Virus record (IMG/VR): IMGVR_UViG_3300045988_045189 | Span: 1 to 43,359 of that record | DNA: 43,359 bases | From: a virus | Strand: one strand, 5' to 3' | In this document: piece by piece, positions 1 to 43,359 of the stretch | How positions within the stretch are numbered: position 1 is the first letter of the stretch | How the letters are laid out: each line of letters begins with the position of its first letter | Made by a program: the position numbers and the translations under genes | The notes under the pieces: generated by a model | What the model was told of the DNA's origin: nothing | What the model saw: the letters and a program-made list of their open reading frames with translations, nothing else | Database searches by the model: none

Positions 1-99
1 ACGGCGGGCAGGAAAGGAGGTGAGAGGAAGTGAGCGAAGCCAACAAGGCCGCGTTCAACATCCAGATGCTGGAATGTCTGCTGCACTATCATGAAAGGA
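1..99. repeat. Terminal direct repeat, copy 1 (identical to 43261..43359)
   Basis: Read directly: acggcgggcaggaaaggaggtgagaggaagtgagcg...catgaaagga occurs at both ends. The repeat ends inside ORF 30..233. Confidence 0.95.
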
Positions 100-233
100 T
101 CACAGCGCCGGTGGGGCAGGACGCCTGCCAGACGCTGGCAGACGGGAAATGCCCCGGAACGCTGATCCTTGACCAGTATTCCGGGGCGTTGAAAGAGGCT
201 ATTCGGTGCATTCGGATCGTTCACGGTCTTTGA
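30..233 (+). CDS. Small early protein, unknown function (67 aa)
   Basis: GTG start 9 nt after AAAGGAGG (nt 13-20). Follows the cro-like gene on the circular map. Its 3' end overlaps the convergent ORF 199..405. Confidence 0.6.
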   Translation: MSEANKAAFNIQMLECLLHYHERITAPVGQDACQTLADGKCPGTLILDQYSGALKEAIRCIRIVHGL

Positions 234-405
234 GTTCCCGCCAAACGGTGTTGACACACTGGACACATTCCGGCGCACTGCACGGGGAGTTCTCGCAGGT
301 GTTGACAACGTAGCGCGTTTCCCCTTCATATTCCAGTGTATTGACAGGCACACGGTCTTGACGAAGGGTAAGCGGGCAGGAGACGGGGACGTAGAACCAA
401 GCCAA
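199..405 (-). CDS. Small Cys-rich protein (about 68 aa), unknown function; minus-strand cassette inside the early region
   Basis: AGGAGG followed 8 nt later by an in-frame TTG (405); the ORF track starts it at 414. Contains seven Cys residues and three VNT repeats. Uncertain. Confidence 0.35.
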   Translation of the reverse strand: MAWFYVPVSCPLTLRQDRVPVNTLEYEGETRYVVNTCENSPCSAPECVQCVNTVWRELKDRERSECTE

Positions 406-428
406 AGGAACCACCTCCTTTCCCGTTC

Positions 429-458
429 AGTGTAGCACACGGGACGGGCGGGAGGCAA
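429..458 (-). promoter_or_regulatory. Candidate promoter for ORF 199..405 (-35 TTGCCT, 18-nt spacer, extended -10 TGcTACACT)
   Basis: Reverse complement of 453-458 = TTGCCT and of 429-437 = TGCTACACT. Lies just upstream of the AGGAGG ribosome-binding site. Confidence 0.3.
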
Positions 459-496
459 GAAAAAACAGTCCGCGGACTACTTGCCTTTTATGGAGC
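455..496 (+). terminator. Terminator-like hairpin with T-run (GGCAAG..AGTCCGCGGACT..CTTGCC TTTTAT)
   Basis: 6-bp outer stem plus an inner palindrome, followed by TTTTAT. The internal loop is asymmetric, so stability is moderate. Confidence 0.35.
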
Positions 497-782
497 GCCC
501 GAAATGAGAAGACGGGAGGCTGCCACCTCCCGCATCTCGTCTGGCTTTGTCTGCACCATGTTGCTGCTGCTGGCAGACAGCACTTGGCATGGCCGCAACG
601 CTTACGCGCCGAACGGGTGGGGCCACCACCCCTGCCGAGCGGTTACCGCAGACACAGGGAAGGCGTAATGACGCCGGAGGGCATACCCTCGATGGCAATC
701 ACGTCCTTTCCCGCCCATGGGCGTTCCCTAAAGGGCAAGTACCAGTATGACAGAGCGGGCACCCAAACGCAAGAGAAACGCA

Positions 783-826
783 TAAAAACAGCCCGCACGA
801 TGGCGGGCAGGGAGGTGAGAGGAATG
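783..826. repeat. Copy B of a ~45-nt conserved element: A-run, GCCCGC/GCGGGC hairpin, GAGGTGAGAGGAA Shine-Dalgarno block
   Basis: taaaaacagcccgcacgatggcgggcagggaggtgagaggaatg aligns with 43245..43292 with few changes. On the minus strand it reads as hairpin + TGTTTTTAT, an intrinsic terminator. Confidence 0.8.
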
Positions 827-1063
827 GGGATTGTAGGGCCGATGGGCGTATACGGGGCTGCGAATGACACAGACCTGACGCAGCACCTTGTTGCAGAACT
901 GCGCAAGGCGATGGAAGCCAAGAGCGCAGCGCAGCGGGACGCGAACGGAAACAAATATGTGCCGGTGGACTATTTCGTGGTGTGGCAGACCGTGGAGCTG
1001 CTTGAGCGCCGTCTACTGCCGACCGACCAGCAGCCCGACAAGGGTATCACGGAGATCACTTGA
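824..1063 (+). CDS. Small early protein, unknown function (79 aa)
   Basis: ATG 824 follows GGAGGTGAGAGG. The upstream part of ORF 584..1063 is Arg/Pro-rich and was not taken as coding. Confidence 0.55.
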   Translation: MGIVGPMGVYGAANDTDLTQHLVAELRKAMEAKSAAQRDANGNKYVPVDYFVVWQTVELLERRLLPTDQQPDKGITEIT

Positions 1064-1765
1064 TACCTCCGCTGTATCGCAAATGAGGTGTAAGGCGGCA
1101 TTCAGCGGCATTTCATCGGTAAGCAGCGGAAGCTGCAATGCTGCTTGCCACAGTTCCGGATGATCCCGGAACAGGGGAAACAACTCATTGGCGATGGTAC
1201 GGTTCATGCGGCGGTCATAACAGTCGACGCGCAAATGGGACAGGTTCTGCGCGACGAATTGGCGCAGGGGCTGCCCGTCAAGTTCCAGCCGGTCTTGCCG
1301 GGAGTTGGCGATGTAGTCAGGAAAAGAGGCGTATATGCCGCGACATGGCCACAGAGGGGCATCCTCCCGGTGTTCATAGACCCATGACAAAGCACACCAT
1401 GACATGACCTCGCACAGCGTTTCCGACAGCCAACGATAGGCACTGCACACGGGCTTATGGATTACGAAGTGGCATAGCTCATGGGCGAACTGATAGATGT
1501 GCTGTTGGGGGTAATTCCCTTCGGTGGACAGGAAGATCACATCTATATCCGAACGGCATTCCGGTGTTTCCGGGGCGTTCAGCACTGTCAGGTGCGGGTA
1601 TTGAGAAAGAACATCTTTCCCGAAGATGTCCCCAAAGGCAAGGCAAACACCGCCCAGTGTAGCGGACAATGCGGCAGCCCAATCTGGCGAAAATCCGCTG
1701 GATTCCAGTGATGCAGCAACAGTCCAATTCTCATTTGGCGCATAAAAAATCGGATATAAAATCAC
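1013..1765 (-). CDS. Putative zinc metallopeptidase-like protein (HExxH: AHELCHFVIH), 250 aa; opposite-strand moron in the early region
   Basis: In-frame GTG at 1765, 10 nt after GAGAGGAAAGG. HELCH motif present. Has its own promoter and terminator. Tail-to-tail 51-nt overlap with 824..1063. Confidence 0.65.
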   Translation of the reverse strand: MILYPIFYAPNENWTVAASLESSGFSPDWAAALSATLGGVCLAFGDIFGKDVLSQYPHLTVLNAPETPECRSDIDVIFLSTEGNYPQQHIYQFAHELCHFVIHKPVCSAYRWLSETLCEVMSWCALSWVYEHREDAPLWPCRGIYASFPDYIANSRQDRLELDGQPLRQFVAQNLSHLRVDCYDRRMNRTIANELFPLFRDHPELWQAALQLPLLTDEMPLNAALHLICDTAEVSSDLRDTLVGLLVGRQ

Positions 1766-1787
1766 AAAAACACCGCCTTTCCTCTCA

Positions 1788-1816
1788 ATTCTACCATGAA
1801 AGGACAGACGGCACAA
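1788..1816 (-). promoter_or_regulatory. Promoter of the HExxH gene (-35 TTGTGC, 17-nt spacer, extended -10 TGgTAGAAT)
   Basis: Reverse complement of 1811-1816 = TTGTGC and of 1788-1796 = TGGTAGAAT. The ribosome-binding site follows directly. Confidence 0.5.
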
Positions 1817-1849
1817 GAAAAACCACCTTACCACAGGAAGGAGATACCC

Positions 1850-2056
1850 ATGATCGAGACATTAACACTGAACCAAACCGCCGCGTATCTGCGGCAGCAC
1901 GGCTTGAGCATTTCCAATCCGGCGCTGGCCAACGGCATCCAGCAGGGGCAGTACCCGTTCGGCATCTGCATCGTCAGCGCGGAGGGCTGCCGGTCGTTCC
2001 AGATTTTCAAGACTCTGCTGGACAAATGGATCGCAGAAAGGACGGTGTGCGCATGA
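1850..2056 (+). CDS. Small putative DNA-binding (HTH-like) protein, 68 aa
   Basis: ATG 1850 follows GGAAGGAGAT. The LTLNQTAAYLRQHGLS segment resembles an excisionase/MerR-type helix-turn-helix. Function uncertain. Confidence 0.55.
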   Translation: MIETLTLNQTAAYLRQHGLSISNPALANGIQQGQYPFGICIVSAEGCRSFQIFKTLLDKWIAERTVCA

Positions 2057-2142
2057 TCGCCTACATCATGATCTACATCGGGGCGCTGACCGTGGCCGTG
2101 AAGCTGATGCACCTGATCGACCGGCTGGAAGGGCGGCGGTGA
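2053..2142 (+). CDS. 29-aa hydrophobic peptide (MIAYIMIYIGALTVAVKLMHLIDRLEGRR)
   Basis: ATGA overlap with the stop of 1850..2056, and its stop overlaps the next start. One predicted transmembrane helix. Below the ORF-track cutoff. Confidence 0.35.
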   Translation: MIAYIMIYIGALTVAVKLMHLIDRLEGRR

Positions 2143-2558
2143 TGAGCGTAAAGCGGAAGGTCGTGGACAAGCGGCTGACGCTGTTCCGCACCTGCGGCAT
2201 CTGTGGGAAGAGCTTTACCACAACGGCGGATACGCCGTGGGTGCGCCAGGTGCCGCGAGACGGGAAACGGCAGGCCACCACCTACTACTGCTCCACGACC
2301 TGTTATCAGGCCAGCTACAAGTACAAGGGGTGGTATGACGGGAAAACCGAGGAGCGCCGCCGGGAGCGGGAGAAAAAGCGCCCTGACCGGTCGGCATATA
2401 ACCGCCAATGGCGAGACAAGAACCGCGACCACATTCGGGAGTACAACCGTGAACGGGAGCGGCAGTACAGGCTTACAGATCCAGAGGGCTGGCGGGCAGA
2501 CAAGCGATACCAAAAGAAAAAGAGCCGCCTGAAAGCGAAACAGGAGGTGGTGGTATGA
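2139..2558 (+). CDS. Hypothetical protein with CxxC...C..C zinc-ribbon-like N-terminus and Lys/Arg-rich C-terminus (139 aa)
   Basis: Start overlaps the previous stop (GTGATG). Coding-like composition. Confidence 0.7.
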   Translation: MMSVKRKVVDKRLTLFRTCGICGKSFTTTADTPWVRQVPRDGKRQATTYYCSTTCYQASYKYKGWYDGKTEERRREREKKRPDRSAYNRQWRDKNRDHIREYNRERERQYRLTDPEGWRADKRYQKKKSRLKAKQEVVV

Positions 2559-2791
2559 GCGTGATGCTGGAGTACCCGGTGACACCGCAAAGCCCCTGTA
2601 CACCGGATTGTCCGGACAGAAGCGGCGACTGCATGCTGCACTGTCCCCACGGGTACGCCGCGTATCGGGCGGCGCGGGACAAGGTGTATGCCGCCCGAGC
2701 AGCGACCGCCGAGGCCTCGCGGATCGCCAGCGCCGGAAATCGGAAAGCCTCCGTGAAGAAGGCTCGCATGAAACACAGGCACAAAAGATGA
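2555..2791 (+). CDS. Hypothetical Cys-rich protein (78 aa)
   Basis: ATGA overlap with the upstream gene; GGAGGTGGTGGT ribosome-binding site. Confidence 0.55.
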   Translation: MSVMLEYPVTPQSPCTPDCPDRSGDCMLHCPHGYAAYRAARDKVYAARAATAEASRIASAGNRKASVKKARMKHRHKR

Positions 2792-3198
2792 TTTTGCGGG
2801 TAGCACCCGCTGAAAAAGGAGGAATTATTTTGCAGATCGAAAACCGAGAAGAAGCCCAGCGGTCTATCTTGCAGATGTGCCGGGGCGCCTTTCAGGAGCG
2901 TGTGGACTACGAGATGCCGCACCTGATGGAAAACATCTTCGACCCCAACACAGCCGCCAAGGCAAAGCGCAAAGTGACCATCACGCTGGAGCTTTGCCCC
3001 GACGACACACGCCAGAACATCGTGGTCAACTGCCTGGTCAAGACGACGCTGGCCCCGTCCAACCCCGCCACCACGATGCTGTACGCCGTGGACGAGCATA
3101 CGGTGGTGGAGATGGTGCCGCAGATCCCCGGCCAGATTGCCGTGGATGGCACGGAACAGGAAGCACCGGCCCGCTTGAAGCTGGTCAATTTTGAATAA
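2788..3198 (+). CDS. Conserved-looking phage early protein, unknown function (136 aa)
   Basis: ATGA-coupled ATG at 2788. An alternative TTG at 2831 follows AAAGGAGG. Confidence 0.7.
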   Translation: MILRVAPAEKGGIILQIENREEAQRSILQMCRGAFQERVDYEMPHLMENIFDPNTAAKAKRKVTITLELCPDDTRQNIVVNCLVKTTLAPSNPATTMLYAVDEHTVVEMVPQIPGQIAVDGTEQEAPARLKLVNFE

Positions 3199-3212
3199 AA
3201 GGAGAAAGAATC

Positions 3213-3962
3213 ATGTTGAAGGAAGCTATTGAGAAGATCGAGGAACTGGCAAAGCCGATCATTGTGGACAAAGAGGGCCACACCTACGCCGTGAACAATG
3301 ACGGTGTAGTGCGAGAGATCGCCCCGGCTATGGTTTGTCAGGATTGTCTGGCGCTGAACAGTCTGGACGCGCTGGTGCAGATGGTCAAGACGGAGGGCGT
3401 CCGTGGTGACAGCACTGCCAGCAGTGCGGACAAGCTGTATCTGTCCGTAAAGGATCACATGACCGTAGCCTGCTTTGGCCATCCGCAGAAGGACTTGCGG
3501 GAGGGGCGTATTTTCTACTACGAGGCGCAGGCCAAAGATGTTCCCGGCTGGGACGCCGAGGTGAAGATGGCCTTTGACAAGGCGGCTGTGGCCTTGCAGA
3601 CCCGCTTTCAGGATGGCGGCGACCGCGATTACACGCTGACGCTGCTGAGCCAGATCACTTGCGGCGCGAAGGTCACCTACAACGACATTGGCGTGGCAAC
3701 AACGGTGGTCACGCAAAAGGGGGTAAGCCTCCAGCAGAACAGCACCATCCGCCCGCTGGTGAAGCTGCGGCCTTACCGCACCTTCCAGGAGGTGGAGCAG
3801 CCGGAGGGCTTGTTCCTGATCCGCATTGACGAGCGGGGCATCACCTTCACGGAGGCGGACGGCGGCATGTGGAAGCTGGCGGCCCGCAAGACCATCAAGG
3901 CATATCTGGAGGAAGCTCTGAAGGACATGATCGACGACGGCAGTGTGGTCGTGATGATGTAA
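3213..3962 (+). CDS. Hypothetical early protein (249 aa)
   Basis: AAAGGAGAAAG ribosome-binding site; globular composition. Lies upstream of the recombination genes. Confidence 0.8.
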   Translation: MLKEAIEKIEELAKPIIVDKEGHTYAVNNDGVVREIAPAMVCQDCLALNSLDALVQMVKTEGVRGDSTASSADKLYLSVKDHMTVACFGHPQKDLREGRIFYYEAQAKDVPGWDAEVKMAFDKAAVALQTRFQDGGDRDYTLTLLSQITCGAKVTYNDIGVATTVVTQKGVSLQQNSTIRPLVKLRPYRTFQEVEQPEGLFLIRIDERGITFTEADGGMWKLAARKTIKAYLEEALKDMIDDGSVVVMM

Positions 3963-3964
3963 GT

Positions 3965-4001
3965 GAAAAAAGCCCCGGCGGAGCTGGCACTCCGTCGGGG
4001 C
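3965..4001. terminator. 12-bp GC-rich hairpin (GCCCCGGCGGAG/CTCCGTCGGGGC) preceded by A6
   Basis: Read directly. The T-run is on the minus strand only, so it would stop antisense transcription or act as a plus-strand pause site. Confidence 0.4.
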
Positions 4002-4074
4002 GGGCAAAACCCTTGAAAAAAGATTTTACAGGAACAGTTTACCGCCCTTTGGGGCGGATGTCAAGGAGAAACGT

Positions 4075-4443
4075 ATGTACCGATGCAATGAGACCGGGCG
4101 GGAGTTTGAGGAACCCCGGTACGATCCCGACTTCTGGAACAAAGGCGACGGGGCGAAGGTGTGTCCCTGCTGCGGCGACACCGATTTTGAAGAGGTCTAT
4201 CCCTGCGATATCTGCGACAGCTATTCCAGCTGGGATGAATGCGGTTTTGTAGAGCACTACCAGACATGGTATCTCTGCCCGGACTGTCGGAGGATCGCCA
4301 TCATCAACCTGTTTGAAAAAGGCGCTCAGGAGCTGGGCGACACGGAAGGGGCTTGGCTGGACGATGTGCTGGACGGCAACAGCTGGGCGGATTTGAAGAA
4401 AATTTATAAGGAGGCCAAGAAAAATGGCACTGTTACCCTTTGA
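4075..4443 (+). CDS. Hypothetical zinc-ribbon protein (122 aa; CPCC...CDIC, CPDC)
   Basis: AAGGAGAAA ribosome-binding site; paired Cys motifs. Confidence 0.75.
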   Translation: MYRCNETGREFEEPRYDPDFWNKGDGAKVCPCCGDTDFEEVYPCDICDSYSSWDECGFVEHYQTWYLCPDCRRIAIINLFEKGAQELGDTEGAWLDDVLDGNSWADLKKIYKEAKKNGTVTL

Positions 4444-5074
4444 AGAACTGATTAAGGTCGATGTGAGACCCTTCTGCGAGACGCGGAAGGCCAAGGACGA
4501 CAACGGCAACGTGGTGGATATCCCCTATCTGAACTGGGCCAAGTGTGTGAAGCTGCTGCACGAGAACGGCGCGAAGGACGTATGGTTTACGCCCCGCGTC
4601 TGCCCGGAGACAAAGACCTATCTGTGGCCGCAGGCGGACGTGACCACCCGGAAGGGCTACAAGACGCAGTGCTGGTTCGTCAGCGTGGAGATCCATATTG
4701 ACGAGCTGGTGTTCAACATGGACACGCCGCTGCTGAACGGGGCACTGGTGGTCTATGAGGACACGCTGAACCAGCTGCGCATTTCCAACGCGCAGGCCCG
4801 CGCCTTCGTGAAGGGCGTGGCGCTGCGGACGGGACTGGGCTTTGACCTGTGGGCCGAGAGCGGCGACGGGGACGACGGCGAGGACGATCTGAGCCGCCAC
4901 AGCATCTGGGCCATCCGGGAACGGCTGGAGCGGGCCATTACCGCCAAGGAAAAGGCGGGGCTGGATCACAAAGACCTGCTGGCCGCCCTGCGGATCAACG
5001 ACAAGCAGCTGAACCAGCTGATGGGATATTTCGCCAAGCTGGACGGCCTTGAGAAAGCGGTGAACAAGCTGTGA
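4424..5074 (+). CDS. Single-strand annealing protein, Sak3/DUF1071-like
   Basis: IPYLNWAKCVKLLHENG and ARAFVKGVALRTGLGFDLWAE match the motif pattern I recall for DUF1071. Acidic tail. Followed by an exonuclease gene. Confidence 0.6.
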   Translation: MALLPFEELIKVDVRPFCETRKAKDDNGNVVDIPYLNWAKCVKLLHENGAKDVWFTPRVCPETKTYLWPQADVTTRKGYKTQCWFVSVEIHIDELVFNMDTPLLNGALVVYEDTLNQLRISNAQARAFVKGVALRTGLGFDLWAESGDGDDGEDDLSRHSIWAIRERLERAITAKEKAGLDHKDLLAALRINDKQLNQLMGYFAKLDGLEKAVNKL

Positions 5075-5655
5075 TCCACGATCAGGACAGGAGCGGGTGG
5101 TTCGGGGCCAGCGACACGGCCACCATCATGGGATCGTGGGAGACGGAGACGTTCCGGAAGTGGTGGGCGGTGAAACTGGGCATCCGGCAGGATCACTACA
5201 CCAACGCCGCCATGCAGGCGGGCACGGCCTATGAACACAAGATTCTGGACGCGCTGGGGGTAAAGACCCGCGACCGCCAGATCAAGGTTTACGCCCTGCG
5301 GCTGCGGGTGAACTACGACGGGGACGACGCCCAGACCGTTACGGAGGTCAAGACCTACAGCAAGGCTCCCTTCAAGGTGAGCCGCGCCTACTGGATGCAG
5401 TGTCAGGTGGAGATGTTTGCCAGTGGGTGGGGCCTGCGGCGGCGGAAGATGTGCCGGATCGCGGCCTATCCGGTCGGCGAAGCGGAGAAGCAGAACTTCT
5501 TTTTGCCCGTCGACCCCGGCAGGATCAGCCTGTGGCCCATCGAGTACGATGAAACGTGGGTGGAGGAGAAGTACCTGCCCCGGCTGCGGTATCTGGCCAC
5601 GTGCCTGAAAACAGGCCGGTGGCCCCGAAAGGAGGAAGCGCCATGCAGCAGGTGA
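5071..5655 (+). CDS. YqaJ-like (lambda Exo-type, PD-(D/E)xK) recombination exonuclease
   Basis: N-terminal WFGASDTATIMG motif typical of YqaJ. GTGA overlap with the annealing-protein gene. Confidence 0.7.
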   Translation: MIHDQDRSGWFGASDTATIMGSWETETFRKWWAVKLGIRQDHYTNAAMQAGTAYEHKILDALGVKTRDRQIKVYALRLRVNYDGDDAQTVTEVKTYSKAPFKVSRAYWMQCQVEMFASGWGLRRRKMCRIAAYPVGEAEKQNFFLPVDPGRISLWPIEYDETWVEEKYLPRLRYLATCLKTGRWPRKEEAPCSR

Positions 5656-6188
5656 CGGTGGACGCCGCCCGGTGGCTGCGGGACGGCGACGGGTCGTGGC
5701 TGGCCTTCCGGGTAGGCAGCGACAAGACGGCTATGGACGTGTGCGACAGCCTGAAAGCCGGGAAGGAATACAACCTGACGTTGAAGCGTAAGGGCCGCAG
5801 TCTGGACGCCAACGCCTATTTCTGGGTGCTGGTGAATCGGCTGGCGGACAAGCTGAAGATCGAGCCGGAGGGCATCTACCGGACATATATCCCGGATATC
5901 GGCGGCGGCTATGAAGTGGTGCCGGTGCGGGAAGATCGCATTGACGCATGGGAAAAGGTCTGGTGCAGTGGCCATATTGGCCGGATGATCGAGGACATGG
6001 GGCCGTGCCGCAACATCAAGGGCTATCACAATGTCCGGTCTTACCTATCTTCCAGCGATTACGACACGGCCCAGATGTCCCAGCTTATTGAGCTGGTGGT
6101 GGCGGACTGCAAACAAAATGGCATCGAAACTATGACGCCCAGAGAGCTGGACGCGCTTGTGTCCCGCTGGGGTGAGGTGAGCGTATGA
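5643..6188 (+). CDS. NinB/Orf-like recombination mediator (181 aa)
   Basis: ATG follows AAAGGAGG. KRKGRSLDANAYFWVLVNRLA resembles lambda NinB RNRSLDQNRKLWACLGDV. Confidence 0.5.
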   Translation: MQQVTVDAARWLRDGDGSWLAFRVGSDKTAMDVCDSLKAGKEYNLTLKRKGRSLDANAYFWVLVNRLADKLKIEPEGIYRTYIPDIGGGYEVVPVREDRIDAWEKVWCSGHIGRMIEDMGPCRNIKGYHNVRSYLSSSDYDTAQMSQLIELVVADCKQNGIETMTPRELDALVSRWGEVSV

Positions 6189-6748
6189 GCACAGCAAAAA
6201 TCTATACCGCCCACGGGAAGTCTCTGACCATGCGGCAATGGGCGAAGGAACTGAATCTGCCGCAAAAGACGCTGCGGAATCGGCTGGACAGGGGGTGGAC
6301 GCCGGAAGCGACCTTCACACCGGGAAAGCAGCTGCACCGGGGCGGCACAACAGGTTCGCGCCGCACTGACCACACAGGAGAGCGGCACGGGATGCTGGTG
6401 GTCGACCACTGCCTCGGATCGGGGCCGGATGGGCCGAAATGGCTCTGCGTGTGCGACTGCGGCAAGACGCGGGTGGTACTGGCGCGGAATCTGAGAGGCG
6501 CATACAGCTGCGGCTGTAGGGCGAGGAGAAAGGCAGACCGCCGCCCCGGTCGTCCGCAACCCTGCTGGACGTGCCGGAACTACGCCGGAGGGTGCAGTTG
6601 GTCGCAGAAGTACCCGGAGCCTGTGAAGGGCTGGGACGCGACCCCCACCACGAAATATCAGGGGAATGCGGGCGAGGTCACATCTTTCGCCATCCATTAC
6701 TGCCCGGAGTATGTACCTGACGGAACGGAGGTATTGATGAATGGGTGA
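6185..6748 (+). CDS. Hypothetical DNA-binding/zinc-finger protein (187 aa)
   Basis: N-terminal HTH-like segment (LTMRQWAKELNLPQKTLRNRL) and multiple CxC/CxxC clusters. Confidence 0.7.
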   Translation: MSTAKIYTAHGKSLTMRQWAKELNLPQKTLRNRLDRGWTPEATFTPGKQLHRGGTTGSRRTDHTGERHGMLVVDHCLGSGPDGPKWLCVCDCGKTRVVLARNLRGAYSCGCRARRKADRRPGRPQPCWTCRNYAGGCSWSQKYPEPVKGWDATPTTKYQGNAGEVTSFAIHYCPEYVPDGTEVLMNG

Positions 6749-7025
6749 GAGACGGTGCTATTTCTGCCGCAGGAACGGCAGCGCCGATCCGCTGGAGCGG
6801 CACCATGTGTTCGGCGGGAGCCACGCAGACCGGAAGAAAAGCGAGAAATACGGCGCTGTGGTCGACCTGTGCGGCAGCGAGTGTCACCGAAACGGGAAAC
6901 ACGCCGTCCACCGGGACGGGAACGTGATGCGGGGACTGCGCCGGGAATTTCAGGTGAAGATCATGCAGGAACAGGGCTGGACGGAGGCGGAGTTCATCCG
7001 GGCGTTCGGCAAGAGCTACTTATAG
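6741..7025 (+). CDS. Putative HNHc-type nuclease-fold zinc protein (94 aa)
   Basis: CYFC...LERHHVFGG...LCGSECH pattern. Function inferred from the motif only. Confidence 0.45.
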   Translation: MGERRCYFCRRNGSADPLERHHVFGGSHADRKKSEKYGAVVDLCGSECHRNGKHAVHRDGNVMRGLRREFQVKIMQEQGWTEAEFIRAFGKSYL

Positions 7026-7033
7026 GAGGCCAT

Positions 7034-7252
7034 ATGACACAATGCGAACGAATCCTGCGGTATATGCGGGACGTTGGCCCCATTACACAGCTGGACGCGG
7101 CCAAAGAGTTCGGCTGCTACCGGCTGGGCGCAAGGATCTGGGATCTGAAAAAGGCGGGCCACGCCATCCGGAAGCGGATGGTATCAGAGAAAAACAGGTT
7201 CGGCGAGAGCGTGAGCTTCGCCGAGTACAGACTGGAGGATAAGAAATGCTGA
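7034..7252 (+). CDS. Winged-helix DNA-binding protein (72 aa)
   Basis: TAGGAGG ribosome-binding site. ILRYMRDVGPITQLDAAKEFGCYRLGARIWDLKKAGH is wHTH-like. Confidence 0.6.
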   Translation: MTQCERILRYMRDVGPITQLDAAKEFGCYRLGARIWDLKKAGHAIRKRMVSEKNRFGESVSFAEYRLEDKKC

Positions 7253-7674
7253 ATAAGATTTTCATCATGGGACGCCTGACCCGTGATCCGGAGCTGCGGC
7301 GGACGCAGAACGGTACGGCGGTGGCCGGGTTTGCGCTGGCGGTCGACCGGGACTATAAGAACGCCGACGGCACCAAGGATACAGACTTCATCGAGGTGGT
7401 GGCATGGCGCAGCAGCGCCGAGTTCGTCAGCAAGTACTTCACCAAAGGACGTATGGCCATCGTGGAGGGCCGGTTGCAGATTCGTGACTGGCAGGACAAG
7501 GACGGCAACAAGCGCCGCAATGCAGAGGTCGTGGCCGACAACGTGTATTTCGGTGACAGTAAGAAGGAGGGCGATTCCTCCGGCGGCTACAAGGCGGCAG
7601 GCAAGGCCGTGGACGTGGAGCCGGAAGCGGGAGACTTTGCCGAGGTCGAGGACGAAGAAGATTTTCCGTTTTGA
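7246..7674 (+). CDS. ssb: Single-stranded DNA-binding protein
   Basis: MLNKIFIMGRLTRDPELRRTQNG OB-fold signature and the acidic C-terminal tail DEEDFPF. Confidence 0.95.
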   Translation: MLNKIFIMGRLTRDPELRRTQNGTAVAGFALAVDRDYKNADGTKDTDFIEVVAWRSSAEFVSKYFTKGRMAIVEGRLQIRDWQDKDGNKRRNAEVVADNVYFGDSKKEGDSSGGYKAAGKAVDVEPEAGDFAEVEDEEDFPF

Positions 7675-7780
7675 GGTAAATACGGGAGGAAGGAAGCAAC
7701 ACAGCGGGGTGTATCGTGGGCGCGAACCGTGACGGCTGGCCGGAATCGAGCCAGCGCACGACGGCGGCGAGCGCGAAAAT

Positions 7781-7838
7781 CCCCCTTTGTCCCCCTTCCT
7801 TTCCCCCACACCCCCTATCTATCCCCCTATATCCCCCT
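7781..7838. repeat. Six phased C5 tracts (5x CCCCCT, 1x CCCCCA); G5 tracts on the minus strand
   Basis: C5 runs at 7781, 7791, 7803, 7811, 7823 and 7833, with intervening loops of 5, 7, 3, 7 and 5 nt. Non-coding, between ssb and the next gene. Confidence 0.9.
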
Positions 7839-7844
7839 TACACA

Positions 7845-7876
7845 CCCACAACAAGAGAGATATTTCTTCTTGTGGG
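7845..7876 (+). promoter_or_regulatory. 13-bp interrupted hairpin (CCCACAAcAAGAGA gata TTTCTTcTTGTGGG) followed by a G7 run
   Basis: Pairing worked out by hand. Lies 38 nt upstream of ATG 7914. Confidence 0.6.
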
Positions 7877-7913
7877 GGGGTGTATAGAGGGCAGTACGGG
7901 AGAAGGAGAGAAC

Positions 7914-8279
7914 ATGACGAAAGAAGAATTTGAACAGGTTTTCACGGCGCTGGGGCTGTTCTGGCCGCGGGAAACCGTTTCGGACAGCCGGAAGGCGGCG
8001 TGGTGGCTGGCGCTGAAGCCGTACCCCTATCAGGGCGGCGTGCGGGAGAAGATCATTGCCTATGCCCGGTCGCCGAAAGGGAACTTTTTTCCGGATGTGG
8101 CGAACCTGACGGCAGGTCTGACGCCGGAGATCACGGAGCCGGAGAAGTCCGGGCCGGACTGGATCGACGCGATGCTGGAGAAAATGCCGCCCCACACGCC
8201 TGACCCGATTACCCGATATGCCTCCGAGCATGGGATCACCTGGGGCGAGGCGAAAAAGGCGTTGGAGGGCCGGACATGA
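7914..8279 (+). CDS. G39P-like helicase-loader/replisome-organizer domain protein (121 aa)
   Basis: GGAGAAGGAGAG ribosome-binding site. MTKEEFEQVFTALGLFWP...AAWWLALKPYPY...FFPDVANL resembles the pattern I recall for the 'loader and inhibitor of G40P' family. Confidence 0.4.
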   Translation: MTKEEFEQVFTALGLFWPRETVSDSRKAAWWLALKPYPYQGGVREKIIAYARSPKGNFFPDVANLTAGLTPEITEPEKSGPDWIDAMLEKMPPHTPDPITRYASEHGITWGEAKKALEGRT

Positions 8280-8662
8280 GCAGAGAATCATTCATCATCC
8301 GCTATCCGGACACCGACGCCGGAAAGAAGGCGTGGAACAAGGCATATGGGCTGAATGCTATCTATGCGGGAAAGCACTGGTCGAAGCGGCGGGACGACGC
8401 GAGACTGTGGCACACGCTGACGGTGAGCGCTATCAACGCCGCCCACATTCGCAAGCGGCCTTTTGAAAGGCCCGTAGTACTGACCTTCCAGTGGAATGAC
8501 CGGCTGGATTGCTCCAACCACGCTTACATGGCGAAGCTGATCGAGGACGGCATGAAGGGCATTCTGCTCCACGACGACAGCCGCCGGTGGGTGAAAGGCA
8601 TTGAGCATTATTTCCACGACAAGCCCTACATACGCGTGACGGTCACGGAGGTGGAACCATGA
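8276..8662 (+). CDS. rusA: RusA-like Holliday-junction resolvase
   Basis: YAGKHWSKRRDDARLWH and LDCSNHAYMAKLIEDGMKGILLHDDSRRWV fit the Gram-positive RusA motif pattern. ATGA coupling. Confidence 0.55.
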   Translation: MSRESFIIRYPDTDAGKKAWNKAYGLNAIYAGKHWSKRRDDARLWHTLTVSAINAAHIRKRPFERPVVLTFQWNDRLDCSNHAYMAKLIEDGMKGILLHDDSRRWVKGIEHYFHDKPYIRVTVTEVEP

Positions 8663-8892
8663 AAAACGGGATATGGAAAGTGGAGACGGCGAGGCTTTGC
8701 TGGGCCTGCCAGCAGGAAATGGCCCACGAGTACATCATGCAGCCTACCCGCGAACAGCGGCGTGACCCGGTGCGGGATCGCTGGGAGAGCGGCGTGTGTG
8801 AGCGCTGCGGGCGGAAACAGAGCATGACCAAACTTCGGAGGTACACCATGAACCGGGCCGGGCTGGTGGCAAGGGGGCGAGAAAATGGGTAA
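8659..8892 (+). CDS. Hypothetical zinc-ribbon protein (77 aa)
   Basis: CWAC...CERC; overlaps neighbouring genes at both ends. Confidence 0.6.
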   Translation: MKNGIWKVETARLCWACQQEMAHEYIMQPTREQRRDPVRDRWESGVCERCGRKQSMTKLRRYTMNRAGLVARGRENG

Positions 8893-9160
8893 GCAGCATC
8901 TATCCCGTGATGAGCGGCTGATTATGCAAGGCCGATTGAAGGGTACGCAGGAAAACATGGACATGGTGGCAATGGTGCTGATGGACAAATGCGGCTGGCA
9001 CGTCTTTGAGGAGACATCGGACAGCCGGGACACGCAGAGCATCGCGTATCTGTATGAGTGCCTGGAAAAGCTGGCAGAGGAGATAAACGAAGGCCGCATC
9101 AAGCGGAAGCACATCAAGGACGTGCTGAAGGACGAGTGCGGCGTGGTGTTTGGAGATTGA
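8885..9160 (+). CDS. Hypothetical protein (91 aa)
   Basis: Coding-like composition within a tightly packed operon. Confidence 0.6.
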   Translation: MGKQHLSRDERLIMQGRLKGTQENMDMVAMVLMDKCGWHVFEETSDSRDTQSIAYLYECLEKLAEEINEGRIKRKHIKDVLKDECGVVFGD

Positions 9161-9161
9161 T

Positions 9162-11054
9162 ATGATTTTTGCACAAGAGACGATGACCGGAGAGATCATC
9201 GTGGATAATTTCGCCGGCGGCGGCGGTGCATCGACAGGCATTGAGATTGCAACGGGCATGGCGGTGGCGATTGCCATTAACCACGACCCGGCGGCGATCC
9301 TGATGCACAAGACCAACCACCCGTATACGGAGCATTTTCAGGCGTCCGTGTGGGACATTGACCCCGTGGCCGTGTGCCGTGGGCGGCGCGTGGGGCTGGC
9401 GTGGTTCTCGCCGGACTGCAAGCACTTTTCCAAGGCAAAGGGAGCGGCATTGGTAGACCGGAAGATTCGCGGCCTTGCGTGGATTACCCTGCGGTGGGCG
9501 GCAACGGTACGGCCCCGCGTTATCATCCTTGAAAATGTGGAGGAGTTCCAGACGTGGGGGCCGGTGCGGAAGGGCAAGCCGGTGAAGAAGCTGGCGGGCA
9601 CCACGTTCCGGAAGTTCATCGACCAACTCACTGAGTTGGGGTACACCGTGGAGTATCGGGAGTTGATCGCGGCGGACTACGGCGCACCCACCTCCCGCAA
9701 GAGATTCTACATGGTCGCCCGCTGCGACGGGAAGCCCATCGTGTGGCCGAAGCCCACCCACAGCAAAACCGGCGCGGATGGACTGCCCAAGTGGCGCTGT
9801 GCATCGGAGATCATCGACTGGTCGCTGCCCTGCCCGTCGGTATTTGCATCTAAGGCGCAGATCATGGACAAATACGGCCTGAAAGCGGTGCGCCCGCTGG
9901 CGAAGAACACTATGCGGCGGATCATCCGGGGCGTGGACAAGTTCACCATCCGCAGCGGCAAGCCGTTCATCGTACAGCAGAAATTCCAGAATGCTGCGCA
10001 GAACATCGAAAAGCCATTGACGACTGTTACGGCGGTAGGAGCGCATGAATTGTGCAAGCCGCTGCTGGCACCTGTGACGGTGACGAACACCAGCAACAGC
10101 GTGGGGGCAACGGTGGGAGAACCGGTGCATACCGTGACAACTGCTGGTAATCAGATGCTGGTGACGCCGAGCCTTGTAAGCATCGGCCAGACCGGTGGTG
10201 GGGACAGGATCAGAGATATACGGGAGCCTGTTCCTACAACGGTGTCGAAGCAGGAAGCCTGCCTGGTGGCCCCGGCCCTGATCCAGTACCACACGGAGCA
10301 GACGGAGCATGTCCGGGCGTCAGGACTGGGTGCGCCCATCAACACCGTGGATGCCTCCAACCGCTACGGCCTGACCTGCGCCAGTCTGGTGGAGTATTAC
10401 ACCGGCGGCAGGCCGTTGGATGTGAATGACCCCATGCACACGGTGACAAGCCATGACCGCGAGGCTGTGGTAGCGGCGCATATCGCCAAGTATTACGGCG
10501 GTGTGGTCGGTGAAAAGGCGGAAGATCCTTTGCCGACGGTGACGGCCATTGACCACAATGCGGTATGTGCGGCCCATGTGGTGAAGTTCAAGGGCGACGA
10601 TGTGGGCACATCGCCTTCGGAGCCGTTGCAGACAGTGACGGCCAGCGCCGGGGAGTTCGCCATGTGCAAGGCGTATCTAGCAAAGATGCACAGCGGCGAC
10701 GACCTGGGCTACTGGCCGGAGATTCGTGCCTTGCTGAACGAGTTCTGCGGCTACACGCTGGCAGAGGACGAAGTGCTTCTGCTGGAGATCGGCGGCGTAC
10801 TGTACTACATCGCGGATATTGGACTCCGGATGCTGTCTCCCCGCGAGCTGTACAATGCGATGGGGTTCCCGCCGGATTACATCATCGACCGTGACTATGA
10901 AGGCCACGAATACAAAAAGAGCGCACAGGTGGCGCGGTGCGGCAATGCCGTGTGTCCGCCGGTGGCGTCCGCTCTGGTGCGGGCCAACCTGCCGGAGTGG
11001 TGCAACGTGACCATAACCACAATGGCGCAGCTGCTGGACTGCGTGGCGGTGTGA
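9162..11054 (+). CDS. dcm: DNA (cytosine-5)-methyltransferase with a greatly expanded variable region
   Basis: Motif I DNFAGGGG, motif IV SPDCKHFS, motif VI ILENV, motif X CGNAVCPP. ATG 9162 follows GGAGAT; the ORF track begins at TTG 9150. Confidence 0.9.
   Translation: MIFAQETMTGEIIVDNFAGGGGASTGIEIATGMAVAIAINHDPAAILMHKTNHPYTEHFQASVWDIDPVAVCRGRRVGLAWFSPDCKHFSKAKGAALVDRKIRGLAWITLRWAATVRPRVIILENVEEFQTWGPVRKGKPVKKLAGTTFRKFIDQLTELGYTVEYRELIAADYGAPTSRKRFYMVARCDGKPIVWPKPTHSKTGADGLPKWRCASEIIDWSLPCPSVFASKAQIMDKYGLKAVRPLAKNTMRRIIRGVDKFTIRSGKPFIVQQKFQNAAQNIEKPLTTVTAVGAHELCKPLLAPVTVTNTSNSVGATVGEPVHTVTTAGNQMLVTPSLVSIGQTGGGDRIRDIREPVPTTVSKQEACLVAPALIQYHTEQTEHVRASGLGAPINTVDASNRYGLTCASLVEYYTGGRPLDVNDPMHTVTSHDREAVVAAHIAKYYGGVVGEKAEDPLPTVTAIDHNAVCAAHVVKFKGDDVGTSPSEPLQTVTASAGEFAMCKAYLAKMHSGDDLGYWPEIRALLNEFCGYTLAEDEVLLLEIGGVLYYIADIGLRMLSPRELYNAMGFPPDYIIDRDYEGHEYKKSAQVARCGNAVCPPVASALVRANLPEWCNVTITTMAQLLDCVAV
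10008..10680 (+). repeat. Seven tandem, degenerate ~35-aa coding repeats inside the methyltransferase, core (E/D)P-x-x-T-V-T
   Basis: KPLTTVTA, EPVHTVTT, EPVPTTVS, APINTVDA, DPMHTVTS, DPLPTVTA and EPLQTVTA at ORF-track residues about 288, 324, 359, 395, 427, 459 and 490. Confidence 0.85.
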
Positions 11055-11067
11055 AAGGAGTGAACAT

Positions 11068-11316
11068 ATGACACGAGAGGAAATTGTGACGGCGCTGCGG
11101 TGCTGTGCATTTAACGGTGAAGATTCTTGCAAACACTGTACAGAGTGCCCTGCGACGGGTAATGATTGCGAAAGTGAATTGCAGCTTGCTGCCGCTGATC
11201 TGATCGAGAATCAGCAGCGGGAGATAGAAGCGCTGCGGTGGACGAATGAGGGGCTGCGGTACAATCTGGATTTATTGATGGGCTTTGCAAGAAAGGACGT
11301 AGGGACGACACTATGA
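11068..11316 (+). CDS. Hypothetical protein (82 aa)
   Basis: AAAGGAGTGAAC ribosome-binding site; Cys cluster followed by a coiled-coil-like tail. Confidence 0.65.
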   Translation: MTREEIVTALRCCAFNGEDSCKHCTECPATGNDCESELQLAAADLIENQQREIEALRWTNEGLRYNLDLLMGFARKDVGTTL

Positions 11317-11483
11317 GCAAACGAGACGAAGTGATGAACAGCAAACAGACCATCATGCAGTTAGCCAACGAGGTTATCAGGCACCTAAACGCCTGTGCCG
11401 ATGAGGCTTTTGTTGAAAGCGTTTTGGAGTGTATCAATGACGGTGTGGAGTTCGGTGAGGACGAGATCAGGGAGGTGGAGTGA
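11313..11483 (+). CDS. Hypothetical acidic protein (56 aa; MSKRDEVMNSKQTIMQLANEV...)
   Basis: Found by hand. ATGA overlaps at both ends. Below the ORF-track length cutoff. Confidence 0.45.
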   Translation: MSKRDEVMNSKQTIMQLANEVIRHLNACADEAFVESVLECINDGVEFGEDEIREVE

Positions 11484-11749
11484 TGGCGAAATACATTGAC
11501 CAGTCCGTAGCGATTGCGCGGCTGACCCATCTGGAAGTGACAAAGCCCACGGCTACTATGACGGATGCCAAGCGTGCGCTGGCGGATATGTTTCCGGCTG
11601 ACGTGGTGCCGGTGGTGCATGGGCGGTGGTTATCACATTATCGCAGTGGTGTGACCGTTGCGGCGGGCTTTGTGTCATCCTGTTGCGACATGTGGGCTGA
11701 ACGCTGGTCAAATTACTACCCACACTGCGGGGCGAAGATGGATCTGTAA
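11480..11749 (+). CDS. Hypothetical protein (about 88 aa)
   Basis: GGAGGTGGAG ribosome-binding site; starts at GTG 11480 or ATG 11483. Confidence 0.65.
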   Translation: MMAKYIDQSVAIARLTHLEVTKPTATMTDAKRALADMFPADVVPVVHGRWLSHYRSGVTVAAGFVSSCCDMWAERWSNYYPHCGAKMDL

Positions 11750-11788
11750 ACAGGCCATGGGGCGAAACAGGAAAGGCAGGTGGGGCGC

Positions 11789-12019
11789 ATGGCAAGCGGG
11801 AGCTATCGGCAGGTTTATGTGGTGTGCCCCTACTATGTGACGGACAACGGCAGGGACAGGATCGTATGCGAGGGGCTGACCCCCGGCGGGCAGAACCAGA
11901 CCTTTTACCAGAAGCGGCAGGACTACGCCTTGCAGATGGAGCTGTTCTGCTGTGGAGACTACTGGCGCTGCGAGATATGCGCGGCGCTGGATGCGAAGTA
12001 CCGGGAAGATGAACCATGA
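11789..12019 (+). CDS. Hypothetical Cys-rich protein (76 aa)
   Basis: ATG 11789 follows AGGAAAGG. Last gene before a strong terminator. Confidence 0.6.
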   Translation: MASGSYRQVYVVCPYYVTDNGRDRIVCEGLTPGGQNQTFYQKRQDYALQMELFCCGDYWRCEICAALDAKYREDEP

Positions 12020-12022
12020 GAC

Positions 12023-12048
12023 AAGAGGGGCTACGGCCCCTCTTTTGT
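12023..12048 (+). terminator. Rho-independent terminator ending the early/middle operon
   Basis: AAGAGGGGC tacg GCCCCTCTT stem (9 bp) running into TTTTGT. Confidence 0.8.
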
Positions 12049-12158
12049 CGTATGCGGTGGTGGGATAGAAATACGGCGCCGGGATTTGGTAACATGGTAT
12101 ACAGGACGGCACAGGCGCTGCCGTAAAAAGCGCCTGACCGCTGTAGGGCGGGACAAAG

Positions 12159-12172
12159 CTGCCATATGGCAG
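12159..12172. promoter_or_regulatory. Perfect 14-bp palindrome CTGCCATATGGCAG in the 230-bp leader upstream of terS
   Basis: Read directly. Flanked by further inverted repeats (AGGCGCT/AGCGCCT and GACGCGCC/GGCGCGTC). Confidence 0.6.
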
Positions 12173-12280
12173 ATGGTGTGCGCGGGAAAACGCCGCGAGG
12201 GTAGGACGCGCCGACGGCAAACGTCAGCGGTGGGAGACGGGCGCGTCAAAATAGGATTTTGTATGGAGGGGTGGTGTACT

Positions 12281-12685
12281 GTGGCGGCAAGGCTGACAGA
12301 CCGGCAGAAAAAGAAAATACTGGCCGACTATGTGCAGCTTGGCAGCTACAACGCTACGGCGAAGATCAACGGCTGCTCCCTGAACACGGTGAAGAAACTT
12401 GTGCAGGAAAATGCAGACATTGCAGAACTGTGCATTCAGAAAAAAATGGAGAACACAACGGACATTCTGGCCTACATGGAGAGCCAGCGGAAAACGGTGT
12501 GTGAGATCATCGGAAAGGGGCTGGCAGCGCTGAACGACCCCGACAAGCTGGCAGAGGCCACGCCTGCCCAGATCACCACGGCGCTGGGTACGCTGATCGA
12601 CAAGTGGACGGCGGTCAAGGACGCTGCGGACAGCAATGCCGCCCAGCTGACCATGGACGCGGAACTGGAGGAGTTCAGCGAATGA
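12281..12685 (+). CDS. terS: Terminase small subunit
   Basis: LTDRQKKKILADYVQLGSYNATAKINGCSLNTVKKLV HTH motif. GTG 12281 lies 10 nt after GGAGG; an alternative ATG is at 12263. Immediately precedes terL. Confidence 0.75.
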   Translation: MAARLTDRQKKKILADYVQLGSYNATAKINGCSLNTVKKLVQENADIAELCIQKKMENTTDILAYMESQRKTVCEIIGKGLAALNDPDKLAEATPAQITTALGTLIDKWTAVKDAADSNAAQLTMDAELEEFSE

Positions 12686-14100
12686 GACAGCTTGTGATAC
12701 AGCGGCCCAACGAGCGGCAGGCGGTATTCCTGCGGGCCAGAGCAAAGCATATCGGCTTCGGCGGTGCCCGTGGCGGCGGCAAGAGCTGGGCTGTCCGCAC
12801 CAAGGCCAAGCTGCTGGCGGTGCGGTATCCCGGCATCAAAATGCTGATCGTCCGGCGCACCTACCCTGAATTGATGAATAACCACATCCGGCAGCTGCGT
12901 ACTGAACTGCTGGGGGTGGCACGGTATAACGACAAGGACAAGATACTGGCCTTTGCCAACGGCAGCACCATCAATTTCGCCTACTGCGCCAAGGACGGCG
13001 ACCTTGACCGGCTGCAAGGTACGGAGTATGACGTGATCTTTCTGGACGAGGCGACGCAGCTCTCTGAGTACCAGATGAAAACCATCACCGCCTGCCTGCG
13101 CGGCGTCAACGATTTTCCCAAGCGGGTGTACTACACCTGCAACCCCGGCGGGCAAGGCCACCAGTACATCAAGCGGCTGTTCATCGACCGGCGGTTTGAG
13201 AGCGGCGAAAGGCCGGAGGACTATGTGTTCATCCAGAGCCGCGTCACCGACAACAAGGCGCTGATGGCGGCACAGCCGGACTATATCCAGCAGCTGGAAG
13301 CCCTGCCGGAGAAGCTGCGCAAGGCGTGGCTGGAAGGCGACTGGAACGTATTCGAGGGCCAGTTCTTTGAGGAGTTCGCCGACGATCCCGACCACTACGC
13401 CGACCGGCGCTTTACCCATGTGATAGATCCCTTCGAGGTGCCGCGGTCGTGGACCATCTACCGGAGCTTCGACTGGGGCTATGCGCGGCCCTTCTCCTGC
13501 GGGTGGTGGGCCGTGGACTACGACGGGACACTGTACCGCATTCTGGAACTGTACGGCTGCACCCGCGAGGCCAACACCGGCGTGAAGTGGACGCCGGACA
13601 AGGTATTTGCGGAGATCCATCGGGTGGAGACGGAACACCGGTGGCTGCGGGGCAAGCAGATACAGGGCGTGGCTGACCCGGCCATCTGGGACGCCGAGAG
13701 CGGCGAGAGCATTGCCGAGACGGCGGCGCGGCACAGGGTGTACTTTGCCAAGGCCGACAACAAGCGGCTGCCGGGCTGGATGCAGGTGCATTACCGGCTG
13801 GCCTTTGACGAGATGGGCAAGGCCATGATGTATGTGTTCCGTGGCTGCAAGGCGTTCATCCGGACGCTGCCGCTTCTGCAATACGATGAGCACGCGGTGG
13901 AGGACGTGGACACCGACGGCGAGGATCACATTGCCGATGAGACGCGGTACATGTGCATGGCGCGGCCTATCAAGCCACGGCTGGCGCCAAAGCGCGACCC
14001 CTATCTGGACAATCCCATGTATACGGCGCTGGACATTCCCAAGGAGGATGTGCTGAGCGCGCCGGAGTTCATACCGATGCAGGTCAAGGAGATCGAATGA
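12682..14100 (+). CDS. terL: Terminase large subunit
   Basis: Walker A GFGGARGGGKS, a DE Walker B-like IFLDEATQ, and a C-terminal nuclease-type region. ATGA coupling with terS. Confidence 0.92.
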   Translation: MRQLVIQRPNERQAVFLRARAKHIGFGGARGGGKSWAVRTKAKLLAVRYPGIKMLIVRRTYPELMNNHIRQLRTELLGVARYNDKDKILAFANGSTINFAYCAKDGDLDRLQGTEYDVIFLDEATQLSEYQMKTITACLRGVNDFPKRVYYTCNPGGQGHQYIKRLFIDRRFESGERPEDYVFIQSRVTDNKALMAAQPDYIQQLEALPEKLRKAWLEGDWNVFEGQFFEEFADDPDHYADRRFTHVIDPFEVPRSWTIYRSFDWGYARPFSCGWWAVDYDGTLYRILELYGCTREANTGVKWTPDKVFAEIHRVETEHRWLRGKQIQGVADPAIWDAESGESIAETAARHRVYFAKADNKRLPGWMQVHYRLAFDEMGKAMMYVFRGCKAFIRTLPLLQYDEHAVEDVDTDGEDHIADETRYMCMARPIKPRLAPKRDPYLDNPMYTALDIPKEDVLSAPEFIPMQVKEIE

Positions 14101-15947
14101 TGGAAGAAAAAGAAGTCATGACAACGGAAAATACGCCGGTGCGGATCGGCATCGGGCCGGAGCAGCTGCGGGAAGCGGCACAGACCCTGCGGAAGTACAA
14201 GCAGGGCAAGGCCAATCTGGAGCAGCGGGTGATCGACAACGAGGAGTGGTATCGGCTGCGGCACTGGGAGTGCCTGCGGCAGGGCAGCAAGAAGCAGCAG
14301 GTGGAGCCTGTGAGCGCATGGCTGCTGAACTCCATCGCCAACAAGCACGCCGACGCCATGGACAACTTCCCCGCCCCCAACATCCTGCCCCGTGAGCCGG
14401 GGGACGTGAAGGAGGCGCGGCAGCTGTCGGCCATCGTGCCGGTGGTGCTGGAGCAGGCGGGCTTTGAGGCTACCTACTCCGAAGGCTGGTGGGATAAGAT
14501 CATCGGCGGCACGGCCATCTACGGTGTGTTCTGGGACGGCAGCAAGCTGGGTGGGCTGGGCGACATTGCCGTGGAGCCGGTGGACATTCTGAATCTCTTC
14601 TGGGAGCCGGGTGTCACCAAGATCCAGAACAGCGCCAACGTGTTCCATGTGAAGCTGGAGGACAACGCCGCTTTGGAGCAGGCGTACCCTGAGTTGGCGG
14701 GCAAGCTGGGCGGCAACGGGCTGGATATCAGCAAGTATGTGTACGACGACACTGTGGACACCACGGAGAAAAGCGTGGTGGTGGACTGGTATTACAAGAA
14801 AAAGACTGGCGGCAAGACGGTGCTGCACTACTGCAAATTCGTGGGGGATACGGTGCTGTACGCCACGGAGAACAAGAACGGCGAGGGCTGGTATGACCAC
14901 GGGAAATATCCCTTCGTGTTCGACCCCATGTTCCGTGTGAAGGGGACGCCCTGCGGCTTTGGCTATATCGACATTGGCAAGGGTGCCCAGGAGTACATCG
15001 ACCGCGGGGATCAGGCGGTGATGCAGAACATGCTGTCCAATGCCAAGCCCCGGTACTTCGTCCGCTCCGACGGCTCTGTGAACGAGCAGGAGTACGCCGA
15101 CATGACGAAGGATTTCGTGCATACCGACGGCAATCTGGGACAGGACAGCATCCTGCCGGTGGTGGGCAAGGTGCTCAACAGCATCTATCTGAATGTGCTG
15201 GACAGAAAGGTGGACGAGCTGAAGGAGACCACCGGCAACCGGGACGTGTCCACCGGCGGCTCTACCTCCGGCGTGACGGCGGCCAGCGCCATTGCGGCCA
15301 TGCAGGAGGCGGGCAGCAAGCTGAGCCGGGACGGCAACAAGGCGGCCTACCGCGCCTTCCGTGAGGTAGTGGAGCTGGTGGTGGAGCTGATCCGCCAGTT
15401 CTATGACCTGCCCCGTCAGTTCCGTATTCTGGGCGAGAACGGCCGGGAGGATTTCGTCAGCTACACCAACGCCGGAATCAAGCCTGTGTATCAGGGCATG
15501 GAGATGGGCGTGGATATGGGCTACCGGCTGCCGGTGTTCGACATTGAGATCACGGCGGAAAAGGCCAGCCCATACAGCAAGCTGAGCCAGAACGAGCTGG
15601 CGCTGCAATTCTTCGGGGCCGGGTTCTTCAATCCGCAGATGACCGACCAGGCGCTGGCGTGTCTGGAGATGATGGACTTTGACGGCAAGGAGCAGATCAT
15701 GCAGCGCATCAGCGCCAACGGGACGCTGTATCAGCGCCTGATGATGGCACAGCAGCAGGCGGTGGCTATGGCCCAGCTGGTGGATATGAAGCTGGGCACC
15801 AACTACGCCATGCAGCTGCTGGGCGGTGCGCAGGGTACGCAGCAGCCCATGCCGGGAAGCGTTCCCGATATCGGCAACAGCGGCGGCGAGAGCAGCGTGA
15901 CCGCCAACGCCAGAAAGGAAGCGGCAGACCGTGCCGCGCCGGTGTAA
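14097..15947 (+). CDS. Portal protein
   Basis: 616 aa. Position directly after terL, overlapping its stop. Portal-like N-terminus (KANLEQRVIDNEEWYRLRHW). Confidence 0.85.
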   Translation: MMEEKEVMTTENTPVRIGIGPEQLREAAQTLRKYKQGKANLEQRVIDNEEWYRLRHWECLRQGSKKQQVEPVSAWLLNSIANKHADAMDNFPAPNILPREPGDVKEARQLSAIVPVVLEQAGFEATYSEGWWDKIIGGTAIYGVFWDGSKLGGLGDIAVEPVDILNLFWEPGVTKIQNSANVFHVKLEDNAALEQAYPELAGKLGGNGLDISKYVYDDTVDTTEKSVVVDWYYKKKTGGKTVLHYCKFVGDTVLYATENKNGEGWYDHGKYPFVFDPMFRVKGTPCGFGYIDIGKGAQEYIDRGDQAVMQNMLSNAKPRYFVRSDGSVNEQEYADMTKDFVHTDGNLGQDSILPVVGKVLNSIYLNVLDRKVDELKETTGNRDVSTGGSTSGVTAASAIAAMQEAGSKLSRDGNKAAYRAFREVVELVVELIRQFYDLPRQFRILGENGREDFVSYTNAGIKPVYQGMEMGVDMGYRLPVFDIEITAEKASPYSKLSQNELALQFFGAGFFNPQMTDQALACLEMMDFDGKEQIMQRISANGTLYQRLMMAQQQAVAMAQLVDMKLGTNYAMQLLGGAQGTQQPMPGSVPDIGNSGGESSVTANARKEAADRAAPV

Positions 15948-15950
15948 GCC

Positions 15951-16283
15951 ATGGTGCGGGTAGAATTTTCACGGTGCGGCGGCACCTATGTGCTGCGGAT
16001 GACCGGCCACGCGGGACAGGCCGACGTGGGGCATGACGTGGTGTGTGCGGCGGCCACCATCCTGTGCTATACGGCGGCGCAGACGGCCCTTGACCTCTAT
16101 GAGCAGGGGAAGCTCCGCAAAAGGCCCCGCGTGGACGTGGACAGGGGCGACGCCACGGTGACGCTGTGTCCCCGGCAGGACGCGGCGGGGGAGGCGGCTG
16201 TGGCGCTGCGGACGGTGGCGACGGGATTTGCGCTGCTGGCACACCATTATCCGGAGTATGTGACATTCAGGCGTGAGCCTTAA
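15951..16283 (+). CDS. prp: Prp-like cysteine protease (ribosomal-processing protease family, DUF464)
   Basis: The GHAG...GHDVVCAAAT His/Cys signature. Located between portal and scaffold. Confidence 0.75.
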   Translation: MVRVEFSRCGGTYVLRMTGHAGQADVGHDVVCAAATILCYTAAQTALDLYEQGKLRKRPRVDVDRGDATVTLCPRQDAAGEAAVALRTVATGFALLAHHYPEYVTFRREP

Positions 16284-16290
16284 TGATGGA

Positions 16291-16337
16291 TTCGCCCACC
16301 TGACGGGCAGATTACGGTTTCGCCCACCTACGGGCAG
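16291..16337 (+). repeat. Two direct copies of TTCGCCCACCT(G)ACGGGCAG upstream of the scaffold gene
   Basis: Copies at 16291-16310 and 16319-16337. The second runs into the AGGAGG ribosome-binding site. Confidence 0.8.
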
Positions 16338-16346
16338 GAGGATATC

Positions 16347-17210
16347 ATGAAAAATATGTACCGTTGGCTCGGTCTCCAGCTGTTCGCAGAGGGAGACGGC
16401 GGCACAGCAGCGGGCACCACGGGCGCGGCGGCTGGCACGACTGGCCAGCAGGCTGAACAGAACGCACCCGACGCCGGGGCGCAGCAGCAGGCAGAGCCTG
16501 CAAGAGATCTTGGCAAGGAATTTGACGCGCTCATCAAGGGCGAGTTCAAGGACGTATATGCCAAGCGGGTACAGGATACGGTGACGCGGCGCCTGAAAGG
16601 CCCCAGTGCTGACGCGGAGAAGTTCCGCGCCATGCAGCCGGTGATGCAGATGCTGTCCCAGCGCTATGGCGTGGATGCCGCCGATATCAAGGCGCTGTCT
16701 GCTGCCATCGAGGAGGACAACGCCTTCTATCAGGAGGAGGCGGATCGTCTGGGCATCAGCGTGGATCAGGTGAAAGCCATCCGCAAGACGGAGCGGGAGA
16801 ACCAGCAGCTGAAGGAGCAGCTGGCCGAACGGGAGAACCGCCAGCGGATGGAGCAGAACATCGCCAAATGGTCGCAGGAGGCACAGGCCATCGCGCAGAA
16901 GTATCCGGGACTGGATCTGGAGAAGGAGCTGGGGAACCCGCAGTTCTTCAATGCGCTGATGAACGGGGCCAGCGTGGAGGGCGCTTATTGGGGCCTGTAC
17001 CACGACCAGCTGATTCCGCAGGCCATGCAGTACACCGCTCAGGAGACGGAGCGGAAGCTGGCTGCCAAGATCCAGGCACAGGGCCAGCGCCCCACGGAAA
17101 ACGGTGCGGGCGCCGGTGTGACCATGAAGAGCGATGTGTCGAAGCTCTCCGACAAGGATATGGATGATCTCATCCAACGTGCAAGGAGGGGCGAGAAGAT
17201 CTGCTTCTGA
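16347..17210 (+). CDS. Scaffolding protein with Prp-type N-terminal leader (LGLQLF|AEGD)
   Basis: Position before the major capsid protein. Gln/Glu-rich coiled-coil composition. L27-like LQLFA motif at residues 10-14. Confidence 0.8.
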   Translation: MKNMYRWLGLQLFAEGDGGTAAGTTGAAAGTTGQQAEQNAPDAGAQQQAEPARDLGKEFDALIKGEFKDVYAKRVQDTVTRRLKGPSADAEKFRAMQPVMQMLSQRYGVDAADIKALSAAIEEDNAFYQEEADRLGISVDQVKAIRKTERENQQLKEQLAERENRQRMEQNIAKWSQEAQAIAQKYPGLDLEKELGNPQFFNALMNGASVEGAYWGLYHDQLIPQAMQYTAQETERKLAAKIQAQGQRPTENGAGAGVTMKSDVSKLSDKDMDDLIQRARRGEKICF

Positions 17211-17230
17211 CCTCTCCGGAAGGGAGAATT

Positions 17231-18301
17231 ATGAAAACCGTTAAAAACTTTTTTATGATGGCGCTGGACATGCAGCTGTTTGCTGATGTGACCAACACCA
17301 CCGGCTCCAACTCCTCCGGCAACAACCTGTCGGCGGAAATGAAAACCTTCTATGACAAGGTGCTGCTGCGTGAGGCAGGCCCCAATCTGGTGCATAGCCA
17401 GTTCGGCCAGAAGCGCGTCATCCCCAAGGGCAGCGGTAAGACCATTGAGTTCCGCAAGTTCAACCAGCTGCCCAAGGCGCTGACCGCCCTGACGGAAGGT
17501 GTGACCCCCAACGGCGGCGCGCTGGACGTGACCAGCCTGACCGCCACCGTGGCGCAGTACGGCTACTTCGTGCGTGTGTCCGACGTGCTGGATCTGACCG
17601 CCATTGACAATGTGATCGTGGAGGCCACCCAGCTGCTGGGCGCACAGGCGGGCGTGACCATGGATACCGTGGTGCGCAATCAGCTGTCTGCCGGCAACAA
17701 CGTGCTGTTCTGCCCCACCGTGGCCAGCGGCACCGAGACCGCCGTGACGCAGCGCAAGAACATGAACACCACCAGCCAGCTGACCGTGAAGATGATCCAG
17801 AAGGCCGTTGCCACCCTGAAGAAGAACAACGTGCCGACCTTCAACGGCGACTATGTGGCGATCATCCACCCCTATGTGGCCTACGACCTGCAGCGTGACC
17901 CTGAGTGGATCGACGCCCACAAGTATGCCCAGCCGGAGAACCTGTTTACCGGCGAGATCGGCAAGGTGGCCGGTGTGCGCTTCGTGGAATCCACCGAGGC
18001 CAAGGTATGGAAGGACAGCGACTGTCCCCAGAAGTCCGCGGGCAGCGGCAGTGATCCCGCCACCTACTACGGCGTGTTCTCCACGCTGGTGCTGGGCAAG
18101 AATGCCTACGGTGTGACCGAGGTGACGGGCGGCGGCCTCCAGACCATCGTCAAACCTCTCGGCGCCGGTGAAGATCCCCTGAACCAGCGCTCCACCGTGG
18201 GCTGGAAGGGTATCCGCACCGCCAAGATCCTGCTGGAGCAGAACATGGTGCGTATCGAATCCGTTTCCGCTGAGTGGAGCGGCACCGTGGACGCCAACTG
18301 A
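17231..18301 (+). CDS. Major capsid protein (HK97-fold type) with Prp-type leader (DMQLF|ADV)
   Basis: 356 aa, following the scaffold gene. TIEFRKFNQLPKALTALTEGVTPNG is capsid-family-like. MQLFAD lies at 17270..17287. Confidence 0.88.
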   Translation: MKTVKNFFMMALDMQLFADVTNTTGSNSSGNNLSAEMKTFYDKVLLREAGPNLVHSQFGQKRVIPKGSGKTIEFRKFNQLPKALTALTEGVTPNGGALDVTSLTATVAQYGYFVRVSDVLDLTAIDNVIVEATQLLGAQAGVTMDTVVRNQLSAGNNVLFCPTVASGTETAVTQRKNMNTTSQLTVKMIQKAVATLKKNNVPTFNGDYVAIIHPYVAYDLQRDPEWIDAHKYAQPENLFTGEIGKVAGVRFVESTEAKVWKDSDCPQKSAGSGSDPATYYGVFSTLVLGKNAYGVTEVTGGGLQTIVKPLGAGEDPLNQRSTVGWKGIRTAKILLEQNMVRIESVSAEWSGTVDAN

Positions 18302-18309
18302 CATACTGC

Positions 18310-18336
18310 GCGGCGGGGGAGCGTATCCCCCGCCGC
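18310..18336 (+). terminator. 11-bp GC hairpin after the capsid gene (GCGGCGGGGGA/TCCCCCGCCGC), no T-run
   Basis: Read directly. Probably a partial terminator or RNA-stability element. Confidence 0.45.
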
Positions 18337-18354
18337 AGAAGAAAGGAAAACGAC

Positions 18355-18675
18355 ATGGATAATGAAAACCTGAACATCGCCCAGACTGTACAGACCGCAC
18401 AGGACATCCCTCAGACCACGCCGGAGCCTCCCAAGAAGGCGGAAAAGCCCAAGAAGGAGAAGATGGTGAAGGTGCTGCTGCCGCTGCTGGAAAACGGCGA
18501 CACGGAGCAGTATGTGGCCGTGAACGGCAGAAGCTTCCTGATCCGCAGAGGTGAGGAAGTGGAAGTGCCGGAGTGCGTGGCAGAGGTGCTGCGCCTGAGC
18601 GAAAAGCAGAAGCGGGAGGCGTACCGCTATCAGCAGGAGGCCATCCGCCGGAGTATGCAGGGCGGCGATATGTGA
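18355..18675 (+). CDS. Hypothetical head-associated protein (106 aa)
   Basis: ATG follows GAAAGGAAAA. Lys/Pro-rich N-terminus. Confidence 0.7.
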   Translation: MDNENLNIAQTVQTAQDIPQTTPEPPKKAEKPKKEKMVKVLLPLLENGDTEQYVAVNGRSFLIRRGEEVEVPECVAEVLRLSEKQKREAYRYQQEAIRRSMQGGDM

Positions 18676-18681
18676 GAAAAC

Positions 18682-18708
18682 AAGGGGGCCGGTGTGCCCC
18701 CTTTCTTC
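18682..18708 (+). terminator. Rho-independent terminator-like hairpin (AAGGGGGC/GCCCCCTT + TCTT)
   Basis: 8-bp stem, 6-nt loop, T-rich tail. Confidence 0.55.
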
Positions 18709-18725
18709 AAAAGGAGGGATGGGGC

Positions 18726-19091
18726 ATGACCATCATGCAGGCGCTGGAGGCGCTGGACAGAGAAAAGCCCAATGTGTTCACCCAGGAGGATAAGATCGGC
18801 TGGCTGAACGAGCTGGAGGCTATGGTGACAAGGGAGATCGTGCGGTGTTACCGGGGCGGCGAGACGGCGGAAATCCCTGTGCTGGGGGACGACGTGGAAG
18901 CCCAGCTGACGGCGCCGACACCCTATGACAGGATGTACCCCCTGTATCTGGCGGCCCAGGTGGATCGGCTGAACGGGGAGTTGGGCAAGTACAACAACTC
19001 CATCACGCTATTTATGACGGCGTATGGGGAGTATCGCAACTGGTACAACCGCACCCACGAGAGCGTGGGTGCAAGCGTGAAATACTGGTAA
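18726..19091 (+). CDS. Hypothetical virion protein (121 aa), possible head-tail connector component
   Basis: AAAGGAGGGATGGGG ribosome-binding site. Function assigned by position only. Confidence 0.65.
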   Translation: MTIMQALEALDREKPNVFTQEDKIGWLNELEAMVTREIVRCYRGGETAEIPVLGDDVEAQLTAPTPYDRMYPLYLAAQVDRLNGELGKYNNSITLFMTAYGEYRNWYNRTHESVGASVKYW

Positions 19092-19103
19092 GGAGGGGCG
19101 GCA

Positions 19104-20864
19104 ATGCAGTTTCCCACACTGACAGAACAGGGGCAGAGCCGGGAGATGATCTCGACCTTTGCAGGCTATGACCACAATAGGAGCATTGCGGCCAATGCTT
19201 TTTATGACATGAAGAATATGTCCTCGGACGGCTATCCGCTGCTGCAGAGCCGCGCAAGGCGCGGCGTGGTGCGGCAGATGGAGACGCCCCAGGGGATTTT
19301 GGCCAAGGACGCTATGGCGTGGGCGGACGGCGGGAAGCTCTACTACAACGGGGCGGAGATCGTGGGCCTGACGCTGACGGAGGGTGAAAAGCAGCTGGTG
19401 AGCATGGGCGCGTACCTGCTGATCTGGCCGGATAAGAAGTATCTGAACACAAAAGACCTGACGGACTTCGGCGGTCTGGAAGCAAGCTACGCGAGCAGCG
19501 GCACGGTGACGTATCTTCTGTGCGGCGCGGACGGCAGCCCCCTGAGCAAGGTGTCCGCCACCAAGCCGGAGGAGCCCAAGGGCGGCGAATACTGGATCGA
19601 CACCACGCAGACGCCCCACAGCCTGATGATGTGGAGCGAGAGCAGCGAGATGTGGACCGGCGTGGCGACGGTGTACACCAAGATCCAGGCGGTGGGCATC
19701 GGCAAGCCCTTCCAGGAGGGGGACGGCGTGGAGATCAGCGGCGCGGCCTATGGCGGCGACAGCGACGTGGTGCAGGCCCAATTTGAGGAGCTGAACGGCA
19801 CGAAGATCATCTATGCCAAGGATGAGGACTACATCGTGGTGGTGGGCCTGATCGACCTGACCTATGAGCAGACGGAGGGCACCGTGACGGTAAAGCGGGC
19901 GGTGCCGGACATGGACTATGTGTGCGAGGCCCAGAACCGTATCTGGGGCTGCAAGTACGGCATGGTGGACGGCAAGGCCGTGAATGAGCTGTACTGCTGC
20001 AAGCTGGGCGACTTCCGCAACTGGCGGGTATACGCCGGTATCTCCACGGACGCCTGGGCCGCTTCTGTGGGTTCAGATGGGGCGTGGACGGGGTGCGCCA
20101 ACTACCTGGGCTATCCTACGTTCTTCAAGGAGAATGTGATCCACCGGGTGGCCATCAGCGCCGTGGGCGCCCACCAGGTGACGGAGACGGTGGGCCGGGG
20201 CGTACAGAGCGGCAGCTTCCGCAGCCTGTGCGTGGTGAACGAGGTGCTGTTCTACAAGTCCCGGACGGACGTGTGCGCCTATGACGGGAGCTTCCCCACC
20301 TCGATGGGGGCGGCACTGGGCGAGGAGCGGTATTCCGGGGCCGTGGGCGGCAGCTTCAACGGGAAGTACTACCTGTCCATGAAGGACAGCGGCGGGGCAT
20401 GGCACCTGTTCTGCTACGACGCGGGGAAGGGCATGTGGCACCGGGAGGACAACACCCACGCCATGTGCTTTGCCGCCATGAACGACGACCTCTACTACAT
20501 CGACGCGGACACGAAGAAGCTCATGTGTGTGCTGGGGACCCAGGGAACGCCGGAGACGGATCTGGAGTGGATGGCGGAGAGCGGCGTGATCGGGTATGAG
20601 TACCCGGACAAGAAGTATCTGAGCCGGTACAACATCCGGCTGCAGGTTGAGAACGGCGGAGAGCTGCGGCTCTACTGCCAGTATGATTCAGATGGCAGGT
20701 GGGAGCATGCCGGGACGGTGCGCCGGAGAGGGACGGGGACGTTTACGGTGCCGGTGATCCCCCGGCGGTGCGACCACATGAAGCTGCGGCTGGAGGGCAA
20801 GGGTGTTGTGCGGGTGTTCTCCATTGCCAAGATTCTGGAGCTGGGGAGTGATGTCGGATGGTAG
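19104..20864 (+). CDS. Large structural protein (586 aa), putative tail/adaptor protein with beta-propeller-like repeats
   Basis: Recurrent GKLYY / GKYYLS / DDLYYID motifs. Follows the head genes. Confidence 0.7.
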   Translation: MQFPTLTEQGQSREMISTFAGYDHNRSIAANAFYDMKNMSSDGYPLLQSRARRGVVRQMETPQGILAKDAMAWADGGKLYYNGAEIVGLTLTEGEKQLVSMGAYLLIWPDKKYLNTKDLTDFGGLEASYASSGTVTYLLCGADGSPLSKVSATKPEEPKGGEYWIDTTQTPHSLMMWSESSEMWTGVATVYTKIQAVGIGKPFQEGDGVEISGAAYGGDSDVVQAQFEELNGTKIIYAKDEDYIVVVGLIDLTYEQTEGTVTVKRAVPDMDYVCEAQNRIWGCKYGMVDGKAVNELYCCKLGDFRNWRVYAGISTDAWAASVGSDGAWTGCANYLGYPTFFKENVIHRVAISAVGAHQVTETVGRGVQSGSFRSLCVVNEVLFYKSRTDVCAYDGSFPTSMGAALGEERYSGAVGGSFNGKYYLSMKDSGGAWHLFCYDAGKGMWHREDNTHAMCFAAMNDDLYYIDADTKKLMCVLGTQGTPETDLEWMAESGVIGYEYPDKKYLSRYNIRLQVENGGELRLYCQYDSDGRWEHAGTVRRRGTGTFTVPVIPRRCDHMKLRLEGKGVVRVFSIAKILELGSDVGW

Positions 20865-21583
20865 TGATTCCCTCTCCACCCATGCTGCAGGGGGACAAGG
20901 CCCAGCAGCTACAGGACGTGCGGCGGTATCTCTACCGGCTGGTGGACACGCTGAACAGCAGCCTGAACAACCTGACGGCGGAGAGCTTTTCCCAGGAGAC
21001 GGCGGCGGCCCTGGGCGGGGCCACCCGCGAGGAGATGCAGCAGACCCAGGCGGATTTGAAATCCCTCATCATCAAGAACGCCAACGAAGTGCGCCAGACC
21101 ATCGAGAAGGTGGAGCAGACGCTGCGGAGCGAATATGTGGCCATTTCGGACTTCGGCACCTTCCAGGAGAACATGGAGAACACCATCACGGCCACAGCGG
21201 CGGGACTGGAGCAGGAGATCAGCACACGCAGCGAGATCGTGAACAACTTCATTGCTGCCACCAATGGCTACATCCGCCAGGGCGTGGTGGGCTATGAGGG
21301 GCTGACGCCCATTATCGGTATCGCCATCGGCCAGGACATTCAGGTGACCGGCGTGAAGGAGACGGTAGGCGGCAAGGAGTATGAGGAGATCGACCGGAGC
21401 CAGAATATGAGCATCTGGACGACGAAGAAGCTGTCCTTCTACGTGAACGGCGGCGAGGTGGCGTATTTTGCCAACGACGCGCTGTATGTGACAGGCATCC
21501 ACACGGGGACGGTGACGTTTCCCAACTGGGTGATAGACGACGGCAACGGGCTTTCGTTCCGTTGGACAGGAGGTAATTCATGA
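20858..21583 (+). CDS. Structural protein (241 aa), coiled-coil N-terminal half
   Basis: Overlaps both neighbouring genes; located in the tail module. Confidence 0.7.
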   Translation: MVVIPSPPMLQGDKAQQLQDVRRYLYRLVDTLNSSLNNLTAESFSQETAAALGGATREEMQQTQADLKSLIIKNANEVRQTIEKVEQTLRSEYVAISDFGTFQENMENTITATAAGLEQEISTRSEIVNNFIAATNGYIRQGVVGYEGLTPIIGIAIGQDIQVTGVKETVGGKEYEEIDRSQNMSIWTTKKLSFYVNGGEVAYFANDALYVTGIHTGTVTFPNWVIDDGNGLSFRWTGGNS

Positions 21584-23547
21584 GCAGCTACAGCTGGGGA
21601 AGCGGGCCGACACTTACGGTCAACATCTCCGATAACATCTACCGCGTAAGTTCGGGCAGCACGTCATATTCCGGTTATGTGACGGTGTCACTGGGCGGAT
21701 GTAGCGGCGGCAGTTACTTCGGCTATTATATCGACGTGACGGTAAACGGGACGAAGAAGCGGCTGAAGGAGAATTCGCCGGATCGCTGGAACAGCGGCGC
21801 GTACAGCGCCAGTTTCTATGTGGCCGGCAGTACCACCGCCAGCAGCGTCAGCATTTCCATTACCCTGAGCACCAACGCGCCCCGCGGCGGCAAGACGCTG
21901 ACGTATACCACCAGCATCGGTTCCTATTCCAGCGGTAGCAGCGGCGGAGGCGGCACCACAGGGCCTACGGCGGGAGCGTCTACCCCGACACTGAGCAAGA
22001 ACGGGGCGAAGCTGGGGGAGAAGGTGACCATCTACACCAACCGGGGCGACAGCCGCTATACCCACAAGGTGACGTACACGGTGGGCGGGGAGACCGGCAC
22101 CATCGCCACTGGGGTGGGGGCCAGCTGCGAGTGGACACCGCCCACCAGCCTGATCGACAAGGTGACCACCAGCGGCGCGGCCTGCACCATCACCTGCACC
22201 ACCTACTACGGCAGCACCAACAAGGGAACGGCCACGGCGCGGCTGACGCTGTATCCTCCGGATGGGGCGGCCCCCACGGTGACGGATGGGTGGATCAGCG
22301 CAGAGCGGGACAACAGCCTGATTCCCGGCATCAATGCCTGGGTGGTGGGATATTCCAAGGTGAAGATCACCTTTGACCCCAGCAAGGCCAGCGGGAACTT
22401 CAATGCCACCATTGTGGGCTTCTCGGTGCAGTACGACGGGGAGACAGTGGCGGCGGTGGACAACACCGCTACCACAAAGGCGCTGACCGGCACGGCGGCC
22501 ACGGTGCGGTGCATGGTGACGGACAGCCGGGGCAACACCACCACGGAGACGGTGGAGGTGGAGGCGCTGGCCTATGCGCCGCCCACCATCACGGAGGCCA
22601 GCGTTTACCGCTGCGACGACGCGCTGCTGGCGGCGGATGACGGCGTACATATCGCGGCCAGGGCCACGGCGGGCTGCACCGGGCTGAACGGGGAGAACAC
22701 CGTGACGCTGACGGCGGCCTATAAGGCGCTGGACGCGGCGGATTACGGCGCGGAGGTGGCGCTGCAAAGCGGCGTGACAGGCATGGTGACGGGGAGCGCC
22801 GACATCTCCACCATGCAGAGCTACACGGTGCGCCTGACGGCCACGGACAAGGTGGGCAACAGCGTCACGTATACCAGGGCGGTGCCCACCAAGTCGGTGA
22901 CATTCCACCTGAAAGCTGGCGGTAAAGGCGCGGCTTTCGGAAAGTATGCGGAGAACGACGACTATCTGGACTGCCAGTGGAAGGCGAAATTCGCCCAGTC
23001 CGTGGAGATCGCGGATGGGCTGACCGTAGGCGGGCAGGCGCTGGCGGACATCATCAAGAGTGTGGTGACGCCGCTGCTGCCCAGTGTGCTGACCATTGAC
23101 GCCATCTATCCGGTGGGCAGTATCTACATGTCCGTGACGGAGAACGCGGACCCGGAGGCGCTGTTTCCGGGGACGTACTGGGAGCGGATCGCGGGAAAAT
23201 TCCTGCTGGCCAGCAGCGAAGGTCTGTACGCAGTGGGAGCCACGGGTGGCGAAGCTTCCGTGATACTGACCGCCAGCCAGATGCCCAGCCACACCCACGG
23301 CGGCAGCATCGAGTCCGGCGGTGAACATAGCCACAGCTTTTCCGGCAACCAGAGCGGCGGCAACAGCCAGACGGCAGAGGGCAAGGGCGCGTCCGACAGC
23401 CACTACACCTTCTACACCAGCACAAACGGCAGCCACAGCCACAGCCTGAGCATCAGCGAGGCGGGCGGCGGAGGGAGCCACAACAACATGCCGCCGTATC
23501 TGGTGGTACACATGTGGAAACGTATCGCAGGGCCGGAGACAACATAA
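21580..23547 (+). CDS. Tail fibre/receptor-binding protein with C-terminal phage tail-collar domain
   Basis: AIYPVGSIYMS...PGTYWERIAGKFLLAS...MPSHTHGG...HSHS...NNMPPYLVVHMWKR is the collar-domain signature. Confidence 0.85.
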   Translation: MSSYSWGSGPTLTVNISDNIYRVSSGSTSYSGYVTVSLGGCSGGSYFGYYIDVTVNGTKKRLKENSPDRWNSGAYSASFYVAGSTTASSVSISITLSTNAPRGGKTLTYTTSIGSYSSGSSGGGGTTGPTAGASTPTLSKNGAKLGEKVTIYTNRGDSRYTHKVTYTVGGETGTIATGVGASCEWTPPTSLIDKVTTSGAACTITCTTYYGSTNKGTATARLTLYPPDGAAPTVTDGWISAERDNSLIPGINAWVVGYSKVKITFDPSKASGNFNATIVGFSVQYDGETVAAVDNTATTKALTGTAATVRCMVTDSRGNTTTETVEVEALAYAPPTITEASVYRCDDALLAADDGVHIAARATAGCTGLNGENTVTLTAAYKALDAADYGAEVALQSGVTGMVTGSADISTMQSYTVRLTATDKVGNSVTYTRAVPTKSVTFHLKAGGKGAAFGKYAENDDYLDCQWKAKFAQSVEIADGLTVGGQALADIIKSVVTPLLPSVLTIDAIYPVGSIYMSVTENADPEALFPGTYWERIAGKFLLASSEGLYAVGATGGEASVILTASQMPSHTHGGSIESGGEHSHSFSGNQSGGNSQTAEGKGASDSHYTFYTSTNGSHSHSLSISEAGGGGSHNNMPPYLVVHMWKRIAGPETT

Positions 23548-23562
23548 GGAGGAAACGACAGT

Positions 23563-24501
23563 ATGGCATTTTCTTATAAAGATTATCAGGAGAGCGACCG
23601 GGTCAAGAAACTGGCGGAACGGCTTGCACAGCTGGAAGCGCAGAAGCCGGGAGACTGGACAGGCGGACAGTATGGCCAGCAGATGCAGGATGCATTGGAC
23701 GCTATCAGGAACCGGAAGAAGTTCAGCTATGATTTGAACAGCGACGCGCTCTATCAACAGTACAAGGACAAGTATGTGCAGCAGGGCAAGCAGGCCATGC
23801 AGGACACCATGGGGCAGGCGGCGGCACTGACGGGCGGCTATGCCAGCACCTACGGGCAGGCGGTGGGCCAGCAGCAGTACGACGCCTATTTGCAGAATCT
23901 GAACGACGTGGTGCCGGAGCTTTACCAGTTGGCACTGAGCCGGTATCAGATGGAGGGCGACGACCTCAAGACCCAGTACAGCCTGCTGGCGGATCAGTAC
24001 CAGCAGGAATACGGCCAGTATCGGGACAAGGTGGGCGACTGGCAGACGGAGCGGAATTTCCTGTCGGGCCGGTATGATTCGGAACGGAATCTGGACTACG
24101 GCATGTGGGGCGACGCCAGAGACTTTGCCTATACCGATTACCGCAACGGCATTGCGGACGAGCAGTGGCGCAGACAGTATGAGGAATCCGTCCGGCAGTT
24201 CAACGAGCAGATGGCACTTTCCCGTGAGCAATTTGCATGGCAGCAGGCACAGGCACAGGCGGCTGCGGCGGCAAAGAGCAGCGGCGGAGGGAGTTCCAGC
24301 GGCGGCAAGAGCAGCGGGAAGGAGAATTCGGAAAAATATACCTCGTCCACGGCGATGCGGATCATTCACGACACGGAGACCGGCGTTGACCAGTCTTTAC
24401 AGGGGCGGATCAATGCGCTGGCGGCCATGTATGAGGCGGGCAATATCACCAAAAAGCAGTATACCGATTTGGTGTATGCGCTGAGAAACCCCGGCAAGTA
24501 A
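23563..24501 (+). CDS. Gln-rich virion protein (312 aa), possible internal/ejected protein
   Basis: AAGGAGGAAAC ribosome-binding site. Q/Y-rich helical composition and a Ser/Gly linker. Immediately precedes the giant ORF. Confidence 0.7.
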   Translation: MAFSYKDYQESDRVKKLAERLAQLEAQKPGDWTGGQYGQQMQDALDAIRNRKKFSYDLNSDALYQQYKDKYVQQGKQAMQDTMGQAAALTGGYASTYGQAVGQQQYDAYLQNLNDVVPELYQLALSRYQMEGDDLKTQYSLLADQYQQEYGQYRDKVGDWQTERNFLSGRYDSERNLDYGMWGDARDFAYTDYRNGIADEQWRRQYEESVRQFNEQMALSREQFAWQQAQAQAAAAAKSSGGGSSSGGKSSGKENSEKYTSSTAMRIIHDTETGVDQSLQGRINALAAMYEAGNITKKQYTDLVYALRNPGK

Positions 24502-24513
24502 GGAGGCGGTTTT

Positions 24514-27500
24514 ATGGGTTGGCAGGATATCTACAAGAAGAAAATGCAGGAATCGGGCCTTGAGGCTGGCGATATCAATTTTGTTGATGTGGACACCTTC
24601 CATAAGAGGGAGCAGGAGCGGTGGAATGCCGAGGTGTCGTCCGGCAAAGTGCAAGCCGTGACGGCGCCGACGGCTCCTGCTGCGGCGACAAAGAAACGGG
24701 AGAGACAGGTGGTCTCTCCCTACGGGACGTTCCTGGGCGGGTTCTCCTTTGCGGGAGATCGGCAGAAAACCGCCAAGGAGCTGGCGGACGAAAAGGCCCA
24801 GCAGGAGGCGTATATCAAGGAGTACCGGCGGCTGGCGTGGCTTGATCTGGACGATTACCGCACAGAGGTGGAACAGGCTGGAAAAAAGGCACAGGAGAGC
24901 AAAGAACCGTATAATATCCACGCTTTTGGCGCTTACAATCCCCAAAAGTCGGAGGCAGAGCGTACTTACGCCACGATGAAGGCCGACCTGAACAAAGCCG
25001 AGAGCATCCAGTATGATATCAAGGGCCGCGAGGCGCTGGACAATCTGACGGAGGATCAGACCGCTGCATTGGAGGTGCTGACAGACACAACAGGCGTTCC
25101 CGCAGCTGCTGCGCATGTCGATGCCGCGCGGAAACAGGCTGCGCGGGAGGCACTGTTGGCATCTGGATTCTCGGAGGATGAGCTTTCGCAGCTGGTGAAT
25201 TACTATCGAAATATCCCCAAGCGGGAGAAGAACGCGGAGCGGTACGCCAAGGTGCAGGAGATGGCGCGGAATGAGGGCGAGAAGTCGCCTATTGGCGGTA
25301 CGCTGCTGTCGGTTCCGGCCAATCTTCTGAGCGGTGTAGGCGCTATCGACGCGGCGCTGCGGAAGCTGGCCGATCCCAATACGCCCACGGACTACAACGC
25401 CCCGGCCATGCTGCCTTATGCCTACGCCAGCGGCGTGCGGGGCGAGGTGACGAAAAACCTCCAGTATGACCACGGCGATGTGGCCGCGTTTGCGTATGGT
25501 GTGGGTACGTCTATGCTGGACAGCGCGGCCACGGTGGCACTGGCGGCGCTGGGCGTTCCGCCTGCTGCCGCTTCGGCCACACTGGGCGGCGCGGCGGCCA
25601 CCGACGCGATGGTGGCCGCAAAGGATCGTGGTCTGGACGATGACCACGCCATTGCCACCGGTGTGGCGGCGGGTATACTGGAATCTTTCTTTGAGAAGGT
25701 AAGTCTGGAAAGCCTGATCTCCATGAAGCTGCCCAGCGGGACGATGAAACAGCGGATCGTCGGCATGCTGAAGAATACTGCCATTCAGGCGGGCATTGAG
25801 GGCAGCGAGGAAGTGTTCACGGATATTGGCAATCTGTTGGCAGATAAGATCATCAACGGCGACATGACAGATGTGAACCAGCGGATCGCCGTATATATGG
25901 CTGGCGGCATGAGCTATCAGGAAGCGCAGCAGAAGGTCGTGGGCGAGACGATCAAGGACATGGCTGTGGACTTCGGTGCCGGTGCGCTGGCTGGCGGCCT
26001 GATGGGCGGCGGCAATATGGCGGTACAGACCGCCGTACAGGGCCGGTATCAGGATGCCATGCAACAGGTACGGCAGCAGTCCGGCGTGACCGGGGCTTAT
26101 CAGGCAAGCAAGGATGGCCGCACCACCTACAATGACGCCGACGCACAGATCCGTTCTGTGGTAAAGGACGGCAAGGTGCAGCTGGAGAGCGGCGAGACAG
26201 TAGACCCCAAGGACGTGCGCTTCAAGGATCAGCAGACCGCTGACCTCTACGAAGGTACTATCAACACAGCGGAGAACGCCGGGGCGGCGCAGGTGTTTGT
26301 GGATTCCTACACCGGCGGCGACGTGAGCCAGTATCTGCTGGGAATGAGACAGGCATATGAAGCAGGTCGGGCTGGCATCCCCGTGGAAGAAATGACGCAG
26401 GGGACGTTTGCCGACGATCTGAGCGAGGTACAGCGCAGTGCTGCCTATGAGCAGGGGCGGCTGGCGACGGAAGCGGAGTTCCCCACCATGGGCGACATGG
26501 GGCTGGGAGAATCTGGCAGTGCGGCATGGGACAAAGCAGAGAAGATCAACACCACACTGAGCAAGGGCAAGGTGCAGGCTGGCTTTACGGCGCTGTATCA
26601 GGCCGGTTTGCGGCGGGAATCTGCGGTCAACGTAAAGAGCGCGGCGGCCAGCGCACTGCCCCAGAGCGTGCAGACGGCGGCCTATGAGGCGGGCCTTTCC
26701 GACGCGGCGGCCAGCCTTGCACGGGAAAAGGCGGGGCTTACGCTTGTGAGCAGCGCAGGCAGCGAAAGCGGCCTTGTGGACAACGAGCATTCCCGGAAGA
26801 TGGCCAAGGAGCAGGCCGGTACGGCGGCGCTGCTGAACACGCTGGGCAAGAATCTGGGTGTGCGTATCGAGATGGTGGACACGATCTCCGGCGGTAAGGC
26901 CAACGGCGTGTACCTCTCCGGCCGAAACCTCATTCAGATCGCCGCCGACGCGGACAATGCCTTCGGCTTCGTGGCGGCCCATGAGGTGACACACCGCATG
27001 CAGGAGTTGGCGCCGGAGGAGTATCGTGCTTACCGCGATCACGCCATGAGCTACCGCGCACGGGAATCCGGCGAGGAGGGCGCTGCGGCGTATGTGGAGC
27101 GGTATCGGGCTATGGCCGAGGAGGCGGGCGTAAAGCTGACGCAGGAGGAGGCCATGGACGAGATCGCCGCCGACTTCACCCGCGACATGATGGAAAACGG
27201 CAAGCTTTTTGAGGATTTTGCCAAGGAGAACCGCAGCGCCGCGAAGAAGCTGCTAGACGCCCTGAAAGCCTTTATCGCAAAGGTCAAGTCCCTGTTCCGC
27301 AGCAAGGCGGCACAGGACAAGGCCGCACAGAACGCCTACGGCAAGAGCATGGCCGAACTGGAGCAGTGTGTGGCCTTGTGGCAGAAAGCCTATGACGCGG
27401 CGGGAAAACAGGCGCAAAAAGCAAAAACCGCCGCCCGCGAGGGCGACGGTGAGGGACGGTATCAGATCAAATATCCGCAGTACACGGAAACGGATATTAT

Positions 27501-30500
27501 GGATAATTCGGTGGCGCTTCAAAGCATGGATACCATCGGACATTTCACGGGAAACGAACTCGGAGACAGAAGTATCCCCCTCGACAAGAGAGTCAGGGCC
27601 TTTTTCGCGTCGCTCGGCAATAATGTGTACAGTGAACAGTTTGGAGATGTTGCGCTCAGCAAGTCGAGTATCAACTCCGAGTTCAGGCACGGAATAACAC
27701 CGCTTAAAGTCGTTACCTTTGCCGCCGTCCCAAGCGTAATAAAGGACGGTGTAGTCATTTATACGTTGAACAAAAACAGCAGCGGGCTTGAGAGAATTGT
27801 TGTCGCGGCGCCCGTTACTGTTGGGACACCCGCCGAGAAAATGTATGTGGCTGTGATGCTTCAGAGAGACCCGCAGAGCCAGCGGCTGTATCTGCATGAT
27901 GTGGTTACAGAAAAAGAGCTCGATATCAACAGTACCGAACACCTCAAAACCCATAGAGGGCCAGATACTGCTGAATACGAACTCTACACCACAGATATAC
28001 TACGGAACGCACTGAATGTCAAGGGCAAATTTTCCCTGAAAAAGCCATTGGAGGAGACAAAAGACCTGCTGGCGCTGCACAACCTGACAGAAACGAATCT
28101 TCTGGATGCTGTCAGACTGGGCGGGCTTCCGATGCCCTCTATCGCCGTGGTGAAGGGCGACGCGGGGCACAGTGAGTACGGCCCGATCTCCTTCGTTTTC
28201 AGCAAGGACACCATCGACCCGCAGCTGTTCCGCAGCAATAAGGTGTATGGCTATGATGCGTGGACACCCACCGCGCCGCAGATCGAATATGAGGTCAACG
28301 AAAAGGCCGCAGGACGTATTCATGACCTGTTTTACAGAATGCAGCGTGAAAAAGGCCGTGACTTTGTCAATCCGCTGTATTCCGTGGCCAACACGCTGGA
28401 GGATGAACTGAACCGCAAAGGTGGGTTGGAAAAGGTACTGGAGCCTATGCGGGACGATCCGCGTGTGATGAACATCTACCTTGAAGATACCGGACGTGGA
28501 GCAGTAGAAAAAGTGATGCGCCAAAACGTCAGCCGCATGGATGAAGGCCAGCAGGAAATGTCCGAGTTCCTGATCCGCGAATTGGGCGCTGACATTGTGG
28601 ACGGCTTCCGTGCAACCGGCAGCGAGGCTCCCATTGCCGCAAGAAGGCGGTGGTTTGCAGAACACGGCGAAGCGCTGAACGAGGCATTGCGGGAATACTA
28701 TGAAAAGCTGGGGCTGCCTGCGGAAGATGCCGCCGATGTGGTGAACGCTGAGACGAATGCAGCGAAGACAAAATATCTGCTGAATACGCGGAAGTATTTG
28801 AGCGGAAACACAGAGACGGTGACGGAAGAAGTCGATCTGGACGCTACCAATAATGCTATCCGCAAAAAGGTGGACAAGGCTGATTATGACCGCTGGCTGG
28901 ATGAGTTGTTTAAGGGTGTTGTAAAAAATGAGGGCATTTACAACGGTAAGGATTATTACACATCTTCCGGCAACCGCCGCAGCTTCTCTGCGACCCATTA
29001 TGAGATCACACTGGAGAATATTGTAAAGGCAATGAAGCGGGGCGACCAGAAGGGCACCAATACATTCTTTGGCGGACAAGCTATCTGGGGGGTGGCTTCA
29101 AAGGACTATAACTCCATTGATGAGATCAAGGCGGATTCCGGTCGACTGGTAAAAATGACGGAGGAAGAATACAGCGCCATCCGTCAGGAGTATTCGGCAC
29201 GGTTGGCAGAGTTGGCCAATGAGATCAAAGACCCCGCTGCCCGGAATGACTTTATTGCTTCGGACGATGCCGCTACGGCCATTGTGGAAACCCTGCGCAC
29301 AAAGCGTACCGCAGCAGCCATCGACAAGGAGCTGCGTACATATCCGACGCTGCGTATCAGGCCGGACACGGCGGGTAAGGTGCTGCAACTATTTGAAGAT
29401 ATTTCCAATATGCCCACAGGGTACTTTGAGGCAAAGCCGCAGCGTGCTGTGGGGTTTGACGAAGTGCTGGCCGCTGTGATCCCGGACGATACAAGCGCAA
29501 ATGCGAGGGCGGCACTGGCTCAGGCTGGCGTGAAAACGATTGAGTACAAGAGCGGAGATGAACAATCCCGCACAGATGCAGTAAACAGCGTGGAAGGCGC
29601 ACGCTTCCAGCTGAAATCCGCCACGGAGCTGGAGCGCGAGGTACGGGAGCTGAAGAAGGAGCGGCGGGCGCTGGAGAACCGGAACAAGGCACTCACTGAG
29701 CGCGTGGCCAAGTGGCGCGGGGAGCTGCGGCGCACCGAGACACCCAGCGTGCGCCCCGATGACGTGAAGAAGCTGGGGCGGCGGTTCCTCGATGAGTACG
29801 GTAGCAGCACCGACTATCGCGCCATTGAGAGCGACATGACGGCGCTGGGCAAGGCACTGATGGCCGACGATGTGTCCATGGACACCCTGCGGCCCCACGC
29901 CCGTGCGGCGGCGGAGAAGATCATCGACGGGGTGCTGGTGCAGGCGGAGAGCGGCGGGGAGCTGCTGGCCATCCGCGACCACCTGAAAAACGTCACGCTG
30001 CGGTATGCCGATGACGGCTCCATTCCGGATTTCAAGGACTGGCGCAGAGCCAACCGGGGGACGCTGAAGATCAGCGACAAGAGCGGCCTTGACGTGGATG
30101 TGGCGTACAGTGAGCTGACGGAGATGTTCGGCGAGGGCTATTTCCCCAGCACCATCATCCACCCCGGCGACCAGCTGCTGCGCATGAGCGAGGTGCTGGA
30201 CAACGTGGGCCGCATTTATGAGAATCCTTTTGACGGATTCCGTGACGCGGCGGTGACGGAGCTTTCCGACCTGCTGATCGACGGCATGATCGGCGAGGAT
30301 GTGCGGCAGAGCAACCCCACCTTTGCCGACCGGCAGGCACTGGAGCTTCAGGAGACCAAGGCACGGCTGACGCAGATGCTCATTAAGACCCGCGAGGGAC
30401 GTGACCGGCAGGTGGAGCGGATGCGGCGGCACTATCAGGAGCAGACCAAGGCCGGACGGGAGCGGCGCAATGCCACCGCCCTGCGGGCCAAGATCGCGCG

Positions 30501-33500
30501 GCATACCGCCGACCTGTCCCGGAAGCTGCTGACCCCCACGGACAAGCAGCACATTCCGGAGAAGCTGCGGCAGAGCGTGGCGGCGCTGCTGGGCAGCATC
30601 AATCAGGAGAGCGCGTACAGCATCAAGCCCGGCACGGAACACTATGTGATTCGTAAGGACGGCATGCGCGGCGGCCTTACGGGTGAGCATGTGGCGAACG
30701 GCGAGGGATTGCCCACGGCGCGGACACAGGCGGCCATTGCCCTGAAAAACGCCTATGACGAAATCCTCAAGAGCGGCGAAGCGCTGGTAATTGACCCCGA
30801 CCTGCTGGGCAGCGAGGGCGCGGGGCTGCTGGATCAGGTGATGGCGTTCGGCAACAAGCGCATTGCCGACATGAACAGCGAGGAGCTGACCACCGTATGG
30901 CAGGCGGTGCGGGCCATTGAGCAGAGCGTGTCCACCTTCAACAAGAATCTGGCGATTGAGCGCTATGCCGGGGTGCAGGAGCTGGCGGAAGCACTGCGGG
31001 ATGGCACGTTCTCCCGGAAGCGGGCCAACCGCAAGCTGGCGCTGGATCTCTATGACCCGTATACGTTCTTCTACGCCTACGGCGAGGCGGGCATGCAGGT
31101 ATACCGGACGCTGCGCAACGCGCAGGACAAGCAGAATACCATGCTGAAAACCATTCAGGCAGCGGCGGAGAAGTTCATGGACAAGGAGGTCTACAAGAAC
31201 CGTCTGGAGCGCCATGCGTTCTTCGTGGGCGAGGACGGCCAGCGGCTGGTGCTGACCACGGGGCAGATCATGAACCTCTACAATCTGGTGGGACGCGGCG
31301 AACAGGCGGTGCATCACCTGACGGTGGGCGGCGTGGTGCAGCCTGCCATTAAGAAAAACGGCAAACAGGCGGCCATTGAGCGGGGCACGGAGAACATCCG
31401 CCTGACGGTGGACGACCTGACCGCTATCACCGGCACGCTGACCGCAGCACAGCGGAGGGTGGCGGAGGGCTTCCAGAAGATCGCCAGCGGCGACCTTGCC
31501 AAGTGGGGCAACGAGGCCAGCATGACCGTGTATGGCTATCAGAAGTTCACGGAGGGGAAATACTGGCCCATCAAGGCGGCGCAGGAGGGCACCACCCAGA
31601 ACTCCGAGAAGGGCGCGGACGTGGCCCGCGAGATCAAGAACATGGGCAGCGCCAAGACTCTGACCCCCAACGCCAGCAACGCGCTGGAGATGGGGGACAT
31701 GTACGACGTGTTCGCCCAGAACGCCAGCGACATGATCCAGTACAGCACGCTGCTGGCCCCCATGGAGGACATCAACCGGCTATATAACTACCGCTACCGC
31801 GACGCCAAGGGCAACCTGACCGGCAAGAACGTGAAGCACGTTTTGACGGATGTGTACGGCGAGGCGGCGCAAAAATACTGGCGAAATCTGATGCGGGACG
31901 TGCAGAACGGCATGGGCAGCACCGGCACCGACACCACCCGATTCATTGAAAAGATGGTGGGCGGCGTGAAGGGCGCCAGCGTGGGCTTTAACCTACGGGT
32001 GGTGGCCCAGCAGCCGACGGCCTATGTCCGGGCGGCGGCCATTCTTGACCCATCTACGATGGCAAAGGGCATTGTGGGCGGCGCGACGGAGGGCAACGGC
32101 TGGGAAAAGGCCAAGAAGTACGCGCCCATTGCCAGCATCAAGGACACGGCGGGCTTTGACCAGAGCAGCCGGTACAGCATCGCCCAGAACGTCTATGGCG
32201 GTGAGGGCGGCGTGATGGACAAGCTGAACGACTGGAGCGGCTGGGCCGCCGGTAAGGCGGACGCCGTGACGTGGGGCGCTATCTGGAACGCCTGCGAGTG
32301 GACGGTGGTGAACGAGGGCGGCTATGAGAAAGGCAGTGACGCTTTCTTCTCCCGCGTGGCCCAGGTGTTCACAGAGGTCATTGACCAGTCTCAGGTGGTG
32401 GACGGCATCATGCAGCGGACGCAGATCATGCGGGACGCCAACGGCCTGACCAAGCAGGCCACGGCCTTTATGGGTGAGCCGCTGAAAACACTGAACATGT
32501 TCATGCGCGCCTATGACGCATGGCGGTTTGAGCAGAATATCCCGAAGCGCAGCGCCGCCATGAAGAAAATGACCCGCACCATCGGGGCCGTGCTGGTGAC
32601 GGATGTGGTGAACGCGCTGGTGCAGTCCCTTGTGGACGCCGCCCGTGACGACGATAAGGACAAGGGGTACTGGGCGCGGTACTGGGAGAAGCTGACCGGC
32701 GTCACCGGTGATAAGGAGAAGGACACCTTCCTGAATGTGCTGCTGGGCAGCAACCTCTGGGACAACGCTGACCCGCTGGGGCGGATTCCCTACGCGAAGG
32801 ACATTAAGTCGCTGATGCAGGGCTTTACGGTAAGCCGGATGGACGCCGACGCGGCGGGAGACTTCATTACAGCGGCGGAGGGCTTCGCCAAGAGTTTGCA
32901 GGGCGAGGGCAAGAAAACCCCGTTGTATGCTGCCAAGCAGCTGCTGACGGCGGGCAGTAAGATCTTCGGTGTCTCCGTAGCCAATGTGGGCCGTGACGTG
33001 TGGGCCATTGCCCGAAGCGTGGCGCAGGAGAGCGGCAATGTCCGCATGATGTACGAAATGGAGCGGGCCATCTGGCGGCTTGCGCCGGACGCGGGCAACA
33101 ACACTCGGTATTATAAACTGCTGTATATGGCCATGGAGCAGGACAAGGAAGCGTACCAGTATATCTATGACGATATGAAGAAGCGGGGGTACAGCGACGG
33201 ACAGCTCCAGAAGGGCATCAAGTCCGTTATTCAGGATTCCGGCGCGTCCGACACCGACATGCGCAAGCAGCTGGAGGATATCGGGTACAGCGAAGATGAA
33301 GCGCAGGTAATCGTCAGCAAGTGGGCCTTCAAGGAGAAGTACGGTTATGCCTACAACGAGAAGAGAGACGCATTTGTCGAGGGTGCTATTAACCGGCAGC
33401 AGCTGATCAATGAGATGGTCAGCATTGACGGTAAGACCCGCGAAGAGGCGGAAGCATATGTGACGCAGCTGCAATGCGAGGTCGATACCGGCATCAGCTA

Positions 33501-33915
33501 CGATGATCTTCGCGGCGCTTACAGTGCGGGCCGTATCCGCTACGATCAGGCGGTTTCCTACCTGAAACGGTATGGCGGCAAGGACGATGAATCCGCCACC
33601 AAGGCCGTTGAAAGATGGAAATTCACCGGAGACAGCGACGAGTACGACGATATTTCGACGGAGGCAGTGGAAAAGTATAACGAATACTGCGCCAGCACGG
33701 GTATGTCGGAGGACACCTACTACAAAGCATGGAGCGTCCTTCACAGCATGACCGGCGAGGACTACGACGGAGACGGCAAGAACGACGCTTACTCCAAGAT
33801 GGATAAGCGGCTGGAGTACATCGGCTCCCTGAATATCTCTTACGACCAGATGTTTGCATTGGCGCTGGCATCGGGTATCAGTGAAAAGCGGATCAACGAA
33901 CGGGCACCGTGGTAA
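24514..33915 (+). CDS. Giant 3,133-aa virion-module protein with HExxH metallopeptidase motif (polyvalent-protein-like)
   Basis: Uninterrupted ORF after TAAGGAGG. HEVTH at 26980..26994 in the context NAFGFVAAHEVTHRMQELAPEEY. Gly/Ala-rich hydrophobic segments, coiled coils and C-terminal helical repeats. Confidence 0.9.
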   Translation: MGWQDIYKKKMQESGLEAGDINFVDVDTFHKREQERWNAEVSSGKVQAVTAPTAPAAATKKRERQVVSPYGTFLGGFSFAGDRQKTAKELADEKAQQEAYIKEYRRLAWLDLDDYRTEVEQAGKKAQESKEPYNIHAFGAYNPQKSEAERTYATMKADLNKAESIQYDIKGREALDNLTEDQTAALEVLTDTTGVPAAAAHVDAARKQAAREALLASGFSEDELSQLVNYYRNIPKREKNAERYAKVQEMARNEGEKSPIGGTLLSVPANLLSGVGAIDAALRKLADPNTPTDYNAPAMLPYAYASGVRGEVTKNLQYDHGDVAAFAYGVGTSMLDSAATVALAALGVPPAAASATLGGAAATDAMVAAKDRGLDDDHAIATGVAAGILESFFEKVSLESLISMKLPSGTMKQRIVGMLKNTAIQAGIEGSEEVFTDIGNLLADKIINGDMTDVNQRIAVYMAGGMSYQEAQQKVVGETIKDMAVDFGAGALAGGLMGGGNMAVQTAVQGRYQDAMQQVRQQSGVTGAYQASKDGRTTYNDADAQIRSVVKDGKVQLESGETVDPKDVRFKDQQTADLYEGTINTAENAGAAQVFVDSYTGGDVSQYLLGMRQAYEAGRAGIPVEEMTQGTFADDLSEVQRSAAYEQGRLATEAEFPTMGDMGLGESGSAAWDKAEKINTTLSKGKVQAGFTALYQAGLRRESAVNVKSAAASALPQSVQTAAYEAGLSDAAASLAREKAGLTLVSSAGSESGLVDNEHSRKMAKEQAGTAALLNTLGKNLGVRIEMVDTISGGKANGVYLSGRNLIQIAADADNAFGFVAAHEVTHRMQELAPEEYRAYRDHAMSYRARESGEEGAAAYVERYRAMAEEAGVKLTQEEAMDEIAADFTRDMMENGKLFEDFAKENRSAAKKLLDALKAFIAKVKSLFRSKAAQDKAAQNAYGKSMAELEQCVALWQKAYDAAGKQAQKAKTAAREGDGEGRYQIKYPQYTETDIMDNSVALQSMDTIGHFTGNELGDRSIPLDKRVRAFFASLGNNVYSEQFGDVALSKSSINSEFRHGITPLKVVTFAAVPSVIKDGVVIYTLNKNSSGLERIVVAAPVTVGTPAEKMYVAVMLQRDPQSQRLYLHDVVTEKELDINSTEHLKTHRGPDTAEYELYTTDILRNALNVKGKFSLKKPLEETKDLLALHNLTETNLLDAVRLGGLPMPSIAVVKGDAGHSEYGPISFVFSKDTIDPQLFRSNKVYGYDAWTPTAPQIEYEVNEKAAGRIHDLFYRMQREKGRDFVNPLYSVANTLEDELNRKGGLEKVLEPMRDDPRVMNIYLEDTGRGAVEKVMRQNVSRMDEGQQEMSEFLIRELGADIVDGFRATGSEAPIAARRRWFAEHGEALNEALREYYEKLGLPAEDAADVVNAETNAAKTKYLLNTRKYLSGNTETVTEEVDLDATNNAIRKKVDKADYDRWLDELFKGVVKNEGIYNGKDYYTSSGNRRSFSATHYEITLENIVKAMKRGDQKGTNTFFGGQAIWGVASKDYNSIDEIKADSGRLVKMTEEEYSAIRQEYSARLAELANEIKDPAARNDFIASDDAATAIVETLRTKRTAAAIDKELRTYPTLRIRPDTAGKVLQLFEDISNMPTGYFEAKPQRAVGFDEVLAAVIPDDTSANARAALAQAGVKTIEYKSGDEQSRTDAVNSVEGARFQLKSATELEREVRELKKERRALENRNKALTERVAKWRGELRRTETPSVRPDDVKKLGRRFLDEYGSSTDYRAIESDMTALGKALMADDVSMDTLRPHARAAAEKIIDGVLVQAESGGELLAIRDHLKNVTLRYADDGSIPDFKDWRRANRGTLKISDKSGLDVDVAYSELTEMFGEGYFPSTIIHPGDQLLRMSEVLDNVGRIYENPFDGFRDAAVTELSDLLIDGMIGEDVRQSNPTFADRQALELQETKARLTQMLIKTREGRDRQVERMRRHYQEQTKAGRERRNATALRAKIARHTADLSRKLLTPTDKQHIPEKLRQSVAALLGSINQESAYSIKPGTEHYVIRKDGMRGGLTGEHVANGEGLPTARTQAAIALKNAYDEILKSGEALVIDPDLLGSEGAGLLDQVMAFGNKRIADMNSEELTTVWQAVRAIEQSVSTFNKNLAIERYAGVQELAEALRDGTFSRKRANRKLALDLYDPYTFFYAYGEAGMQVYRTLRNAQDKQNTMLKTIQAAAEKFMDKEVYKNRLERHAFFVGEDGQRLVLTTGQIMNLYNLVGRGEQAVHHLTVGGVVQPAIKKNGKQAAIERGTENIRLTVDDLTAITGTLTAAQRRVAEGFQKIASGDLAKWGNEASMTVYGYQKFTEGKYWPIKAAQEGTTQNSEKGADVAREIKNMGSAKTLTPNASNALEMGDMYDVFAQNASDMIQYSTLLAPMEDINRLYNYRYRDAKGNLTGKNVKHVLTDVYGEAAQKYWRNLMRDVQNGMGSTGTDTTRFIEKMVGGVKGASVGFNLRVVAQQPTAYVRAAAILDPSTMAKGIVGGATEGNGWEKAKKYAPIASIKDTAGFDQSSRYSIAQNVYGGEGGVMDKLNDWSGWAAGKADAVTWGAIWNACEWTVVNEGGYEKGSDAFFSRVAQVFTEVIDQSQVVDGIMQRTQIMRDANGLTKQATAFMGEPLKTLNMFMRAYDAWRFEQNIPKRSAAMKKMTRTIGAVLVTDVVNALVQSLVDAARDDDKDKGYWARYWEKLTGVTGDKEKDTFLNVLLGSNLWDNADPLGRIPYAKDIKSLMQGFTVSRMDADAAGDFITAAEGFAKSLQGEGKKTPLYAAKQLLTAGSKIFGVSVANVGRDVWAIARSVAQESGNVRMMYEMERAIWRLAPDAGNNTRYYKLLYMAMEQDKEAYQYIYDDMKKRGYSDGQLQKGIKSVIQDSGASDTDMRKQLEDIGYSEDEAQVIVSKWAFKEKYGYAYNEKRDAFVEGAINRQQLINEMVSIDGKTREEAEAYVTQLQCEVDTGISYDDLRGAYSAGRIRYDQAVSYLKRYGGKDDESATKAVERWKFTGDSDEYDDISTEAVEKYNEYCASTGMSEDTYYKAWSVLHSMTGEDYDGDGKNDAYSKMDKRLEYIGSLNISYDQMFALALASGISEKRINERAPW

Positions 33916-33916
33916 C

Positions 33917-33958
33917 ACGGAAGCGGCGGTGGGATAGAGTTTCCACCGCCGCTTCTGT
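33917..33958 (+). terminator. Strong hairpin terminator after the giant ORF
   Basis: GAAGCGGCGGTGG / CCACCGCCGCTTC (13 bp plus extensions), followed by a T-rich stretch. Confidence 0.7.
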
Positions 33959-33988
33959 TATGCTCTTATGTAAAAAGGGGTGAGAGAC

Positions 33989-35797
33989 ATGATGACGTTC
34001 TATGTATACGGGCAGCGGCTGCGGATGGAGAATACCGTGGTGGCGTCCAACACTATTGACTATCTGGCGGCGCGGTTCGTGTTTCAGACAGAGGACTGGG
34101 ACGGCGCGGCCAAGACGGCAGTGTTTGAAGGAACAGGAAAGACGTACAGCGTGCTGCTGACGGACGACGCGATTTCGCCGGAGGATCATCTGAATCTGGC
34201 GGCGGGCGAGTGGACCGTGCATCTGGTTGGGACAAAGGCCGTGGGCGAGACGACGCAGCGGATCACCACCACGCAGGTGCGGTTCATGGTGGACGAGAGC
34301 GGCGCGGTGTCCGGCGAGGCGCTGCCGGAGGTGCCGGCCAGCTACGGTGAGCAGATACTGGCGCAGGCGCAGGAGGCCCGGAACATTGCCAAGAGCGTCC
34401 GGGACGACGCGGACGCGGGTAAATTCAAGGGTGACAAGGGCGATACCGGCCCCGCTGGACCACAGGGCGCGAAGGGCGACACCGGAGCAAGGGGGCCGAA
34501 GGGCGACACGGGCGCACGGGGTGAAAAAGGCGAAAAGGGTGCAGCTTTCACCTATGCGGACTTCACGACGGCACAGCTGGCGGCGCTGAAGGGCGAGAAA
34601 GGTGACAAGGGTGCACAGGGCGAACAAGGCCCGACAGGCCCACAGGGTGAGACCGGCGCACAAGGCCCCACCGGCCCCAAGGGTGACACCGGCCCAGCTG
34701 GCGACAGCTACACGGTAAAGGGACTGTATGCCACGCTGGCGGCTTTGCAGGCAGCCCACCCTACAGGAAGCGCCGGTGACGCGTGGTTCGTTGGTACGGC
34801 GGACAGCAACACCGTGTATCAGTGGGATGTGGACAAGGCGGCATGGGTGAACGTGGGTGCGCTGAAAGGCCCCAAGGGTGATACTGGCCCTGCCGGTGCA
34901 AAGGGTGATACCGGCGCACAGGGGCCGCAGGGTGATACCGGCCCCCAAGGGCCGCAAGGTGAGACGGGCCCACAGGGGCCTGCTGGCCCGAAGGGAGACC
35001 CCGGTGAGAAGGGCGCGGCGTTCACTTATTCGGATTTCACAGCGACGCAGCTGGCGGCGCTGAAGGGTGAGAAAGGCGACACGGGCCCCGCTGGTGCAGT
35101 TGGTGCGCCCGGTGCAAAAGGTGATACAGGCCCACAAGGCCCCAAGGGCGACACCGGCCCTGCCGGAGCCGATGGCGCTCCCGGCGCGAAGGGCGACACG
35201 GGCGCGCAAGGCCCGAAAGGCGACCCCGGCGAAAAGGGCGACGCCTTTACCTACGCGGACTTCACGGCGGCGCAGCTGGCGGCGCTGAAGGGCGAGAAGG
35301 GCGACAAGGGTGACACCGGCCCGCAGGGCCCCAAGGGCGACGGGGTGGAGGTGTCCGGCAGCAAGGGCCAGTATCTGGCCTTTACCGATACCGACACATT
35401 GGGCGCGGTAAGCCTGCCCAGTGCCAGCACCGGCAGCAAGGGCATTACCTATCTGGTGGACAGCTACGAGCGCACCGACACCGACAAGGCCGTCACGCCA
35501 AAGGCGGTGAACAATGTCTACAAGCTGGTGCAGGACAAGGCCGACAAGTCCGTGTCCGCTGCCGCCACGCTGACGGCGGCGGGGTGGAGCGACGGCGTGC
35601 AGACGCTGGCCGTCTCCGGTGTTACGGCAGCGGCCAACGGCAGCCTGCGCATCGCCCAGAGTGCCACCGACGAGCAGTTCGCCGCGTGGGGCGCGGCGCA
35701 GCCCCGTGTGACGGCACAGGCGGCGGGTTCGCTGACGGTCAAGGCGGTGGGCACCGTGCCCGCCATCAATATTCCGGTGGAGGTGATAATTGTATGA
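33989..35797 (+). CDS. Collagen-like (Gly-X-Y) tail fibre protein
   Basis: Five G-X-Y tracts ([20 protein letters not shown]...) interrupted three times by GAAFTY(A/S)[16 protein letters not shown]. Confidence 0.88.
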
Positions 35798-36525
35798 TTC
35801 AGGTAGAAGGTATTTTTTCCGGCGGCGGCGCCATTTCCGCGCCCATCATCGGCGAGGACTTCAACTGGTCGGGCGGTGACGGCACGTATCAGGTGCTGGA
35901 CGATGGCGGCGGCAACTGGCGCATCAAGTTTCTGTCCAGCGGCACGTTCACGCCATTGAAAGACATGGTGATTGATGCATTTTTGGTAGGTGGCGGCGGA
36001 GGAAGAAGCTATGTACTCTGCGGCGGTGGTGGCGCAGGCTACACCACCACCGTGCGGTCTGTGGTGGTGGCGGCCAATACCGCCTATCCCATCGTGGTAG
36101 GCGCGGCGGGCAAAAACATTACTGAAGGTAGTTTGAACGGTACGGATGGTGGCACAACATCGGCGTTTGCCGCATCTGCACTGGGAGGAAAGGGCTCTAA
36201 GAGAGGATATAACACATCCAAGCAGCCGGGCGCAGACGGTGGCTCTGGCGGCGGTGGTCTGAATGTCAGTGGGGTACATGCCAACTACAGTACCGCCGCT
36301 GGTGGTACGGATGGTGGCGACGGTACGACTGCTACAACTGCTGGCGGCAAGGGACAGGGTACCACCACACGAGAATTTGGCGAAGCAGACGGCGACCTGT
36401 ACGCTTCCGGCGGCGGCGATAACCTGACCGCCACCGTACCCAACTCCGGCAATGGCGGCGCTTATAACGTTGAACCTGCCGACGGCATTGTGGTCATCCG
36501 GCAGCACAAGGAGGTGGCGGCATGA
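35794..36525 (+). CDS. Glycine-rich domain tail-fibre-associated protein (243 aa)
   Basis: ATGA coupling. The [20 protein letters not shown]...YPIVVGAAG pattern is typical of phage glycine-rich fibre proteins. Confidence 0.75.
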
Positions 36526-36758
36526 GATATGCAGTTATCACGGAAGGGACTGTGACCAACGTCATTACTCTGTGGGAAACCAACGCCGGGGATTTCCCCG
36601 GTGCGGTGGCGCTCCATGACCGCCCGGTGGGCATCGGGGACAGTTATCAGGATGGCAAGTTCTACCGGGACGGCGAAGAACTCCTGACCGCCCAGGAAGA
36701 AATTGAGCAGTACAAGGCGGCTTTGCAGACGCTGGGGGTGGTGACGGATGAGAACTGA
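36522..36758 (+). CDS. Hypothetical tail-associated protein (78 aa)
   Basis: ATGA coupling within the fibre module. Confidence 0.65.
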   Translation: MRYAVITEGTVTNVITLWETNAGDFPGAVALHDRPVGIGDSYQDGKFYRDGEELLTAQEEIEQYKAALQTLGVVTDEN

Positions 36759-37155
36759 CATCATGGCGCAGGCCCAGGCCATTCGGGCCAGTATGGATGC
36801 CGCAGCGGTGGTGCTGACGGACGCGCAGGCGGCGGCAGCGCCGCTGCTCTACCGCCCGTGGGACGGCGAGGGGGTGGCCTATGTCGCGGGAGACCGGCGG
36901 CTGTATGGGGGATACGTCTACAAGTGCCTACAGGCCCACACATCGCAGTCAGGCTGGAACCCGGCGGACGCGCCCAGCCTGTGGGCACAGGTGCTGATCC
37001 CCGACCCAGCCGTCATCCCCGCGTGGCAGCAGCCGGACAGCACCAACCCCTACATGACAGGCGACAAGGTGACACACGGCGGCAAAACATGGCGCAGCAC
37101 CTGTGACAACAACGTGTGGGAGCCGGGTGTATATGGATGGGAGGAGGTCACATGA
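36748..37155 (+). CDS. Carbohydrate-binding protein with two CBM5/12-like repeats
   Basis: YVAGDRRLYGGYVYKCLQAHTSQSGWNPADAPSLW and YMTGDKVTHGGKTWRSTCDNNVWEPG match the aromatic CBM5/12 pattern. Confidence 0.65.
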   Translation: MRTDIMAQAQAIRASMDAAAVVLTDAQAAAAPLLYRPWDGEGVAYVAGDRRLYGGYVYKCLQAHTSQSGWNPADAPSLWAQVLIPDPAVIPAWQQPDSTNPYMTGDKVTHGGKTWRSTCDNNVWEPGVYGWEEVT

Positions 37156-37415
37156 CGGAAGCCATCATTGCGGCGGTGCTGGGCCTTGTGGGGACGCTGG
37201 CAGGAAGCTATTTCGCCAACCGCAAGAGCACCGCACTGATCGCCTACCGCCTTGAGCAGCTGGAGCAGAAGGTCAGCAAGCACAACAATCTGGTGGAGCG
37301 CACCTATGCGCTGGAGGAGGCCGTGGCCCTGGCGGAGGAGCGGCAGAAGGTAGCCAATCATCGTATCGACGATTTGGAAAAAGACGTACACAACATTATG
37401 GGACAGGCCAATTAG
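37152..37415 (+). CDS. Membrane-anchored coiled-coil lysis-accessory protein (XhlA-like)
   Basis: N-terminal transmembrane helix (AIIAAVLGLVGTLAGSYF) followed by a coiled coil. Directly upstream of the holin. Confidence 0.55.
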   Translation: MTEAIIAAVLGLVGTLAGSYFANRKSTALIAYRLEQLEQKVSKHNNLVERTYALEEAVALAEERQKVANHRIDDLEKDVHNIMGQAN

Positions 37416-37433
37416 GCCGGAAAGGACTACATC

Positions 37434-37631
37434 ATGAGAAACTGGAAGAACTGGATCAAGGCGGCGGGCATCCGCGCCATCAAGACCGTGGCACAGACCG
37501 CTGTTGCCACCATCGGCACCACCGCCGTCATGGCAGAAGTCAACTGGGTCGCCGTGGGCAGCGCCGCCGTGCTGGCGGGCATCCTGAGCCTGCTGACCTC
37601 TCTGGCGGGCCTGCCTGAGCTGGAGGAGTGA
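37434..37631 (+). CDS. Holin (LL-H / phiLC3-like family)
   Basis: 65 aa, two hydrophobic segments, IRAIKTVAQTAVA motif. Immediately precedes the endolysin. Confidence 0.8.
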   Translation: MRNWKNWIKAAGIRAIKTVAQTAVATIGTTAVMAEVNWVAVGSAAVLAGILSLLTSLAGLPELEE

Positions 37632-37634
37632 GCC

Positions 37635-39050
37635 ATGCGCTACGGCATTGACATTTCGGACGCGCAGGGCGTGTTCGATTGGGATAAAGCCGAGGGTGTT
37701 ACCTTCGCCGTCCTGAAGGGCGGCGGGGGTAACAACGGCCTTTATACCAACAAGCAGTTCCAGCGGAACTATGAGGAGTGCGTCAAGCGCGGCATTGACG
37801 TGGGCTGCTACTGGTTCAGCAAGGCGCTGACCGTGGAACAGGCAGAGCAGGAGGCGGCGTATTTCTTCGACAACTGCCTTGCCGGAAAGAAGTTCACCCT
37901 GCCGGTGTACATGGACGTGGAACACAAGGAGATGCTGGCGCTGGGCAAGGACGCGCTGACGGCCATTGTGCTGGCCTTCTGCGAGGCACTGGAGCAGCGC
38001 GGCGCATGGGTGGGCATCTACTCCTCCCGCGCCATGTTCGAGGGCTATATGCACGACGAGCAGCTTTTCAGGTATGCCCACTGGGTGGCCGAGTGGAACG
38101 AGACGTGCCGTTATGGCCGGGACTTCGGCCTGTGGCAGTTCGGCGGCGAAACCAACAAGCTGCGGGACACCAAGGTGGCCGATGTGGTGTGTGACCAGGA
38201 TTACATGCTGACGGACTACCCCGTGATGCTGGCCATGAACGGGAAGAACGATTTCAGGGAGGTCGAGAAAATGACGGAACAGCAACTGAGACAGAATGTG
38301 GTAGACACGATTCTGGGCTGGGTGGGTCTTAACGAGGCGGACGGCAGCCACAAGAAGATCATCGACATTTATAACAGCCACAAGCCGCTGGCGAGGGGCT
38401 ACGCACTGAAATACACCGACGCATGGTGCGCCGGTACGGTCAGCGCCGTGGCTATCGTCAACAACATCACGGACATTATGCCCACGGAGGTGGGCGTGGG
38501 GAAGATGATCGACCTCTACAAAGCGCTGGGCCGCTGGATGGAGCGGGACGACTACAAACCCCAGATCGGCGATGTGGTGGTGTATGCGTGGAGCGACAAC
38601 GGCGTAGGCGAGTGTACCACCGGCGCGGATCATGTGGGCATCGTCACAAAGGTGTCCGGCACGTCCTTCTGGGTGACGGAGGGTAACTACCGCGACAGCG
38701 TAAAGACGCGGCCCATGCAGGTCAACGGGCGGTACATTCGCGGCTTCGGATTGCCGGACTATGCAAAGGCGGCTACCGGTGTAGCGTCCGCCATGCCGGA
38801 GACCGCCACGGAAGATGTGTTTGTGTCCCCCAAGCTTCGCCAGCTGAAAAAGGGCGTCAAGGATGGCAACGACGTGAAGGCGCTGCAAACGCTGCTGATC
38901 GAGAGCGGCTATTCATGCGGTGCGCGAGGTGCGGACAGAAGCTTCGGCAGCGCCACCGACGCGGCGGTGCGTAAGTACCAGAGTGACCACGGCCTGACCG
39001 CCGACGGTGTGGTCGGCGCGGTGACGTGGGGTAAGCTGCTGGGCGCGTGA
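37635..39050 (+). CDS. Three-domain endolysin: GH25 muramidase + CHAP/NlpC-P60-type cysteine peptidase + PG_binding_1
   Basis: YGIDISDAQGVFDWDK (GH25). DAWCAGTVS...DHVGIV...TEGNY (Cys/His peptidase). C-terminal DVKALQTLL...GSATDAAVRKYQSDHGLTADGVVGAVTWGKL. Confidence 0.9.
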   Translation: MRYGIDISDAQGVFDWDKAEGVTFAVLKGGGGNNGLYTNKQFQRNYEECVKRGIDVGCYWFSKALTVEQAEQEAAYFFDNCLAGKKFTLPVYMDVEHKEMLALGKDALTAIVLAFCEALEQRGAWVGIYSSRAMFEGYMHDEQLFRYAHWVAEWNETCRYGRDFGLWQFGGETNKLRDTKVADVVCDQDYMLTDYPVMLAMNGKNDFREVEKMTEQQLRQNVVDTILGWVGLNEADGSHKKIIDIYNSHKPLARGYALKYTDAWCAGTVSAVAIVNNITDIMPTEVGVGKMIDLYKALGRWMERDDYKPQIGDVVVYAWSDNGVGECTTGADHVGIVTKVSGTSFWVTEGNYRDSVKTRPMQVNGRYIRGFGLPDYAKAATGVASAMPETATEDVFVSPKLRQLKKGVKDGNDVKALQTLLIESGYSCGARGADRSFGSATDAAVRKYQSDHGLTADGVVGAVTWGKLLGA

Positions 39051-39051
39051 C

Positions 39052-39076
39052 TTTGTTAGTAACGTGTTAGCAACCG
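39052..39076 (+). repeat. Arm-type repeat block P: TTT GTTAGTAAC GT GTTAGCAAC CG
   Basis: 24 of 25 nt identical to 39290..39314. Contains two tandem GTTAG(T/C)AAC 9-mers. Confidence 0.85.
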
Positions 39077-39160
39077 AAACAAACCAAGAAAAACTGTGCA
39101 ACTATTTCAAAGTATAAGAGCGCTGTTTTTGGCGATTTGTGCCATTTTGCGTCACTTTGT

Positions 39161-39231
39161 GCTGCGTTTAGAGCGCCTGCATACGCCTTTTAAGCAGGGT
39201 GTCCGGGGTTCGAATCCCCGACGGGGCACCA
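39161..39231 (+). other. attP core: tRNA-Lys(UUU)-like partial copy (D-arm 3' side, anticodon arm with a 6-nt insertion, variable loop, T-arm, acceptor 3' strand, CCA)
   Basis: TAGAGC-G-CCTGC-[ATACGC]-CTTTTAA-GCAGG-GTGTC-CGGGG-TTCGAAT-CCCCG-ACGGGGC-A-CCA. The 5' acceptor and D stem-loop are absent or degenerate. Confidence 0.7.
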
Positions 39232-39269
39232 AAAAAATCCTCGTAACCATGCGGGTTACGAGGATTTTT
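39232..39269. terminator. Bidirectional intrinsic terminator (A6-TCCTCGTAACC ...GGTTACGAGGA-T5)
   Basis: 12-bp core stem plus A/T extensions. Follows the tRNA-like CCA and overlaps the integrase stop codon. Confidence 0.85.
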
Positions 39270-40371
39270 CGTTTTCTGACTTTTTGGCATTTGTTAGTAA
39301 CGTGTTAGTAACCGCGCTTATCAGCGTTTCCGGGTCAAGGTGCGTGTAGACGTTGGCGGTGGTGGAATAATTGGCATGACCGAGGACTTTTTGAAGAATT
39401 TCAGGGGCAAGACCTTCCTTAACTGCGCGGGTGGCGTAAGTGTGCCGCGTGGCATGGGGGGTCTTTTTTTCTATCTTGAGCTTTTCCAGTAGCGGGTAGT
39501 AGTCACGCCGACGGAAGTTGGCGGGAACTTTCTGCCCTTCGTAGCCTGACAGGAGCAGATCGCCATCGGCCTTCTGGGCGAAGTATTCAAAGTACGGCTT
39601 TCCCTCCGGCCTGATGGGAATAATGCGGTTCCGGCCGGCTTCCGTTTTCTCTCCGCCCACCACATAATCCTTGTGGTAGTCTTTCAACGGCAAACTGAAC
39701 AGTTCGCCGATGCGCATGCCGGTGGCAAGGAGCATGAGGACGATCTTGGCGGCATCGCTGCCGTCCTTCTCCAGCTTTTTGATCTCGGCGGCGGTGAAAA
39801 TCTCTTTTTCCTTTTTGACGTTTTCCGGCAGCTTCACAAACCGGGCAAAGTTGGTGGTGCAAATCTCCTCGCGCACGGCCCATGTGGACATCTGGGTGAT
39901 GAGCTGCTTGTATTTGTTCACCGTGGAATGGCTTTTATCCATGTACTTATCAAGGACGGCTTGAAAGTCTGCGGTGCGGAGGCTGCGGAACTTTCGGTCG
40001 TGCAGCGGCTCGAATACGTCATAGGCGCGGTCATAGGATTCAACGCCCTTTTCGCCGATCTCGCGGTAGTGTTCTACCTTCCATTCCTCAAAGACTTCCT
40101 TGAAGGTCATATTATACCGTTCGGTAAGGCTCTTACCGGAGAGCTTTTCCAGTGCCGCCAGCGCGTCGGTTTTCTTTTCATAGTACCCGATGATAACACG
40201 GTTCTTGGAGGCTGCCCACGGCCTTTTGCGGCGGCCTGAGAGCTTATAGACGCTTCCGGCACCGTTGGGACGCTTCAACGCCTTGCGGGGCGCTGCGGTC
40301 TGCTTTTTCCCGCACCACGGGCAAAAGGCAGACGAATCCGGCATTTCCTGTTTGCATGACTTGCAAAGCAT
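39256..40371 (-). CDS. int: Tyrosine integrase with N-terminal zinc ribbon and AP2-like arm-binding domain
   Basis: ATG 40371 follows GGAAAGGA. CKSC...CPWC; GSVYKLSGRRKRPWAA; catalytic ATGMRIGEL, HATRHTYAT, LGHANYSTTANVYTH. Confidence 0.92.
   Translation of the reverse strand: MLCKSCKQEMPDSSAFCPWCGKKQTAAPRKALKRPNGAGSVYKLSGRRKRPWAASKNRVIIGYYEKKTDALAALEKLSGKSLTERYNMTFKEVFEEWKVEHYREIGEKGVESYDRAYDVFEPLHDRKFRSLRTADFQAVLDKYMDKSHSTVNKYKQLITQMSTWAVREEICTTNFARFVKLPENVKKEKEIFTAAEIKKLEKDGSDAAKIVLMLLATGMRIGELFSLPLKDYHKDYVVGGEKTEAGRNRIIPIRPEGKPYFEYFAQKADGDLLLSGYEGQKVPANFRRRDYYPLLEKLKIEKKTPHATRHTYATRAVKEGLAPEILQKVLGHANYSTTANVYTHLDPETLISAVTNTLLTNAKKSENEKSS
39290..39314 (+). repeat. Arm-type repeat block P': TTT GTTAGTAAC GT GTTAGTAAC CG (inside the integrase 3' end)
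   Basis: Direct repeat of 39052..39076. Encodes VTNTLLTN on the minus strand. Confidence 0.85.
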
Positions 40372-40445
40372 TTGACAATCCTTTCCGGGTATGCTACCAT
40401 AAAAGGGTAGACTACTCCCTGTGGTAAGGCGGATATGTTCTACAC

Positions 40446-40488
40446 GACTGCTCCGGTGTGCTAGACCGGGGCAGTCTTTTTTGATTTT
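40446..40488 (+). terminator. Strong plus-strand intrinsic terminator between the NYN gene and int
   Basis: GACTGCTCCGGT gtgctag ACCGGGGCAGTC (12 bp, one G.U) followed by TTTTTTGATTTT. There is no plus-strand gene upstream. Confidence 0.75.
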
Positions 40489-41158
40489 ATGGGCGTTTCG
40501 CGTTGTAGGGATTGCCGCAGCTTCTTCGCCCGTCAATATGCTCCATCAGGGCTTTTTCGGGGCTAATTTCCATTCCCATTGTGTCCAGAATGACATCGAG
40601 CCCTTCGCGGCGGGCGAGTTTTGCGGCGGGGACAAAATCACTGTCTCCCGCAATAAGGACGATTTGATCGACCTGCTTTTTGTAGGCAAGAGATGCAATA
40701 TCGATGCCCAGCTTCATGTCGACGCCTTTTTGCTGAATCGTCGGGACAAAATGCTTTAATTCAAGCGTATCTTTTGTCAATGTGCCGGAACAGATTTTTT
40801 TCACAGCGTCATAGTTTAGCGTATAGACGGCATTAGCAACATCCAGTTCTCCCAGCCGCAGGGCCACCTTACGGCGCTGGCGCAGCTCAGAGAGAAACTT
40901 GGTCATCCATTTGTATTCGGCGGAAGCACGCATATTGACGATTTTCTCGGTGAGCGGATGATACATCTGCTTGTCTACAGGCTGACAGTCATAATAAAAG
41001 AGACGGTATAGCTCGTGTTCTTGCTTGTGTTCCTTCAGGTGCCGCCAACAGTATGTAATGAGGGCGTCGGCGGCTTCTTTGGGCTCATGTTCGCCCCACA
41101 AGTGCTTTGCACGTTTGCGGTAAAAACCGCCGTCAACAAGAATCGCTGTTTTTGACAT
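40487..41158 (-). CDS. NYN-domain (LabA/DUF88-like, PIN-related) putative ribonuclease, 223 aa
   Basis: ATG 41158 follows GGAGAG. Motifs AILVDGGF, QKGVDMKLGIDIASLA and IVLIAGDSDFVPAAKLARREG. Confidence 0.8.
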   Translation of the reverse strand: MSKTAILVDGGFYRKRAKHLWGEHEPKEAADALITYCWRHLKEHKQEHELYRLFYYDCQPVDKQMYHPLTEKIVNMRASAEYKWMTKFLSELRQRRKVALRLGELDVANAVYTLNYDAVKKICSGTLTKDTLELKHFVPTIQQKGVDMKLGIDIASLAYKKQVDQIVLIAGDSDFVPAAKLARREGLDVILDTMGMEISPEKALMEHIDGRRSCGNPYNAKRP

Positions 41159-41279
41159 AGTTCCCACTCTCCGTATAAAATCTAAAGCCCTTAGAACGGG
41201 CACTCCCCTGATCGTGGGGGACCTATTCCAAGGGCTTGTTAGGCACAACAGGCGGAACGGCGGTGCGTTCTTTGTTGTA
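41159..41279 (-). promoter_or_regulatory. Structured ~120-nt 5' leader of the NYN gene (two hairpins; the second is terminator-like)
   Basis: Hairpin 1 spans 41245-41278 (ACAACA..GAACG/CGTTC..TGTTGT). Hairpin 2 spans 41185-41237 (12-bp outer stem AAGCCCTTGGAA/TTCTAAGGGCTT with an inner CCCC/GGGG stem), followed on the RNA by UUUAGAUUUUAU and then the ribosome-binding site. Confidence 0.55.
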
Positions 41280-41285
41280 CGTTAA

Positions 41286-41314
41286 ATAATATGTCCTCGG
41301 GATCAAAAAGTCAA
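41286..41314 (-). promoter_or_regulatory. Near-consensus sigma-A promoter for the NYN gene (TTGACT - 17 nt - TATTAT)
   Basis: Reverse complement of 41309-41314 = TTGACT and of 41286-41291 = TATTAT. Confidence 0.65.
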
Positions 41315-41338
41315 CCCGGTTTTATGATATTTGTACAA

Positions 41339-41371
41339 AATAACGAAACGATATGCCGTTATTCCGTTATT
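41339..41371 (-). terminator. AT-rich inverted repeat AATAACG-N11-CGTTATT plus a second CGTTATT; weak terminator or operator downstream of the XRE gene
   Basis: On the minus strand the hairpin is followed by TTTTGT. Lies 25-60 nt upstream of the NYN promoter. Confidence 0.35.
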
Positions 41372-41406
41372 TGTTTGCGTTTTTTGAAGGTTCTGCCGGA
41401 ATTTAG

Positions 41407-41619
41407 CTAAGGTAAATAGTCCTGAAAGAGGAAATTTGCATCAACTTTCAGCGCGCCGAACAGGGCGCATAGCACCTGCGGCTTTGGGAAGCTGATGCCG
41501 TTTTCATAGTTGGTGATGGCGCTGGGGGTTACGCCCACCAACGCGGCCAACTCCTTGCAGGACATGCCACGCTTTTTCCGGGCCTGTTTGATGCGGTTGC
41601 CGATGCTCATAGTTGTCAC
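41407..41619 (-). CDS. XRE-family HTH protein (70 aa, DNA-binding domain only)
   Basis: IGNRIKQARKKRGMSCKELAALVGVTPSAITNYENG is a canonical XRE helix-turn-helix. Confidence 0.88.
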   Translation of the reverse strand: MTTMSIGNRIKQARKKRGMSCKELAALVGVTPSAITNYENGISFPKPQVLCALFGALKVDANFLFQDYLP

Positions 41620-41861
41620 TCCTCTAGTCCGTAGTCAAAGAGTGTGTCGGTGCACCCGTCTTGGTATCCTTCTAAATACCCTTCGTAGCGCCCGTTTTCT
41701 TCGCCGACCTCAATGCCTTCTTCGTAGCCTTCATTCCAGCCGTCGTTGTAGCCTTCTTCCCGTGCATTGTAGCGAATTGTTTCTATTTCTTCGCGGGTGT
41801 AGCAGCCGGAAAGGGAGAAAAGGACGGCAATGGCGAGGCAAAAGGCAAAAATCTTTTTCAT
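41616..41861 (-). CDS. Small acidic lipoprotein with EGY/NDGW repeats (81 aa)
   Basis: Signal peptide with lipobox LSGC. Repeats EEGYNDGWNEGYEEG..EGYLEGYQDG. Confidence 0.75.
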   Translation of the reverse strand: MKKIFAFCLAIAVLFSLSGCYTREEIETIRYNAREEGYNDGWNEGYEEGIEVGEENGRYEGYLEGYQDGCTDTLFDYGLEE

Positions 41862-41878
41862 ATAGCACTCCGATGCAA

Positions 41879-42280
41879 TTAAGATATGCGGGTGGATGAA
41901 TACTCGCCCTTGATGTAGGAGTTGTAGTATTTACCCATTGAATCGGCGGATATCAGTTCGTCGTAGATATAAGACGGAACGTCGTAAGCGTAGATGGAGC
42001 CGCTGTCCCGAAACTGTACATACAGGACTTCGTTGTCCCAATCGTAGCCGACGGCGGAAAAGCAGGATGAGCGTGGGGTGCTTTCCAGATAATCGTCCGG
42101 ATCAGGTTCGCTGTAGTCATATTCCGGTTCGGTGTAGGTGTATTCTTCCGGTTCATCATAGCCGGTGTCGATAACCGGCGATTTGAAAGATTCCTGGTTG
42201 TTATTGACTTTTGTGCTACCGCAGGCCGTGCACAGTAGTAACAGTAGCATAGCCAGAAGCAATGAAGCACCCTTTTTCAT
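41879..42280 (-). CDS. Lipoprotein with C-terminal KTSC domain (133 aa)
   Basis: Lipobox LCTAC. AVGYDWDNEVLYVQFRDSGSIYAYDVPSYIYDELISADSMGKYYNSYIKGEY fits the KTSC pattern. Confidence 0.75.
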   Translation of the reverse strand: MKKGASLLLAMLLLLLCTACGSTKVNNNQESFKSPVIDTGYDEPEEYTYTEPEYDYSEPDPDDYLESTPRSSCFSAVGYDWDNEVLYVQFRDSGSIYAYDVPSYIYDELISADSMGKYYNSYIKGEYSSTRIS

Positions 42281-42294
42281 TATATCTCCTCTCC

Positions 42295-42522
42295 TTATCC
42301 AGCTTCGGCTTCGATTTGTTTGATAGGGATTTCTCTGTAAAAATCCCCGTTTTTGATGTGGTTCAACTCATGGATCAGGCTGTCCCTGTTCTGCTGGCGG
42401 CTCAAGCGGCTGTTGAGAAGAATGGTATATGTACCGTCCTCGTTCAGCAGGATCACGCCGCCGCAGGAACAAACAGGAAAATCCACAAATTTAATGAAGT
42501 AATCCGCGTTTTCAAGAATCAT
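42295..42522 (-). CDS. Minimal ImmA/IrrE-like metallopeptidase (75 aa, HELNH)
   Basis: YTILLNSRLSRQQNRDSLIHELNHIKNGD. Overlaps the repressor gene by 11 nt. Confidence 0.75.
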   Translation of the reverse strand: MILENADYFIKFVDFPVCSCGGVILLNEDGTYTILLNSRLSRQQNRDSLIHELNHIKNGDFYREIPIKQIEAEAG

Positions 42523-42844
42523 TTTTCAATCCTTTAATGAATACAGACATCATGCGCTTCTGCTCCTCCGTCATGGTACGGTAGGAATGCAGGAGCGCTT
42601 TTTCTTCGTCTTTCAGGGCTTGCAGGGTATCGACCGGTGTTTCTTCTTTGCCGAGAAGGTAAGAAACGGATACGCCAAAATACTCAGCAATCTTTTCCAG
42701 CTTTGGGGCAGAAAGCGATTTGACCCGGCCCATTTTTAATTCTGTCATTGTGTTTGGGCCAATGCCCACTTCGCGGCACATCTGTGCTGCCTTGATGCCC
42801 TTACTATCGCAAAGGGAGGCTATTCTGTTGTACAACATCACCAA
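42512..42844 (-). CDS. CI-like XRE-family repressor (110 aa)
   Basis: XRE HTH (IKAAQMCREVGIGPNTMTELKMG) plus a C-terminal extension. Divergent from the cro-like gene. TTG, GTG and ATG start options at 42844, 42841 and 42838 after AAAGGAG. Confidence 0.85.
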   Translation of the reverse strand: MVMLYNRIASLCDSKGIKAAQMCREVGIGPNTMTELKMGRVKSLSAPKLEKIAEYFGVSVSYLLGKEETPVDTLQALKDEEKALLHSYRTMTEEQKRMMSVFIKGLKNDS

Positions 42845-42901
42845 ATTCGGTACACTCCTTTTGTGCGCAACTACAAATTACCGAATCCTGTGATTTACCT
42901 C

Positions 42902-42930
42902 TTGAAAATTACCGATTTTGGTGTTAATAT
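42902..42930 (+). promoter_or_regulatory. Candidate lytic (cro-side) promoter: TTGAAA - 17 nt - TGtTAATAT (extended -10)
   Basis: Read directly. An operator half-site (42909-16) sits in the spacer. Confidence 0.55.
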
Positions 42931-42980
42931 CAAGATGCAATCACCGAACGAGGTATTACGCAGGATTTGTGGTTATATCT

Positions 42981-43009
42981 ATTGTAATACCTATTTCGGT
43001 AATTGTCAA
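42981..43009 (-). promoter_or_regulatory. Candidate lysogenic (repressor-side) promoter: TTGACA - 17 nt - TACAAT
   Basis: Reverse complement of 43004-09 = TTGACA and of 42981-86 = TACAAT. An operator half-site (42995-43002) sits in the spacer. Confidence 0.6.
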
Positions 43010-43038
43010 CTACACAATATTGGGGGTGAACACCGAAA

Positions 43039-43245
43039 ATGGTACAACTCAATGATTTCGGCATCGCTGTGAAGAAACGGTTGATCGATCTCAACCGAAA
43101 TCAGGCGTGGCTCATTGAGCAGGTGCAAGCGGGTGAGACGGGTAAGTACTTTGACAGCGCCTATCTGCAAAAACTCATGACCGGCAGAGCGACAAGCGCC
43201 CCGATGGTCAAAGAGATTCAAAGGATTCTGTGGCAGGAACGCTAA
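43039..43245 (+). CDS. Cro-like small HTH early regulator (68 aa)
   Basis: Divergent from the repressor. GGGGGTGA ribosome-binding site. HTH-like LNRNQAWLIEQVQAGETG. Confidence 0.7.
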   Translation: MVQLNDFGIAVKKRLIDLNRNQAWLIEQVQAGETGKYFDSAYLQKLMTGRATSAPMVKEIQRILWQER

Positions 43246-43292
43246 AAAACAGCCCGCGCGACGGCGGGCAGGAAAGGAGGTGAGAGGAAGTG
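43245..43292. repeat. Copy A of the ~45-nt hairpin + Shine-Dalgarno element (continues into the terminal repeat; equivalent to nt 1..32)
   Basis: aaaaacagcccgcgcgacggcgggcaggaaaggaggtgagaggaagtg. On the minus strand it reads as GCCCGC/GCGGGC hairpin + TGTTTTTT. Confidence 0.8.
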
Positions 43293-43359
43293 AGCGAAGC
43301 CAACAAGGCCGCGTTCAACATCCAGATGCTGGAATGTCTGCTGCACTATCATGAAAGGA
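43261..43359. repeat. Terminal direct repeat, copy 2 (identical to 1..99)
   Basis: Read directly. Confidence 0.95.

Follow-up and report, generated by a model that had tools for sequence, protein, structure and literature searches.

The 3,133-residue protein encoded at the end of the virion gene block of this phage is, in our assessment, probably a polyvalent effector polyprotein that is likely carried in the virion. The window, that is the whole stretch of 43,359 nt analysed here, is from a temperate, podovirus-like phage of Oscillospiraceae (gut Clostridia). The polyvalent effector reading, proposed in an earlier note made from the sequence alone, is supported by a PBECR5 domain in the chain, by ART-PolyVal, MuF_C and LPD3-like modules swapped in among its relatives, and by a conserved HExxH motif with a downstream Glu. 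A more specific version is put forward here tentatively, as a possibility we would not yet bet on: a true phage polyprotein system in which a built-in, undescribed zincin cuts a standardised [RK][FY]↓[QS][IL]K site and the cassettes bring the half-sites. The layout of the gene and its product, as established from the sequence and its homologues, is as follows.

24500..24506 (+), ribosome-binding site AAGGAGG; the ATG begins 7 nt on
24514..33915 (+), giant ORF, ATG start, 3,133 aa, 345 kDa, pI 5.4
24514..27456 (+), conserved N-terminal region, aa 1-981, common to all 120 close homologues (coverage map, family consensus)
25291..26043 (+), segments rich in Gly/Ala and mildly hydrophobic, aa 260-510
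26746..27348 (+), zincin-like domain, about aa 745-945, with three strands, the HExxH helix and a Glu-bearing helix
26980..26994 (+), HEVTH, aa 823-827 (H823, E824, H827)
27160..27162 (+), E883 in MDEIAAD, candidate third metal ligand, present in 127 of 129 domain copies
27457..27471 (+), junction 1, RYQIK, aa 982-986
27472..28026 (+), cassette M8, aa 987-1171 (185 aa), with a faint MuF_C/PBECR-like signal only
28027..28041 (+), junction 2, KFSLK, aa 1172-1176
28042..29601 (+), cassette M4, aa 1177-1696 (520 aa), PBECR5 RNase-like domain plus an extension of about 330 aa
29602..29616 (+), junction 3, RFQLK, aa 1697-1701
29617..33333 (+), conserved C-terminal region, aa 1702-2940, about 1,240 residues, helical
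29617..29742 (+), coiled-coil-like helix, aa 1702-1743, with which the C-terminal region begins
33334..33912 (+), variable C-terminal tail, aa 2941-3133, to which only about half of the close homologues align
33917..33958 (+), 18-bp perfect hairpin just 3' of the stop codon, dG -35.6 kcal/mol

The gene itself is much as it was first described, being a single uninterrupted ORF of 9,402 nt that occupies 21.7% of the window (about 22% of the genome had been claimed) and is preceded by a strong ribosome-binding site. The strong terminator reported behind it stands in part: the hairpin is real and stable (z = -8.2 against shuffled sequences), but it is trailed by a weak U-tract (UGUUAUGCUCUUA), and a consensus terminator scan made no call there. 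On either side, the giant ORF is flanked, as had been claimed, by a Gln-rich protein (the ORF at 23563-24501, 12.5% Gln) and by a collagen-like fibre gene (five G-X-Y runs and tail-fibre PHROG matches).

The earlier note had found most of the chain to match nothing nameable and had proposed domain scans as a check. A Pfam scan returned an enzymatic polyvalent-protein domain in the middle of the protein, PBECR5 (PF18814), at aa 1172-1365 (E = 3e-56, 191.4 bits against a cut-off of 25), although the remark remains partly true elsewhere in the chain. Across 142 distinct PBECR5 copies, H1219, S1209, T1251 and T1253 are near-invariant, with the His of LALHNL (aa 1186-1191) falling under the conservation cut-off, and the roughly 330-aa extension travels with the domain in M4. 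Cassette M8 is rare (7 proteins of the set compared) and was left without a family assignment because its best hhalign partner among the other cassette families, the MuF_C-type M6, reached only 8% probability; the same method connects families M6, M7 and M1 and, separately, M2 with M13.

Comparison of close relatives shows that the two conserved regions frame one to four exchangeable cassettes in an array, with 21 architectures across 121 proteins, in agreement with the module swapping that the earlier note had anticipated among related phages. In otherwise 70-97% identical proteins, the central ~700 residues are exchanged for ART-PolyVal (E = 4e-19 and 9e-13), MuF_C (1e-17 and 4e-10) or LPD3-like modules (weak matches). 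Such a repertoire of MuF_C, PBECR and ART modules, together with the cassette polymorphism, resembles polymorphic toxins, and the phage carries an integrase (39256-40536) and is therefore temperate, so that the cassettes might be interbacterial toxins of a prophage-borne MuF-type polymorphic toxin system, aimed at competitors and not at the establishment of infection. We judge this quite improbable: the gene is embedded in a late virion operon, no N-terminal Phage_Mu_F domain was matched by Pfam in the giant protein (relatives have MuF_C-type cassettes only), and the cassettes, being internal to one ORF, have no immunity-like gene behind them.

The polyprotein reading draws on a short peptide, [RK][FY][QS][IL]K, that marks every module border in the giant protein. 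It occurs there exactly three times (aa 982, 1172 and 1697) against 0.02 expected, and the same three junctions are its only matches across the six reading frames of the whole window. Among 150 distant representatives, 174 copies were counted against 6.6 expected, the canonical forms being RFSLK (the commonest), RYSLK and KFSLK; of the borders of full-length M4, M5 and M3 modules in this set, about half carry the strict motif, and degenerate variants occur elsewhere. Residues 1-2 of the motif co-vary with the tail of the upstream module and residues 3-5 with the head of the downstream one. In viral polyproteins, protease half-sites belong to the flanking modules, and the co-variation seen here matches that pattern of polyprotein cleavage sites; it could alternatively reflect where viable recombinants join. 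The three junctions have no common DNA-level repeat and their codons differ, so the conservation lies at the protein level. Since unrelated folds (ART, BECR, LPD3-like and the C-terminal region) carry the same border peptide, the shared five-residue borders suggest that the protein may be cut into separate effectors.

A different function for the pentapeptides is raised by the commonest junction form, RFSLK, whose sequence is that of an APIM variant peptide (PMC7261172) with affinity for the bacterial beta-clamp and a growth-inhibiting effect on overexpression; the junctions might then be sliding-clamp-binding motifs that tether the modules to the host beta-clamp. We regard this as extremely improbable, as the match is a five-residue coincidence and clamp binding would account neither for the border placement nor for the half-site inheritance. 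Moreover, the APIM consensus has [LIVA] at its third position, a misfit with the Q at two and the S at one of the junctions here.

Under the polyprotein reading, the best candidate for the cutting enzyme lies in the conserved N-terminal region. The HEVTH reported at 26980-26994 was confirmed, in the context first quoted for it, and is the sole HExxH in the giant protein (chance 0.026 per shuffled protein, P = 0.026). Its conservation in homologues, a check put forward in the earlier note, proved high: HExxH is kept in 126 of 126 close homologues, and among the distant representatives (identity down to ~36%) each of the four residues (H, E, H and the Glu further on) is present in 127-128 of 129 domain copies, with little conservation in the remaining columns. 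In about 17 members of the family the spacing is HExxxH instead. In an AlphaFold2 model of the domain (pLDDT 76), three strands precede the HExxH helix and E883 lies on a later helix, an order of secondary structure that fits zincins (sheet, active-site helix, ligand helix). When this model was compared with the PDB by Foldseek, nothing reached E <= 0.001, and the matches returned were non-significant helical bundles; no Pfam family reached threshold for the domain (best M64, E = 0.0036; Zn_peptidase, M48 and eCIS_core weaker), and a homologue search with the zincin region alone returned 14 mostly truncated proteins without Pfam labels. The PF18818 MPTase-PolyVal HMM was unmatched by the whole protein, by 450-aa windows (E up to 5) and by 10 diverse domain copies (E up to 1). 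Of the MPTase-PolyVal-type metallopeptidase that had been proposed, the conserved HExxH and downstream Glu thus hold but the assignment to that family does not: at the sequence level, the zincin-like domain differs from Pfam PF18818, and aa 1-981 may be said to hold a candidate gluzincin-like metallopeptidase domain marked by H823, E824, H827 and E883. The same region contains the Gly/Ala-rich hydrophobic segments noted earlier at about 25.29-26.04 kb, which are real and only mildly hydrophobic; their Kyte-Doolittle means of 1.35-1.5 (19-residue window) are under typical transmembrane values, and they were not called transmembrane helices because their hydrophobicity is too weak.

A peptidase motif is no proof of cleavage, because the N4 virion RNA polymerase (vRNAP), with its MPTase domain, is packaged unprocessed according to the available text of Iyer et al. 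(PMC5512222). The same text reports the MPTase-bearing N4 vRNAP, ArdC and TraC1 as transferred full-length, which favours a polyvalent carrier that stays uncleaved and works as one giant chain like N4 vRNAP, with the pentapeptide as a linker or capping element or as a recombinant joint. The zincin fold without Foldseek support and the degenerate motif in some lineages point in the same direction. Nevertheless, we find this reading rather unlikely. Modules with unrelated folds all carry one and the same border peptide, recombination homology is no explanation for the conservation given that the junction DNA differs, the half-sites co-vary like polyprotein cleavage sites, and the metal ligands are almost invariant.

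Beyond the third junction, the C-terminal region opens with the coiled coil that had been placed at about 29.62-29.74 kb, present as a coiled-coil-like stretch with weak coiled-coil Pfam matches only. The most conserved part is a mostly helical core at aa ~1945-2890 with 114 near-invariant residues, and the C-terminal ~1,200 residues define an uncharacterised family that is large, with 4,038 clusters at 50% identity, and abundant in human-gut metagenomes. Neither sequence nor fold comparison (Foldseek) gave a PDB match for the core, whose modelled fold recurs at the C-terminal end of many giant phage proteins. A resemblance to the "structural protein" of Tenacibaculum phage Gundel_1 (BFVD) was considered as evidence of virion location and rejected as too weak (TM 0.28). 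The degenerate helical repeats described at the C-terminus were not upheld by a BLOSUM self-comparison against shuffles, in which the top-scoring pair of 16-mers reached 31, while the shuffles averaged 26.5 +/- 3.7 and went as high as 42.

The case for virion carriage comes from the genomic neighbourhood. The giant ORF closes a virion gene block in the order TerL, portal, Prp, scaffold, major capsid protein, internal-virion-protein PHROG and tail protein, and the collagen-like fibre gene follows it. A relative with 49% identity closes the virion module of a prophage, ahead of holin and amidase genes, and in Acinetobacter phage Ab9 a 2,839-aa PBECR5-bearing protein lies directly behind the internal virion proteins. 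A position among tail genes, together with Gly/Ala-rich hydrophobic segments and a coiled coil that are tape-measure-like and an upstream ORF (23563-24501) with a weak tape-measure PHROG match (E = 2.5e-4), would also suit a structural tail component (tape measure, tail needle or fibre) in which the enzymatic motifs are incidental. This seems very improbable to us. The giant protein itself has no significant match to a tape-measure or fibre family, toxin-type modules make up its middle, and close homologues from near-identical phages range from 2,509 to 3,317 aa, a spread that is a poor fit to a ruler. In addition, no tail tube, sheath or tape-measure family and no tail chaperone gene was found in the genome, which had been called tube-less and tape-measure-less.

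The virion block also encodes a second candidate protease, a Prp homologue (PF04327, E = 8e-14) directly 3' of the portal gene, along with two potential substrates whose N-termini carry L27-type sites, taken here as [LM]Q[LF]F↓[AS] after PMC9405229.

15951..16283 (+), Prp-like cysteine protease with His20 and Cys32 in the context GHA...VVCAA
16374..16388 (+), L27-type Prp site LQLFA at the scaffold N-terminus (LGLQLFA)
17270..17284 (+), L27-type Prp site MQLFA at the major capsid protein N-terminus (LDMQLFA)

This arrangement is like that of Prp/L27 and of capsid and scaffold cleavage in phage 80alpha (PMC9405229, PMC5744158), and it is conceivable that the phage or a host Prp cuts the junctions during head maturation while the HExxH domain acts on another substrate, such as a host protein or a cell-wall peptide. 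If the junctions were cut after the aromatic residue, P1 = F/Y and P1' = S would resemble F↓A, and the Lys at P3' would be as in L27. However, P2 and P3 of the junctions are R/K and G/A/I, not L/F and Q, the giant protein lacks any [LM]Q[LF]F[AS] site, and Prp enzymes are described as having high specificity towards the L27 motif of their cognate substrate (PMC9405229). We therefore consider Prp an improbable cutter.

Megablast of the giant ORF against 50,697 phage records gave no match. The only hits of tblastn against phage genomes were fragments in faecal contigs and, in two phages that have been cultured, the PBECR5 module. The giant proteins of the cultured phages Ab9 and BF1-TP2 share the PBECR5 module, without the junction motif and, by sequence, without the C-terminal region. 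A homologue search with a diverse profile returned 120 members, all from one 49%-identity clade, and therefore gained little depth. PDB sequence and profile searches returned nothing significant, no segment of the protein was matched in NCBIfam, and no RNA polymerase family was detected in it by sequence, nor was there such a match by fold for the C-terminal core. A scan of the genome collection found only truncated copies of the giant gene, and the relative L008, tried as a split-gene case, was set aside since its frameshifts fall inside domains and not at junctions, which makes it uninformative on natural module separation.

Domain layout, cassette exchange, the junction motif with its half-sites and the conserved metal-binding residues are read directly from the sequences; from gene position and junction motif we infer packaging, ejection, a channel role and self-processing. 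The proposed course is as follows. The giant protein would be made late, alongside the virion proteins, then packaged, and would enter the next host cell together with the DNA. Its own zincin-like domain would most likely do the cutting, at the junctions and there most likely just after the aromatic residue and ahead of Q/S, which would give pieces of about 105, 21, 58 and 160 kDa. The freed effectors may then attack host RNA or, in relatives, ADP-ribosylate host targets, and their action would blunt defence or take over the cell. As each cassette brings its own half-sites, any cassette that recombines in would, under the polyprotein reading, still be released.

Polyvalent proteins are predicted to serve phages as a major route for injecting anti-defence and takeover enzymes, and this family offers a testable answer to how a giant chain might yield several active enzymes: the border peptide is defined, the candidate built-in protease has four near-invariant residues, and Prp is a second candidate in the same genome. 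With the border motif as a guide, the limits of effector modules, even of those without a known fold such as M8 and M3, could be set automatically across thousands of giant proteins that are still uncharacterised, and the outcome would be a catalogue of the cargo that Oscillospiraceae phages use against their hosts. If the polyprotein reading is true, the family would amount to a plug-and-play delivery platform for anti-host weapons with a cut site readable straight from the sequence.

Among known systems, short peptides between a constant carrier and variable modules are familiar from viral polyproteins and from polymorphic toxins, where CdiA has VENN and Rhs has DPxGL as junction motifs. The likeness is without homology, and here several modules stand in series, the gene belongs to a virion operon, and cleavage is putative. 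According to the available text of PMC5512222, T4 Alt and internal proteins, P1 DarB/DdrB and MuF/SPP1 gp7 fusions are head-packed effectors that are co-injected with DNA, some of them protease-processed before or after packaging. These are single effectors with a known head-targeting mechanism, whereas the giant protein has no recognised MuF N-domain or capsid-targeting sequence. N4 gp50 (~3,500 aa) is likewise a giant short-tailed-phage protein, encapsidated and expelled into the host, and contains an MPTase domain according to the accessible part of Iyer et al. (PMC5512222). The giant protein differs in having no RNA polymerase family or C-terminal-core fold match and in having an exchangeable middle, next to a vRNAP that the same part of that paper reports as unprocessed. 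Prophages phi1 and phi4 of Clostridium clostridioforme LM41 are gut-Clostridia prophages with unusually large ORFs of ~8 kb, about 20% of the genome, for which a similarity to polyvalent-protein domains has been noted (PMC11318856). They are mentioned there in passing, without analysis of architecture, motif or peptidase, and the likeness, one ORF of about a fifth of the genome, is by description only.

The closest parallel is with the polyvalent proteins described by Iyer et al. 2017 (PMC5512222), who, in the text available, predict zincin processing and infer virion delivery for PBECR and MuF fusions. Within that text, no junction motif was found and the word "linker" is absent, so far as the available portion extends. 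The giant protein differs from the proteins described in the available text of PMC5512222 in a peptidase-like domain unmatched by PF18818, in conserved N-terminal (~980 aa) and C-terminal (~1,200 aa) regions that frame the cassettes, and in a fixed pentapeptide at every cassette border. It shares with them, on the same available text, several conflict-type domains per chain (PBECR5 here; ART-PolyVal, MuF_C and LPD3-like in orthologues), a zincin-type motif with a virion-gene neighbourhood, and extensive mosaicism among orthologues, as in Helicobacter jhp1044. Of the features that define the class, at least two conflict or enzymatic domains are represented here by PBECR5, the HExxH...E domain and cassette M8, and the gene is phage-encoded beside virion genes, with tail protein and tail fibre as neighbours and TerL, portal and capsid upstream.

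Searches with the whole giant protein as query revealed 722 homologous proteins; in the best 120 of these, aa 1 to ~990 and aa ~1700 to 2940 are common to all, and the centre is shared by only about 14. The centre, 226 to 992 residues long, can be sorted into 16 classes, and splitting 121 proteins at a recurrent peptide yielded some ten cassette families, arranged in 21 ways (M8-M4 in this phage), which bears out the module swapping that the earlier note had raised for related phages. Different first cassettes sit on backbones that are 97% identical over the C-terminal half, so the exchange is recent. The cassette families have the following Pfam matches:

M4: PBECR5
M5, M9: ART-PolyVal
M6, M7: MuF_C, the PBECR-type domain of Mu F
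M1: weak MuF_C
M2, M13: weak LPD3
M3, M8: no match

By using hhalign, M6, M7 and M1 were grouped together, as were M2 and M13, and M8 was joined to no other cassette family. In a Logan-assembled relative (L008, 3497-13598), the giant gene is spread over six ORFs; a natural split gene was rejected there, since the frameshifts fall inside domains and mark a sequencing-error or pseudogene copy.

The cassette borders coincide with the pentapeptide [RK][FY][QS][IL]K, which occurs three times in the giant protein, exactly at these borders (0.02 per protein in shuffles), and has no further match in a six-frame search of the window:

27457-27471, + strand: junction 1, RYQIK, aa 982, cassette border
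28027-28041, + strand: junction 2, KFSLK, aa 1172, cassette border
29602-29616, + strand: junction 3, RFQLK, aa 1697, cassette border

Among 121 close proteins, which hold 312 junctions in 84 distinct contexts, residues 1-2 of the junction track the upstream tail (for instance always KF after KVNG, always RY after SNNI) and residues 3-5 track the downstream head (QLK with SATE, SLK with KPLE and AYSD), while cross-combinations with the opposite flank are mixed; a cassette thus has the form '[QS][IL]K...[RK][FY]', with the exchange point between the aromatic residue and Q/S. Hydrophilic flexible tails precede each junction. Since no DNA repeat is common to the window's three junctions and their codons differ, the constraint is on the peptide. 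Across 150 distant representatives, whose C-terminal regions share only 36-60% identity, the motif was found 174 times against 6.6 expected (mostly RFSLK, RYSLK or KFSLK), and it marks roughly half of the borders of full-length M4, M5 and M3 modules. These counts were made with a strict regular expression, which misses variants; where a lineage lacks the strict motif, forms such as RYALN, AYSIK or RHSIK stand in its place. RFSLK, the commonest form in relatives, is identical in sequence to an APIM variant peptide that binds the bacterial beta-clamp and inhibits growth upon overexpression (PMC7261172), which is probably a coincidence.

The peptidase-like domain lies upstream of the junctions:

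26980-26994, + strand: HEVTH, aa 823-827, sole HExxH of the giant protein

HEVTH was found in the sequence context first reported for it, and shuffles of the giant protein give 0.026 HExxH per protein. The motif is kept in 126/126 close sequences spanning the site, and an iterated local HMM detected the domain in 119 of 150 distant representatives; of the remaining 31, many look like fragments truncated at the N-terminus. Few columns are conserved in 129 aligned copies beyond H, E, H and a Glu (E883 in the window's protein, within MDEIAAD), each retained in 127-128 of them. The AlphaFold2 model of aa 640-985 (pLDDT 76) runs from three strands to the HExxH helix and more helices, one with E883, and this predicted order is that expected of a gluzincin; Foldseek of the model against the PDB returned no significant match. 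The peptidase motif of the earlier note is highly conserved, but the domain did not match the family named with it, MPTase-PolyVal (PF18818): no Pfam family exceeded threshold for it in the window's protein or in ten diverse copies. It is therefore taken as a conserved zincin-like domain outside PF18818 that is probably catalytic. About 17 of the 129 copies, from one lineage, have HExxxH (e.g. HEIGMHRLMQLAP), with an extra residue between the two His, a spacing that is unusual for a zincin helix. Downstream of the constant domain, some relatives (P0043, P0170, P0205, P0228, P0257, P0272, P0277, P0282) carry a second, divergent zincin-like cassette of the HEAFH[FL]WK or HEITHVMRQ type.

The upstream peptidase-like domain, the flexible tails and the half-site behaviour jointly fit a polyprotein that would be cut at [RK][FY]|[QS][IL]K, the simplest cutter being the built-in zincin. 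The giant protein may instead stay one uncut chain, for which N4 vRNAP, as reported in the polyvalent-protein paper (Iyer et al. 2017, PMC5512222), is a precedent. The putative polyprotein is encoded among virion genes, the + strand order being DNA methyltransferase, large terminase, portal, Prp-like cysteine protease, scaffold-like protein, major capsid protein, two small ORFs, an 'internal virion protein' (PHROG 511 match), a 241-aa ORF, a tail protein (DUF859 + Gp10_C), a Gln-rich 312-aa ORF, the giant ORF, collagen-like fibre, Gly-rich and CBM5/12 proteins, a holin-like ORF and a GH25-CHAP endolysin. Among the window's genes, none was found to match a tail tube, sheath or tape-measure family.

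15951-16283, + strand: Prp-like cysteine protease (PF04327, E = 8e-14), directly after the portal gene
16374-16388, + strand: L27-type Prp site, scaffold-like protein start, MKNMYRWLGLQLFA|EG
17270-17284, + strand: L27-type Prp site, major capsid protein start, ...ALDMQLFA|DV
7 nt 5' of the giant ORF start, + strand: AAGGAGG, seen in the sequence
24514-33915, + strand: giant ORF, 3,133 codons, uninterrupted, ATG start
About 25950-26100, + strand: GGLMGGGN segment, aa ~480-530, weak macrodomain match
3' of the giant ORF stop codon: 18-bp perfect hairpin (dG -35.6 kcal/mol, z = -8.2)
36748-37155: small CBM5/12 protein, between fibre and lysis genes
37635-39050: endolysin with GH25, CHAP and PG_binding_1 domains
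39256-40536, - strand: tyrosine integrase, right end
40487-41248, - strand: NYN-domain protein, right end
41879-42280, - strand: KTSC-domain protein, right end

The scaffold-like and major capsid proteins both start with a ribosomal-protein-L27-type Prp motif, and this Prp encoded by the phage, not a classical prohead protease, probably serves in head maturation. Prp, with its clear sites in these two proteins, is the alternative candidate for cutting the junctions, but the junctions lack the L27-type motif; the built-in zincin would be the simpler candidate.

The single unbroken frame and ribosome-binding site described previously were confirmed, and a coiled-coil-like stretch is present at aa 1702-1743. 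The proposed strong terminator retains its hairpin, but has a weak U-tract and was left unflagged in a scan for consensus terminators; the Gly/Ala-rich segments exist (aa 260-510) but are only mildly hydrophobic, and the C-terminal degenerate repeats show no excess over chance. The GGLMGGGN segment weakly resembles macrodomain proteins (O-acetyl-ADP-ribose deacetylase; family profile against PDB, E = 0.012), a match likely driven by its glycine run. The listed portal ORF has a GTG start and a 148-nt overlap with the terminase ORF (13953-14100), its true start probably being at the MMEEKEV methionines about 48 codons further in.

The - strand integrase indicates a temperate phage, and the presence of related copies in Oscillospiraceae and Clostridiales MAGs and on contigs as long as 297 kb indicates prophages. 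The right end (39256-43359, - strand), at 47-52% G+C against ~60%, looks like a lysogeny or accessory arm. Gene context was inspected for only a few relatives. The contig of a 49%-identical one (P0140 on L007, regions 780-5753 and 21163-21615) has in its virion module two collagen-like genes and a reverse-transcriptase-like gene that adjoins a DUF6273 gene, a pair that may be a diversity-generating retroelement; a Tad2-like (anti-Thoeris) gene comes immediately after the giant gene.

The conserved C-terminal region, a putative carrier or delivery part, was followed by exhaustive HMMER (query aa 1690-2889) into 4,038 clusters at 50% identity (E <= 1e-3), 2,829 of them at E <= 1e-30. The best 150 of the 4,038 matches are mostly 2,000-4,200 residues long, apart from a few shorter fragments, and the full-length ones are matched close to their C-end. 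Near-invariant residues of the region number 114, among them K2344-F2345, Q2499-Q-P-T, D2583...W2587...W2591-N, Q2627-V-V-D, E2655-P and R2711-D-D-D. AlphaFold2 predicted aa 1990-2890 as mostly helical (pLDDT 74, pTM 0.69); the alignments behind the AlphaFold2 models of this region and of the zincin-like domain were shallow (44 and 21 sequences, in no stated order). The C-terminal model had no match in a PDB fold search and resembled 77 viral structure predictions (E <= 1e-3, best 3.5e-60), of which the top-scoring are pieces from the C-terminal part of giant proteins. Of the top 50, about half are nameless, and many of those with names are labelled nuclease, MuF_C, PolyVal ART or LPD. PHROG 22978 (function unknown) spans the same part.

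The giant protein belongs to the polyvalent-protein class. Its gene position, the analogy with Acinetobacter phage Ab9 and the known biology of PBECR/MuF/ART polyvalent proteins point to packaging with the virion and delivery into the next host; the protein would be made together with the virion and then sent onward. Ab9 (L006, 13372-21891) encodes an unannotated 2,839-aa giant in which GNAT and PBECR5 domains occur together with a single HExxH, and Bacteroides phage BF1-TP2 (L005, 820-11721) an unannotated 3,633-aa gp68 with InPase, ART-PolyVal, PBECR5 and LPD38. The backbone itself is absent from cultured phages of the 2025 phage collection, and the junction motif is absent from the Ab9 and BF1-TP2 giants. 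A full-text literature search for the junction peptide returned unrelated papers only, the word 'linker' is absent from PMC5512222, and no such motif was found in the passages of it that were consulted. Similar 8-kb ORFs were noticed earlier in Clostridia prophages (PMC11318856), and mosaic orthologues of polyvalent proteins were already known, as PMC5512222 states; the border peptide with half-site inheritance, the peptidase-like family outside PF18818 and the size of the family sharing the C-terminal region appear to be new. As cultured phages of Gram-negative hosts with giant polyvalent proteins, Ab9 and BF1-TP2 could serve as experimental models.

Follow-up and report, generated by a model that had tools for sequence, protein, structure and literature searches.

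Type III toxin-antitoxin systems (ToxIN, CptIN, TenpIN; AbiQ/antiQ) are organised in the order promoter, non-coding RNA, intrinsic terminator, and endoribonuclease gene. They are carried on mobile elements and are linked to abortive infection. Other nucleases recognise structured elements in their own transcripts: Regnase-1 (ZC3H12A), a PIN/NYN-like RNase, cleaves a stem-loop in its own 3' UTR, and E. coli RNase E and RNase III recognise stem-loops in the leaders of their own mRNAs. An expressed sRNA of ~60 nt, Teg147, has been described in Staphylococcus aureus HG003 and classed as 'bona fide' (PMC5826253), and the corresponding Rfam family, TEG147 (RF03535), is among the sarcin-ricin matches of a JAR3D survey (PMC13085918). 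The Teg147 literature gives no function for this RNA and draws no link between it and an NYN gene.

We analysed a 43,359-nt stretch of viral DNA (IMG/VR record IMGVR_UViG_3300045988_045189, positions 1 to 43,359), hereafter the window, in which an NYN-domain gene with a structured leader lies between an XRE/ImmA-type lysogeny module on one side and the integrase gene on the other. The features of the locus, in the order in which the gene is read and with the method of detection in brackets, are as follows:

41286–41314, minus strand: sigma-70-type promoter, with -35 TTGACT at 41314–41309, a 17-nt spacer, and -10 TATTAT at 41291–41286 (direct reading and consensus scan)
41243–41280, minus strand: hairpin 1, beginning close to the predicted transcript 5' end (MFE -13.4 kcal/mol, z = -3.2)
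41182–41242, minus strand: hairpin 2, TEG147-family RNA motif, core 41236–41186 (covariance model R2 and fold)
41175–41185, minus strand: interrupted U-rich tail UUAGAUUUUAU, directly after hairpin 2 (direct reading)
41169–41172, minus strand: Shine-Dalgarno-like GGAG, 10 nt before the ATG (direct reading)
40487–41158, minus strand: gene for a predicted ribonuclease of 223 aa with an NYN (PIN-like) domain (Pfam NYN, PHROG 5783)
40446–40476, plus strand: strong hairpin with a T-run between the NYN stop codon and int, in terminator orientation (fold)

The NYN open reading frame starts with an ATG at 41158 and its stop codon ends at 40487. Its translation contains the peptides AILVDGGF, GVDMKLGIDI, and IAGDSDFVP, and matches both the Pfam NYN domain (PF01936; residues 91–191, 47.8 bits against a cut-off of 24.2, E = 2.9e-12) and PHROG 5783 (E = 1.3e-83), which is annotated as function unknown. 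Across an alignment of 47 NYN homologues sharing 49–85% identity, residues D9, D57, D147, D153, D172, D174, D188, D192, and D209 are invariant. The Asp of the N-terminal strand and the acidic residues of the G-V-D and G-D-S-D-F motifs also occur in proteobacterial phage NYN homologues. When the AF2 model of the protein (pLDDT 90.1) was compared with BFVD, the top structural matches were weak ones to NYN/LabA-like viral proteins (E = 6e-7 to 2e-4, TM 0.4–0.5); a Foldseek search of the PDB returned nothing below E = 1e-3, and sequence and profile searches of the PDB gave no informative match. The Pfam domain and the weak BFVD matches are the basis for a tentative PIN-like fold, and metal-dependent ribonuclease activity is predicted. 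The NCBIfam model TIGR00288 scored only 34 bits against a threshold of 178, which places the protein outside that subfamily. PADLOC identified no system at the locus, recording a weak NYN domain match alone.

The promoter of the NYN gene fits the consensus at 10 of 12 positions, and a promoter of this kind is a conserved feature of the family: at least 10 of 12 positions fit in 51 of 79 genome loci, compared with 28 of 395 shuffled sequences (7%). In relatives, the -10 element typically ends ~26–47 nt before the conserved hairpin, with the distance between -10 and stem ranging from 9 to ~100 nt across the family. The leader of ~120 nt in the window folds into two hairpins with an MFE of -46.9 kcal/mol (z = -3.4 compared to dinucleotide shuffles). 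Hairpin 1 is clade-specific and variable elsewhere; comparable hairpins of other sequence are found in loci L003, L008, L062, L075, and others. Many relatives have none, and it is missing at loci with a gap of only ~30 nt between the -10 and the motif, S. aureus among them. Downstream of the motif, relatives carry GGAG or AGGAGG directly after the U-tract. These analyses uphold several proposals made from the letters of the DNA in an initial annotation, namely a stand-alone NYN (PIN-like) nuclease gene located between the repressor operon and int, transcribed from its own TTGACT-17-TATTAT promoter and preceded by a leader with two hairpins; the protein also carries every acidic residue that is invariant in the family, a comparison for which that annotation had asked.

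Two further elements flank or overlap the gene. Read on the plus strand, the hairpin at 40446–40476 forms a perfect 12-bp stem followed by TTTTTTGATT; read on the minus strand, the stem contains a mismatch and the U-tail is missing, and NYN transcripts may therefore continue into int. A promoter-like site that overlaps the NYN start in antisense orientation (41152–41181, plus strand) was set aside as probably a chance occurrence; it needs ATGTCAAAA codons, which relatives mostly do not share.

Hairpin 2 (fold z = -3.4) consists of an outer stem of 9–12 bp, a short middle stem, a CCCC/GGGG apical stem, and the 7-nt loop ACGAUCA, with its core within 1 nt of the position first assigned to it (41185–41237). 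At gathering thresholds, Rfam gave no match anywhere in the window; on hairpin 2, RF03535 reached 18.6 bits (E = 1.6) against a gathering score of 56.1 bits. Weak matches near the locus to RAGATH-25, Ref55, and c4-a1b1 (E up to 10) were judged to be chance. The weak TEG147 match, obtained by an Rfam scan such as the initial annotation had suggested, was followed up and proved real. A wider covariance model, R2, was built solely from other genomes, leaving out the window and its close relatives, and finds hairpin 2 at 41246–41169 with 45.3 bits (E = 2.9e-9), the sole match with E < 0.5 across the 43-kb window. The same model matches the S. aureus TEG147 locus with 63 bits. The Rfam model is narrow: it scores 86.6 bits at the S. 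aureus locus and 30.6–55.1 bits in relatives. By these covariance-model matches, hairpin 2 belongs, as a divergent representative, to an RNA motif that is widespread and of which Rfam TEG147 (RF03535) covers only a narrow Staphylococcus subset. The description of the leader as an uncharacterised cis-RNA element consequently holds in that no function is recorded for the family, but not in that the family was already catalogued under the names RF03535 and Teg147.

TEG147 and the hairpin in the window share an architecture (outer stem, CCC..GGG apical stem, 7-nt loop, U-tract) and a position directly 5' of orthologous NYN genes; in the nuSa-alpha island of S. aureus, TEG147 ends 18 nt upstream of the NYN start codon. 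They differ in that TEG147 has an AGUA/GAA internal loop, whereas the clade of the window (the window, L001–L004, and L176–L178) lacks this sarcin-ricin-type loop and has the extra 5' hairpin. In this clade, near-continuous ordinary pairing replaces the loop; the corresponding position in the window reads GGAAUAGG / CCCGUUCU and forms the pairs A-U, A-U, and U-G in place of the loop. The U-tract of the clade is also at the weak end of the family range. A U-rich tract before the ribosome-binding site had been noted from the outset and is present in the window (UUAGAUUUUAU, then GGAG), but it is interrupted, with 5 U among the first 8 nt, and a simple terminator scan gave no call at the site. 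The AGUA/GAA loop or a strong U-tract may be dispensable, or the clade of the window may work differently. The published sRNA data on Teg147 may derive from an S. aureus strain in which the downstream gene has decayed; an intact NYN gene is present in the S. aureus assembly GCA_027280505.

Alignment of the motif across relatives shows a conserved RNA structure. All base pairs (15/15) show compensatory changes, 94% of cells contain canonical pairs, and 277 double-change cells were observed compared with 69.6 in shuffles; in slid-alignment controls, 32–57% were paired. The G-U pairs agree with the sense strand. Conservation and covariation of the leader hairpin among relatives, the test by which the initial annotation had asked to be judged, are thus both observed. 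The loops are constrained as well. The apical loop follows the pattern A-N-N-A-U-A-N in all members, with A43 and U44 100% conserved. Its third base varies (U 30, C 24, G 20, A 6), and the idea that the loop mimics an anticodon loop or complements AUG was therefore dropped. In the internal loop, the A-G-U-A of the 5' side is conserved at 76, 88, 90, and 99%, and the G-A-A of the 3' side at 83, 94, and 66%, such that most motif members contain a sarcin-ricin-type AGUA/GAA loop. At least five U are present in the first 8 nt past the stem in 71 of 80 instances, and an A-rich flank upstream of the motif, able to pair with the U-tract, is likewise conserved. Relatives from enterobacteria, Thermus, and Pseudomonas have the hairpin and U-tract with another internal design; what all relatives share may therefore be no more than 'a terminator'. 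No column of the protein alignment was found to follow the RNA variants or the loss of the AGUA/GAA loop, though this search was crude and its classes were confounded by phylogeny.

The motif is linked exclusively to the NYN gene. Model R1 places it directly upstream of NYN in 79 of 80 loci from a GTDB set of 80 species-representative genomes, and the remaining locus has a variant motif that was recognised by eye (27.2 bits with R2). It is also present in all 48 distinct upstream sequences from IMG/VR, one with a damaged 5' strand and one cut by the contig end. In each case, the motif is on the same strand as NYN and 5–60 nt before its start; copies are single per locus, with two in L212. In the reverse test, 41 of 86 pattern matches in IMG/VR are followed immediately by an NYN gene, and the true-looking orphan motifs correspond to contig ends, decayed NYN 5' ends, or gene swaps, where Abi_2, HicA, RhuM, DUF4160/DUF2442, or a recombinase stands in for NYN. 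While RNA-only remnants with a decayed NYN exist, no intact NYN gene without the RNA was seen among the genes examined.

The cassette is also mobile. Motif and gene occur together in phages of Dorea, Streptococcus, Lactococcus, Moraxella, and Burkholderia and on plasmids of Xanthomonas and Aeromonas. The largest ORF within 1.5 kb downstream is a recombinase in 29 of 64 loci, the NYN gene is carried by 168 plasmids (129 conjugative), and toxin-antitoxin genes adjoin the cassette in phiE202 and pF003. The RNA-plus-NYN cassette spans Bacillota, Actinomycetota, Spirochaetota, Bacteroidota, Pseudomonadota, and Deinococcota; it is found in phages of the human gut and Stx2a phages of STEC, on plasmids of Campylobacter as well as Xanthomonas, and in a staphylococcal island associated with pathogenicity. 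In E. coli phage ev099 and Proteus phage Brookers, NYN occupies the position that rexA/rexB hold in lambda (cI to N), and in the window and Javan85 it lies between repressor and int. The gene resembles prophage exclusion morons in having its own promoter, but Rex proteins and NYN have no sequence or domain relation.

We propose, with roughly even confidence, that the cassette is a mobile module of two parts, an RNA shaped like a terminator and the RNase; the RNA limits expression of the enzyme and is probably the specific partner that the enzyme recognises. The anatomy of the cassette, its conservation and covariation, its exclusive linkage to NYN, and its mobility are observed, whereas termination in this phage, binding between RNA and protein, RNase activity, and the biological role are matters that we infer along the following lines. 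The constitutive sigma-70-type promoter would drive transcription of the cassette, and the Teg147-family hairpin, with the shape of an intrinsic terminator, would end transcripts before the ribosome-binding site. Given that the NYN RNase would be translated only from transcripts that read through hairpin 2, the hairpin would hold production of the RNase at a low level compared with the short RNA. Moreover, a bare terminator would need neither the conserved AGUA/GAA loop nor the apical one; a second role for the hairpin, as the specific ligand of NYN, its only constant neighbour, is therefore most likely. Through binding, an RNase with potential toxicity would be placed under feedback control or directly restrained, with the RNA serving either in feedback or as a type-III-like RNA antitoxin. 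Riding in prophage lysogeny modules, islands, and plasmids, the cassette would most likely function in phage defence or exclusion or in element maintenance; in related elements, the slot that it fills otherwise holds Abi and toxin-antitoxin genes, the genes there being Abi_2, HicA, RhuM, and DUF4160/DUF2442. By analogy only, a conserved structured element in the transcript of the ribonuclease itself, as in those of Regnase-1, RNase E, and RNase III, would offer a ready route to negative feedback; unlike in those cases, the element here is terminator-shaped and predicted to yield a separate short RNA.

A sharper version of this explanation, which we hold tentatively and consider somewhat improbable, is a type-III-like toxin-antitoxin or abortive infection system. 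The short terminated RNA would be an antitoxin that binds and inhibits the NYN toxin and that, because of the terminator, is made in excess; phage infection or loss of the element would lower the RNA, freeing the RNase. The order of promoter, RNA, putative terminator, and RNase gene matches ToxIN-type loci, and prophages, islands, and conjugative plasmids are the carriers. The pattern of remnants described above, where RNA accompanies every intact NYN gene examined and only the RNA is found alone, is also in line with this proposal, as are the neighbouring toxin-antitoxin genes in phiE202 and pF003 and the exchange of the slot with Abi_2 and HicAB genes. However, type III antitoxin RNAs are tandem repeats, whereas the cassette RNA is one structured hairpin, in a leader where no tandem repeats were found; L212 has two copies. 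The nuclease is predicted to be NYN/PIN-like instead of having the ToxN fold, and is unrelated to the ToxN, AbiQ, CptN, and TenpN toxins. PADLOC matches stop at the level of the weak NYN domain, and searches of the literature on NYN with prophage defence, RNA antitoxins, type III toxin-antitoxin systems, or abortive infection found nothing relevant, including no system that combines NYN with an RNA antitoxin.

It is doubtful that the gene is a plain insulated moron, with the hairpin acting as a leaky terminator and RNA stabiliser that has no protein partner and permits low constitutive levels of enzyme. NYN would in that case be a phage RNA-processing enzyme or one that degrades host RNA, and the loops would be conserved for folding or terminator efficiency. 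Conservation of the U-tract together with the A-rich flank able to pair with it would be expected on these grounds, and distant relatives do retain the hairpin plus U-tract with a changed interior. Loss of the sarcin-ricin loop in the clade of the window and the undetected protein-RNA co-variation, albeit in a crude search, are further points in favour. Yet ordinary terminators with freely covarying stems do not retain a sarcin-ricin loop and loop bases that are 100% invariant. This loop constraint extends across Bacillota, Actinomycetota, Spirochaetota, Bacteroidota, and Pseudomonadota, and the motif travels with the NYN gene family only.

A ligand-sensing riboswitch or classical attenuator, in which a small molecule, tRNA, or stalled ribosome toggles between terminator and antiterminator, is highly improbable. 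Some riboswitch aptamers are very small, and the terminator-like hairpin is immediately before the ribosome-binding site, an arrangement that the initial annotation had called riboswitch/attenuator-like. Against this, the terminator hairpin is the sole conserved element, and the leader upstream of it varies in length and sequence. The upstream 32 nt pair with either hairpin strand no better than shuffles do (mean z of leader-hairpin duplex energies +0.25; 1 of 78 loci below -2), a leader peptide is absent, and the gene context is that of mobile elements rather than metabolism. An alternative AGAACG/CGUUCU pairing between hairpins 1 and 2 of the window is missing in L003 and L004 and was therefore treated as chance. 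Since neither an aptamer apart from the hairpin nor a conserved antiterminator was found, and Rfam gave no riboswitch match around the locus even at E up to 10, this part of the initial annotation is unsupported. Equally remote is an independent trans-acting sRNA gene that merely neighbours NYN, as could be argued from the stand-alone, 'bona fide' status of Teg147 in S. aureus HG003 (PMC5826253) and from the orphan copies without NYN, given that the RNA is NYN-linked in 80 of 80 genomes, on the same strand and at the short spacing noted, and that orphans bear NYN 5' remnants or occupy the usual place of NYN.

These findings tie an orphan Rfam family and the S. aureus sRNA Teg147 to a specific partner gene, and indicate that the Teg147-type RNA and NYN form a mobile cassette across many bacterial phyla. 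Should the RNA restrain the RNase, the cassette would represent a new class of RNA-controlled nuclease module, relevant to the annotation of sRNAs, to defence against phages, and to how prophages and plasmids are maintained; the 60-nt hairpin and the 25-kDa protein would also make a compact recognition pair that is easily tested. Should the hairpin be only a leaky terminator, it would still be a clear case of covariation exposing an unusually constrained terminator. The boldest reading, which we think unlikely, is that Teg147-type hairpin and NYN constitute a toxin-antitoxin or defence family of RNA and protein that is very widespread, on prophages, plasmids, and islands of at least six phyla, and has so far gone unrecognised. 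In it, one structured hairpin in place of a repeat array would restrain a PIN-like RNase, possibly with the sarcin-ricin-type and apical loops mimicking the natural RNA target of the RNase or its docking site. If true, this family would include members in the nuSa-alpha island and Stx2a-converting E. coli phages, and would assign a function to a catalogued staphylococcal sRNA.

The NYN gene of the window lies behind its own promoter and a leader of ~120 nt that folds into two hairpins (z = −3.4 against dinucleotide shuffles). Downstream of hairpin 2 follow UUAGAUUUUAU, then GGAG (41172-41169) and then the ATG. On re-reading, the coordinates and sequence features given in the initial annotation for the gene, promoter, and two-hairpin leader proved right. 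The window appears to be the complete genome of a temperate phage, and the cassette sits within its lysogeny module.

Features around the NYN cassette, from the 5' end of the minus-strand lysogeny module
42844-42512, minus strand: XRE repressor, first gene of the module
minus strand, after the XRE repressor: M78/ImmA-like fragment
minus strand, after the M78/ImmA-like fragment: KTSC-domain protein and a small protein
41619-41407, minus strand: 70-aa HTH_3 protein, directly before the NYN cassette
41314-41309 (TTGACT), 17 nt, 41291-41286 (TATTAT), minus strand: promoter, by sequence reading and consensus scan
41280-41243, minus strand: hairpin 1 (z = −3.2), beginning near the expected transcription start
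41236-41186, minus strand: core of hairpin 2, by folding
41158-40487, minus strand: NYN gene, encoding a 223-aa protein
40371-39256, minus strand: tyrosine integrase with N-terminal zinc ribbon, after the NYN cassette
ending at 39050, plus strand: GH25/CHAP endolysin, last of the plus-strand genes

Several smaller elements surround the cassette. In the gap from the 70-aa HTH gene to the NYN promoter are 2.5 copies of the 8-nt unit TATTCCGT and an AU-rich hairpin followed by UUUUG (41352-41371 and 41336-41368, minus strand); these could weakly terminate the upstream operon or act as an operator, and the hairpin fold is not significant (z = −1.0). A promoter-like TTGACA-18-TAAAAT (11/12; 41152-41181, plus strand), covering the NYN start codon and U-tract in antisense, is probably due to chance, since it requires ATGTCAAAA codons that most relatives lack. 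The gap separating the NYN stop codon from int contains a GC-rich hairpin of 12 perfectly paired bp and then TTTTTTGATT (40446-40476, plus strand). Its orientation is that of a plus-strand terminator, antisense to both genes; read in the minus sense, it shows a mismatch and lacks a U-tail, and NYN transcripts may therefore continue into int. The integrase start (40371-40300, minus strand) carries a zinc-ribbon-like segment, MLCKSCKQEMPDSSAFCPWCGKKQ (Pfam DZR, E = 5.5e-4, under its threshold). A 16-bp hairpin with a T-run (39233-39269, plus strand) lies just 3' of the endolysin gene, within the interval preceding int that would be expected to contain attP, and a single 3133-aa ORF (24514-33915, plus strand) occupies part of the structural region. 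No tRNA genes were found in the window.

The encoded protein scores 47.8 bits (E = 2.9e-12) with Pfam NYN (PF01936), for which the cut-off is 24.2, and has a second match in PHROG 5783 (E = 1.3e-83), a family of phage proteins with no known function. Nine acidic residues are invariant among 47 homologues, including the NYN hallmarks D9 (AILVDGG), D147 (GVD), and D172/D174 (GDSDF). The AlphaFold2 model is confident (pLDDT 90.1), and the viral models that resemble it best in structure are NYN/LabA-like proteins (E 6e-7 to 2e-4). Searches of the PDB by sequence, profile, and fold gave no useful match, and the protein thus represents a divergent NYN subfamily without a solved relative. These findings bear out the proposed stand-alone NYN moron, whose family-invariant acidic residues are present, and the protein is predicted to be a nuclease. 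Its top relatives among species-representative genomes are from Oscillibacter and Flavonifractor (71% identity).

We read the upstream regions of 80 IMG/VR loci encoding NYN relatives (52–99% identity). All 48 distinct upstream sequences contained a hairpin at the same site (one copy with a damaged 5' strand, another cut by a contig end), with stems that vary in sequence while keeping complementarity. An alignment of 26 sequences gave a consensus of 15 pairs, each with compensatory changes. The covariance model built from it, R1, was applied to 80 loci of GTDB species-representative genomes collected via the protein alone; it matched directly 5' of the NYN gene in 79, and the remaining locus has a variant hairpin recognised by eye (27.2 bits with a second model, R2). 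Within this independent set, canonical pairs fill 94% of cells and covariation extends to all 15 pairs; double-change cells number 277 compared to 69.6 ± 6.8 in shuffles, and pairing fell to 32–57% when the 3' partner was slid by 1–3 columns. The 7-nt apical loop reads A-N-N-A-U-A-N, with A and U invariant in 80/80, and an internal loop of 5' A-G-U-A facing 3' G-A-A fits the sarcin-ricin/loop-E consensus. At least five U occur within 8 nt of the tail in 71 of 80 instances. A promoter with at least 10 of 12 consensus positions is found in 51/79 loci (7% of shuffles), its -10 typically ending about 26–47 nt 5' of the motif stem. The expectation of a conserved, covarying leader structure was thus upheld by hairpin 2, and that of an autonomous promoter by TTGACT-17-TATTAT and its retention across the family.

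The leader had also been read as riboswitch- or attenuator-like, with hairpin 2 and a U-rich tract placed right before the ribosome-binding site. A classical leader of this kind is unlikely, because the hairpin is the only conserved element, the upstream leader differs in length and sequence among loci, a search for conserved antiterminator pairing found none, and no Rfam riboswitch family matched. At gathering thresholds Rfam gave no match in the window; RF03535 (TEG147) matched hairpin 2 weakly (18.6 bits), and scored 30.6–55.1 bits at the equivalent site in 7/9 relatives.

A search with the Streptococcus phage Javan85 orthologue retrieved S. aureus NYN proteins, one encoded in the island that immediately precedes the ssl superantigen-like genes. 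At this locus the TEG147 model reaches 86.6 bits, exceeding its gathering score, and the match stops 18 nt short of the NYN start codon. R2 was built from 67 GTDB loci, with the window and close relatives left out against circularity. It matched the window hairpin at 45.3 bits (E = 2.9e-9; nothing else in the 43-kb window fell below E = 0.5), the S. aureus TEG147 site at 63 bits, Moraxella phage Mcat4 at 42 bits, and Burkholderia phage phiE202 at 41.3 bits. Judged by these model scores, the motif is the wider family of Rfam TEG147. Teg147 has been listed as an sRNA of about 60 nt expressed from an S. aureus genomic island (PMC5826253, PMC3053349) and is among predicted sarcin-ricin-containing families (PMC13085918); the searchable literature on it gives neither a function nor a link to the NYN gene (PMC5826253, PMC3053349, PMC13085918). 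The element previously called uncharacterised is hence not wholly unknown, although the label holds for its function. About 1 kb upstream of the Teg147-NYN cassette, the same island has an azaaromatic (yjdF) riboswitch (98.9 bits; L088:3750-3850) 5' of a DUF2992 gene.

Hairpin 2 of the window is a divergent variant. In its clade (window, IMG/VR loci L001-L004, and Oscillibacter and Flavonifractor loci L176-L178), near-continuous pairing (GGAAUAGG versus CCCGUUCU) replaces the AGUA/GAA loop, the U-tract is interrupted, and the leader gains a 5' hairpin particular to this clade; the apical CCCC/GGGG stem and A-N-N-A-U loop positions are retained. Enterobacterial, Thermus, and Pseudomonas copies have a hairpin and T-run at the same site with a different interior design. 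Those of E. coli phage ev099 and Proteus phage Brookers (L081:2925-2995 and L085:2925-2995; z about −4) differ by a compensatory change, GCAGA/UCUGC to GUAGA/UCUAC, and precede longer NYN genes (about 275–285 aa, extended at the C-terminus); since their outer stem AGCCC..GGGCU is similar to that of the main family, they may be diverged homologues. In another subtype (L190, L195, L204, L225, and L234), AAUGA-A/CA-type and CCAGAUUAC strands substitute for the AGUA/GAA loop. Treponema and Collinsella genome bins carry almost identical copies of this subtype, suggesting either recent whole-cassette transfer between phyla or mis-binned metagenome contigs. One Lachnospiraceae locus (L212) carries two tandem copies 5' of its NYN gene (3653-3731 and 3893-3971; 49.9 and 44.5 bits).

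In a reverse search, a degenerate pattern of the motif core hit 86 IMG/VR sites, 41 of which are followed immediately by an NYN gene. Some two dozen have no flanking stems and resemble chance hits. The ~19 true-looking orphans comprise sites truncated by contig ends, sites with a decayed NYN 5' end, and sites where another gene fills the slot (Abi_2, HicA, RhuM, DUF4160/DUF2442, or the recombinase itself). The decayed group includes L173 (MRTAILVDGA, then a break) and Staphylococcus-type copies (L097, L099, L101, L133, and L169) with an intact motif and a broken NYN frame (start ATG to ATA); Teg147 may therefore be an orphan RNA in some strains. On this distribution, the motif belongs to the NYN gene, and its slot is an exchange site for abortive-infection and toxin-antitoxin cargo.

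The cassette is also mobile in context. A tyrosine or serine recombinase is the largest ORF within 1.5 kb downstream in 29/64 genome loci. In P2-like phiE202 the NYN gene lies between a toxin-antitoxin pair and int, and in ev099 and Brookers after cI and before N, the position of rexAB in lambda. Homologues were identified in 48 records of Stx2a-converting phages, in 74 of the 5426 complete E. coli genomes (annotated with a generic name only), and on 168 plasmids, mostly from Campylobacter and Xanthomonas, of which 129 are predicted to be conjugative; the R2 motif is immediately 5' of the gene on Xanthomonas and Aeromonas plasmids.

The constitutive promoter would yield mostly a short RNA ending at the hairpin, with the RNase produced from read-through transcripts only. 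This scheme is consistent with the S. aureus sRNA data and would extend by inference to this phage with its weak U-tract. Across six phyla, the motif has kept invariant loop bases and a sarcin-ricin-type loop on covarying stems, a pattern that points to recognition by a macromolecule; as the NYN protein is the sole constant neighbour, we favour the hairpin as the putative RNA ligand of the RNase itself. A crude protein-RNA co-variation scan was negative. Binding could provide negative feedback, as for nucleases that recognise a structured part of the mRNA encoding them, or could inhibit the enzyme directly in the manner of type III toxin-antitoxin systems. Compared to known type III families, the cassette RNA has no repeat array and the toxin fold is different, placing it outside their definition. 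We found no publication on such an NYN-RNA defence or exclusion system. The cassette places a predicted RNase gene under a conserved RNA shaped like a terminator, and the two may form an RNA-protein pair akin to a toxin-antitoxin system; from its genomic context, a role in defence or exclusion is possible.
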